Shown here one piece after another: positions 1-64,000 of a stretch of 64,000 nt of DNA. The DNA comes from Azolla caroliniana (taxonomy: Eukaryota > Plantae > Polypodiophyta), in NCBI GenBank assembly GCA_043228905.1, contig JBHGNT010000022.1, positions 9,672,001 to 9,736,000 on the forward strand, written 5' to 3'. The notes under the pieces were generated by a model. That model saw only the letters and a list, made by a program, of their open reading frames with translations, had not been told where the DNA came from and ran no database searches. Made by a program: the position numbers and the translations under genes. The number at the start of each line of letters is the position of its first letter. Position 1 is the stretch's first letter.

Positions 1-565
1 AACTCTGACGATAAACTAATTAACAATAAAAAATAGCTAGTGTTGGACTTTCACTTTTCCAAATGTCATAAAGACAAACGAATTATGAATTAGGCAAGCT
101 AGTCCCCCCTCTCTTTTCTTGGGGGACCTCACAAGAAAAAATAAATGTATATTTTACTATTGATGTCAAAGAAGTAGATATAAATAATGTATCTTCATAG
201 TGTGTTTTAAAATTCTAGCATTAGATGCTTGGATAAGGTTTTATTGAAACTTAAAATAAAGACTTAACCCTCAATAACCTTATGTTTCATATTTGGATCC
301 TTATCTAGAGCCAATATTCCTAAATGTTTTCTATTTAAACTTCTTGAAGGCCACGTTGGATACCCTTAAGAGGTAGACTTGTACTACTTCAAAACAAGCA
401 ATCAGTACTAGTTGCAACAAACAATAAACGATTGCAATCCATGCATGTTGTTAGAAACCAAAACCACATTCACATTGACCCCAAGTGATGGTGACATTTT
501 GGGATAATCCAGGAAACAATGATGGTTTTTTGTTTTGTTTTTGTAATTGATAGGCCCCAGAAGCT

Positions 566-1162
566 TTGAAGAGGGTGTTTGCAAGATGTTGTATGAGGTT
601 GGGGGTGGAGGCTGCTAGGGTTCTAAGACGTGTGGCCTTTGATCTCCACCATAACCATAAAACACAGCCTAAGCATCGCCTCCTCCGCCCCCTCCGCCAT
701 ACGATCGAAGAGCTTCGACAAATTGTCAACAAAACATCACTAAATCTCCTTCCTAGAAACCCTAACCCTAACCCAGACCTGAATGTGAACACGAAATCTA
801 ACCCAAACCCTAATGCTAACACAAAACCTAATGCTAACACTACTAGTAACCTTGATGATGATCTTGAGAGACTTACCGCTCTCTCTGACCTTCGAGAAAG
901 CATTGTGTTTGCGGAGACCCTCTCATTGTCTGGTGTTGTCACTTTGCTCATTGAAATTTTGGCAAGACTTGATCGTCTCCTCGATGCACTAATGGTGTTT
1001 CAAGAGCAAGCAGGGTTCAATGAGCCATTGACATATGATTACTTTGATGGTGTGGATGATGAGGATACTAGTGGTGATATCAAGATTAATGTGCATGTCG
1101 ATGGTGGTGTCAAGACAATGGAACAATATCACCATGCACCATCAACATCTTGTGGAGAATGA
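566..1162 (+). other. Unassigned open reading frame with an (NP)n low-complexity tract; possibly a gene or transposon fragment
   Basis: 198-codon ORF in AT-rich flanks, no recognisable domain, non-ATG start. Confidence 0.2.
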
Positions 1163-2373
1163 ATGGTTTCTTAGATTTTGCCTATCACACATGTACAGAG
1201 CGATAGAGAGAAACTTTAGATATTAGATTACATTTCCTTCCTTAGTACCAAAAAAAACATTTTCATCTAGTGTTTGTAGTAACAGTCATGAAAGAGCGAT
1301 TTTCATGTAGAGCCTCTACTTGAGGTCCCAAAGAAAGCATTCTCAGGTAGTGTTTGTAACTTTAATTGTAAGTATTGATGATCCTTTGTAGTTTCTGTAA
1401 GTTGAGTATGTATTCCAAATTTGGGGCCAACATTCTATGGTTCGAAAAATGGGTTCTGAAGGCTGAGACCTTGGAAGAGGAATTCATTAATGTAGGGAAT
1501 CCATACTCTTTGCATATGCCATCTTCCTTGATGGATTTTACTACTTTAGACATCTTAATTTGTTATGTTCACGGAATTTTAAGTTACTAGCATTCTAAAA
1601 GAAAAACACAAAGCTTTCATATTCTAGTTCGGCATACCATAAAACTAGGATGCTATAAGTATAATGATAAGTGGTTAGAAATTTTGCTTTTTGCCAAAAG
1701 AGAAAGTGTGCATTGGTTGATGGACTTAAAATTGTGAACAATCTTACATGGTATTAAGAGTTGTAGGTTTACCGTTTCCTCATGTATAAACCCAACAAAA
1801 GTTTTAATCATGAGACACGGTTGGTGGTGGAACATGACTCTTAGTCTCTTAGATGTAATCATATTGTTATGTTTCATGATCATTAAAATATAGTATTGTC
1901 AATCACAAAACTATAACCATCATGGCATGTGAATGGTAAATCATAATAATTATTGATTCACTTAAACTAAGAAACAAAATAGTGCTCAAATCTACAATGA
2001 CTTTTATTGAAATTGGGGCTTATGTTTTGCAAAACTTGTAGTCGCTAATATGTGGATGAAGGTTATCAAGGAAGTGGTAGTTCAAGCCCTAGAGGTAAAT
2101 TTAGTTTCTCTTCATTTGTCATCCTATAATTCTATTGTCATTGTATGCATGCAAGATCTTTCATTTGTTGGATGAAGTATTGAAGGTCTAGATCTTGAAC
2201 CAAATAAAATCTACAAGTAACTCCACAACCTAGAGTGAGCTTGGTTTTTGTATAAAAGATGAGGGAAAAGCTTGATGATTTGAAGTTCCTTCTGTTGAGA
2301 GATCAAGCTCTAGAGTTAGTTAGTTAGTCAACCATGTAACTTCGTAGTTACCTAGATAGAATGCGATGAACAA

Positions 2374-5015
2374 TGGTGCGTAGACCCGAAGGTTGTGGAA
2401 CCAATGGTGATCTTCACGGTACCGCATGTGCCGTGGAGTCTCAAACCGATTCCGGTACCCAGAGCTCACATCCCGAAGCTGATGGAGCTGCTGAGACAGA
2501 AGGTGGAGATGGGCATCCTCGAACCGTCGAGTGCCCCATATTCGAATCGGTGGTTTACCGTGCCAAAGAAGAACGACACACTGCGCTTCATACAAGACCT
2601 ACAGCCGGTCAACAAGGTGACCATTCGAAACGCAGGTATCAGACCGATCATCAATGAGTTCGCGGAGGCCTTCGCAGGGAGGTCGATCTACTCGGTCGGG
2701 GACCTGTACTCAGGCTACGATCAGTTCCAGCTAACCGTAGAGAGCAGGGGTGTCACGACGATGCGGACTCCTCTCGGCCTAGTTCGGATGTGTACCCTGC
2801 CGCAAGGAGGAATGAACTCGGTGGCACACATGGTGAATGCGATGAACAAGGTGTTGAGGGACTGCATTCCGGACATCACCATGCTGTTTCTGGACGACAT
2901 CCCGATCAAAGGATGTCCGGTGGAGGACAAGGACGAGTCGGTCGGGCCCGACAGTTGCCGGAGGTTCGTGACGAATCACATCCACGACTGCGAGAAGGTG
3001 TTACAAAGACTCGAGAGCGCGCGACTCACCTTCTCTGGAGAAAAATCATCCTTCATCACGGAGATGGCTTCTACCTTTGCCGGGGACGGTTTCCAACCAT
3101 AGGGCCCGCACAGGTGTCCGACTAGGTCCGCAGATTCTTGGGTGTGTGCGTGTTCTACCACATCTGGATTCCGCACTACGCACATGTCGCGGAATCGCTC
3201 TACGGGCTATTGAAGAAAGGGCGTAGGTTCGAGTGGAGGACGGAGCACGAAGTCGGTCCGGAGGCTGAAGCAGGCGCTTGTTGTGGCACCGGCTCTCCGG
3301 AAAGCGGTTTACGGCAAGGAAGTCCCCATCTACGTGACGGTGGACACGAGCCCGACCGGGATCGGATGGGTGATCAGTCAGGAGGACAAGGACGGTGTAC
3401 GGTTCTCGATCCGGTTCGGGGCGAAGGTATTGAGCGAGCGGCAGCGAGGATACGCCCAAGTTAAGCGCGAGCTGTGGGGTATCATTTTGGCAGTCAAGAC
3501 CGACAAGGACTATCTGATCGGGACGGAAGTGATCATTGAGACAGACTGCCTACCGATTCTAGGTATGGTCTCTAGATACGCGACTCCGGACCTGGCGATG
3601 CTCAGGTGGATCGCGTACATCAAGTCCCTGAACCCGGAGATACGACACATCTCCGGAAAAGATAATGCCATGGCCGATATGCTTTCAAGGGCGCGGTTCA
3701 ATGATGAGGACGACATGGTTTTGGATAACGAGGAAGTCGGTGAGGATTTCTTCAGGTCAGCCAACATAACAACAAGAAAGGGGAGCACTCTGGCACTTAA
3801 CGAATTCGACAAGAGCAAGTACGACAAGGAGTGGCTCCAGATCGGCGGGTTCCTGAAGGTGATGACACCGGACTCGACATGGACGAAGGAAGAGGCCAAC
3901 CGGATTCGGAAGAAAGCGTACCGATTCTTTCTACGGGACGGGAGCATATGGAAGCACCCTAAGAAGAGAGACGACATCCCGCTCCGAGTGGTGGCGAAGA
4001 AAGAGGAACAGGAAGAATTGCTAATGGTGTACCACGAGAGTCCCTGGGCCGGACACCGCGGGACGTGGGCCACATTCGAGAAGCTAAAGGGGAAGTACTG
4101 GTGGCCAGGACTATACCGGGACGTGCATCGTTTGTGACGACTTGCGAGGGCTATTAGGAGCTCCACCCGACTTACCCTCTAACTGTCCACTTCAAGTGGA
4201 TGGTGGATCTGGTGACGATGCCAATGGGGGTAGGGCAGATGCGGTATCTGGTGCTGACTTGGGAGGACCTGACGAACCAGGTGGAAGGCCAAGCGTTGCA
4301 GAACAAAACGACCGCGGCCGTGTGCCGATTTCTGATCGAAGAAGTGGTATGCCGGTATGGGTGCGTAGGTAAGATCGTGGCCGACCGCGGGGAATTGGAC
4401 GCGCACGAGGCGGAAGAGTTGTTTGACCGGCTAGGAATTAAGCTCTTACTCACCATGGCGTACAATCCGGAGGCTAACGGGAAGGTGGAGCGTGGACACG
4501 GGTCGATCGTCAAAGCGTTGGTACGGGCATGTGGAGGCCATGTCGGGAACTGGCCACGACTCTTACCCTATGCGTTGTGGGTGGACCGAACTACGCACAG
4601 TTCAATAATCGGGTTCATGTCGGCAGACCTAATGAATGGGCAGAAGCTGATCATGCCAACGGAGCTGTTAGCGGCATGGATTCGGCAGCTAGAACGAAGA
4701 CCGGAGGACGTGGACCGAGCCGCGGAGAAGCTACGGGTGGCGAGGGTAAAGAACAAAGGACGGTTCAACCGGACTCACCGACTAAGACCGAAGAAGATCG
4801 AGGAAGGCGACTGGGTTCTAATGTATGACAGCAGCCTCGACAACCAGCACCGGGCAACGCGGAAGTTTGCAAGAAGGTGGTTTGGGCCTTATACGGTGAC
4901 GAGGGCCAACGACAATGGGACCTACCATCTCGCAGAGCTCGACGGGACAAGGATGGCGGTACCAGTGGCGGGGAAAAGGATCAAAGCATTCAAAAAGTGG
5001 CTTGAGGCTGAACTA
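2374..5015 (+). pseudogene. Ty3/gypsy pol fragment (RT, RNase H, integrase), disrupted
   Basis: RT motifs YSNRWFTVPKK, DLYSGYDQF, LPQG, FLDD. RNase H VTVDTS...ELWG...ETDC...ADMLSR. Integrase H-x6-H, VDLV, ADRG, NGKVER, WFGPY. Frameshifts and small deletions are present. Confidence 0.93.
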
Positions 5016-6720
5016 GACCCGCTCGGTGTTGTTGTCTTGGCCCCGCTCATCCATTATTTCATACCGGATACCCGCTCCGGTAACCAACTCCTCGCCGCCA
5101 CCCGCCGTCTCTCCGGTCTTACGTTGATCCGCAAACGCCGAAGTCTCTAGAATAGGTGTGGAGTGTCCCGCCCATTTCCGGTCTTTCACAGAACCGTAGT
5201 CGTCATGCCCGCTTGGCCTCCTTCTCGCTCTCACCGGCTCCCACCATGTGTTGCGACTCGTTCTCCCCGATCTCCAATCATGCTGGCTTGGTCCTTGCCC
5301 GGTTTGGTGCCGAACGATCATGTTCTGGTTTGGTTGGCTTCCTTCCATAATTGTAACCGGTCGGTAAGGGTTCAACTGAACACTTCCGGTCTTGCCGGCT
5401 CTTCTTCAGTTCGGGCCCGGTTGACCAGCCCCCGCTTCATTCTTTTCTCGGTTCGCCTTTCGATCAGGTCGGTTCCCGACTCTCTCCTTGTTGCCGCTCT
5501 CGGCCTCCCCTTCGATCCTTTCGTATATGCCCGTTCTGGGCCTCGCATCCTCCTCTTCGTTTCGGTCACCGGCCTTGCCATCGCCACCGTCCGTCACTCT
5601 AGGTCTCATACCGGCTCTCGGGCCAGATGCCGGGGTCTCTAGAACCGGTGCGGGTAAGATCCCGGCGCCGCCACTCGTTATGTCCATAGCCACCTCCATC
5701 CAGATGTCGTTGTTCGTGGCTACCCCGTCTCCGATCGCGGAAGCCTCGATTACGCTTGCCGCCTCCTCTCCCTCGATCTCCTTGCCGCCGTCTTTGTTAC
5801 CTTCCTTGCCGCCGCCACTGTTCGTCACTCTAGGTCTCGCACCGGCTCTCGAGCCGAACGCAGGAGTCTCTAGAATTGGTGCGGGTAAGGTCCCGACACC
5901 ACCGCTCCTCTTCTCCTCGCTTGATGTTTCGGGCCACCGTGTCCCGAATCCTCCGCCCACTCTCGAAGTGGCGCTCCTTGCTCCTTAGTCACCGACCTCA
6001 TCCATGGACGCCCATTCACCGCAAGACAAGAGGGTCGCTTGCTCCGCACCCTCTCCCACGTCACCGTCGTACGCTCTTCCGGCCTCCACATAGGCCCCGT
6101 CGTCCACGCATAGTGAGGCTTCTTCCTCCACATCCTCTGATTGTCTCTGGCCCGTCTCCATAGTAGACCCTTCTTCGGCTTCGATTTTTGCCTTCACAAT
6201 CTCGTATGCTTCCCGTACCAAGGCTTCGATGTTGAGCTTCACCGAACCATTCCGCAGTGAGTTTTCCTCCGTCGGCAGTGACGCGTAGTCACGCACCATC
6301 CTCCTTTCGCCGCCGCTTGTGGGCCATGTTGTGGACGACCGCATCTCCTCGTGTCGTCGGCATACCCTCTCTACCTCGTTCCAATCCTCGGTGAGGCCGT
6401 ACGCCCCTTCATCGTCTTCGAGTTCGGATAAAATGGCCATTCTCCCCTTTTCATCGACCGACTTTAAAAATAATAGGACCTTGTCCGCCCCCACCGATCT
6501 TCGATCCCGGTCCGAGAGTTGAGCAAAATGATGCTCGAACTCTCGGAATGCTTTCATTGTGCTCCAAGGAGCCTTCACCGATGTTACCCATAGACCAAAC
6601 TCGCGTCAATCATACTCGTATGCCTCGTCCCGTCTTTCTCTTTGCCTTGCAAAATCCCTCACCATCCTCGCCATTACTTTTGTGATGTCTTCCTCTTCCA
6701 TCCTCTTTCTCCCTTGCCGC
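5013..6720 (-). pseudogene. Gypsy gag-like ORF with stops, directly downstream of an LTR and PBS
   Basis: FREFEHHFAQLS...DKVLLFL...LEDD...GLTEDWNEVE resembles gag of non-seed-plant Gypsy elements; sits immediately after the PBS. Confidence 0.65.
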
Positions 6721-6722
6721 CT

Positions 6723-6741
6723 ATTCACGTCGGGTTCACCA
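6723..6741 (-). promoter_or_regulatory. Primer binding site complementary to tRNA-Trp
   Basis: Plus strand reads attcacgtcgggttcacca, the 3' 19 nt of plant cytosolic tRNA-Trp as recalled, including CCA; 4 nt from the LTR end. Confidence 0.85.
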
Positions 6742-6745
6742 AATA

Positions 6746-7445
6746 TGTCGCGTATTTCCGCGCGTGCGTGTAGAATAAGGTGGGACCACGGGGGCCTCGG
6801 ACTAGGGAGTAGATGGGAAGACGGGCATGAGCAAAGTGGAAGAGATTAACACGATAGAGAAAGTAGAAGGAGACAATAATTATGAAGCTATGTATATTAT
6901 GGGCATGAAAGCCGCAATGCGATTACAACTGCAGCCGCATGGGCCGGACTCAAAACATAAGTAGAGTGTAAACCCTAATCGGATAAGTAAAGAAAGAGAT
7001 GAAGAAACCCTAAAAGAAACCCAAGAAGAAAACCCTAGAAGAAACCCTAAAACCGAATAGAACCCCTCGACCTAAGTGGTATACCTCTCTCACTCAAAAT
7101 AGGCAACCCCTTCAATAGCATAAGGAGAGAAAGCCGTTACAAAAAGGAGAGACTAAATATCCCCTTTATTCAATGGGGATATTTGCTTAGATTCTAGGAG
7201 GAGGGATTGATAGGGCCTTAGCTCCCACTCCTCACACATACTACTATGCCCATTACTCACCTCGTACTCTACAAAGTGCATATTATCACATTTATGCCTC
7301 TACGAACTTTGTGGTGCACCTTTAGCACCTTAGATTATTACCCTTCCCATTACATTTTGTTTACTTATTTTTATTGCACAAATTTACAAGTGCCTGTGTA
7401 ACGTTGCACACCCCCATTTTATTTGTCCCTCCCGATTTTCTCACT
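6746..7445 (-). repeat. 5' LTR (about 700 bp) of a tRNA-Trp-primed Gypsy
   Basis: Ends ...cgcgaCA next to the PBS; both ends and internal blocks are homologous to the solo LTR at 26610-28688. Confidence 0.75.
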
Positions 7446-7672
7446 GTAGATGGAATTCTTAATGACAACGACTGAACAAAAGCCCGAGAGCTCTACAGAA
7501 GTGGCTCATGACCCACGATGGGTGAAAGCAGTTGACCCAAGCCTTCGTCATAGGCTTGAGGGGGAGGAACCAAAATTGCCACGACGCAGAAGCCGACACC
7601 GAAAGTCGCACAGAAGCCAACCCGAAAGCAAAACCGGATGTCGGACGCCTCACACTTGAGCTTGAGGGGGCG

Positions 7673-8111
7673 TGTTTAGAGATCAAGCTCAACTAAAGTT
7701 GGTTAGTTAGTTAACCATGTAACTTTGTAGTTAACCTAAATAGAATCTAGTTAGAAGTGTTGACTACAACGCCTTAAATAGGACCTTGTACTTAAGTAGG
7801 ATATTCTAGATCCTCCATTCCCAAGGTCATTTAATATAGGACTTACACAGTTGTACCTATATTCTCCTCACACACATGCACTCTTGCACATGAGATCTAT
7901 ATATACCTCATTGATGGTATTTTTGTATTTGATAATGTTTTCTAACATAGTTACTCATCCCCCATCTTGTGTTGTTCATAAGTGTTAACTTTCTCTCTCT
8001 ATATCTCTCTCTCTCTCACACACACACATATCACTTAATCTTCCGCTTAGCTTAACTACATCACATAACTAGGTACTAATTAAACCGTAGTTAATCACCT
8101 ACTTCTTAACA
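7673..8111 (+). repeat. 3' LTR of the Copia relic
   Basis: TG...CA termini, preceded by a PPT, followed by TSD CCTTC; start resembles the LTR at 37102 (tgttgagagacaagctc). Confidence 0.85.
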
Positions 8112-11100
8112 CCTTCTAAGGCTTGCCACTCGAGGACAACCAATCGGGTGCACTTAATTTGCAATAGTGAATTAGGAGAGCGAACACACCTTGCCTTATC
8201 TCTTTCCAAAGGATAGGATAAACAAAACCTTGGGAGGTATGCAAGAGTCTACATGCAATGTTTTTGAGACATGGGCATAGGCTTGGCTGATTAAATGTTA
8301 AACAAATGCTCTATACATACCCACACTAAGGTCAAGTTTAATGAATATCAAGGTGGTTGATTTCTCATTTCTAATCATGTGTAGTTGGCTTCCTAATTTC
8401 TAACAATTGGCCTATTTCATGTGGATATCTGCCTAAAAGTGTTAGCATAGACCCATCATATGTCATGGACACTCTAGATGTTACATTCCCTAAAATTTCC
8501 AAAATTTGACATAATTTTAGCTTACCTTTAGACTCAACCCCCATACCATCCAGAACACCCTAATGCCCTCTATATTTTCAACATGTTCCAACCTTTGTGC
8601 TACACCAAGTAAGACGCTATCTTCTCAATTTTGAGCCATTGGGTTACATCTTAATGCATTGACATCATTCCTATTTCCATTTCCATTGGGTTATACCTAG
8701 AGATGTTATTTCCAACAACGGATCTACACCTTCAGATATTGGTAGTTCATTTTTTTATATTTAGGTACACTTAGGCACCATTTCCAATAGTTGAACTCGT
8801 ACACCTTGAAACCATAACAATGGTCCAACAAAAACCTATCTCAAGTAGGCTTATACATAACCCACCGATTACAATATGTTGAGGACACCCTAGTGACTTG
8901 CCTAATTGCAATTATTGCTTACAACTTGACACATTAATAACTGACTGATCGCTTAGTATGTGATATACGTAGGGTTGAACAAGGTTTGATTTCTCCTAAT
9001 ATTTGTTTCATGTGCAAAACTAGTATGGAGAAGAGGCTCAAATTAAGGCTCTTCTTCCCATATTTTTATTGAAAACAAAGGGAGCCATGACTAGTAATTG
9101 ACAATAATTGTGATTAGGGCTTCTCAAACACAAACTATTTGTAACTAAACCCTTTAAAAAATTTCAAACACCCAAACAATGAAATCTTTAAACCAAAAGC
9201 ATTTCCACTGAAAACTATTCAAACCAATTAATTTGAGGGATTTTTAAGTTCAAACCAAATGGTTCAAGAGATCTACAAATCATTAAGCCATGGATTCATG
9301 GTTCGGTTTCGACTTGAACCAAATTGTTATAAGGGTTACTTTCGAACTTTAGGATTCACAATTATAACTTCATAATGTATAATGCATAATTGATCAAATT
9401 AAATTACATATTTAGTAAAAATTTAAAAAATGCCCCCCAAATTGTAGCCAAATTGAACCATTTACAGATTTTTGAGCCTAAACCAACAAACCAAATGGAA
9501 TTGGTTAAGTTGTTAAACTATGGTTGTGTGCTTTAGTTTGGCCCAAACTGAACCGTTGTCGATTCCTAGCCAAGGAGGATAAGATGTGAGTTCACTCAAC
9601 AGAGCTAACTTACTCACCGAGTTATGATAGGGTATCAAGGTTTGGGTAACCATTAACTCTTTCAGATTCAATGCAATGACAAAGTGTCAAAGTTCATGTA
9701 GATAGCAAGAAAACTCATAATCTAATGTGAGACAAGACCAATACCATTGAACACTTTTCTAGGCATGACAACCAACCTAATGGCAATTAATTGAATACCT
9801 TCATTTCCTCTCACTTGTTCTTATCCCATAAATGTGAAAGTGATCCTTTTCTTATTCCTTTCTATCTCCGGCCACATTTTCTTGACATACAAGAGACATG
9901 TTCCTCTCGATTCAAATACATTTGTATCTTGGGCCGACTAACCTATTGGAGCCATATATGTCTATTGAAGATGCTAATTTACATTTCATCAAGGCCATTC
10001 TTGCTTCATTTAACTTTGTTGATGCCCAAACATCTACTATTGCAACAAGGTGAATAGCTTAGTAGGTAGGTTTCACTCATTTGCAATTGCTTTAAATCGA
10101 TTAATTGTTGAGACAAAGTAGGTAGAAATTTCAATCATTTCATTTTTGTCCATTGGTCTTACTTATAGAAGAGACGAGATTCCCATATACAAACATTAGT
10201 TTATCTTAGCGTCCTAGTTTTGTCCATATCTACACCAAAGCTACACCTACAATAATTTTTATGCCGCAACCGTTCAAATCTAGGTCCCACATGGCTTGAA
10301 AGGTTTTTTGGTCTCTTTTTGTCTTCTATTAGGGTTGGTTGCATCGCCTAGAAGTAAGCCATAGTTTTACCAACCCATGCTTCAAGGTTCAAATCTCTCT
10401 AATCGCATTTGATTTATGTACATTGGCTTAAATGGATGGATTGTTATGGATTGAATGCTTAGTGTGTTGAGGGAATTGAAAATACACATACCCATTTGTA
10501 GGGAGAAATACACATGATTTCTCTTGAGCAGCCCATATTAGATCATGATAACTCATCATGGGAAAAAATCCATATGCGAGCATGATCTTAAGATGAACCA
10601 CTACCTTTAAAGGTTCAATGTGTGGCCAACCTTATTTGATTTTTTCACATCTCATGAATCATACATATATTGGGAAACCTTGTAAAGCCATAAAGGAACA
10701 TGTTGCTACACCACTAGACATGGTTATTTTAGTAAGTTAGCATTAACAAAATGATGGTTGATGGCTTATTTGGCATTAAGTAAGCTATTTAATTGACAAG
10801 AGTTGCACATGGGAATATTGAGAGGAGTATGCAAACCATCAACAAATTAGAACTACCTTTCACTACTCTATGAAGAGCCTCTTGTCAAATCCACATAGAT
10901 GCTTTGGAATGTTTAAATTTTGTGATCTCTGCCCAATATCAGATCTGCAATACAAATTTGAGGGCTTGATCTGGGAGATAACAAAATTGAGGGGGCTTTG
11001 CTTGTTGACAGACCCAAATATATGGCATGGCACCTACATCTCTGACCAAAACGATTTCTTTTCGTTAGAATGTCATTACTAGCGAGAAACCTCAAGGTAA

Positions 11101-11457
11101 GGAAGGGCCTGAGACCAAGCTGAAATGCAACTACAGATTCCAGGTAGTAGGTAACCTTTTGCACCACAGACAAGGATCAGAAGCAAACATAAAATTTGCA
11201 TTAGTATGAGAGACCCATCAAGTAAATCTGTAATGTACTCAGATCCATTTGGAATGATGAAAGTCATACCAGTATTTCCTCTAAGATTTTGGGTACGTTT
11301 CTGCCATGCGATATTCCCAAAATCTTACAAAATGGCGACACTGTTCGAATAGGGGAAAATAGCTTTTGATCAATTGACACCAAACCACCGGGATGTGTTC
11401 TTCCCAAACCCAATTCGAATCCGTGTGAACCAATAGTGCAGATGGGGCTTGTCTAGG

Positions 11458-11660
11458 AAACCATTGGGCAGTTTTCCAAACAAAACCCATGTACACGACC
11501 ACCTGTTTGTATAAAGATAAGGACCCATGATTTTCTAGGTGGTTTGCATTTCAGGATCCCAAACCATTGGACAGTTTTCCAACAAAACCACATGTACACC
11601 ACCTGTTTGCATAAAGATAAGGACCCATGACTTTCTAGGTGGTTTGCATTTCAGGATCCC
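11458..11660. repeat. Tandem duplication of about 100 bp downstream of the S40-like gene
   Basis: aaaccattgg...cacctgtttg.ataaagataaggacccatga.tttctaggtggtttgcatttcaggatccc occurs twice in tandem. Confidence 0.9.
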
Positions 11661-12320
11661 CACACATGAGTTAGGAAGATAACCCTCTCAGATTTGGGAC
11701 TTCAAATTTCCACCCCCTTTCTGGTTATAAAACCCATCACCTTCATCCTCTTATACATCTCCACAATCAGAAGTTCAATACAATATTTCAATTGCGAGAA
11801 GGAATGAGGAACAGATATAATATGCGCCTCTTCCAAAACTTCAGGTATGCATTAACTGGGATTGCTTTAATTTTGCAGTACATGAGAAACAGAGACATAT
11901 AAATATACATGGTCTTAAATTTCCATGGGGCTTTTTCAGCCTTACTCATGAGAAGCAAAGTTTTGCAATGCAAGCACAAGAACTTCTCTTTTGTATCGAA
12001 CAGCATTCTGGAAGCTGAACTTGATAATGGTTTTATGTAGTGGGTACAAAAATGGGCCAAATATTAGTCTCACATATACATTTCCATACACATTCTGTTT
12101 GGGATACACATAAATACACACACAATACATATGCATAATATTCAAATTTGAACAAAATTCGGGAATGAAGATTTCCTTCCTTTTGTTATCTTAACCCCAA
12201 CATGGTTAAGTAACAATCTCTGCACTCAAAAATCCTTTCAGCAATCTGTGTCATTTTCTCTTCTCTCTTTTGAAGGTTTGATCTGAATTTCCTTTTCCTG
12301 CAAATGTTCCCTCCATGTAT

Positions 12321-13541
12321 TCAATCAGCAAGACCGATCTGCTTCCAGACAGCATTTCGAACACGGCTTATATCTCTACCTTTGAGAGTTCTTCCTTGAC
12401 CTTCACATACGGAGAACGTGATCATCTGGCTACAAGCTCTCTCTCTTGCCAGCAATTCATGTGGGGGGATTCTCTCTTCAAAGCGATCATTATCATCACC
12501 ATTACCATTACCATTACCATTGCCATTGCCATTGCCATTGCCATTATCATTATCATCATCGTCCTCCTCATCATTCTCATTCTCATCCTCGTCCTCATCC
12601 ACATCACCATCATTATCATCACATTCTTCTTCCACAACTATACTTTTCTTCTTGTGCTTTGATGTCATGGTGTCTTCTTTAAGTATCTTAGACCAATCAG
12701 GAGCATTGACAGGTGCAGATTGATGCTCAACATAATGAAGAAAATCATACATTACTGATCTTTTCTGAGCAGTAGAAAGTATCGGCATTGGTTCACCCCC
12801 ATCACTATACTGTCGAGATATTAATGTAGAAGAAGCCTCTGACATGAAATTCTTTAAGGTGTCATTAATCGAGCAACTTGAACCCTTCTCAGGGAGATAT
12901 TGCCGTGAAGTATAACCATCTCTCACACTACCTTCTACAGTGATATTATTCACTCTAGATTGATGCTTCTTCACATGATCACAGTTATGGCCATTACCAT
13001 GGAGGTGGTTGATGTAATCATTACCACATCCATTAATTTCATGATGAGCAAATCCTGAAGCCCCTGCATCATGATGAGTACGCCCTTGATTGTAAAACCC
13101 TAATCCACCTGTATGGTTGTGATTAAGAAAGACTATCCTTTCTGTGGCAGTGCTAGAGAGTGGAGACTTCAAATGATCTGAGCTTGATTTTATCATGTCT
13201 AGATTTAACCACATAGTATCTTCCTCTTTGAGGTTATTATTACTTATATGTGCATCAACATCATCTGCTGTTGCTTCAATGTTATTAAGGTTGTTGTAAG
13301 TGGGATCCATGCCATTATTATTCAAAGAAGAGGCAAGAGGGTTTTTGGAGATTGGGTTAGTGATGATTTGTGTGGTAAGAACATTACTAGACCTAGACAT
13401 GGTATTATAAATACTACCACATAGGATCTTCTGATCACGAAGAATGCTTCCCAGACCAATTACTGAGGCAGCTGACAGACAACGACCTCTTTTTGCAGAA
13501 GATGATAGAGAATCTGTACTGACTCCACTCAACCGAGCCAT
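12321..13541 (-). CDS. S40-like senescence regulator (DUF584), single coding exon, 406 aa
   Basis: Family motifs HQSAPVNAPDWSKIL, acidic tract, IPPHELLAR, FSVCEGQGRTLKGRD.SRVRNAVW...G; MARL start. Confidence 0.95.
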   Translation of the reverse strand: MARLSGVSTDSLSSSAKRGRCLSAASVIGLGSILRDQKILCGSIYNTMSRSSNVLTTQIITNPISKNPLASSLNNNGMDPTYNNLNNIEATADDVDAHISNNNLKEEDTMWLNLDMIKSSSDHLKSPLSSTATERIVFLNHNHTGGLGFYNQGRTHHDAGASGFAHHEINGCGNDYINHLHGNGHNCDHVKKHQSRVNNITVEGSVRDGYTSRQYLPEKGSSCSINDTLKNFMSEASSTLISRQYSDGGEPMPILSTAQKRSVMYDFLHYVEHQSAPVNAPDWSKILKEDTMTSKHKKKSIVVEEECDDNDGDVDEDEDENENDEEDDDDNDNGNGNGNGNGNGNGNGDDNDRFEERIPPHELLARERACSQMITFSVCEGQGRTLKGRDISRVRNAVWKQIGLAD

Positions 13542-13636
13542 GGCTGCTTCTATAATAGAGCGCCCCTAAGCTCTAATTGTTAACGTTGACAATCTATGTA
13601 TGTATATATTTATATATACCAGCTCTTTGATTTTTT

Positions 13637-14746
13637 CTGCATGGAAAAAGAGTAAAACGAGAATTTTTTAAGCCTAGAAGAAATTGTAAGCAAAATAGAA
13701 AACAAGAAGTCGTTCCTGAATGAAGGTAAAGGATAGGCAATCAACACTGTGCTAATTCCATGGCAGATTTAAAAACTGAAAGAACGGATATGCAAAGAGC
13801 GTTTGATACTATGGATAATACAAAGAAATTGCAAAAGAAAATGAAATGGATCGGGCCATGAAACCATTACGCATGATGAGTGCGCCAGGCATTAAAAGAA
13901 AAACAGAAGAACCGAGAAGATCTTAGATATTCAAACAAGTCAATCTTGAACTGGAAGAGCGTGATGCCATATTATATTGGTTAGAGCTTTGCAAGAAGAA
14001 AACGATCAAACAGCCGAAGTTGAAGAAGACGAAGAAGAAGAAGTAAAAAAAGGTAGAATTTGGTCGCTGATTATGCCGCAATCATACAATGAGAAGATCA
14101 AGATCAGAAATTCAACATCAGAAAAATAGAGAATAAATAGCACGACACTACCATAGAGAGAAAGGTTGGAAAAACGAGTAAGATCATCACGAGCACAGAA
14201 TATTCTACAGTAGAAATTGCAGAGGGAAACGCAAAAATAGATTAGGAGGCTTAGAGAGCAGAGTTTAGGAAGATTGGACATGGCACAGGAACAGAAGGAA
14301 TGGCATGAATTATTGCATCATAAGGAAATATTTTCCAAGTTAGAAGAAGAAATGCATATATTCTCAGAGGCTTACGCTTCAATTGGAAATAGGAAAATTA
14401 GTAGCACAGAAAAAAAAAAAGATTAAAGAACAGATGAACTTACTGAGCGCTAGATTTCTAATGTATTGAAGCAGAAGAAGATCAAGGCTTCAATAGAACA
14501 TAGTGAAAAAAAAACTCTAAAGTGCTTGTTTCACCTGAAATTTAAACAAGTATATGGTCATGAACAGAAGATTAATCACCATTCCATTTGGCATTTACAA
14601 TAATGCAATCATATTCCAGTGTAGATTAGAAAAAGAAATCTCGGAAAGGAATGGGAGTGACTGATTAAAGGATACCACATAATACAGGCGTTGATACGGT
14701 TAATCATTATCAAAAGGAGGCTCACGAAAAAAAGAGAGGAACTTAC
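13637..14746 (-). other. Probable 5'-UTR intron of the S40-like gene
   Basis: Minus-strand donor ctcg|GTAAGT at 14746 and acceptor tttttccatgcAG at 13637; U-rich interior; TATA-like tract near 15121-15134. Confidence 0.5.
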
Positions 14747-15650
14747 CGAGCAGAGCTGCGATGGATGAAGAAGAGAAGCAGTTCACCGACAAAAAAAAAA
14801 AAAAAAAAAACCTGCAGAGAGTAGCTATCCAAAGAATTAGATAAGCAGAAAGATCAATCCTAAGAAGAGTAAAAGAACGTGAAGGATTTGTTGTCAGAAA
14901 TTACAAATATGATTGAGCAATGAGGAGGGAATGATTGGCAGACCTGGGGGGGGGGGGGGGGGGGTAAGGGTAAATATGTAAGGATGAGATTGGCGAGTAA
15001 TCTGTGATCGAGATCGAATGAGGAAAGGAAAGAGAGAGAAGGAGAGAGAGAGAGAAGGAAAGGAACTGCAGAGAGGGAAGGCAGCGAGCTATGGCGGAAG
15101 CTGCAGCAGGAATTTTTCCATATATGTATATATACAGAACAGACAGTGAAGAAGAAAGAGGAAGAAGAAGAAGAAGAAGAAGAAGAAAGAAGCATAAGAG
15201 AGCGAGAGGGGTAGGCTCCGTAATTAAAGAAAACCGGAAATTCCAAATTAAAACGAATTTAATAAAAATTAATAAATAATAATAATAACGAAAAGAGAGA
15301 CGGATTAAAAAGAAAAACCGCGGAAATAAAAAATTGAACGAAACATTTTACTAAATTAAATAATAAAATATTTAAAACACCAAAAAAGGAAGGAAAAAAA
15401 TAAAAGAAAAAGTGCAGACGCGTTTGAATATTATTTGCGAGAAAAAAAAAATGTTAATTTATTTTATTTAATTCATGAAAAATCGAAATAATTTAGCAAA
15501 TAAACATGTGATTATTATTTTTATTTGTATTTATATCGATAAACAAAAAACAATTTAGTTTATCTCTTTCATTTATTAAATCGAATTCTCTGACCTATTA
15601 TTAAAATAAATAAATAAATAAATCAGAACTGAAGGCTTCGGTTTAGGGAG

Positions 15651-15762
15651 GGCCCACGGTGACGTCACGACACGTGGCAAGTCGATGCCACGTAGGCTGC
15701 GCTCCCGCCACGCACGTGGGTGGAGATCGCGCACGTGGCATGCCACGTAGGAGTTACGTGGC
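15651..15762. promoter_or_regulatory. ABRE/G-box cluster upstream of the S40-like gene
   Basis: Seven ACGT cores in about 100 bp: tgacgtca, cacgtggc x2, gccacgta x2, cacgtggg, tacgtggc; also ggccca. Confidence 0.7.
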
Positions 15763-15770
15763 AGAAGAAG

Positions 15771-15925
15771 GTTATGTTATGTATTGTTATGTATTGTTAT
15801 GTTATGTTATGTATTGTTATGTTATGTTATGTATTGTTATGTTATGTTATGTATTGTTATGTTATGTTATGTCATGTTATGTCATGTTATGTCATGTTAT
15901 GTCATGTTATGTCATGTTATGTTAT
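15771..15925. repeat. (GTTAT/GTCAT)n compound microsatellite
   Basis: Directly visible pentanucleotide repeat. Confidence 0.95.
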
Positions 15926-18900
15926 GTGTGGGGGCATTGATGTTGCATGTCAAAGAAAAGGTTTGTTCAATCCTTCATTAAAAACCCGCCGGTTAAAATT
16001 TACAAGCTCTAAAATCGGTTGGTAAGTATTGAATACAACACATATGACAAACACAATATGATATATGTATGTATGTATGTATGTATGTATATGCAAGTGT
16101 GCCGGAACGTAAAAAATTGTGCAAACAATAAAATGAATGTGTTTGGGTTGCATATATTAATCTGTATAGAAATACATGCATACATAAATACAACATTACA
16201 TTGTGCGATTGTGTCCATCCCTTTTTGCGTATTATGTACATTGTGCTGTTGAGAATGACGTATAAAGTATCAGTATTTTAACCGCGGAAGCAATTCAGGA
16301 ATCATCGGCTAGTAGTGGTGTATTAAACCATGGAGCATTACAGATATGTCATCAAATATATTAAACCATGGAGCAATTTTCGAATTCATACGTTAGGATG
16401 TTAGGATGTAGCTGATTGAAACCACCTCTCTCTTTCTCTCTTTGCCTCTCATTTCATGCATCCTAATAGTGCCTAGTGTACGTATTGCTTAAAAGCTACA
16501 ACTACATGAAATGTCCTGATGGTCTATTTGTTTACCTTCAATATGAATGAATGCTTTGATCATTTTCCATGTTCCTCTCCTTCTATGACTCTAAAGGTCT
16601 TCCCCCATTGGTCTTATCTACTCCAACTTGCCTCAACTTGCTTTTCCACGTACTCTTCTCTATCCTCTTTAGATGCATATGAGAATCTCTCTATTCACTT
16701 TGGTCGTGGTCACCATAGTTCTTTACTTGCTGCCGCTTCTTTTCAGATTCGCCAAGTAGATGGTTTCTCATTATTTCCATTCCTTTTGAGCCATGAATGT
16801 ATGTGATTCCTTTTCTAAATTTATGTTCTTTATTTTCCCTTTGGTTTTAAGTGTTGCAAGCGAAAACTCTACACAAAATTCATGCATGACTAAACGTCTC
16901 TTTCGACAAAGTCAGTGTGTGGCTCCCATAGTGTTGCCGAACACGCACACACATATAGAAAGTTGCATATCCATTATGTCGTATGATTTGGATTTATTGA
17001 AATCTACCTCACGTTAGTCCATCTTCTCCCTTCTCTTTCCTTGATTTCAAATTTTTATGTTTCTTCATATGTGGGTTATTTCATATGCATCCTATTCGCG
17101 AAATATGCCATGTGTTTTCCCTCTCCATTCTGAGCTACAAATCTTTTAAATGTAGTTATGATTCGACTGTAGCTTAATTTGGACATGTATTATGAGTTTT
17201 CTCATGTCCCTACACATCAAGTGCATATTGAATTTGTGTTTAAGATATTTGATAGCATGAAGAAATATCACTACTATCATATTGCAATATAACTTGTGGG
17301 AAAATGCATAACATATTTCTTGTTGACTAATTTGTGATTTTTAGGATATTTTTATCCTCACCGAATTCGTGGATGGAGGTGCTCCCATTGAGAGAAATGT
17401 GTGCATTTTTGCGCAAACAACTCGTTACTCTCTTTCCCTCTTTGATTATCATGTACAATGTAATGCTCCACCTTCGTTACATTCACATTTTGTTCCCCCA
17501 CTGTTTCAAGAATGGCTTATCCATACTCACATTTCCCTCTTGATCGTGGTGTCTAGTGTCAAGTGTAATGTTCATTAGTAAAGTCATTGAACATTGTGAG
17601 CCACTTACGAACTCTAGACACACGATGTGTAAATGTTTCACTTTGGTTCCATAGGTTGTATTTGATACCTATGGACGATAATACAATCCATCGATCACTC
17701 TCTACAACATGTCATGCCTCACATTTGGAGTACACATTGGATCAAACCTTTACATAAAGGGGTAGATATAAGACCATAAACATCTATAGGAAACTTATGG
17801 TTTATTCTCTTCTGGAGAAAGTGATTTGGATTTTTACAACCAAATTTGAGTATATGACAGAAAAGAGGCCAAGATACAAAAAAGTGGGTTTCTAAAGACA
17901 CCATAACGCATTGATCATTTCTCACTTGTCACACTTCGAGTCTTAGTGGATGAAAGTCATTTCAAAGGTAAAATGATTATATTGTTGCTTTATAAACATC
18001 AAGGAAACCTTTTTTATGGTGCCTGTGTGAGTATCTTTGGATATGCATGGAAGAACTTCAAGTACGAAGCAAATATATGCTTGTAGTTTCTCACATATAT
18101 GAGAAAGTGATATATCATGACCATATGGGATATGAATTTTTAAAATTTTCCTTTAGCATTATTGGTATTAGGGAAGGATGGTCACTCTCCTATCTTTAGG
18201 CCATGAATTGATGAGTTTTGGCACAAATTCTTAGCAAGTTCGTACAACAAGTGTGGTCATCATGCTTTTGTTATAGACACATGATGCAATACTTGTGCAA
18301 ATACTTTCAAAGATGAACAATCTTATGAAGTGTCGTAGAAAACTTTTGCAAGGATAATCTATTGAGTCAACGACTTTAATTAAACAAAGGTATGCTTGCA
18401 AACACTCAATGATGACAAACCTTGCATTATGCAATGGTAATGGACCACTTGAAATGGTAGAAAGTTTCTAATGCATTGGCCTTGAGGTTCCCTCAATCAA
18501 TGATGGAATACATGCGTTATTTGTGACTTTGAATCGGTAAAGAGGGCTTATTATGCATTTGACAACACATGCATTGGAGGAGAAATTAAATGTTGGGTTC
18601 AAATGAGACATGGTTGACAATATGGTGACATTAGTGCTTTCCTACGTGGTAGAAAAATGGGATGGGTGCATCTCTAAGTTTACTTCACAAGAGTTTGAAA
18701 AAAGTCTAGAAGAAATTTCTATATAATTTCATTAAGTTAAAATACAAATTTGATACATACTCCCTATTTCCTCAATCTGGATCCACACAATTGGCTTCAT
18801 ATAAATTATCTCACATTCTCATAATATATGAGATGGGGCGTTCGAAAACACCTAGAGCACGCATAGACCAACGATCACACTTGACTACAACGCTAAACTT

Positions 18901-20584
18901 CAACCACATTCGAATTTTCTATCCCCAAGTTTTCAACTCTAACCTATCTATCCCAACCCATTTTTCTCTCTTACCCATATGTGCAGTCTCGATCACAATG
19001 TTCACTTTTGTCCTCCTTTGAGAACAATAGTGAAATCTCTCTCTACACATGCATACGGAGCAATGTAAGTTCAATTTTTATTAGACATTTGTCAAGGATG
19101 TAATTGATGTACAATTCACACTTATTATTCACAAACTTCTATTGTCTATATCAATTCAATTCACGAGAACTATTAGAAGGGATAAAGGCCAATAGATTCT
19201 TATTTGTGTAGATGTCTTGAATGATGAGTAGTGAACAATGAATGGCATGAATTTTACTCATTTTCTCCACGTTTCGACAACATCATGTAAACATTTGAGG
19301 CCTTAACAATATGATCCCAACTTTCCAATGTACTCTTTCACTGTCATCCTCCCTCCTTTTCCAGAGCGCACTACCCTCCTAAATTCTTGATGAGTGGTTA
19401 TGAGGCCTGGGAACATCTATGTACTAATCACATTGCATTACTAGTCAATATCATAACAAGTCCCTAATATGTATACTTTAAGGTCTTGTAATAGCACCTA
19501 CAATGTGGATCATTACTTTATCCACGTAGCAATGGCATTGCACATTCACTTTGGCTTTACATTGCTTATGGGCTTCGATACCGTAATTATAGCTTGAACT
19601 CTAAATGAAATGAGAATTTGCTAATAAAATTAGTCACTTCACAATGTTGACAAAATCCTTATATTCTCAAGATATCTATCTAGAAATATATAAAGTGAAA
19701 GAGCCTCTTTATATATTCTTGATTATATTATAGTTTTAATTGTCTGTTGTGTTGTAAAGCGAAAGGTGAGTTTTGGCGTTGATGTGTTGAGAGGGCCCAT
19801 GTTTGTCGAGATTTATTTTTACATTTCATTGCTTTCCTTGGCAACATTATTGGAGTAGGCGCATTGAGCATTATGCTACTCTATCGTATTCTAATTATGT
19901 ACTACATTTTTGGTACATTTTGACTACTCTTTCGTTAATACCAATTATAATAATTCCCTTTCACCTTGTCGTTGGCCTACATATTGCAAAATAATTCTCT
20001 CTCGTATGCTTTAATATTGTCATAACATAGACTTAAGATCTTTTATAAACACGCAAACTCTATTTACAAAACCAAGAGAATTGTCATTGCCGAATTGTTT
20101 GGTCGTTCTCAATACTTGGGTTGGGAGAAGTGGATTTGTAAATCCTTTTGAGAAACGAACCATTAGTGTGCATCACCTCAAAGAGATGATTATTACAACA
20201 ATTTTCCAATGTTTAAGATTTGAAGTTACAACGTTCCACTGTAAACCTAATGCTTCACCACTATCCTCATTGTAATCATATATATTATCTAAGCCCTCGA
20301 CATCGTAACTTTATGAGCTAATGAGACATAATTCATCCCATCAAACGAGTACATGAATTCAATTACATGACGTATAAAGGCAATGCTTTCCATTATTTAC
20401 TTACTTTATGGTTAAGATTTGTTTCATTATTATACATTGTTCACCAATCCATGAGGACATGTGAGAACATGATGATGATCACCTCCTATGTGAACCATCA
20501 ATGTGTATATTTTGGTATTCACCTTCAATGGGAACCCACTCATTCCTAATTGTGTCTCCTACAATGACATCAATTTGGTGCTTG

Positions 20585-21914
20585 CATTGTTGTAGAATAC
20601 TTAGCATTCAATATGTATGCTAAGTATTCTAGAAGTATTCTAGATTTTTTTCAAAAAATACTTAGAATACACGTTTTACAGATAAAATAAGTTAAATACT
20701 TAGAATATGTGTAGAATACTTGTAAAATACATTAAATACTTCTTAAAATTTAAAGGTTTTTGGAAGACAATTTCATCTATTCTGATGTGGGTAATTTGGA
20801 AGGCGCGATGCACATCAATATTTGATAATGTCACTCAGGATGCTTCAGTTATAATTGTTGAATTCTGGTTGTTACTTGTTCATACATTACATGGTCAATA
20901 TGAAAGTTTCACAGGCAATGTTAATGCCATTTTCAGGAAACAAATGCATTTTAAAAGGATATGGACCTCTATGCTCATTTTTAGGGAAGATGGAGATCAC
21001 ATAATTTGGGTGTATACTGTTCCCGTCATTTTGGGAAACAATGTCTACTAACTTTGTTTATTGACATTCTGTTGTTACAGATTTTGGGTGCTATAGGTTA
21101 CATTGAATGCTCAATTGTAGTTTGGGAGGAGTAGATGATAAAAATCTTGGAGATATGGTGTACAAATAGTGTAGTTATTGCATATACACATCAAATTGAC
21201 TATGAGGAATGGTGCTGGAAAGTTGTTGTTGTTGCACAAGTTGCAAGATGGATTATGAAAGAGAGGCATCGGTCAGAGTTTGAAAAGCAGAAATCCAGAA
21301 ACAAAAACAGCATATTGCTTGAAGTTTAGCTAAAAACATTTCTACTTTCTAGCATTCAAGTGAAGCACTTCTTACAGATGTTGTTACAATGATAATGTTT
21401 CTATGTCAGTTTTATCAAGCAATAATTTGGAAAAACAGCCATTGATAAGGTTATGCACAAGAAGGCCAAGTTTATGAAGCTTTAAAAGCTTCAAAAAGAT
21501 GCAAAATTTGGGCATCTCTCCTTGCTTGATCACCCCTTACAGTTGGTTATGCTCAACAAATTGGCTATGATGAGGGTACAAGGGAATCGGTTGGTATATT
21601 TGTTTTATCCAACACAACTTTTGTATTTCTTATGATTTAATAATACCAAGGCGTATCTTTTTAGGAGAAAAGAAAAAAATAAAAAATAAAAAATAAAAGT
21701 TTTTTTAGCAAAAATAAATAATTTTAAAATTTTTAAAAAGAATTGAACTTTTTTGAAATGTTATATACTTGTTAAATACATAGAATACGTCAAATTCTTA
21801 GATTACATAGAATACGTGAAAATTTGAAAAATGGCAATTCTAAAATGTAGAATGCGTGTAGAATATACTTTAGAGTATTCTAAAACATAGAATACACATT
21901 TTTTAACAACTATA
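20585..21914. mobile_element. Non-autonomous hAT-like DNA transposon
   Basis: 8-bp TSD ggtgcttg (20577-20584) / ggtgcttt (21915-21922). Imperfect TIRs cattgttgtagaa / tttaacaactata. Clustered subterminal TAGAATAC repeats at both ends. Confidence 0.7.
20755..21051 (+). mobile_element. LINE ORF2 C-terminal fragment inside the hAT-like element
   Basis: FWKTISSILMWVIWKARCTSIF...FW...W matches the W-x-IWK-x-R-x3-IF signature at the end of L1/Tx1-type ORF2. Confidence 0.6.
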
Positions 21915-22714
21915 GGTGCTTTGAAGAATGATTTTGATTAATCTCAAAGGTACCTCCTTTTGGTCTCCTTAATCATGTCTTCAAAACTAATGAAAGAGAC
22001 GAAAAAACCCTACAGTAGGTTATTTCCTTCTCTACTTGCTATTTCGCATAAAACATTATCGTGGTAGATGTTTTGGGAAAATTGTAGATTGTTTGCTTAC
22101 AAAGGGGTAGTTGGGAATTTTGTAAAATTTCAACCTAAAAAGGGTATTTCGAGCATTTTACAAAAATATTGGCCCAAGTTGGCTATTGTTAATTTTTTGT
22201 GAAATTTCTTGCCATTTTTGCAACTGACGCACTCATGATATTTTGGGCATTCTCCAAACTTTCAACATGCGATGGCCGTTTTGGCGATCGTACAAAAAAA
22301 TCATGCACTTTGTGGCTTAACTCATGAAGAATATGTTGTGTGCTAGGTCGAAACTCACATATATTTAGCATCATTGCCTTAAGACTAATGATCAATGCTC
22401 AAAGCCCTCAGTTGAGCTTTTTGTAAGCTCTATTTCTAGTGAGTGTTGACATAAACATCAAGAAGCAACTAAATGTTAGAGAGCTAAGAACTTCGAATTG
22501 TCATAAATCAAGGGTTTAGGCACGAAACATGGTTAGACTTCATTAGTACAAGTAACTCAATCACTTAATAAAACTTAATTCAAGACATATCATTTCAAAA
22601 GAGTCGATAAGAAGTAACAATGGAGACTTGGTAAAACTAGAGAAACATAATTGATTAAGTACGAAGTTTAGTTACAACAAAGCTGATCTTTAATTATTTC
22701 ACTCTCTCTCTTAG

Positions 22715-22996
22715 TACAATTCAAATTGGAACGATGACTTGGATACACAAAACTCTGTCTTTGGTTATGTGTTTCTATTTACAAAATGAGCAATAACATG
22801 AAAATCCAACAATCAAACTTTCGTAGCCCTATCAACAGAAGTTGAATTTGTAGTTGTTGCATCTGCCACTCAAGGAGTCTGCCTACAATGATTACTCATG
22901 GAAATGATTGACTTCATCACAATCTACGATCGACACCCACAAACTTTCAACTATGAATCATCTGAATCATGCATATCCCTAATCAATACCCCAAAG
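22715..22996 (+). pseudogene. Old Copia RNase H relic, part upstream of the Gypsy insertion
   Basis: Translates as NWNDDLDTQNSVFGYVF...AIT*KSNNQTFVALST.EVEFV, matching the consensus DWAGDLDTRKSTSGYVF...AISWKSKKQ..VALSTAEAEY. Confidence 0.75.
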
Positions 22997-23495
22997 TGTT
23001 AACCGTTTCTAGAGGAAACACCTTCAATGAGCCCACAGGCTATCGATATCAAGGGGTCGTGTTACGTGAAGGCTTCTTCTACACCGAGAAGACGTTAGGG
23101 GAACGGGGAGCGTACATTGGCTACAACTTGGTAGACATAGACGTAGCTAGGATTACAAGTACGGGGAGAACACACAGATGAAGGAACAGTAAGAGCGAGA
23201 TTTATATTAAATGAGAAATCTCACAATGAATACAGTACACGGCTCTTAGCCGGAAACATTCTTGTGCAGAGCTAAGCACTACTATACTAATCCTGCTAAT
23301 AATCTAGGTATATCCCCCCCTGCCGAGGTATGCAGGTCTCGGCTTATATAGTTTTCTTCTTTACACAGAGCCGAGCCGTCGGTTGATTGTGAGTCAAAAC
23401 TCGACTATTTTAGTTCTACCTATTTCCTCACCAACTTTTCTACCTATCGGCGAATTTACATATTTTGTAATTACATTTCTGGCCTATGAACAAAA
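22997..23495 (-). repeat. 3' LTR of the host Gypsy
   Basis: Direct repeat of 51026-51527; minus-strand TATATAAG near 23343-23350. Confidence 0.95.
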
Positions 23496-23623
23496 CCTAG
23501 CACGCCCGTGGGACAGGACTTTGTCCGTCGGACCCACGATTCACAAAGTGGAGGGATAACAAACAGATTTTGCCAAAATTTTACAAATTTTCCCTTTATA
23601 CAAGGAGGGCTTAAGGGTTTGTT

Positions 23624-26609
23624 TTAATCCTCTTCTAATATGCCGAGGATATCCTCGGGGGCGTGGGGTTGGTCAGGTTGTTCGGAAGGTGGGGTTGGTG
23701 ATGGGGGTTTTGCTGCCGAGTCCGGGATTGCTGTGTCTTCACGTGGGCCGTCCTCTGTTGGTTCCGGTTCAGGCAGGGTTGTGGTCGTAGTTTGTTGCTC
23801 GGGTGTCATGTGGGTGTCTGTAGGAGTGGGTCCCTCCTGTCTGGCTTCCATGGTGTTTGTTGTTGTTGGCTCTGGTTTGTGGTCATCAGTCATGGGAGCT
23901 CTGTTAGTCATGGTAGCTAGGCATTCCTCCTCGTAAGCTTCGGCTTCTAAACGGAACATCATTTGATCGTCGTTGAATTCCTATAGAATTTGCTTGATTG
24001 CCGTGGTGTGGGATTCTGCTAAGGTATGATATTCCTCGGTCAAGTCTTCATGGAGGGTCTGGATGCTTGTGTGACCCATCTTGTAGAACCCTCGGCCCTC
24101 CTTCCTTCGATTCTCGGCATCCGCGCGTAATATGTGTAGTTCAGCGGCTTGGGCTGACCATTCCTGCCATACGCGGTCGAGCGTTTCCTCGATCTTCTTG
24201 GTGAGTTGCTGACGATATTTGTTGATTAGGATCTTTATTCTAGTATCGTCCATGCTTATTTGAGCTCGGTGAGCTTCCACTTCCTCCCTTGTAGCCTTGG
24301 CGTCTTCTTGGCATTTGCTGACGAGGAGCTCAAGAGTAGCTTGGTTATCTTTTGCTTTTGTGATTACGAGCGCAATTGTTTGCTCGTAATGTTTGGTGAG
24401 CTGTGCTATAGTTTCGTCCACTTCCTTTCTCAAAGCGTCCCGTAGTCGTCCCCTGGCGACGATGCCCTCTACTTGCAACTGGTGATAAGCATAAGAAATT
24501 TGCACCCTTTGCTCTTCAGAGATCCTCCACTTTTGCATGTGTTCGTTTGCCAGTTCTTGTAATTCCCTTTGTTGACTCCGTAATTCCTGCTTGTCTGCGA
24601 ATAGCTCGCGTTCCCGTTGGCTATTCCTCTCTTCTTCCTTGATGAATCGTTCTTTGGCCTCGGTGATAGCGACCTGAAGGTTCATCACCTCTCTTTCTTG
24701 TGCTTTTAGTGCGGTCAGCTTTGCGGCCAGTGATTTGTTCTTGTAGTTGGCCAATAGTGTTGTTGTGGTTTTGTTCTGCTACCTCGACTCGAGCGATCTG
24801 GGCCTTGAGCTCGTCTCGGTAGTCACGGAGGGGAGGCCCTGTCTGGGTTGTAGTTTACCGGGGGTCCGGGGATGGGGTACCATGTCCATATGTGTAGATC
24901 TCTCCATGACAACAAGCGCTCGTGGTGTTTGCGTGGAAGCGTGCCTGGTCTGGAGGCTCGGTGTCCTGTCTACCATTAGAGATGTTACGTTGGTGGTGAC
25001 GACAATTGGCGGCACCATTTGTGTGGAGGTGTGGCTAGTTTGGGGGTGCGGGCTTTTATCTACTAGTGATGATGTCTCGCTCGTCTGTACCGAATCCGTC
25101 ATTGTGCTTGCATTGACCATGGCTACCTTGGGGTGAGCTATGTCGTCATTCTATGCTTCAGTAACGGTAGCATTCAAGCTCGGATTTGGAAGAGGGGCTG
25201 GTGATACATCCTTACTCGGGGCATGGAGGCTTAAGGGTGGTTGTTCTTGATGTTGCTGCTCCAATGATGCCAGTTTCTGCTCGGCGGCTTGCCATAGCTC
25301 AGTGGCCCGTTTGGCTGGCTGCTGTGTCGTTTTGATACATCGAGCCATCTCCGTGGCTGCCCAAGTTGTGTGGTCCAGATTTCGATATGCCTTGACTAAG
25401 GCCGTGTTTATGTCTGGTTGCTCCATGAGGAGGGAAGCATTCTATCCTTGCTTCTTCCGACCTATCTTCTGTAAGGCTCGATCCTCTTGAGGTTCGAGTT
25501 CTCCCATTAGTGCGCGTTGGATCATCTTCGTTTCCGCGTGCTCCTCGGCCATACGAGCGGCGGCAGCTACTTGGGCACGCGCGAGGAAATCCATCAACTC
25601 ATATGTTGTGCCCAGTCGAAGTAGTGCACTAAACTCGTATGCCTCTGCGGGGAGGTCTTTGTAACCGAGGACTTCTTCCTCTGATATATGTGTGGTTTGT
25701 CCATGCTCGATCCTGCCTATGTGGAGCGATGACTCTACTGGTACCATGGCCATGGAACTCGGGCTGGCATCCTTTGATTTCTAATGTTGGGTCCCGTCGA
25801 TTTCTATGGTCGACTCGCAATTGATGCGACGTTTCGTTTTCGGCTGGTCCTGTGAGTCTGGGGCCGGTGGTGTTGGCTCCTCGGCTTGTTTCCTCTTTTG
25901 TTGTCGTATGCCCGAGGGTTGCTGGTTTGTGAGGCACGGGCTCGGTTGTGGAGAGGGCATCGATGTCCTTGGTGTTTTTTGTCGTATGGTGACATCCTCA
26001 GTGATGGGCTCCTCGGCCTCATCCCATTCGACACGGGTCACTGGTAACGCCCGTTGCTTCTGTGTTTTTGGTGGGGGTGGTGCCGAGGTGGGAGTAGGAT
26101 TCCAAGTGGCCGAGGGAGGTGGAGAGGGCGAGGGGTCTTCCCATTCTTCTTGGGTTAACGCCAAAATCTTCTCCCGATGTTTCCGTGGTGGTGGTGGAGA
26201 GGTGAGGATGCGATGAGGGGAAAATGAAGGAGGTGGGTAGAGGAGCGTGAGGTAATGAGTCATCACAGGTAGCAATCGCTTACCGGATTGAAAAGACTCC
26301 AGTGTTGCACGGACTCCTTCGCCGGTGATGATTCCCCAATCGACTTTGTCGCCTTCGTACTCTCTGATGATGATGGTAGCCTTATTCTGGGGCATACTCG
26401 TGGGATTTGTATGCACAAAGGCGTATTGCATCAAAATTCGGGCGATCTCTCCAAAAGACTTGTTTGGTCCTCCGTAGGTGCGGTAAGATTTTCCCGAATT
26501 CGAATATATCCCAAAGTATTCCTTGAGGGTCGTGCGAGGAGGAATCTCGACTTCATGTTCTTCGCCTCGCGGAAGGTCAAGAGCGGTGTCGTGATGTGGC
26601 GTGCTCGAC
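23624..26609 (-). pseudogene. Extra (non gag-pol) ORF of the host Gypsy: globular N-part, Pro-rich linker, long coiled coil, acidic tail
   Basis: Six ORF-track segments share one frame and are separated only by TAG at 25781, 25442, 25151, 24779 and 23981. Confidence 0.85.
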
Positions 26610-28688
26610 AATGAGAAAAACCGGCGAAAGGGGGGGGTAAAAAATGTGCATGTGCAATGTGTGTGCACACAAAAGCGATTAATTGTGCATATGCAAAATA
26701 AAAAGGAAAAGAAAGGGTGAAAAGGAGGTATAGAAGCTCGTGCAAAAAGTAAGAGAGAGGAGAGATAAAAGGTAGAGGGGAGACAAGCTATGAATTTATA
26801 GAGAGAGAATTATATATTATATAAGAGAGAGTTAGTGGGCTAGTGGATAGTCACATTGACTATTAGCTACAGGTGCACGATTCGAATTTGGACTTACAAT
26901 GCAACGTGATTTAAGAAATTTTATTCCTTATTCATTAAAGACAAATTTGGCGACCCCCCATTCTTTTTTTCCTATAAGAGGTCGAGGGGGGCTCATTCAG
27001 GGGGACATTTTTGGGAGGAGGAGACTATCGCCAATTTTCCTTCGAAGCTCTTCATCTCCTTATTCACCACTTCTCTTTATCTCATACCCCTTCATCCCCC
27101 CATCGCCACGTGCTCGTCTTCTTCACGTCGGCACTCGAAGTGCTCGTGAGCCCAAGCTTCGTTGGTTCGACGTTGGTTCGCCCCGTTCGTCGTTGCGAGC
27201 CCATGTGCTCGCCGTTCGGGTGGTCGTGGTTCGTTGGGATTGGCATTTTGGTGGTGCTCGTGTGTTCATCTTCATCGTGTTCGGATTTGCTTTTGTCTCT
27301 AAGGGCATTTAATATTTATGTTTTGATTGAGCTTGTGGTTAACTATAAGTTGCCATTGTAAACAAAACCCTATTTTATAAAGGGTCCTCTTGTGTTGGAA
27401 TCGAACACGTATTTATCTCTTTGGTCGATATCATTCGTGTTTCTTTCTCTCCTTCTTTCTTTATTCGTGTCTTCCTTGTACGTTCGTCTGTCTTGTGACG
27501 AGGAGACCGTTCAGGCTTGCCCATGCACCTCTCCTCCTCATAAAGGCGTACGAGCATTTTGTGCGTGTGTTTGTGTCTTTTTTTTGTACATTCGGCCGTC
27601 TTGTGACGAGGGGACCGTTCGGGCTTGCCCATGCACCTCTCCTCATAAAGGCGTATGAGCATTTGTGTGTGTGTTTGTGTCTTTTTTTTTGTACGTTCGG
27701 CCGTCTTGTGACGAGGGGACCATTCGGGCTTGCCCATGCACCTCTCCTCCTCATAAAGGCGTACGAGCATTTGCGTGTGTGTTTGTGTCTTCCTTGTACG
27801 TTCGGTCGTCTTGTGACGAGGGGACCGTTCGGGCTTGCCCATGCACCTCTCCTCCTCATAAAGGCATACGAGCATTTGCGTGTGTGTTTGTGTCTTCCTT
27901 GTACGTTCGGCCGTCTTGTGACGAGGGGACTGTTCGGGCTTGCCCATGCACCTCTCCTCCTCATAAAGGCGTACGAGCATTTGTGTGTGTGTTTGTGTCT
28001 TCCTTGTACGTTCGGTCTTCTTGTGACGAGGGAGCGTTTCGGGCGTGCCCATGCACCTCTCCTCCTCATAAAGACGTACGAGCATTTTGTGCGTGTGTTT
28101 GTGTCTTCCTTGTACGTTTGGCCGTCTCGTGACGAGGGAGCGTTTCGGGCTTGCCCACGCACCTCTCCTCCTCTTAAAGGCGTACGAGCATTTTGTGCGT
28201 GTGTTTGTGTCTTCCTTGTACGTTTGGCCGTCTTGTGACGAGGGAGCGTTCGGGCCTGCCCATGCACCTCTCCTCCTCATAAAGGCGTACGAGCATTTGT
28301 GCATGTGTTTTGTGTCTTCCTCGTACGTTCAACGTCTTGTGACGAGGGAGCGTTCGGGCATGCCCATGCACCTCTCCTCCTCATAAAGACGTACGGACAT
28401 TCGTGTTTGTGTTATCGTCCCCTTGTGCATTCATGTTGCGTGCTCATCTTGCTTGTACCCGTTTGGTCACTTGGCTCGTGCGGTGATCTCGGAAGGTCGA
28501 CGAGTCATGATCAACGAGAGCCACCGGCCTCACAAAAACAAAGGGCAACTAGACCTTGCTCGGGAAGGGGTCGGGAAGTAGTATTGTCGTAAAGCAAACC
28601 TCGGGTCTTCTCTATCCCTTGAGTACTCCCTAGTCCAAGACCCCCGTGGTCTCGCCCAAGTAACAGACGTGCGCGAAACTTCGCAACA
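26610..28688 (+). mobile_element. Solo LTR (about 2.1 kb) related to the tRNA-Trp-primed Gypsy LTR at 6746-7445
   Basis: 28624-28651 matches the reverse complement of 6784-6811 at 26/28 nt. Similar termini (aatgagaaaaaccgg vs agtgagaaaatcgg; ttcgcaaca vs acgcgaca). Shared aggtcgagggg..ct.attc and ttatgttttga blocks. Near-TSD tcgac/gcgac. No PBS follows. Confidence 0.75.
27466..28411. repeat. Tandem array of 9 copies of an approximately 105-bp unit within the solo LTR
   Basis: c(t)tgtgacgag anchor at 27492, 27600, 27705, 27810, 27915, 28020, 28126, 28232 and 28336. Confidence 0.95.
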
Positions 28689-28846
28689 GCGACGCGAATC
28701 ATATTGATGGTCACTGTGTCGGGGTAGATTCTGCGTGCTATTGCTTGGGCTTCAAGATGCACTGGGGCGTCGATGACCCGTAAGTAGCCGCCCAATCCTC
28801 GTTGTTGTAGCCAAGAACGAGTTTCCTGCGATGTTGAGAGAGGCAT
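28689..28846 (-). pseudogene. Probable N-terminus of the extra ORF, cut off by the solo LTR
   Basis: ccaccATG start, MPLSTSQETRSWLQQRGLGGYL...; abuts the TSD; joining to the downstream frame needs one 1-nt frameshift. Confidence 0.55.
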
Positions 28847-29199
28847 GGTGGAATCGATGGTTTGCTGACAACGAGAGTGGGGGGGGGGGGGGGGGGGAAT
28901 GAGACGAGGACGAGTTAGAGAGATGGAAGAAGATTGTTGGGGAGGAAATCGTTGTTCTGTGAAGGGGCTATGAGGGCGAGAGAAGGCTCCTAAGAAAATT
29001 TCGTGATTTGGGGTGATTTGTTAGGTGGTTTAGGTGAGGCTAATTTAAATGCTAAAACTATTCCTAATTTTACCTAATATACAATTTTGGTGGGTAGGTC
29101 AAAATTTTACTGATGGGGGCACGTGGCCTCCTTTGTGGCGCCGTCCATGAACTGGTCCATGCCGTGAGACTCGGTGAAGGGATTATCTGGGGTATTTCC

Positions 29200-30694
29200 T
29201 TGGTAAGGTCGAAGTCGGAATCCATTTACCCAGCTTTTGACGATGTCTCTGGCAAGTGTGCCGAGTTAGAATGTGCCGTTAAACTCATCGATTATCCAGA
29301 AGGGGCCTATCCATCGGAATCGTAATTTCCCCGGCATGGCACCGAGTCGTGTTTGGAAGACGAGTACCAGTTTGCCGATGGTAAGTGCTTTCTTCGTACC
29401 TTTCCGGTGTCGATCTACGAAGGCTTTGCATTGTCGTTGTCGTTGTCGTTGTTCTAGTTGAGCCATGTTGGCCACTCGATGTTCGCTAAGTTCGAGGAGT
29501 TGTTCGAGCCGATATTGATCTAATTGGGCCTCGGGTAGCCTTTCCTTAACCTGAACTCGGAGACTCGCGACTTGGAACTCGATCGACATGACTGCTTCCA
29601 AACCAAATGCCATCCGAAAGGGGGTAGATTGAATGCTAGTTTAAAATGTGGTGCAATACGCCCATAATGCACTCTGGAGCTTGTCATCCCAATCGGTGCG
29701 GTTTTCATTGACGATCTTTTTCAGGATTGTTTGCGAAATTTTATTAGTAGATTCCACCAATCCCTTTGCCAGAGGATAGTACGGTGTACTTTTCTTATGT
29801 ACGACCGTGTAGTGTGTAGTGAGCTCCTGAATTATGTGGTTTATAAAATGCCCACCTTGGTCACTAATGAGCTCGATTGGGCATCCATAACGACACATAG
29901 ATGTTCGTAAATGAACTTTGTCGTGGATGCAGCATGTTGTCCCGTAGTGCCTTAGCCTCGACCCATTTTGTGCAATAGTCCATGGCCACGATTATATACT
30001 TGTTACCGGTGTGAGCTGCGGCTGGTTTGAAAGGTCCCACAAAATCTAACCCCCACTTTTGAAATGGTTCTAATAGGAGGATGGGTTGGTGCAGCATCCA
30101 GGCTTGCTCGGTCGGTTGTCCCATGCATTGATACAAATCACATTGTCGACAGAATTCATGAGCATCTTTTTTTGTTGTAGGCCACCATAAGCCACTCTGG
30201 CATATTTTTCTTGCCGTGGACTCTCTAGCGTAATGACCCCCTGCGATTCAATGATGTGCCTCCTGGAGGATTGCGTGTTTCTCGAATTGACGGATTGCAC
30301 GGCGCCAAATGTCGTCTGAGCCTTTGTGGTAGAGGGTGTCGGAGACCAAACAAAAGTTTCGGCTCCGGACATCTAGTCGTCTCCAAGCATCAAGGGTCAG
30401 ATGGTCGGGAGGAAGGCCGGTGCTGAGGAAATGGGTCATCTCAGTGATCCATTCATCTTCGTTTTCGTCTGGCACCATTGCGAGACTAAAAAGGGCAGCA
30501 TCGGGTAGATCATCATACATGGACTCGGCTGGTTCTTCTGACTCGAAGCGGCTCAGGTAGTCAGCTACGGCGTGTTGGACTCCGGGCCGGTGCTGGATCT
30601 AAAAATCAAACTCTTGTAGCAGGAGCATCCATCGGGCCAGGCGACCTGTGAGGGCCAATTTATTTACCAATAAGCCTCTTCTTCTATTGAAGAC
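29200..30694 (-). pseudogene. Host Gypsy integrase (disrupted) and RNase H C-terminal stub
   Basis: [47 protein letters not shown]. Confidence 0.92.
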
Positions 30695-33600
30695 TGTTGA
30701 GAATTCGACGTTGCTTATGTCCGACGCTCGGCCACAACCGAGATTCTTTTCATACACAGAAAAACAGGTAATGAAACGCGACACAAAGGGGAGAAATGGT
30801 ACACAGGAGGTTTACGTGGAAAACCCCAAAATAGGGGAAAAACCACGGCAGCCCACAGGCTGCAAAACTGTCACTATGTAGGAATATACAACAGTTTGTT
30901 CACTGAGGCAACAACCTCGTGCTCTCAGATCTTCGCCACAGGCGGCGGTTACAACAGAGGCAACGACCTCGTCTCTCTCTCACTCTCTCTGTACAGTTAC
31001 GCGCTCTCTCTTCTTCTTGCACCAACAAGGAAGAATAACAACAACAGAAAACAAACATAGCTAAAAGTTTGCTCTAAGTCATATTTATACTAATATGACT
31101 TTTCGGCTATTTACAAATGTAGCCTCGATGGGCTGCATCCGGCTCTCCGCAGTCGGGTACTCCTCATCCGGTTCATACCGGGCCTACACCATCCGGCTCT
31201 CCGCAGTCGGGTACTCCCCATCCGGTTCATACCGGGCCTACACCATCCGGCTCTCCGCAGTCGGGTACTCCCCATCCGGTTCATACCGTTTCGGCCTCGG
31301 CCGAGTTTGTTCGTCGGCACTGTTCTTCTCCCTTCCCATCCGGAGGGACTTGTCTCCCAACAAACTCCCCCTTCATTCCGGCATGGGGTGTCTTTCCAGC
31401 CCGATCCTCTTCCAGCATGCGTCCAGCTTGTCGGGTGTCAGCACTTTGGTCAGCATATCTGACCCGTTCTCAGCCGTGTGGATCTTCGTCAGTGCGAACT
31501 CCTGGTCATCTACCCTTTCCCGGATCCAGTGATACCTCCGCTGGATATGCTTCGTCCGAGAATGGTAGGCCGCATTCTTAGCAAGGTGGATGGCACTTTG
31601 ACTGTCGCAGTAGAGTCGGTATTCCTCTTGCCGGATACCGAGCTCTCCGATGAAGTCCTTCATCCATAATATTTCCTTGCCGGCTTCTACAGTCGCCATG
31701 TACTCCGCCTCTGTGGTTGACAATGCAACCGTCTTCTGCAGCCTCGACTGCCACGAAACAGCTCCCCCTGCATATGTCATCACATACCCGGATGTAGACT
31801 GGCTGGTATCCACATCAGCCGACATGTCCGAATCGGTGAAACCATCCAGTTGAGGTTTCCCAGAGCCGAATCGGAGACACATATTTGAAGTGCCCTTCAA
31901 ATACCGGAGTATCCATTTGACCGCATTCCAATGCTCCTTGCCGGGATTACTCATGAACCGGCTCACCACTCCGACTGCGTATCCAATGTCCGGTCGGGTA
32001 CAAACCATTGCATACATCAAGCTCCCGACGGCAGAGGCATATGGGATCTTCATCATATCTGCCTTCTCTCCTTTTGTCTTCGGGCTTTGCTTGCCGGACA
32101 ACTTGCAGTTTGCCGGAAGTGTCGATCCGACCGGTTTTGCATCTGACATGTTGAACCGGTGAAGCACCTTTGTCACATACTTCTCCTGTGACAGCCATAA
32201 TTGCTTCACTGACCGGTCCCGAATGATGTGCATCCCCAACATCTGTCTTGCCGGACCCAAGTCTTTCATTGAGAAGGTCCGGTTGAGAGCCTTCTTCAGC
32301 ATCCGTATTTTGCCTTGGTCTCGTCCGACGATCAACATGTCATCCACGTACAGAAGAAGTATCAGGAAGTCCCCTCCTTCGAACTTCTTCACGAACACGC
32401 AGTGATCGGCCTGCGTCTTATGGTACCCTTGATCGGTCATGAAGGAGTCGAACTTCCGATACCATTGCCGGGGAGCCTGCTTCGGTCCGTACAGGCTCTT
32501 CTTCAACCGGCATACCAGGTGCTCCTTCCCTTTCTCCACAAATCCTTCCGGTTGCTGCATGTAGATTTCCTCTTCGAGGTCGCCGTGGAGGAATGTCGTC
32601 TTCACGTCCAGCTGCTCTACCTCGAGATCCATGCTTGCTGCTATACTCAGCACCGTCCGGATGGAGGTCATCTTTACTACCGGGGCGAATATTTCGTCGA
32701 AGTCCACGCCCTTCTTCTGCTGGAACCCCTTCACCACGATCCTGGCTTTGTATCTCGGGGGGTTGCCGACATCTCCCGGTTTCAACTTGAACACCCACTT
32801 GTTTCGGAGTGCCCGCTTTCCTTTCGGTAGCTCCACCAATTCGTACGTATGGTTCTCATGCAGGGAATCCATCTCATCCTGCATGGCACTTAACCATTTT
32901 CCGTTGTGGGTGTCTTCCTTCGCTTCTTCGAAGCTTTCCGGCTCCCCCTCATCGATCAGCAGGACATGCTCTGCATCCGGAAATCTCCGGGGCGCCCTTC
33001 TCTCTCTGAGAGGATATCTACGTCTTCGGGCTTCGGTAACCGGTTCCTCCATTTGCTCTTCATCCGAATCCGATTCGGGGTCTTGACCGGTTCCGGTCTC
33101 AGCTTCCTCTACTTCTTCTTCTGCCGGTTCGGTATCCTCACCGTAACCGGCTGGTTCCTCGAGTGCTAACCGGTCTCTTGCCGGTTGGGTCTGCTCATTG
33201 TAGAGTCTATCCTTACCGGTCAACTCGGAGTTCATTACCTTCTTCTCCGACTCCCAGTCGGCGAGCGTCTTGTCCTCCATGAAGATAATATCTCGACTCC
33301 GGAATACCTTCTTGTCGACCGGGTCCCACACTCGGTAGCCGAACTCATCGTCACCGTAACCGAGGAATATGCATGGCCGGGTCTTTGGATCTAACTTTCC
33401 TCTCCGGTCCTTTGCTACATGCACGTACGTGAGACACCCGAACACCCTCAGATGCCGGTAGGACACTTCCTTACCGGTCCATACTCTCTGTGGCGTGTCT
33501 CCGTCCAAGGGTACTGAGGGTGATCTGTTTATCACATATGTCGCCGTCGACAGTGCCTCAGCCCAAAACTTCTTGGGTAGTTTTGCATGCGCTAGCATAC

Positions 33601-36133
33601 TCCGGACCCTCTCCATTATGGTCCGGTTTATCCTCTCGGCCAGTCCGTTTAGTTCTGGCGTCTTCGGCACGGTAAATTCGAGCCGGATTCCCTTCGAGCG
33701 GCAGTACTCCTCGAACTGCCCCCGGTACTCTCCTCCGTTATCTGCTCGAACCGCCTTCAGCTTCCGGCCGGTTTCTCTTTCCACTCTCGTGTGGAGCTCT
33801 TTGAAGACTGATAACACCTGATCCTTCGTCTTCAGCGGTGTGGCCCATAGCTTCCGGCTGTGGTCATCTATGAACGTCACGAAGTACTGCGCTCCGGCAT
33901 GTGACTTCGTGTCTACTTGACAAACATCCGTATGCACCAACTCCAGTGGTGCATTACGTCTCATCGGTGGCCTTGGTCGGAAGGAGGTCCGGTTCTGCTT
34001 ACCGGCCAGACAATCAGTGCACTTCTCTAAGTGCACGTTCTTCACTGGAATGAGGTTGTCGTCTGCAAGCCTCTTCATCCCCTTCTCACTCATGTGACAT
34101 AGCCTCTTGTGCCACAGCTCACCGGAAGTGTCGGAAGCCACGTTCACTTCTTCCGGACATAACCAGGCATTCATCAGGTACAATGTGTTTACCTTCCGGG
34201 CCCGAGCCACAATCAGGCTCCCTTTGTTGAACTTCATGACACCGTTCCGGATGCTACCCGTGTAGCCTTCATCATCCAGCCGACCGGCTGATATCAGGTT
34301 CAGACGAACTTCCGGAACGTGTCGGACATCCTTCAACAGCAACTTGCATCCGGTTGGTGTTGTCAGCCACACGTCTCCTATGCCGACAATTCGGCATGTT
34401 CCTTCATTCCCCATCCGGACACAGCCGTGATCACCGGCTGAGTAGGATGAGAAGCATTTTCGATCCGGGGTAAGGTGGAACGACGCTCTGGAGTCTACCA
34501 CCCAGGTCATCTCGTCGTCGGCATGGTTTATCTCACTCTCCTCGGTGATGAGCATCAACTCCTCTTCACTTGCCGCAATTGCCGTCGTTCCCTTCCGGTC
34601 CGGCCCCCTCTGGTCTTTACCGTTCCGGTCTGTACCGTTCCGGTTCGGGGTTTGCTTCGAATCGGTACCGTCGGTTTCCTTGTCTTTACGGAAATGCCGA
34701 CATTTCTTTTGGAAGTGTCCCGGCTTGCCGCAATAGAAGCAAGTAGGCCTCCCCCTTGACTTTGACCATGTCCCCGACTTCTCCCGGTTCTGGAGACTAC
34801 GGTTTCTATGTCTTCCGCGTTCCGATTCGGTAAGGAGCGCTTTGGAGTCGGAGCTCGTATCTTTGTCTTTCCGACGAGCCTCCTCATCTAGCAAGCTCGA
34901 CTTTACTCTTGCTAGGGATAACTGTTTTCCTTCCGGCCCGGCGTTGCTCAAAGTGACAACCAACGTCTCCCAGCTATCCGGGAGGGAACCGAGCAGGAGT
35001 AGCGCTAGGACCTCATCGGCAAGAGGTATTTCCAATGACGTTGCATGGTGGATCAGCCCCTGGAAGGCATTCATATGCTCCGCCATGCTGGAGCCATCTT
35101 GGTACCGGAGTCTTACTAGCTTCCGGAATACCGACACCTGATTGACAGCATTTTTGTTCTGGAACATTATGCCGATCTTCTCCCAGAGCTCATGAGCCTT
35201 GCTCTCTTCATTGAAGTTGTTGTACAGGCTCATGTCGATGAAGCACCGTATGTACGCCGTTGTCTTCATGTGCATCACCTCCCATATCGCGGCGTCGATT
35301 TTGTCCGGTCTCTTGTCCCCGAACTGAACCGGCAGCCAGAGGTCTTTAACCACGAGCATGTCCCTCATCTTCGACTTCCACACTGAATAGTTGGAGCCGG
35401 TGAGCTTGAACATGCCGCCAAACGATTCGTCCATTTTCTGTGTCGATTTCGCTCTGATACCAATTGTTGAGAATTCGACGTTCCTTATGTCCGACGCTCG
35501 GCCACAACCGAGATTCTTTTCATACACAGAAAAACAGGTAATGAAACGCGACACAAAGGGGAGAAATGGTACACAGGAGGTTTACGTGGAAAACCCCAAA
35601 ATAGGGGAAAAACCACGGCAGCCCACAGGCTGCAAAACTGTCACTATGTAGGAATATACAACAGTTTGTTCACTGAGGCAACGACCTCGTCCTCTCAGAT
35701 CTTCGCCACAGGCGGCGGTTACAACAGAGGCAACGACCTCGTCTCTCTCTCACTCTCTCTGTACAGTTACGCGCTCTCTCTTCTTCTTGCACCAACAAGG
35801 AAGAATAACAACAACAGAAAACAAACATAGCTAAAAGTTTGCCCTAAGTCATATTTATACTAATATGACTTTTCGGCTATTTACAAATGTAGCCTCGATG
35901 GGCTCCATCCGGCTCTCCGCAGTCGGGTACTCCTCATCCAGTTTATACCGGGCCTACAACCATCCGGCTCTCCGCAGTCGGGTACTCCCCATCCGGTTCA
36001 TACCGGGCCTACACCATCCGGCTCTCCGCATTCGGGTACTCCCCATCCGGTTCATACCGTTTCGGCCTCGGCCGAGTTTGTTCGTCGGCACTGTTCTTCT
36101 CCCTTCCCATCCGGAGGGACCTGTCTCCCAACA
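30695..36133 (-). mobile_element. Full-length Tnt1/Tork-like Ty1/copia element (Copia-1)
   Basis: LTRs 30695-31362 and 35465-36133 (about 98.5%). TSD AAGAC at 30690-30694 and 36134-36138. Met PBS tggtatcagagc at 35451-35462. PPT gaagggggagtt at 31363-31374. Confidence 0.97.
31373..35434 (-). CDS. Uninterrupted Copia gag-pol polyprotein (about 1353 aa from MDESFGG)
   Basis: Zn knuckle CFYCGKPGHFQKKC, protease WVVDSRAS, integrase WHKRLCH...DVC...DNGGE...NGLAER, RT YVDD, RNase H DSD...EAEY...DSQ. Confidence 0.95.
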   Translation of the reverse strand: MDESFGGMFKLTGSNYSVWKSKMRDMLVVKDLWLPVQFGDKRPDKIDAAIWEVMHMKTTAYIRCFIDMSLYNNFNEESKAHELWEKIGIMFQNKNAVNQVSVFRKLVRLRYQDGSSMAEHMNAFQGLIHHATSLEIPLADEVLALLLLGSLPDSWETLVVTLSNAGPEGKQLSLARVKSSLLDEEARRKDKDTSSDSKALLTESERGRHRNRSLQNREKSGTWSKSRGRPTCFYCGKPGHFQKKCRHFRKDKETDGTDSKQTPNRNGTDRNGKDQRGPDRKGTTAIAASEEELMLITEESEINHADDEMTWVVDSRASFHLTPDRKCFSSYSAGDHGCVRMGNEGTCRIVGIGDVWLTTPTGCKLLLKDVRHVPEVRLNLISAGRLDDEGYTGSIRNGVMKFNKGSLIVARARKVNTLYLMNAWLCPEEVNVASDTSGELWHKRLCHMSEKGMKRLADDNLIPVKNVHLEKCTDCLAGKQNRTSFRPRPPMRRNAPLELVHTDVCQVDTKSHAGAQYFVTFIDDHSRKLWATPLKTKDQVLSVFKELHTRVERETGRKLKAVRADNGGEYRGQFEEYCRSKGIRLEFTVPKTPELNGLAERINRTIMERVRSMLAHAKLPKKFWAEALSTATYVINRSPSVPLDGDTPQRVWTGKEVSYRHLRVFGCLTYVHVAKDRRGKLDPKTRPCIFLGYGDDEFGYRVWDPVDKKVFRSRDIIFMEDKTLADWESEKKVMNSELTGKDRLYNEQTQPARDRLALEEPAGYGEDTEPAEEEVEEAETGTGQDPESDSDEEQMEEPVTEARRRRYPLRERRAPRRFPDAEHVLLIDEGEPESFEEAKEDTHNGKWLSAMQDEMDSLHENHTYELVELPKGKRALRNKWVFKLKPGDVGNPPRYKARIVVKGFQQKKGVDFDEIFAPVVKMTSIRTVLSIAASMDLEVEQLDVKTTFLHGDLEEEIYMQQPEGFVEKGKEHLVCRLKKSLYGPKQAPRQWYRKFDSFMTDQGYHKTQADHCVFVKKFEGGDFLILLLYVDDMLIVGRDQGKIRMLKKALNRTFSMKDLGPARQMLGMHIIRDRSVKQLWLSQEKYVTKVLHRFNMSDAKPVGSTLPANCKLSGKQSPKTKGEKADMMKIPYASAVGSLMYAMVCTRPDIGYAVGVVSRFMSNPGKEHWNAVKWILRYLKGTSNMCLRFGSGKPQLDGFTDSDMSADVDTSQSTSGYVMTYAGGAVSWQSRLQKTVALSTTEAEYMATVEAGKEILWMKDFIGELGIRQEEYRLYCDSQSAIHLAKNAAYHSRTKHIQRRYHWIRERVDDQEFALTKIHTAENGSDMLTKVLTPDKLDACWKRIGLERHPMPE

Positions 36134-36855
36134 AAGACCACTGAAATGGGAGTCTATGCATAGCCGCGTGCAATGGAGACGCGAAATCGGCTAGGTGTCG
36201 TAACATCCGGCTATGCCATCTGATTTATCCCAGGAATCGGCTGAGGGCCTTTGCGGTAGAGGGCGTGGGAGCGTTCAGAATGTCTTGCACTTTATCCGGG
36301 TCCATGGCGATACCTTCCTGACAGACTATGTGCCCGAGCAGGTTGCCGCTTGTCACCAAGAACGCGCATTTTGCCGGATTTAAGCTCAACCGAACTTGTC
36401 GACATCGATCGAGACAGAGGCATAACCGGGTCATATGCTCCAACCGCTGGCCATACACGGCAAATTCATCGAGGAAAACTTGCATGAACTCCAGGATATA
36501 CTCGTTGAAAATCTCGGTGATGATGCGTTGGAATGTGGTCGGTGCCGTTTTTAATCTGAACATCATTACCTTGGCCACAAAGACACCCCAGTCCGTGACA
36601 AACGCCATTTTCTCCTGATCTTCCGGGTGCATTCTAATTTGATTATAGCCATTGAACCCATCTAGAAAATTGTAGCATTCATGACTAGTCACCATGTCGA
36701 GGACATTATCCATGAACGGGAGAGGAAACCCATCCGTGACTGTCGCGACATTGAGTTTGCGGTAATCAACGCAAACACGGATTTTCCCGTTTTTCTTGGG
36801 GACGACGACGATTGGGCTGAACCATGTGGCTCGTTTACTGGGCGTATAAAACCTA
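36134..36855 (-). pseudogene. Host Gypsy reverse transcriptase core
   Basis: WFSPIVVVPKKNGKIRVCVDYRKLN, LDGFNGYNQI, VFLDE (degenerate YxDD). Confidence 0.93.
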
Positions 36856-37101
36856 TGTAAACAATTACTTGCGGAAGCATTAGAAAATAGAGAAAGCAGA
36901 GAATACACAAAGTACACGGGAGAGACAAAGAGAGCAGAACACAAAAGCTATATTCAAAACAATATAAACACTCTGTACATACAACTATGCTCAGTAGCAC
37001 TACTTATACAAGTCCTCATGGGACTGACAAAAGTATCGCGTACTTCAATGCTCACACGAGCATTTGACACTTACTACGAGACTATAACTGCCTAGTAGTC
37101 T

Positions 37102-40100
37102 TGTTGAGAGACAAGCTCAACATCGGCTGGATCGGCTGAAGAAGCCGAGGACTGGATCGGTTGGGACCAATCGGCTAGGCCGAGTGCGTAAACCGGGAGG
37201 TCGTAAGGAAAGATATTCCGTAAGGAATATATTTGGGAGTTAGTGTAGGAGCTCTTGATGAGCATTGAAGTACTGTCAGTACTTCGGTCAGTCCTTCTAG
37301 GGCTTGTATAAAAGTGTTCACTGAGCACGTCTTATGTACAGACTGAGTATTATTGTTGAATATAGTTTTTTGTGTTTCTCTCTCTGTCTCTCCCGCGTAT
37401 ACCGTGTAAGCTCAAGCTCTCCATTAAACCTGAGTTTCCTCTCTTCTGTTCGGTCTTCATACTTGCTTCCGCACGCTACTTTCTACATGGTATCAGAGTG
37501 CGAGGGTTGAGAACCTCTCTGCAGCCGACACAGCTTGACGAAGAAGAATGAGAAGAACGATGGATAGAGGCATGGCGAGCTCGCTTCCAACAGAGAAGCT
37601 CGACAGAACCAACTACGCGTCTTGGTCCTACAAGATGCACCAGTACCTGCTCGGGCACGGCTACTGGAGTTATGTCGAAGGAGCTAATGACGCGGCACCC
37701 GAATCGACACACAAAGACTTCCCGTCGTGGGAGCAATCGGCGAGCAGGGTATTGTACTGCTTCGCGTCGTGTGTGGGCGAACAGCTATTGAGCTATGTTC
37801 GGGATGCAAAGACGCCGAAGGGTGCGTGGGAAAATCTAAATAAGATTTTCGCTGCGAGAACCACAGCTAGGAAGCTTCAGCTCTGACAGGAGTTGAGCAA
37901 CCTACGACAACGCGACTTGTCGGTGCCGGACTATACCTCGAAGATCAAGGATATCTGCGACTCCCTCGCCTCCATAAAGGTGAACATCGAGGAGAGCGAG
38001 ATGGTCCAAATCTATCTCAGAGGTTTGGCGTCGAAGTTCGGAGCGTTCTGAACGGCTGTGTGTACCCGGGAGAATACGCCGTCCTTTTTCGACTTACAGT
38101 CAATGCTCCTGGTAGAGGAGAACCACGCGGGTGCGTCTACAAGCACGCACACCGATAGCAGAATGTTGTACACGGAGGGAGATAGGCCTCGTGGACGTGG
38201 AGGACGAGGCGAGTCGACACGCAATGGAGGCGGCCGACGAGATCAAAGAAGGCACCGAAGTGATGCCGACAGCAACTCCGGATCCTCCGGAAACAGGGGG
38301 AGTCGAAGCGATGAGAACCGGCAAGGGAAGTCCATCGCGGAGTGCTGTTACTGTGGCAAGAAAGGCCACAAGGAAAGTGAGTGCTGGAAGAAGCGCGCTG
38401 ATTCGGAGAGAAATGGCTCCAGAAATACTGACAAGGGAAATCGACAGCGATCGCACTACGCCGAAGACTCCGGGAGAGCCGGAGAAGGGACTGCCTTCGT
38501 GTCGAGACACGAAGCAAACTCAATGAAACAGAGCACCCCGAGATCGGACGAGGTATGGTACGTAGACTCCGGCGCGTCAAACCACATGACGAGCCATAAG
38601 GAGTGGTTCTCGTACCTTGAAAAACTGATACAACCAGGAGTAGTCGCAACAGGAGACGACACTCTGCATCCGATCGCGAATGTCGGAGAAGTTCCCCTTA
38701 GCCATATCGGGCAGAAAGGGAAACTCATGAATGTGTTGCACGTTCCGACAATCACGAAGAACTTGGTCTCAGTCGGACAGATCGTCGACCAAGGGATGGA
38801 GGTTCGGTTTACACACCTCGGGTGCTTCATTGAGGAAGAAGGCCGTGTGATTGCGCAAAGGCGTAGAGACGGGAGGATGTTCATCCTCGACTCCACTGAC
38901 GGCGGCACCGCAATGTTCGCGAAGGGACAAAAGACCGAGTCGGACATCGACTTGTGGCACAAGCGGATAGGCCACGTCAACCACCAACGGCTTCAAGATC
39001 TGCAATCGAAACAAGTAGTGTTCGGATTGCCCAAATTTAGTGGCCGAAAGGCACAAATTTGTGAAGCCTGCCAGCTCGGGAAGCAACACCGACTTCCCTC
39101 TCCCAAGAGCGAAACCGGAGCCGGAACAAACTCGACCTTATACACTCCGATGTGTGGGGGCCGGCACAAAACGTTAGTCTTGGTGGGAGCCGATATTTCG
39201 TCTCCTTCATCGACGACCACACGCGGCACACGTGGATCTACCTCATTGAGAGGAAGAGCGAAGTCTTCGACTGTTTCCGGGACCTCAAAGGGTTCGTGGA
39301 AGCCGAAACGGGACGAAAGATCAAGTGCCTGCGGTCGGATGGCGGGAAAGAGTATTTTTCCGGTCAATTCAACGGTTATCTACAACAAATGGGAATTCGG
39401 CGCGAATTCAGTTGTAGATACACGCCGGAGCAGAACGGCGTGGCCGAGAGAAAGAATCGGTCAGTTGTGGAAGCGGCACGGGCAATGCTGGAGGAGAAGA
39501 GCTTGCCCAAGTTCTACTGGGCTGAGGCGGTAAGGACCATGGTATACATCCAGAACCGGATCGGAGACAAAGTGTCGGCGCACGAGCTATATTTCGGAAC
39601 GAAGCCGAACTTGCGACACTTGAGGGTGTTCGGTAGCATTGCGTATGTGCATATACCGAAGGAGAAAAGGAGGAAGCTGGACGCAAAGGCCGAGAAATGC
39701 ATCTTGGTTGGTTACTCGGACGAGCAAAAGGGTTATAAGTGCTATAACCCTTGCACCAAACAAGCGCGTGTCAACCGCGACGTTGTGTTTGACGAGTCCG
39801 CGTCCTGGTACCTGCCCCCGACTACGAACCTCGACTCCAATCCGAGCTCTAACGATGAGGTCAGCGAGGCCGAGATGCCTCCGGATGAGCCCGAAATCGA
39901 GACCCGCGAAGAGAGTCCGATTTCACTCCGTTTAAGTGGACCGATTGGACGACTGAGTCGGTACGACCAGTCCGATGAAGAGCCGGAGAGTAGTGGAGAC
40001 TCGGCCGTGCATTGCCCGCGCAGGAAGCCGAGGAGACGGCTTACGCGCAAAGAGAAAGGGAAGAAAAAGGTATCGGATTCCGGCACGAAAAGGAACGAGT

Positions 40101-42743
40101 CATACCGACGCGAGTCCGACTCCGAGGGAACCGGTGACAGGTCTTTAAAGATGAAGACCACGTCGACCAAGAAGGCCTCGACATTGGCTAATGTGAGATT
40201 ACGCTGATCTACCCGCCAAAAGAACCCAGTTGTGTGGTTCGGTTACAACGAGTACATGGCGCATCATTATGCGTACATGACCCGTGTAGCAGAAGTGCGT
40301 GAGCCGGAGAGCTACGCAGAAGCGGCTAAAGACGCGAATTGGCGTGCCGCGATGGAGGAAGAGATGCACGCATTGGCGGAGAACGAGACCTGGGACCTGG
40401 TTGACACACCGAAGGGTGTGAAGCCGATCGGGTGTAGATGGGTGTACAAAGTCAAGTACAACATCGATGGCTCGGTCAACCGGTACAAGGCTCGACTAGT
40501 GGCAAAGGGTTACGCGCAGAAACACGGCATCGACTACGATGAGACGTTTGCGCCGGTCGCGAAAATGACGATCGTCCGTGTTTTGCTCACAGTAGCCGCG
40601 GCCAAGGGGTGGCACCTACATCAGATGGATGTAAAGAATGCGTTCCTGCAAGGTGACCTTGAGGAACAGGTGTACATGGTACAGCCCCCCGGATTTCACT
40701 CTGGAACGAACTCCTCGGCAATATGCCGACTGAAGAAGTCCCTTTACGGACTGAAGCAAGCCCCGCGTGCCTGGAACGTGAAGATCACGCAGCAACTGCG
40801 TCGGTTGGGTTTCGTCACGTCAAAATCGAACTCTTCCCTGTTCATCCGGAAAGGTCGACTCGGACCGGTTAGTATTTTACTGTATGTTGATGACTTGGTC
40901 ATCACCGGCGCCGACCTAGGTGACATCGACCGCGTGAAGCTCCAGCTTGCGGCATCGTTCGACATGAAGAATCTGGGGGACCTTCATTACTTCCTCGGGA
41001 TCGAAGTGATCCGTACCCCCGAAGGCATATTGATCAGCCAACGTCATTACGTGCTAAGTATGCTCTTCAAACTCGGGATGGCCGACTGTAAGTCCATCTT
41101 GACTCCTCTGGACAGAACCGTCAAGCTTCGTCCCGATACGGGAAAGGTATGCGACCCGACGAGGTTCCGACAAATTGTCGGTAGCCTCATATACTTGACC
41201 ATCAGCCGACCCGACCTCAGTTATCCGGTCGGAGTGATCAGTCAGTTCATGGTGCGACCTACCGAGGAGCACCTTCAGTGTGCGCAACGCGTACTTCGGT
41301 ACGTAAGCGGCACTAAGGACCGCGGACTGCTATATCGGACCGGTGCAGCCGCGCAGTTAGTCGGCTACACCGATGCTGATTGGGCTGGCAACGCCGCCAA
41401 TCGCCGATCCACGTATGGATACGTGTTCTCCCTCGGGAGTGCCGCGATCGCATGGAGCAATAAGAAGCAGCCGACAATTGCACTGTCGAGCACCGAAGCC
41501 GAGTACCGAGGAGCGGTTGTCGCGACATGCGAAGCCATATGGTTGAAGCGGCTTCTTAAGGACCTGCAAAAGGAGGTGTCAAATCCGACGACGATCTACT
41601 GCGACAACCTCAGCAGCATCGATCTCGCGAAAAACCGTGTTTTCCACGCACGGACCAAGCACATTGAGGTGCACTACCATTTCGTCCGTGAGCGTGTCCT
41701 TTCCGGTGAAGTCGAACTTCAGTACGTTCCGACGGATCCGCAGACTATCGACATCTTCACCAAGCTTCTTGGTCTAGACAAGTTGCGGCAATTCTCAGGT
41801 GCGCTCGGGTTGCGTCACCTTGACGTGCCGAACTTGAGGGGGAGAACAGTCCCGAACAACCAAGCAAGGCAGCAAGAAAGGAGCGGACACCGCGACACCG
41901 AGTCGGTTGACAAGTTTGACATCGGATCGGCTGAAGAAGCCGAGGGCGGACCCGCAGAAAAATCCGGAAGCGGACAGAAGGGGAGCAACCGAAGGAGAGA
42001 GCCGAAGCCAATCACGCATGGGGAAGATGACGCCATCGAAGGCGAGAAGACCGAAGACGAGTTGGAGACAGCCAACTCGGACGAGAGCGAAAACCGATCG
42101 GAGGTAGCCGAGTCGGTTCGGATGTTTGATTCAGACACGCTGAATCAACCGAGGCCCAAGCGGAAGAAAAGGCAGCAGAAGAAGCGTCAACACCGCAACA
42201 ACAGAAGAGTTGATAAGGGCCACATGAGCAGACAAGCTGACCGGAAGGGTCGAAGCGCGTGGAGTCAAACAGGTCGAGGAGCGCGAGCGAGGCGAGAAGC
42301 CAGGAGGAACCGGTGCCCGAGGATCCCGAAGAGCCTCAAGTTGAGCTTGAGGGGGAGTGTTGAGAGACAAGCTCAACATCGGCTGGATCGGCTGAAGAAG
42401 CCGAGGACTGGATCGGTTGGGACCAATCGGCTAGGCCAAGTGCGTAAACCGGGAGGTCATTAGGAAAGATATTCCGTAAGGAATATATTTGGGAGTTAGT
42501 GTAGGAGCTCTTGATGAGCATTGAAGTACTGTCAGTACTTCGGTCAGTCCTTCTAGGGCTTGTATAAAAGTGTTCACTGAGCACGTCTTATGTACAGACT
42601 GAGTATTATTGTTGAATATAGTTTTTTGTGTTTCTCTCTCTGTCTCTCCCGCGTATACCGTGTAAGCTCAAGCTCTCCATTAAACCTGAGCTTCCTCTCT
42701 TCTATTCGGTCTTCATACTTGCTTCCGCACATTACTTTCTACA
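37102..42743 (+). mobile_element. Ty1/copia element (Copia-3), same family as Copia-2, inserted in its 3' LTR
   Basis: 386-bp LTRs 37102-37487 and 42358-42743 (about 98%). TSD AGTCT at 37097-37101 and 42744-42748. PBS tggtatcagagt at 37488; PPT 42349-42357. Confidence 0.97.
37560..42463 (+). pseudogene. Copia-3 gag-pol with three TGA stops and one frameshift
   Basis: EKLDRTNYASW gag, CYCGKKGHKESEC, WYVDSGAS, LWHKRIGH, YVDD, RNase H. TGA at 37884, 38049 and 40205; frameshift near 39100. Confidence 0.93.
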
Positions 42744-45700
42744 AGTCTAAACTAATACTAGGCTTCCAGTTACCGATTGGATCCGGCTAACCGGCTCCCC
42801 AGCTCTGTTGCTTGCCGGCTCGGTTGCTCACCAGCTTACCGATCCGTCTTGCTCACCGGCTCAGGCTTATCCAGCCGATCCGGCTCCAGTTGAGATTCCC
42901 GTTCAACACTCCCCCTCAAGCTCAACTTGAGGTTGGATCGTAGTGTCAGCCTCTGTGGCAGTCAGTTCTTCCAACCGACTTCTCCTGGTGTCGCTCCGCC
43001 TTGCTCGCGCTCCTCATCCGATCTGGTTCCGTTTGCCGCAACCCTTCTGGTTCTGCACACCTTGACCTTCTCGGTCGGCATGTCTTCTCAATAGGCCCCT
43101 CTCAGCTCCTTTGCTACTATGACTCCGGTGCTTGCCGATCCGTCGGTTCCTCCGTGATGGCATCGACTTCCGCTGCGTCTGTGTCTGCTTGGCCTCTAGT
43201 TGATTCGGTTCATCCGGATCCGTCTGTTGATCCGAATCAGTTGTCTCTGATTCGTTCCAGCTCTTTTCCGAATCGATCACTCCCAACTCGTTCCATCTCT
43301 TGTACGATTCGGTATCCTCCTTGTCTCCCCCTCTTCCGGTTCTTCCCTTACCGGTGTCGGCAACAATTTCGTTGCCTTTGCCCGTTCCGCGGTGTCTTTG
43401 CCCCTTCTCCCTCCCCTCAAGTGCGGCACGTCGAGATGCTGAACACCAAGCATTTCGGTGAAGTGCTGCAACTTGTCCGATCCGAGAGGCTTGGTGAAGA
43501 TGTCGGCAACTTGCCGATCCGTGTGAACATACCGTAGTTCAACTTCACCACTCAGGACCCGCTCACGCACAAAGTGATAATGCACTTCTATGTGCTTCGT
43601 GCGAGCATGGAACACAAGGTTCTTGGCGAGCTACGTGTTGCTGATGTTATCACAATAAATTGGGATCGGGGTCGGTACCTCGATCCGCAAGTCTCGCAGC
43701 AATCGCCGAAGCCAAATGGCTTTGCAGGTGGCAACGATCGCGCCCCGGTACTCAGCCTTAATGCTTGACAGAGCCACTGTTGGCTGCTTTTTGCTGCTCC
43801 ACACAAAAGTTGCGCTCCCAAGGGAAAACATAAAACCGGAAGTGGATCTGCGATCCGACGCATCACCTGCCTAGTCAACATCTGTGTAACCGACGAGCTC
43901 TTCAGTTATACCTCGCCGGTATAACAGTCCCCGGTCCTTCATGTCGTTGACATATCGCAATATTTGTTGCACGCACTGAAGGTGCTCCACGGTCGGCTTC
44001 TGTATGAACTAACTTATCATTCCAACCGGATAGCTAATGTCGGGTCGCATGATAGTCAAGTAAATAAGGCTTCCGACAATTTGTCTAAACCATTTCTTGT
44101 TGCAGGCCGGTCCGGAATTGGGACGAAGCTTCTGGTTCTGGTCCAAGGGTGTGGAGACAGGTTGGCATTCTGTCATGCCGAACTTGGACAACATATTCAA
44201 GACGTAATGTCGTTGTGAGAGCAATATGCCGTCGGGGGTTCGGATCACCTCGATCCCAAGAAAATAATGAAGGTCCCCCAAGTCCTTCATCTCAAATGCG
44301 TCCGACAACTGGGACTTGACGCGATTGACTTCTAGAAGACCTAGTCCGGTGATGACTAAATCGTCAACATACATCAGGATACATACCGGACCGGCTGGGC
44401 CTTGCCAGATGAACAACGAAGAGTCGGACTTGGAGGCCGCAAACCCCATCTTACGCAACCGGTGCGTGATCTTCACATTCCAAGCTCGAGGGGCTTGCTT
44501 CAAACCGTACAACGACTTCTTCAGCCGACATATTGTCGACTTGTTCATCTCCAATTGAAAACCGGGAGTCTGAGTCATAAAGACTTCTTCTTCAAGATCA
44601 CCCTGAAGAAACGCATTCTTCACATCCATCTGGTGAAGATGCCACCCCCTTGCTACAGCAACCGCCAACACCACACGAATTGTCGTCATCTTCGCTACCG
44701 GAGCGAAGGTTTCGTCGTAGTCTATTCCATGGGTTTGCGCGTATCCCTTCACCACTAACTGGGCCTTGTACCGATTAACTAAATCGTCCACGTTGTACTT
44801 TACCTTGTACACCCACTTGCGTCCAATCGGTTTACAGTGACGGGGAGGGTCAACTAGGTCCCATGTCTCGTTGACATCAAGTGCCCGCATTTCTTCCTCC
44901 ATAGCAGCACGCCAATTTGCATCCTTTGCCGCTTCTGCGTAACTCTCCGGCTCACTCACTTCCGCCACTTTAGTCATGTACGCATAGTGATGCGCCATGT
45001 ACTCATTGTACCCGTACCGCGTGACGGGATCCTTTTGGCGGGTGGACCGACGTAACTCATCATTACCCGGTTTAAGGCCTTTCTTGGCCGGTTCGGTCTT
45101 CGTTGCCGAAGATCCACCTTTCTCCTTGCCGGAGTCGGATTCACATCGATCCGACTCATCGTTGCCGGTTTCGAATTCCGGCATCTTTTTCTTCCCTTTC
45201 TCTTTGCGCGTGAACCATCTCCTCGGTTCCTTGCGCGGGGAGAGCACGGCAGAGTCTCCACTACTTGTCGGTTCCTCATCGGACTGGTCAGATTGACTCA
45301 ATCTCTCGTTCAGCCCGCTCAACCGAAACGATTCCGGACTCTCATCCTGAGTCCACGCTTCATCATCATCTACCTGGGCCGATTCAGGCTCACTAGCCTC
45401 ATCCTCCGGCATCGGGTTGGATTCGGAAGTTAGAGCCAGTATGGAGTACCACGATGCCGATTCATCGAACTTGACATCTCGACTAACTCGGACCTGCTTT
45501 GTCTGAGGGTTGTAACACTTATAACCCTTTTTCTCTTGAGCATAGCCGACTAGGATGCATTTTTCTGATTTTGCATCCAGCTTCCTCCGCTTCTCATCCG
45601 GTACATGCACATATGCAAAGCTACCGAAGATCTTAAGGTGTCTCAAATTCGGCTTGCGCCCGAAATACAGCTCGTGAGCTGACACCTTGTCACCGATTCA

Positions 45701-48183
45701 GTTCTGGATGTAGACAGCCGTTCAGACTGCCTCCGCCCAATAGAATTTGGGCATGCTCTTCTCCTCCAGCATTGCCCTTGCTGCATCAATAAGCGACTGG
45801 TTCTTCCTTTCAGCAACACCGTTCTGTTGCGGTGTGTATCTGCAGCTGAACTCTCGTTGAATTCCCTTTTGCCGCAAATAACTGTTGAGTTGGCCGGAAA
45901 AGTATTCTTTTCCGCCATCCGACCGCAGGCATTTGATCTTCCTCTCCGATTCCCGTTCCACCATGCTTTGGAGACTCCGGAAACACTCAAAGACTTCACT
46001 CTTCCGCTCAATGAGGTAGATCCATGTGTGCCGCGTATAGTCGTCGATGAAGGAAATGAAATATCAACTCCCGCCAAGACTAACATTCTATGCCGGTCCC
46101 CACACATCCGAATGGATAAGGTCGAGCTTGTTACGGCTCCAGTTACATTCGGTAGGGAATGGAAGCCGGTGTTGCTTCCCGAGTTGGCAGGCTTCACATA
46201 CTTGGGCCTTCCGGCCGTTGAACTTCGTCAAACCAAAAACAACTTGTTTCGTTTGCAGGTCTTGAAGCCTCCGGTAATTGACGTGGCCTATCCGCTTGTG
46301 CCACAGGTCGATGTCCGATTCGACCTTTTGTCCTTTTGCAAACAGAGCGGTGCCGACGTCATTGGTGTCGAGGATAAACATCCTCCCGTCTCTACGCCCT
46401 TGCGCAATAATTTGGCCCTCTTCCTCGATGAAGCACCCGAGGTGCGTAAACCGCACCTGCATCCCTTGGTCGACGATCTGTTCGACCGACACCAGGTTCT
46501 TCGTGATTGTCGGAATGTGTAATACGTTCATCAGCTTCCCCTTCTGTCCGACGTGGCTCAAAGGGACTTCTCCGATCTGCACGATTGGGTGAGGAGTGTC
46601 GTCTCCGGTTTTGACTACTCCTGGTTGATCCGGTTTCTCCAAAAAGGAGAACCACTCTTTGTGGCTCGTCATGTGGTTCGATACACTGGAATCAACATAC
46701 CACACTTCCTCCGAATTGGAAGTGGTCTTCTTCATCGAGTTCGCCTCGTGCTTCATCACCAAGGTTGGCCCGTTACCGTTCTTGGATCCTCCCGATCCCT
46801 TCGCGTAGTGCGAGCTTTGCCAGCCATCCTTGCCGGCCTTGCTGGATCCAGATTTGTCCGAATCGGCGCGTTTTCTCTAGCACTCGCTTTCTCTGTGGCC
46901 CTTCTTGCCACAGTACCAACATTCCGTTGCAGATTTGTCTTCCCGGACACCGGCACCGCCTTGACTTCCCCTGCCTATGGAAGTTCCGGAACTGCTGTCG
47001 GCACGTTCTTTGTGCCTTCGTTCTTGCTCTTGCCGGCCGCCTCCATTGCGTGTCAACCTGCCTCGTCCACCACACCCACGGGACCGATCCACCTTTGTGT
47101 ACAACATCTGGTTGTCAGTGGTTCTCCTCTACAAGGAGCATCGACTGTAAGTCAAAGAATGACGGCGTATTCTCCCTTGTACATACTGCCGTTCGGAAAG
47201 CTCTAAACTTAGACGCCAGGCCCCCAAGACAGACCTATACCATCTCGTCTTCCTCTACGATAACGTTGATGGAGGCAAGCGAGTCACAGATCTCTTTGAT
47301 CCGGGCCGTGTAATCCGCCACCGAGATATCCTTCTGTCGAACATTGCTTAACTCCTATCAAAGTTGCAGCTTTCGGGTTGTGGTACTTGCAGCGAAAACC
47401 TTCTTCAGGTTTCCCCAAGCCTCTTTCGGCGTCTTGGCGTCTCGGATGTGACTCAGTAGCTGGTCTCCGACACTGGACGCGAAGTAGTACATCACTCTAC
47501 TTGCCGATTGTTCCCACACTGGGAACTCCTTATGTGCCGCATCAGTTGCTGTTTCGTTGGCTCCTTCAACGAAACTCCAGTAGCCATGCCCAAGCAGGTA
47601 CTGGTGCATCTTGTACAACCAAGATGCGTAGTTGGATCTATCGAGTTTCTCCACAGGGAGCGAGCTAGCCATTCCTCTATCCATCACTTCTCTATTTGTT
47701 GTTCTTACGACCTGTTAGGGTTTGCTTGCAAGCGTTTGTCGGTTGCAAAGGTTCTCAACCCTCGCACTCTGATACCATGTAAATGATTACTTGCAGAAGC
47801 ATTAGAAAACAGAGAAAGCAGAGAATACACAGAGTACACAGGAGAGACAGAGAGAGCAGAACGCAAAAGCTATATTCAAAACAATATAAACACTTTGTAC
47901 ATATAACTATGCTCAGTAGCACTATTTATACAAGTCCTCATGGAACTGACAAAAGTACCGCGTACTTCAATGCTCACACGAGCATCTGACACTTACTACG
48001 AGACTATAACTGCCTAGTAGTCTAAACTAATACTAGGCTTCCGGTTACCTATTGGATCCGGCTAACCGGCTCCCCAACTCTGTTGCTTGCCGGCTCGGTT
48101 GCTCACCGGCTAACCGATCCGTCTCGCTCACCGGCTCAGGCTTATCCAGCCGATCCGGCTCCAGTTGAGCTTGCCACTCAACA

Positions 48184-50826
48184 ACCTACTCGGAGGATCT
48201 TGTTGATCTCCTCTTTGACCTTAGCCGTGTAGTTGGGGTTCATACAGTATCGTCGTTGTTGGACTGGTCGAGCGTCATGCAGGAGGTGTATTTGGTGTTG
48301 GTAATATTGGGGATCCAATCCCTTCATATCAGTGTAAGACCATGCGAATACATCTTGATAATCCGTGAGCAGGCGCATGAGGGCTGACCGTTCGTCGGTT
48401 GGTAAGTTGTTAGCGATTTGTAGTGTACGCGGGTTCTTGTCGGAGCCGAAGTTGAGTGACTCGAGCGTTGATGCTTTGACTCGCTGGGAAATGGTGAGTT
48501 CCTGTTCAAACGTGTCCCAAGGGTGTCGTAATTCCGCGATAGTTGTGGAATCTAGCTCGTCTTGGGGAAGTGAATCTTCCATGACATCCTGTTTGGTGGT
48601 GTGCCGACGGCCGAGATGGCGTCTATTTCGAAGAGGGGTATGATAGTGGGATGATCTTCCAGGAAGTCATCCACCTCTTCGTCGGCTAACCCATCGAGCA
48701 TGTGTACCCCTTCCGCGTATAAGGGTGTGGTGTTGTGGGGCGTGGTTAGGCATTCTTCTGTTATTATCCATACCTTGGTCTTTCCCCGGCAGAAAGAGAT
48801 AATATTTCGCTGCTAATGTTGCTTAATATTTGTTGTGCGTAGCCAGGGTCGTCCAAGCAGCATTGGGTAGGCACCCGGGGCTTCGAGGCGTAACACGACT
48901 GCCAAGATAGTGAACATGTGGCCTCCTAACGTGAAGTTGAGGTGGCGGATTAACCCTATGGAGCGAACCAATCGCATATCGGCCATCCGAAGCCAAAAGG
49001 GGCAAGGTTCCCACTGGTTCAGACCGAGTTTGTGACATGTGGCCTCGTTGATGACGTTCACGTCGGAGCCACCGTCGATTATGCATCCATGAAGGTGGCA
49101 TCCCTTAATCATGATTTTCACGGTTGGATTCTAAGAATCCATGAGGGGTGGGCCCATCCCTGGCTCTGTCAGGTTAATAGGGGGTGTGGCTGATTTGGCA
49201 TTAGTCGTGAGCGTCACCAATGTATCCCGAAAGCGCGGTATGAGTGGTCAAAGCTTAATATGCAATGGCAGCGAGATCCTAGAACTGGTAAGGGCGTCCC
49301 ACAAATGGTCATCTTCTGCCGAGGTGGATGGTCCTGTGGACTGTGGTGCTCCGATGGTCACGTCCTGCATCTCTGTGTGCATCTGCTCAACGTTGCTTTT
49401 GTTGGCGGTGTTAATCCATTGCTTGGCTGCTTGTCAAACTTCATCTTGTACTTGCCATTGGGTAGCCTGGGTTTTGCTGCATGTAGTGACGTGTTGAACG
49501 TCTGCCATAATACTATTCACGGTCGGGGCCTTGCCGCGGTCTGTGGTTGGGCATTGGGTAGCATAGTGGCGGGGTTGGTTACACTTAAAGCAAGTAACCG
49601 GTGCCGAGTTACTAGTGTCACCGCGATCAGTGTGTGGGAGAGGGTGTGAGCGGTTCCCGGCCTCTTCTGTAGGCGTGTTGGCCTGTGGCGCATTATGGGG
49701 AAGAGTGTTGCACGGTACATTTTGAGGAGGGTCCTGACGATGATTTTCGTTATGTCGTCGATTGTTCCGCGAACCTCTATGAGAGTTCCTCCTATCGTGT
49801 CGTGAATATCGTTGATCGTACCGGTCATCCCAGTCGTCATCGTACCAGTCATACTCGTTGTTTGCTCTATATTGGTCATCGCGGTATTGGTCACAGCAGT
49901 CGTCCGATCTCCTACGGTTGTCGTGGCAGTAGTGGTCATCGCCGCGGCAGTAGTCGTCGTCACGGCGTTGATGATCCGGGGATCGTGGTCACTCGTCATC
50001 CCGATTTTGGTAGGATTGATGCTCATCTTGTCGTGAGTATGTATTTCGAGGCTCGATCTGGCGAACCGGAGCCATCGTTGTGCGGTTGAGCATGTTGTAT
50101 TCACATTGTTCGATCGTGTGAGATCGGGACTAACAGATTGGACAATGTGGCCGGTGAGGGCACTCGAGAGCCAGATGGCCCGAGCCCGAGCAGGTTGTGC
50201 ATTGGAGGGCTTGTTGGAAACGATTGTCCTCTTGAGGAAGGGTGCTTTGCAAAGAGCCCATGGAGAAAGTCGTGCTATGATGTGTCTGATCGATGGCGAG
50301 GACATGTGCGATGACTTGCTCGATTGTCTACGGAGACATCGTCGGCCAGTTGTCGATAGAGATCCTGAAACTGGATCGTGAACTGGGCAACCGTCTCGTG
50401 AGGTTCTTGGCTCATGGAAAAGAACTACCAGAGCAATTCGTGCTTCGGAATTTCGCGGTGAAATAATTCTAGAAACTTTGTTCGGACATCCTGGAACGTT
50501 GTGACCTCCCCCGCATCGAGGCGAGAATACCACCGAGCAGTTGGTCCATCGAGGGATAGAGCAAATTCCACGATTTTGGAGGACTCGATTTCGGCAGCCG
50601 ATAGCCGCTACGTCGAGTGGTTGGCCTGCCATGTGGACACAAAAGCACGAGTGTGCGATTCTGCGTCTGGGCCGTCTGTATATCGTGGGTAAGGGTAAGG
50701 CATGGTATCGAGATCCGGGTCTTCAGGTAAAGCCGAGAAAGGGTTAGGGTCAGGTTGGGTGACCTCTGGAGGGCTTGGCAAGGAGATCGGTGCAGAATCA
50801 ACTTGCAACTGGGTATCGGGTGGCAA
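48184..50826 (-). pseudogene. Host Gypsy gag, aspartic protease and RT N-flank
   Basis: Several Cys/His knuckles (for example CFKCNQPRHYATQC), protease IIDGGSDVNVI...LLGRPWL, DVFAWSYTDMKG...KVKEEI. Confidence 0.88.
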
Positions 50827-51007
50827 GGATGCAACCGGTGGGCCTCCTATAGTTCCTGGAAAGATTGGTTAGTGACTGTCGAGTCGGAAGTTCCTTCGAC
50901 CGGCTCAAGGCATCGGGCAAGTGGCCGAGACCGCGTGATGCGATTGGGCGTCATAATGGCGGTTGAGGTTTGACTCCTACGTAGTTCGTTGTGACCTTAC
51001 AGTTGTA

Positions 51008-51020
51008 ACCGAGCGTGCCA
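51008..51020 (-). promoter_or_regulatory. PBS of the host Gypsy, tRNA-Arg(UCU) type
   Basis: TGGCACGCTCGGT lies 5 nt inside the 5' LTR and resembles the Tat-type PBS TGGCACGCCC(A/G)GTGGGAC. Confidence 0.7.
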
Positions 51021-51025
51021 AATTG

Positions 51026-51527
51026 TGTTAACCGTTTCTGGAGGAAACACCTTCAATGAGCCCACAGGCTATCGGTATTAAGGGGTCGTGTTACGTGAAG
51101 GCTTCTTCTACACCGAGAAGACATTAGGGGAACGAGGAGCGTACATTGGCTACAACCCGGTAGACGTAGACGTAGCTAGGATTATGAGTACGGGGAGAAC
51201 ACACATATGAAGGAACAGTAAGAGCGAGATTTATATTAAATGAGAAATCTCACAATGAATATAGTACACGGCTCTCGGCCGGAAACAGTCTTGTGTAGAG
51301 CTAACGCTACTATACTAATCCTGCTAATAATCTAGGTATATCTCCCCCTACTGATGTATGTAGGTCTCGACTTATATAGTTTTCTTCTTTACACAGAGCC
51401 GAGCTGTCAGCTGATTGTGAGGGGCTCAAAACTCGACTATTTTAGTTCTACCTATTTCCTCACCTACTTTTCTACCTACCGGCGAGTTTACATATTTTGT
51501 AATTACATTTTTGGCCAATGGACAACA
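51026..51527 (-). repeat. 5' LTR of the host Gypsy
   Basis: TG...CA; direct repeat of 22997-23495. Confidence 0.95.
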
Positions 51528-51965
51528 CAAAGCAACATGACGATTACAAGTACCTTCTATATCAAAGAGCTCATTGAACAAAGATGAGAGGAGAAACAAG
51601 TGGGCTTAAGCTTTATGCCATGTTTAGACAAATGGGTCGACTTTTTGACCAAAGTTGTACCCAAATCTAGGCATGAGCTTTGTTTTAAAGAAATTCGTCT
51701 TGCTTGCTATGTAGTTCACCTTCCTAAAAAGGAGGGAGGATGTGAACACTAACAAGAGTAAACATTAATTACTTATTTACTAATTAGTGATAGATGAAAC
51801 TCTTGGAGTTGCACAATGTGAAAAGACAAACATAAGAGCTACCTCTTCATGAAAGGACACATTTGTGATTAGTACAAATATGATTTAATGTCAAGTTTTA
51901 TATAGACACTCATCATTAAGTCTTACAATCATTATTCCACTTAATACAATTTCATCATTTCATCA
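51528..51965 (+). mobile_element. Continuation of the old Copia relic: end of RNase H, PPT and probable 3' LTR
   Basis: FYIKELIEQ...VDFLTKVVP; PPT aaaaaggagggagga (51726-51740) followed by TG; right boundary uncertain. Confidence 0.6.
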
Positions 51966-52810
51966 TCTTATCTCGTGTTCTTCTATTATCACGTGATCTA
52001 AACGATAAACAATATGAATTTTGAATTTTATGACATCAAAATATAAGGCTATGTGAACCAAATTAAAGCAACAACTTTGTAAGATATTTTGCATGCATGG
52101 TTCAATGTAAAACTGTAGTGTTAAATAGTGGAAACAACTTGTATGCATGATATTGAATACTACGCAATCAAAAATATTATAAGGCTAGGGAAACCCAAGT
52201 GAAGGCAACTCTATGAAATATTGCATGCATTGTTCAATGTGAAACCCTAGTGGTGATTGTGGGAACACCATTAAAATAGTTTACATACACCTAGCAACAA
52301 GCTTATGGAGTTCCTTAAATTAGATTACTCTTTTAGCCTTGCAATACAAATGCCAATCGATTTCATAAAGACATACCAAAGCATTGGTTCCCAACTTGAT
52401 ATAATTATAAAATCGATACTATTTACCTTAAACCATTAGTATCCATTTGTCCAAATACATACTATACACTAGCATGGAAGGGTACAAAGCAAAATTGGAA
52501 GGAAACGATTCTAACTAATGTAATCATCCGAAACTTGGAACCAAAATGTTGATTCATATACATGGGTTATTGGGGTCCTAAAAAAATTCAATATTGTTAC
52601 TCATTTCTAGGCATACAAAGTGGTATGTATAAATTGTCTAGATTCCATGGCTATAGAATGCGAAGTCTCTACATTCTTTGGATTCCATGTCTATGTTCAA
52701 TCATCTAAAATGAGCCTCTACACTTCCCAATCATGCCTTATGATATATCCTCGCCATCATGTTCATTTCTCCTTATGTTACTAGGTTTTACACACATGTA
52801 AGGTATCTCA

Positions 52811-55702
52811 TCATGCCCATTCTCCTTCCATTAGGGGCTTCACATATAAATGACAACCATCATGATCCTTTCCAAATAGATGGAGGAGAGCTGAGCAAGA
52901 CTCATCATGTCGGACATTTAAATGGAGACCAAGTTCTTTCTCCAAATCATCAATGTTGATATAAGAATGAACTCACAACCTTAAAAGTTTAGGAAGTCGC
53001 AGGGAACAAGGGGAACAAATTGATAATACCCCATGGCACCTTGCAAATAGGCTGGATACATGGCTTTCCTCTTGTTTCCAAGCCCAACATTAGGGGGTGT
53101 GGGCTTTGTTGGATTCTTCACCTATTTACATTTATTATACATGCATTGCACATTCTTAGTATAACATGGAATGAAAATATGAAATAACATTAAATCCATA
53201 CACAACCAAAGCACAAGAAGAATGTAATCCATTATCTTCGCAATAAACATAAAATCAATGTAATTGTGGAAATACTTGTAGCTAAATACATAAAGGTTAC
53301 TAGTTCACAACCATATACAAACAAAGCACAAGAAGAATGCATGATCCAAAGCACAAGAATAGTGCATGTGCTTCCTCCCATACACAACAAGGTCGTTCGT
53401 CAATTTGTTCACAAAACACAATTATGCTTGAGAAATATTGAAGAAAACATCTTAAACTAGTCTAATGCAAGTGAATTAAAATAAGTGGATACATGAAATC
53501 TCTTAATTGTTATAAAAGTGGCCCCAACTTTGCTTCACTACGTGGATGAACCATGTTATCTATTTGAAGTCTTAAATCTACATTAGAAAGTACTAAGATA
53601 ACCACATGGAATCTAGCCTCTTAAATATGAACATGAATTGCGATCAAAGCATTGGCAAACAAGAGACAAACAACAAAACAATAAAAGGGAAATACCAATG
53701 TTCTCAAAAAGAAAAGCAATTTGTGATTGCTTGGATGATGAAAGACCCCTCCTCTTCTATGTTGAGTTGTGCTTGTGGAGAATTTAACTTTTCGGGTTTC
53801 GGAAGCTCAACTTTATACACCAAATGTGTATGGAACTGATTTCCTTTTCCTTTCCTATGTGTAACAATGCAAAACCTTCCCTCACCAGCCGCCCTTGCAG
53901 TAGGAACATGTCGTTCTCCTCGCGTAGCCGTGCTATAGTCCTCTATATGGGTTTCATGAATAAGAACTAAAACAAAAAGGCAAACCTACAAGTAACACTA
54001 CTCTATGAATTTCTCAAATACAACTAAAGGAACACTATTTGGAGTCTTTACTCATGATTGTTGGCTATCTAAATTTAATGAGATTGAGGAAATTCAAATT
54101 ATTATATAACCTCTAAATTATTGAGGTCAAGTTCGTATATAGACTACCATTTCATATTTTTGGAAATCTCAGACCATCATTCACGTCCCGCTAACATAGA
54201 TTTATCTACCTGAGGCTATCTTGACTTAGAAATAATGACAATCTTTATTAGCAGTAACAAAAATCTCTATTTAATCATGAAGATCAATTATAAGCTCCCA
54301 TAAAGCACTATTTTATGCATCATTTACCTGGGCCAAGGACTTTCTTAATATCATCCAAATTCATTGTCACCAACTCTACAAATCCCCAATATGGACGAGT
54401 TCTTTTCAAAGCATCAGGGAGACTCTTTCGCCCTAGAATTATGAACCTAAACAATTGTTGTCTCTCAATGTTCACCTTCTAAACACCAAATAGAGAGAAA
54501 ACACAATAAGTATAAACCAATTAACAAATTTTCAACAAAAATAAGAAAGCTAGTTTGGTTTTATTTTGCAATAAATGCGAGCAAAAACTAGGGTACCTCT
54601 TCTCCATAACCTCCTTCTCTTCCTTTGAAGAGTGTCAAATCTTTACCATGTTCTATGCCATCACTTGATGTTTTATCATGGCCAATACTTCCTTCTTGCT
54701 TCATTTGGTCTCCATGTCCACTTCCTTCTTTTGAACTAATTCTATCGTCTCTCTCACTATGAACATAATCTTTCTTCATACATTCTCCTTTGTTAGTTTT
54801 TCGTTCATAATCATTTCTATTCAATTTTGATGAATCAGATAACTCTTGCTTTTTGACATCTTCCTCCTTCGAGGTACCTGTCACTTCAATGTGATCCCTT
54901 TCATGCTCTTGATTTCTATTCTTTCGCAAACTAGCATGCATTTTTTCTTGCTCCTTATCGTGATCATCATGGGAACTTTCCATGGTACCTTCTTTACCTG
55001 AATCATGAGACTGCTTCACCATTTCTTTCCTCTTTCCAACCTCGGGTTTAAGGACCATATACATCCTTTGCACATCATCCATGCTTGTTGGGTGTTCTCT
55101 CTCAACTTTGGGTCTATAGAAAAAGAAGATTTCACCTTTTTCCTATAATAAAATGGCACGACAAAATATTGTCACCTTAATGAAAAAATTAAATCTGATT
55201 TAAAAATTAATACTTGCATGTACAAATAATATGTGCAACTACTACAGAAGAGTTAGTATTAATTATCCCCCTCAACTTTTGCCATTTAAGACCATATTAC
55301 TCTTCTTACGGATACAATTGTCATCACAAACTTCACTCCTCTAGGGTTACATTTAATCATCACCACATACTTCATCGCTTAAGTTGAGTTACGTAATAAT
55401 TATTCCAATAAGTAACTATTGCAATTTGCCATAGAAGATATAAGCAACTTTAGCAAACTCTTCATTATCTCTACATTGAAGAGAGGCAATTTTTCATTCA
55501 ACCTCTTTATCATTGCAAGGGCCAATTCAATATCCATTGCTCTTAAATGCATAAAAATTCACAAAGAACTATCAAAATAAAAACATACCAAGATCTCGAC
55601 AGAGGGACCATCAGGGATCATCAAAGCGATCACTAGACTTCGTTGTACTCTCTTTGTCATGTTTGTGAGCTTTGGCAGCTTCATGGCTACAAATATTTTC
55701 CA
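52811..55702 (-). pseudogene. AT1G16770-like conserved protein of unknown function, 5 exons, probably pseudogenised
   Basis: Exons about 55660-55589 (VEIL), 55142-54597 (EKGEIFFFYRPKV...DDVQR), 54478-54328 (GRKSLPD...PYWGFVE), 53942-53731 (YSTATRGERH...GEG...HTHLVY) and 53121-52811 (VKNP...DFLNF*GCEFILIS...KPLMEGEWA). In-frame TAA at 52981-52983 and frameshift near 52952. Confidence 0.8.
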
Positions 55703-56568
55703 TAGAAGAAAATTCCCTCTTGAATATAATAGGCAAGGAGAACAAGCTAGTTATGTTGAAAATAAGGGGTTTTGTGTTTGATGATCTAGTATGAAAAAGA
55801 AGACTAATTAGGGTTTTGCAAGCATAGAATTGTGCTCTACAACATGATGATGATGATGAAGATTTCACACTTGTGAGGCTCAATTTTCTCCACCATAGCC
55901 AATTTTCTCAATTTTCCTAGTTGGTTCAAGACAATTGGCAACTTCTTGCATGTTTGCCATGTCATACTTAGTTTCTCTAGGAAAACCTCACATGTGAACC
56001 TCTCTTGCCAAACTTAAGACAAAGTGAGTCATGTCCTTTGAAAGAGTGATTATAGGCACACCCACACGGAAATGCAAAGCACGCACATTCCATTTATAAG
56101 GGTTGTGGACATGAACTCTCCTCTACCATGAAGGCTAGACCGTACATGACATTTTTCCTAGCCCATGCATCGTGTGTTCTGAAAGAATCACAATCTTGCA
56201 CACCTTGATTGAAATGTAGGGTGTTGAATGAATGACCTTGACATTTCTCACATATTGACAACCTTCGTGTACATATAGCTCTACAAACCCCGAAAATGAC
56301 AAGGTTAAATGCATGTTGTATTATTGATGGTGTAGGAGACATTCCCGACATTTGCTAATGTTGTAGGAAACATCTACATTATTGTCACCAACAATAGTAT
56401 CATAAATGTAGGCATTTTTATCATTCCTAGAAATTCAACCCCACTAGTGTGAAGTGCGCTACAATGTTCGAATATTTTTGTTTCGAGGAATAATACGATA
56501 GCTACCTCATATAAACAAACAAATCATAAGAGTTAATCAATTTAAGTTCAATACACATAATTGAATAT

Positions 56569-57373
56569 TGTAGGAAAACAATAACATTATATGTTCAGAT
56601 CACAATTGATCGAACAAGAAACATTATACATATGAATACATTTATGAGAACACTCCACGATTAGCAAAAACAACCTAGTCAATTCGTTGATGATCTGATG
56701 GGGGTTAGACCCATAAGTAGATGAGAAAAATGTGCTGAAATATTCACACGGTAAACAGAAAACAACAAAGTACACAATACACAGTTTTACGTGGAAAACC
56801 ACAGGAACAGATATTCCACTATATCAACAGGAGTCCAGGGAGAAAAGAAGATTACACATATTTGAAACCTAGAGAATACCCCTTAGGGTTTAAGGCAAGT
56901 TCCACTGAACCATGTCATCGCTCTCTCGTCTCTTTGTCTTACTCTCTGTTACTCTTAGTACAACAACACTTCGTTATGTTCTACACTACACACACTAACA
57001 CTATGTTTGCCCTAGGTGTATTTATACTCATACACAATATGGGCTATTTACAAACATAGCTTTCATTATAATTAATCTTAGTTGATCAGCCAACTAATCG
57101 ACTCCTATGTCGATTTTCTAGTCGGCCCGTCTAGCCGACTCCCATGTGGGCTATCCATTCGGCTCGACTAGTCGGCCTTCTCCTTGACCAGGAGCATCCA
57201 TGATGTAGTCGACTCTCTCTATCTCCTTCAAAGCACCGAGCAATCGACAACCCTGTCGACTCGCTGGTTGATCCAACCGACCATCCAATGTCGGCTTGTC
57301 TCTGTTCGACTATTGACTTCTCTCATAGACATCGACTGTCAACTTCTCCCATAGGAGGGACATATTCCTAACA
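56569..57373 (-). mobile_element. Solo LTR related to the Tnt1/Tork-like Copia-1 LTR
   Basis: tgtaggaa...ttcctaaca termini; shares tttacgtggaaaacc, cactat, tatttatact, ggctatttacaaa and ggagggac blocks with 30695-31362; no adjacent PBS or PPT. Confidence 0.7.
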
Positions 57374-57469
57374 GGATCAAAGTCACGCTTGGAGACTAAT
57401 GGCACCCGAGATATCACTATCTTCATCAGAGGCATGTCGACATTGCAATTGTCATCCTTTAAAAACGAT

Positions 57470-58135
57470 CCTATGTCTATTTGTATGTACATACGTACAT
57501 AGGTATTTATGTATGTGTGTGTGTGTATGTATGTATGTATGTATGTTTGGACATATGGTTGGCATACATGAATGTATTGTATGAATGTTATGTAATTATG
57601 TATGTATGTTGTATGTTTGGACATACTATAGGGATGTATTCATACATTTATGTATTGTATGAATGTTATGTAATGTATGTATGTATGTACATACGTACGT
57701 ACGTATTGTATGAATGTTTGTAGATATGTACGTATGTATTGGATGAATGTTTGTACGTACGTACATATGTATGTATTGTATTGTATGAATATACATATGT
57801 ATTCATGTATATACATATGTACGTATATCCGATGGATGTATGCATTATATACACAAAGAAATACTTGCCTAACATGGTACTAGCTCTAAACCCTAAACCT
57901 AAATCGTAAGCCTCTATACGAACCCTAAACCTAAACCCTGTATGATTATGTTTACATGTGTATGTATGTTTTGCATAAACATAATTTAAACCTAAACCTT
58001 TAAACCCTAACTTCATTAAAATACTCAGTGAGAGAAAAACAGAAATAATGTATGTTTTGCATAAGCATAAATTTAACCTAAACCTTTAAACCCTAACTTC
58101 ATTGAAATACTCAGTGAGAGAAAAACAGAAATAAC
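57470..58135. repeat. TATG-rich simple repeats, aaacccta/aaaccta motifs and an approximately 85-bp tandem duplication
   Basis: Visible low-complexity tract; tgtatgttttgcataa...gagagaaaaacagaaataa occurs twice (about 57964-58134). Confidence 0.85.
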
Positions 58136-58836
58136 TGGTATTTCCTTAGCCCAATGGGTGTGATTCCTCATTGACAGAATTTCTGGCACTAATAATACAT
58201 ATACAAAAATGATCGATTAATTTGTAGAAAAGGATAAAAAAACCTAGAATTTGCCACAATGGGCGCCATTCTATTACCTATTGCCACAGCATTACCCTCT
58301 GTGCACTTGTCGAATTACTTGAATCCAAGTTTTATAATGTATCTAATCTGTATGTGCATATATTTTACGTATATATTCAAGTTTTTTTTATAATGTATCT
58401 AACATTCAATCTGTATTCATTCAATCGACGCTATATATTCAAGTTTTTTTATAATGTGTCTAACATTCAATCTGTATTCATTCAATCGACGCTAATCTTT
58501 GTTCAAATTCACACAGCTATTTAATATCTACATGTTCGAATGGTTTAATCTGCAAAAGCTTCATGTGAGAGGGCAAATTCTGTCGCCAATCTTTGTAAGC
58601 ATTAACTGGAAACTGATTGACGCAAATCGATCGAAGATTACATCTCGTAAAAGAGACATTGTGGCTCAATCGAACAAAGTTTTAGCATCGATGGAACAAC
58701 GGAAAAGAAATCTAGCAGAGTTCAATATAAAAGACTTGGAATACCTTTGTAAGAGCTACTTACAGTACTGGTTGTACCCACTTCACCCAATCCCTTTCTC
58801 ATCATTTTCCGTCTTTTAATCTGTGGCAAAGACGTC

Positions 58837-60834
58837 ATGTCCGGGAGTAAATCGCTCACTGAAGAGCTCCAGCTACTCTGCAGCCAGGCCAAGCTCAAAG
58901 AGGCCTTGGACCTGTTATCGTCAAAGAGGAAGAACGGTGTCTACCCCACTTCAACTGATTATGTGTGCATAGTTCAAGGCTGTATCAGATTCAAAGCCAT
59001 AGCTGAAGGTAAAGCACTTCATGCGTACATTCTTAACAGTGGTTTAAATGCTACTATCTTTCTATGGACATCTATTATGAACATGTATATCCAATTGGGA
59101 AACCTAGCCGAAGCTCGTTATGTATTTGATAGCATGCCTGGCCGAGATTTGATAGCATGGAACATGATGATAGGAGCCTACGCTAAATTTGCAAAGCCTA
59201 GATTGGCTTTTCAGCTTTTTGGTTTCCTTGAATGTGGGGGATTGAGGCCTGATTCTGTCACTTTGGTTAGCATCCTTAAGGCATGTTCTTCATTGTCCAA
59301 TCTCAACCTCGGCATGTATATCCATGGGCATATGATGAAATTTGGTGTTGAAATCGGCCTCTTTTCAGCGAACACACTTATCAATATGTATGCAAAATGT
59401 GGGAGCATAGATGATGCTCGGGGAGTGTTTGATATGATGGCGCAACGCAATGTCGTGTCTTGGACAGCAATGATTGCTGGATATGCCAAACATGATCGAT
59501 GTATGGAGGCTTTATGCCTATATAGGAGGATGGCATGTCATGGCATATTGCCAAATGAAGTAACCTTTGTGAGTGCATTGAATGCTTGTTCTGGCATTGG
59601 AGACCTAGAAGAAGGGAAGTTGGTGTTCATGGACATGAAGCGAAGTGGGATCAAACCGAATATTTTCATGGAAAATGCATGTATTGATATGTTCGTAAAA
59701 TGTGGCAGCTTCAGTGATGCATGGCAAATATTCATGAATATGGCAGAGAGAGATGTGATAACATGGACCACAATCATTGCAGGATGTGCTCAGCAAGGTT
59801 ATTCTGACAAGGCATTGAGTCTCATTGAACAAATGAAACAGGAAGGTCTTGAACCTGGGGATGTCTCACTTGTAAGTAATTTTAATGCTTTTGCAAGCCT
59901 TGGGAACCTCGAGCATGCTAGAACGATGCATGCACTTGTATTAAACTTCTTGAATAAGACAAATGACTTTGTTGGGAGTGCACTTGTAGATATGTATATC
60001 AAATGCAAAAGCATTGATGATGCAAAGCAAGCATTCTACCAACTGCCAAAAAAGGACATTATACTGTGGAATGCCATGTTATCAGGGTATATAGTTGATG
60101 GAAATGTGGAAGAGTCTCTAGAACTCCTGCAGCAAATGGATGATGTGAAAATGGTGCCCAACAATGCCACATTCACTATAGTTTTGAATACATGTGCAAA
60201 CATGGCCGCGCTTGAACATGGAAAATACATTCATGCAAGGGTTGCGAAAGTGGGGCTTGTTTCTGATACATTCATAGGATGTGCGCTTGTTAACATGTAT
60301 ACAAAGTGTGGCATCATACAAGAAGCTGAACATGTTTTTTACAACATTCCGATGCGAGACATGGTACTGTATACCTCAATGATTGCTGGGTATGCTCAGC
60401 ATAGTGAGGGCCATGCAGCCGTAAAACTTACAAACGAGATGTGGAAGGATGGTCTCACGCCCAATCATGTCACATTTGTTGGTGTGCTGTCAGCATGTAG
60501 TCATGCTGGCCTCATTGAGGAAGCCATTAGCCAGTTTGATCATATGTATCATTTCTTTAAGATCAAGCCAATAACAGAGCATTTTGTATGCATGGTTGAT
60601 CTTTTGGGTCGTGCAGGTTGCTTGGATGAAGCAGAATTATATATCAACAAATTGACATGTAAACCTAGTGCCATGGTGTGGAGAGCATTGCTTGGCGCAT
60701 GCCGGACATTTAATGACATAGAGAGAGCAAAGTGCATAGCTAAATGCATAATCGAATTGCAACCAGATGATGAGGGGGCCTTTGTTCTATTTTCTAATAT
60801 ATGTGGTGCAGCAGTCAATGCATATGATGACTAA
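58837..60834 (+). CDS. PLS-class pentatricopeptide repeat protein with E1 and partial E2, no DYW; probable organellar RNA-editing specificity factor
   Basis: Repeating P-L-S triplets (NVVSWTAMIAGY, PNEVTFVSALNAC, NTLINMYAKCG), then CMVDLLGRAG, VWRALLGAC and FVLFSN; intronless, 665 aa. Confidence 0.95.
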   Translation: MSGSKSLTEELQLLCSQAKLKEALDLLSSKRKNGVYPTSTDYVCIVQGCIRFKAIAEGKALHAYILNSGLNATIFLWTSIMNMYIQLGNLAEARYVFDSMPGRDLIAWNMMIGAYAKFAKPRLAFQLFGFLECGGLRPDSVTLVSILKACSSLSNLNLGMYIHGHMMKFGVEIGLFSANTLINMYAKCGSIDDARGVFDMMAQRNVVSWTAMIAGYAKHDRCMEALCLYRRMACHGILPNEVTFVSALNACSGIGDLEEGKLVFMDMKRSGIKPNIFMENACIDMFVKCGSFSDAWQIFMNMAERDVITWTTIIAGCAQQGYSDKALSLIEQMKQEGLEPGDVSLVSNFNAFASLGNLEHARTMHALVLNFLNKTNDFVGSALVDMYIKCKSIDDAKQAFYQLPKKDIILWNAMLSGYIVDGNVEESLELLQQMDDVKMVPNNATFTIVLNTCANMAALEHGKYIHARVAKVGLVSDTFIGCALVNMYTKCGIIQEAEHVFYNIPMRDMVLYTSMIAGYAQHSEGHAAVKLTNEMWKDGLTPNHVTFVGVLSACSHAGLIEEAISQFDHMYHFFKIKPITEHFVCMVDLLGRAGCLDEAELYINKLTCKPSAMVWRALLGACRTFNDIERAKCIAKCIIELQPDDEGAFVLFSNICGAAVNAYDD

Positions 60835-61261
60835 CAGGAAATGAATCATGGGTCGAAAGAACACTAATATCAGACTCGTATCACACAATGCGTACATACT
60901 GCAACAAAGCTGTAACCTCTTGTTATTGAAACACTCCAGCTATGGCACAAAAGGATTATTCTATATTCCTAGAGCAGTTTACAACATACCTTTGCATCTC
61001 TCAAATTTTCATATATGAAACAGAAGCCTTCCTAAAAGGTTATGTACAGTCGATTACAGGATGTATGTCTGATCCAGCTGATTCTAAATCTGGGGCTGAT
61101 TGGATACAGTTACACTTTTTGTGCTCAGATTTGATGGCCAGTATCTGTTAGTCGAAGCTTGACCTCATACAGAGCTGTACCAGGGCAACAAATGGACTGT
61201 TACCGATGTTGACATGATCAACCCAAGGTTTGTTTTCAGTAAAAGCAAAAGGGAATGATAG

Positions 61262-61738
61262 TTTTGGATCTAGGATTCAACATAGTGTCAACAGGAAGAT
61301 TGGCGTGGTTGTGGACAGAAATTGTGCTTGTTCAAATCTCCTGCTACTCGAGAAGAGAGCTAGTTATTGGCCAAACTTAGCCAGGTGTGTCGTCATGAAC
61401 AATGGTTCTTTGTTGCAACATGTCACCTACTTTTTTCAGCTCTAAATCCAAAAGTCTCGCTCAAGATTTATCTTCAGAATTTTATCAGTAAAAGCAAGAA
61501 AATTTGTTTTCTCATAAAAATAGTCATAAGTGAGGTTTTTTCTTGAGAAAAGTAGATGATGGTTTCCTTTTCGTTTTGGATGTAGGATTCAACAATGTTA
61601 ATGAGAAGACTGGCATGGATGTAGACAGGAATTATGCGTGTTTGAATATCCTGCTTATCGAGGGAAGACCTAGTTATTGATCAACTTAGTCAGGATGTGT
61701 CTATCATCAGGTGTGTCGTCATGAACAATGGTTCTTTT
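61262..61738. repeat. Diverged direct duplication of about 150 bp
   Basis: ttttggat.taggattcaaca...caggtgtgtcgtcatgaacaatggttcttt at about 61262-61410 and 61574-61738. Confidence 0.8.
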
Positions 61739-64000
61739 TTGTACAAGTAAGAGCCGCGTCTCGCCTAGTTTTCGCAGGTTTACTTTTAAGAATCTTGCTC
61801 TAGGTTTACCTTTAGTGGATCATTTGCTTCATTGCTTGTGAGCTCAGGTTACTGTGGACATTAGTGTGATCAATTAATTTTTGTTGGGTTAGTTAATTAA
61901 AGCTTAGATTATTAAATTATTTCTTTGCTAAAAATTTTAATTTCTTTGTTTTGGGTGTTTTTGGGGCACCTATTTGAACAGAACTTTATGGTTTCTTCTA
62001 GTTCTATTTTTTTTCTTTTGGGAGGGTCTGGGGGTCTTGCTGTCTTTTCTGATGTTTTGTTTATGGCATATATAGAAAAGATGAGAAAAAAGGATGTGAT
62101 TTTATTTTTTTACTTTTCTTGGGTTTTACTGTCTTTTCTAGGGTTTCGGTTCGGGACATATATAAGATCAGATAAAACATATGATTTTATTTTTATTTTG
62201 TTTGGGTTTTACTGTCTTTTCTAGATTCTTTTCTGAGACATACATAGGATCTCAAAAAAAACATGGTTTTCAGATATGTAAAATGGATCAGTTGAAAGAC
62301 AATTTTGTCCAACTATTTTGTTTTCGCGTCTTTGGTAGGATATTTGAGCCCACACATACAACATTAACTTATTTTCATTCTTTAAGTGTATTACCACGAG
62401 GTAACGTTTGAAGCTAAGGTTCTTCACTAAATGCTCTGTTCATTGTCGGTTTTCAGTATTGGCATATATTCTTTGCCATAGTTGAAAACTGGAATGAAAT
62501 TTGGCAGTAGGATCTCTTTAAAAGTATTGAAAACTCAGTCTTTTGATTGCTTTATTGTTACTCCAGAATCTGACGAGATGGGGTGGAGCTTTGCTATAAG
62601 GACAAGCGTATGTGGATATGGTGAAAGGTATAAAGGAATATCTTTCTCAAACATACCTAGATCTTGAACATGTTTGGACTTATTTCCAAGAAGCTGTAGA
62701 AGTGATGATAAGTCTGCTCTCCTCTTCTCCTTTTGAAAAATTTCCAATTTTTTATCATGTGAAAACTTTGTCCTTAATAGAAATTCTCTTCTCCTCGATT
62801 TAGTGATGGCATATCACCATAGAATGTAAATTCTTTGGAGGTAAACTAAGGTATCGATATATTTTTTCTTAAATGGAAATACAACTCTTTATACTTGAGC
62901 ATTGTTTTTAAGCTTTAGTGTCATAGTGCTGTTTAGGTAACATGGAAGTTTACTTTGATCGCATGAACATGTGTGTTTACTTAGGAAACCATTTTGATCT
63001 CATGAACACGTGCTTCACCATAGGTAATACGATGTGTGTTTTGATGAATGTAAAGACTTTTTAGAAGGAAATGGCTGCTCATCGAGAAAAACAACCTTGT
63101 GGCATGATGTTTCTTCCTGAATCCCTTGATATCAATAAATAAATCCTTCCTAACAAAGGCATATAGGATACGATGTGATCCATCAACAAAAAATTTCGTT
63201 CTATTTTGATGGTAACATCACCCTTTTACTTGACGATGTTATTTTTTTCTTGTACTCTATTTTGCATGGTCATTTCTTCCAACTGTATACAAGATTCTGG
63301 ATTTATTGAATGTTAATGCACTTGCATTACTTGCACTATTTTATTCACTCTTCTTTTCATCACATTCGTATGCCCACATGCTACAAGATACATAGTTCTG
63401 GCCTAACATATGATGGTTTAATTTGAGGGCTAATCATTGAGAAAGTATGTGCTCTTTCCTAGGAACCTACCAATGAGTTACATCAAAAGGCAGTGGAAAT
63501 GGCAATTTAGGTATCTGCACATAGTGGTTCCAAAAAAAAGCAATTTGAAAATTTGAAGTTAAAATTTTTGCCCCAGGTAAAAGTTGTGAACTTTCTTTTT
63601 CTGGTAATCCTGGTTTTGACTTCGATATAGGTTCTAGTGTCACACCAAGAACTCCAAGGTCAGTTGGTTGCCCCAAGGGTGTAGCTTTGATTCATCTTCT
63701 GGAGGTCTTCTGCAGTCTAGCTTCCAAGGTATGGGAAAGGAAACCCTTAATAAATTAGAAGAATTTGCTGTTTGCCAAAGCACAGTGAAAGCATTTGCAT
63801 TTTATCGACATTCATTTAAACTATGCATAAATGTAATGCTTAAGGTTTTGCTTTATACTATCAAGCTCATGGGTTTAAGTCTAAAGCAATAAGTCTCTGC
63901 ATTCTTCATTGTAAAACCAGTCATGTTTTCACTTCGAGATTATTACATCAATAAGTTCATTAACCATTTTCCTCCTAAGAAAAATCCTTTGGGACTTTGA

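Follow-up and report, generated by a model that had tools for sequence, protein, structure and literature searches.

The window analysed here, a stretch of 64,000 nucleotides from the genome of Azolla caroliniana, contains on its minus strand a Ty3/gypsy element that is broken and split by nested copia insertions. The 5' LTR is located at 51026..51527 and the 3' LTR at 22997..23495, the latter beginning with TT here and with TG in most sisters. The same target site duplication (TSD), CTTTG, is found at both ends (right copy at 22992..22996, left copy at 51528..51532), and the two LTRs differ at 33 of 498 aligned sites. A primer-binding site (PBS) for tRNA-Arg(UCU), 13 nt in size with one mismatch, is located at 51008..51020 after a 5-nt spacer (51025-51021). 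The coding segments, all on the minus strand, consist of gag and protease up to the start of the reverse transcriptase (RT) gene (48184..50703, broken), an RT piece (RVT_1) between nested copia insertions (36117..36851), the end of RNase H with the integrase (29116..30670, broken) and the pieces of a 3' extra ORF (23822..28843), broken up by a 105-bp tandem repeat of about 9-10 units at ~27371-28413. With tblastn, no match was obtained in the window copy for about 100 residues of the RNase H core, and a Pfam search with the 3' extra ORF of a sister returned no match. Once the nested elements are excluded, the element is about 11.7 kb in size. A reading in the wrong direction was ruled out, since gag-pol, the extra ORF and a TATA-like box all run towards the 3' motif described below.

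One nested copia element (30695..36135, minus strand) serves as an internal control, and two further ones, with approximate outer borders, occupy 36855..48183; all three have ordinary polypurine tracts (PPTs). Positions 37238-47997, in the gypsy RT gene, hold two related copia elements in opposite orientation that are 73% alike over 4.6 kb. Elsewhere in the window are two ordinary land-plant genes, an ORF for a PPR protein with an E motif (58753-60834, plus strand) and a senescence-regulator ORF (12321-13565, minus strand).

Immediately upstream of the 3' LTR, positions 23514-23498 of the minus strand read GTCCCACGGGCGTGCTA, followed by GG (23497-23496) and then by the LTR. When compared with the last 18 nt of the host tRNA-Arg(UCU), CCA counted, this segment (23498..23514, tRNA positions 59-76 with one base missing) matched at 16 of 18 positions with one gap. 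When the 200 nt upstream were shuffled 20,000 times, no shuffle scored above 14 matches. The similarity to the tRNA continues on the 5' side, where 23540-23528 resembles tRNA positions 46-58, the 5' side of the T arm. The two parts are split between positions 58 and 59 by a 13-nt insert (23527-23515), which together with flanking bases forms a 7-bp hairpin with one bulge (23512..23529). As a whole, the motif, hereafter the mimic, is a sense copy of tRNA-Arg(UCU) positions 46-76. The CCA position reads CTA in the window copy and CCA in 23 of 29 sisters. No purine tract touches the 3' LTR of the window copy: purine runs reach at most 4 nt within the final 60 nt, and the sole 8-nt run lies about 90-100 nt upstream. 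The preliminary description had named the tRNA, and the tRNA-Arg(UCU) genes that we recovered from the host genome bear out the tRNA end that it gave; its statements that no purine run occupies the plus-strand site and that the motif ends 2 nt from the LTR proved correct as well. Tandem tRNA-gene arrays were also seen in this genome (L031-L032, L038-L039, L048-L050), with genes for Lys-UUU, including Asn-anticodon variants, Ile-UAU and Arg-UCU.

The feature is real and lineage-wide. Among 30 loci chosen by the internal extra ORF, 29 reach the LTR, and all 29 carry the motif while none has a PPT, which rules out a one-off recombinant; the idea that most sisters might have a normal PPT, raised in the preliminary description, does not hold. 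A search with the junction itself found the motif at 30 of 30 loci, a set biased by the query. A pattern of 14-17 nt gave 2,061 matches in the genome and none for the reversed control, the invariance of the 3' 17 nt of the mimic being partly built into such search patterns. Thirty of the pattern loci were cut out and contained 28 hairpin-type mimics, one PBS and one chance match, and the 28 mimics stand before several different LTR starts. In metagenome contigs we obtained at least 124 matches, and 77 of the 78 loci examined showed the same motif; metagenome LTRs that matched those of this genome did so mostly at 70-90%. The motif recurs across many families with dissimilar LTRs. Viral contigs yielded neither a motif match nor an RT relative.

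Other gypsy clades served as a control. A normal PPT was present in 29 of 40 stretches at Pfam RT_RNaseH matches, the remaining 11 being unscorable (7 without an LTR pair and 4 in which the repeat was wrong or partial). In the Azolla genome, the short chromovirus-like elements that we sampled also keep the PPT. In two young groups of short gypsy elements (L406-L429 and L391-L405), the paired LTRs are almost identical, the PPT is ordinary and a tRNA PBS is not obvious; these are possibly self-priming, Tcn1-like elements.

The tRNA named by the mimic is not always the one named by the PBS. Among the sisters of the window element, the PBS is of the Arg(UCU) type and 13 nt in size, extended to 18 nt at 2 of 30 loci (L085, L098). 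In the families L137, L153, L156 and C2, the PBS instead matches tRNA-Arg(UCG) genes over 13 nt and the mimic is still of the Arg(UCU) type. The predicted duplex between mimic and PBS amounts to -19 to -26 kcal/mol where the PBS is of the Arg(UCU) type and to just -9 to -11 kcal/mol where it is of the Arg(UCG) type. Since the Arg(UCG)-PBS families keep an Arg(UCU) mimic, pairing between the mimic and the element's own PBS cannot be the general role of the motif. Among the PBS copies, those of 18 nt (L211-L240) vary like the host Arg(UCU) isodecoders, which means that the tRNA pool serves, at least on occasion, as the template for the PBS. At another locus (L096; G000:C6:14084596-14086630), at least 7 head-to-tail copies of a 245-nt unit hold the LTR end, PBS and leader of the family of the window element.

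We also examined covariation in the mimic using an alignment of 45 natural copies, 44 of them distinct, that represent different LTR clusters. Six of the 51 cluster representatives were left out: one chance match, three repeats of the window family and two in a shifted register. In the 44 distinct rows, two-sided changes were observed in 6 of the 7 pairs of the inner hairpin. The outer helix, which resembles the T stem, showed a two-sided change in only 1 of 5 pairs and fails on the 5' side. Over the whole structure, 31 cells had a two-sided change, compared with 9.5 in shuffles, and none of 500 shuffles reached 31, a count that is not a probability since the rows are related; slid controls were far lower. 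The sense strand is predicted to fold into one hairpin of -12 to -18 kcal/mol. For the tRNA on the minus strand, duplex prediction, with RNA parameters standing in for RNA-DNA, gave pairing in two blocks with the insert looped out. When 37 host tRNA tails were ranked by predicted duplex, with RNA parameters, without the CCA and from an incomplete set of tRNAs, Arg(UCU) came first at 4 of 5 sites, two of them from the window family; at the family L250 site it reached -30.0 against -30.9 for the best partner.

The principal evidence is provided by insertions with traces of tRNA at an LTR start. Eukaryotic tRNA genes do not encode the CCA end. Among 14 tRNA-Arg matches, 5 lacked the CCA and 9 had it, and all 9 abut a TG-type LTR border. 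We searched for junctions consisting of the true tRNA end, which contains a base absent from the mimic, a short spacer and TGT. These searches gave 12, 62, 15 and 30 overlapping matches, with none in each control, and most of the matches with a true tRNA end were PBS copies. From the set of 62, 30 and a few more were inspected as loci and the rest were judged by the spacer alone. Orientation was fixed by locating the same LTR start behind a hairpin mimic.

Eight independent, orientation-checked events were identified in which a true tRNA-Arg(UCU) end in sense orientation is joined to an LTR start, and all eight include the tRNA base that the mimic lacks. The tRNA match is 57 nt in L169-171, three tandem copies counted as one event, 56 nt in L172, 63 nt in L526, 16 nt in L180 and exactly 18 nt in the remaining four (L175/176, L177, L227 and L242). 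The family spacer of 2 or 4 nt is kept exactly in six events; L242 has the 5-nt spacer of its family with one change, and L526 has GG where the nearest family copy has AG. A further match of 64 nt (L535) is a probable ninth event. A PBS or gag-pol follows in L169, L175, L177 and L172 only, the other events lying in rearranged loci. In L169, the 5' LTR stands before an Arg(UCG) PBS, after which come gag-pol, the extra ORF, the mimic and the 3' LTR. L177, whose 18 nt match a second isodecoder exactly, has an Arg(UCG) PBS and gag-pol after the LTR, and L172 has an Arg(UCG)-type PBS there. Because the PBS of these three is of the Arg(UCG) type, their Arg(UCU) junctions cannot be flipped PBS copies.

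In L175/176, the LTR end, the PBS spacer, one T, 18 nt of tRNA, AG and the LTR start follow each other, and this order occurs twice. The junction lies within one insertion with the TSD AATAG, and the mimic of this insertion shares no more than 8 contiguous nt with the tRNA. We infer that the order is that of a circle or head-to-tail junction with the left primer still on. The reverse case is seen in L072, where the tRNA is kept on the PBS side and the left side has just the 2-nt spacer. For Arg(UCG), all three long copies bearing a CCA have PBS-type spacers of 5-6 nt. A search for the Arg(UCG) end, a spacer and TGTT found none with the start spacer of the UCG families (TG or TATG) among the 100 matches listed from a total of 123; two of the 100 had a 2-nt spacer. 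Short-read contigs compared with two of the junctions provided no independent confirmation.

Several loci were rejected as plus-strand traces or as an intermediate with both PPT and tRNA (L173, L241, L243, L488, L178, L135 and L257), since they belong to the PBS side, in a family whose PBS spacer is 2 nt in size. L525 was found to be PBS-side by the direction of gag, and L174 and L532 were kept out of the junction count. Other joins were observed at some loci. In L220, L230 and L489, a tRNA-type end links the mimic hairpin to an LTR end of the PBS side, and in L489 the extra ORF is located upstream of the joined hairpin. These joins look as if a PBS copy had been transferred onto the mimic, which would flip the internal region against the LTR. 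At three loci (L178/L529, L534 and L538), two right ends meet tail to tail; one LTR end has the spacer and a T, and the other keeps an 18-nt PBS copy. L438 (near base 94) contains a fold-back in which an LTR end with an Arg(UCG) PBS faces a longer tRNA copy with the same LTR end.

Taken together, the junctions strongly indicate that tRNA-Arg(UCU) binds at this site, and the complement of the mimic on the minus-strand DNA is most likely a second primer-binding site. We propose, with a probability of roughly 75%, that host tRNA-Arg(UCU) anneals to the minus-strand DNA and routinely primes the plus strand. According to this model, tRNA-Arg(UCU) or tRNA-Arg(UCG), depending on the family, would prime the minus strand at the PBS, and RNase H would then clear the RNA from the mimic region. 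The tRNA-Arg(UCU) would pair with the exposed DNA through positions 76-61 and, past the looped-out hairpin, through about positions 49-56, which would leave the modified A58 near the unpaired junction. Its CCA, ending where a PPT would end, would be extended by RT through the family-specific spacer of 2-5 nt into U3. RNase H, a domain of which is present in the ORF of a sister, would normally remove the plus-strand primer. Should removal fail, completion of the minus strand would copy 18 nt of the tRNA, up to a stop at m1A58, or continue further, and the tRNA-bearing copy would be integrated ahead of the 5' LTR.

The mimic has the position and spacer of a PPT, as would be expected if the element's own mimic RNA were the primer, being spared by RNase H and cut after the CCA in the manner of a non-purine PPT. 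RNase H would then reuse its cue for tRNA-DNA junctions, and the tRNA joined to LTR starts would stem from rare template switches. RT switching onto a tRNA could indeed leave the junctions that we observed, and a primer from the genome RNA with occasional switching of this kind is possible. The single predicted hairpin of the sense strand agrees with such a primer, and so does the one-base gap relative to the tRNA, which nearly every family in this genome retains, which extends the stem of that hairpin and which is unexplained if pairing alone matters. A primer of this origin predicts remnants of the mimic type, but a narrow junction scan with 16 matches (1 in the control) contained none diagnostic of the mimic and two of the tRNA type, which represent one event; the remnants in L267 and L254 are too short to tell mimic from tRNA. 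The covariation also argues against it, as two-sided changes occur in 6 of 7 pairs of the inner hairpin and in only 1 of 5 of the outer stem, which breaks on the 5' side, and in the UCG families a template switch would require that Arg(UCU) was bound here anyway. We regard the mimic RNA as the main alternative, but as an unlikely primer.

Priming by the host tRNA-Arg(UCU) also has to be weighed against readings in which the mimic has other roles. The preliminary description had offered two options, priming of both strands by tRNA or pairing of the mimic with the PBS for circularisation or self-priming. The former gained from the conservation across the family and from the tRNA at LTR starts. 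The latter, in which the mimic would serve RNA circularisation, dimerisation or minus-strand self-priming and the plus strand would start by an unmarked route, did not stand as a general role and is very improbable. It draws on the 12-17 bp predicted in families with an Arg(UCU) PBS and on the joins in L220, L230 and L489, from which it follows that a mimic can accept a PBS copy. Speaking against it are the weak pairing in the four families with an Arg(UCG) PBS, a third PBS type in the distant element L545 described below, and the PBS copies of at least 18 nt with isodecoder variation and a CCA, which imply that a real tRNA primes the minus strand. Hardly more credible is a mimic without any priming role, either as the leftover of an old tRNA capture or as a decoy or target for tRNA fragments. 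Capture would be easy, given that DNA copies of tRNA-Arg are a frequent product of this clade's RT, but a leftover would not be expected to keep its CCA at a distance of 2-5 nt from the LTR, both in L545 and among families whose LTRs are unrelated, to be left with no PPT, or to show compensatory change in the inserted hairpin.

A distant relative with the motif, L545, was found on a eukaryote-like contig inside a soil MAG. It is a full element with unrelated LTRs of 1.65 kb and a pol that is 56% identical over 1,100 aa. Its 3' end consists of a perfect hairpin that differs from that of the other families, an Arg(UCU)-like tail that ends in CCA and lacks the one-base gap, 2 nt, and the LTR. No PPT precedes the 3' LTR, and the PBS is of a third type, neither Arg(UCU) nor Arg(UCG). 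Many prokaryote genome records (L545-L586) hold eukaryote-like gypsy contigs, most likely as contamination.

The mimic elements have the features of Ty3/gypsy elements: direct LTRs with TG..CA ends, a TSD, a tRNA PBS and the order PR-RT-RH-INT, for which RT, RH and INT of a sister were identified by Pfam and the protease motif by eye. A Pfam search of the pol ORF of a sister gave no chromodomain match. A single RNase H is located directly before the integrase, and there is no additional archaeal-type RNase H as in the Tat clade (TatI-III, Ogre, Retand). With their domain order, a 3' extra ORF and neither a chromodomain nor a second RNase H, the elements appear to fit an Athila-like non-chromovirus. 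Phygy and Selgy are short, with a polyprotein that takes up the internal region, and membership there was ruled out by the size of the extra ORF, 993 aa in a sister, and by the length of about 11.7 kb. In a quick RT tree, the mimic elements grouped with L545 and three unnamed proteins (SH-aLRT 93), and this group was placed beside Riccia proteins and apart from three unlabelled rows taken as Athila-like. The named RT-RH relatives, with 43-58% identity, were from Riccia, Calypogeia, Adiantum and pine. It is quite probable that a whole plant Ty3/gypsy clade, reaching at least as far as L545, replaced the PPT with a structured second tRNA site on the minus-strand DNA, that tRNA-Arg(UCU) primes the plus strand whatever tRNA primes the minus strand, and that the genome keeps traces of primers that were not removed.

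If this is true, a tRNA bound to a DNA template can serve as a starting point for RT, the same RNase H cut is able to set both ends of the cDNA, and both strands depend on the host tRNA supply and are open to control by tRNA fragments. The lineage has been successful, with about 2,000 sites in one genome, and annotation tools that require a PPT would miss or mis-orient such elements. In the literature searched, which did not extend to subscription and older papers and was in part available as excerpts, no account of tRNA-primed plus strands was found.

An animal element offers a parallel. In one variant of the Ascaris element Tas, reportedly described by Aeby et al. in 1986, the oligopurine tract is replaced by an inverted copy of the PBS region, and another route to the second strand is said to have been proposed. 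That variant would be one animal element with an inversion of its own 5' region, whereas the motif here is structured and lineage-wide, can name a tRNA other than that of the PBS and has left genomic traces of the bound tRNA. An origin of the 3' site as an inverted copy of the element's own PBS region was rejected, since in several families the mimic points to another tRNA than the PBS does.

Priming of the plus strand from a PPT is treated as general for retroviruses and LTR retrotransposons in the available text of two papers (PMC5371799, PMC7197481). According to the former, yeast Ty3 primes its plus strand from a 12-nt purine RNA and has a bipartite PBS in the RNA, complementary to the tRNA, for the minus strand (PMC5371799). 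The elements described here share with Ty3 the order gag-PR-RT-RH-INT, direct TG..CA LTRs, a tRNA PBS and a primer site just upstream of U3, but the 3' motif has the tRNA's own sense whereas the Ty3 PBS is complementary. With Athila, Tat, Phygy and Selgy, as portrayed in the available sections of Neumann et al. (2019, PMC6317226), they have in common the lack of a chromodomain, a 3' extra ORF, tandem repeats, a 5-bp TSD and a tRNA-Arg PBS, and with Athila also the lack of an extra RNase H. For plant non-chromovirus Ty3/gypsy elements, those sections name the PPT as what is usually found at the 3' end and mention no tRNA at that site (PMC6317226). The self-priming elements Tf1 and Tcn1, in the same source, likewise depart from the usual primer scheme, but it is the minus-strand primer that they alter. 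A parallel to the junctions is seen in HIV-1, in which, according to the available text, m1A58 stops RT on the tRNA primer and read-through inserts 7-54 nt (PMC12657518). As with the tRNA-Lys3 inserts of HIV-1, integrated copies here record the primer tRNA, and the contrast between 18-nt stops and read-through is the same split that is described behind the HIV-1 PBS (PMC12657518). In HIV-1, however, the tRNA copy lies behind the PBS, whereas in the elements studied here it is also found ahead of the LTR start, in the opposite sense.
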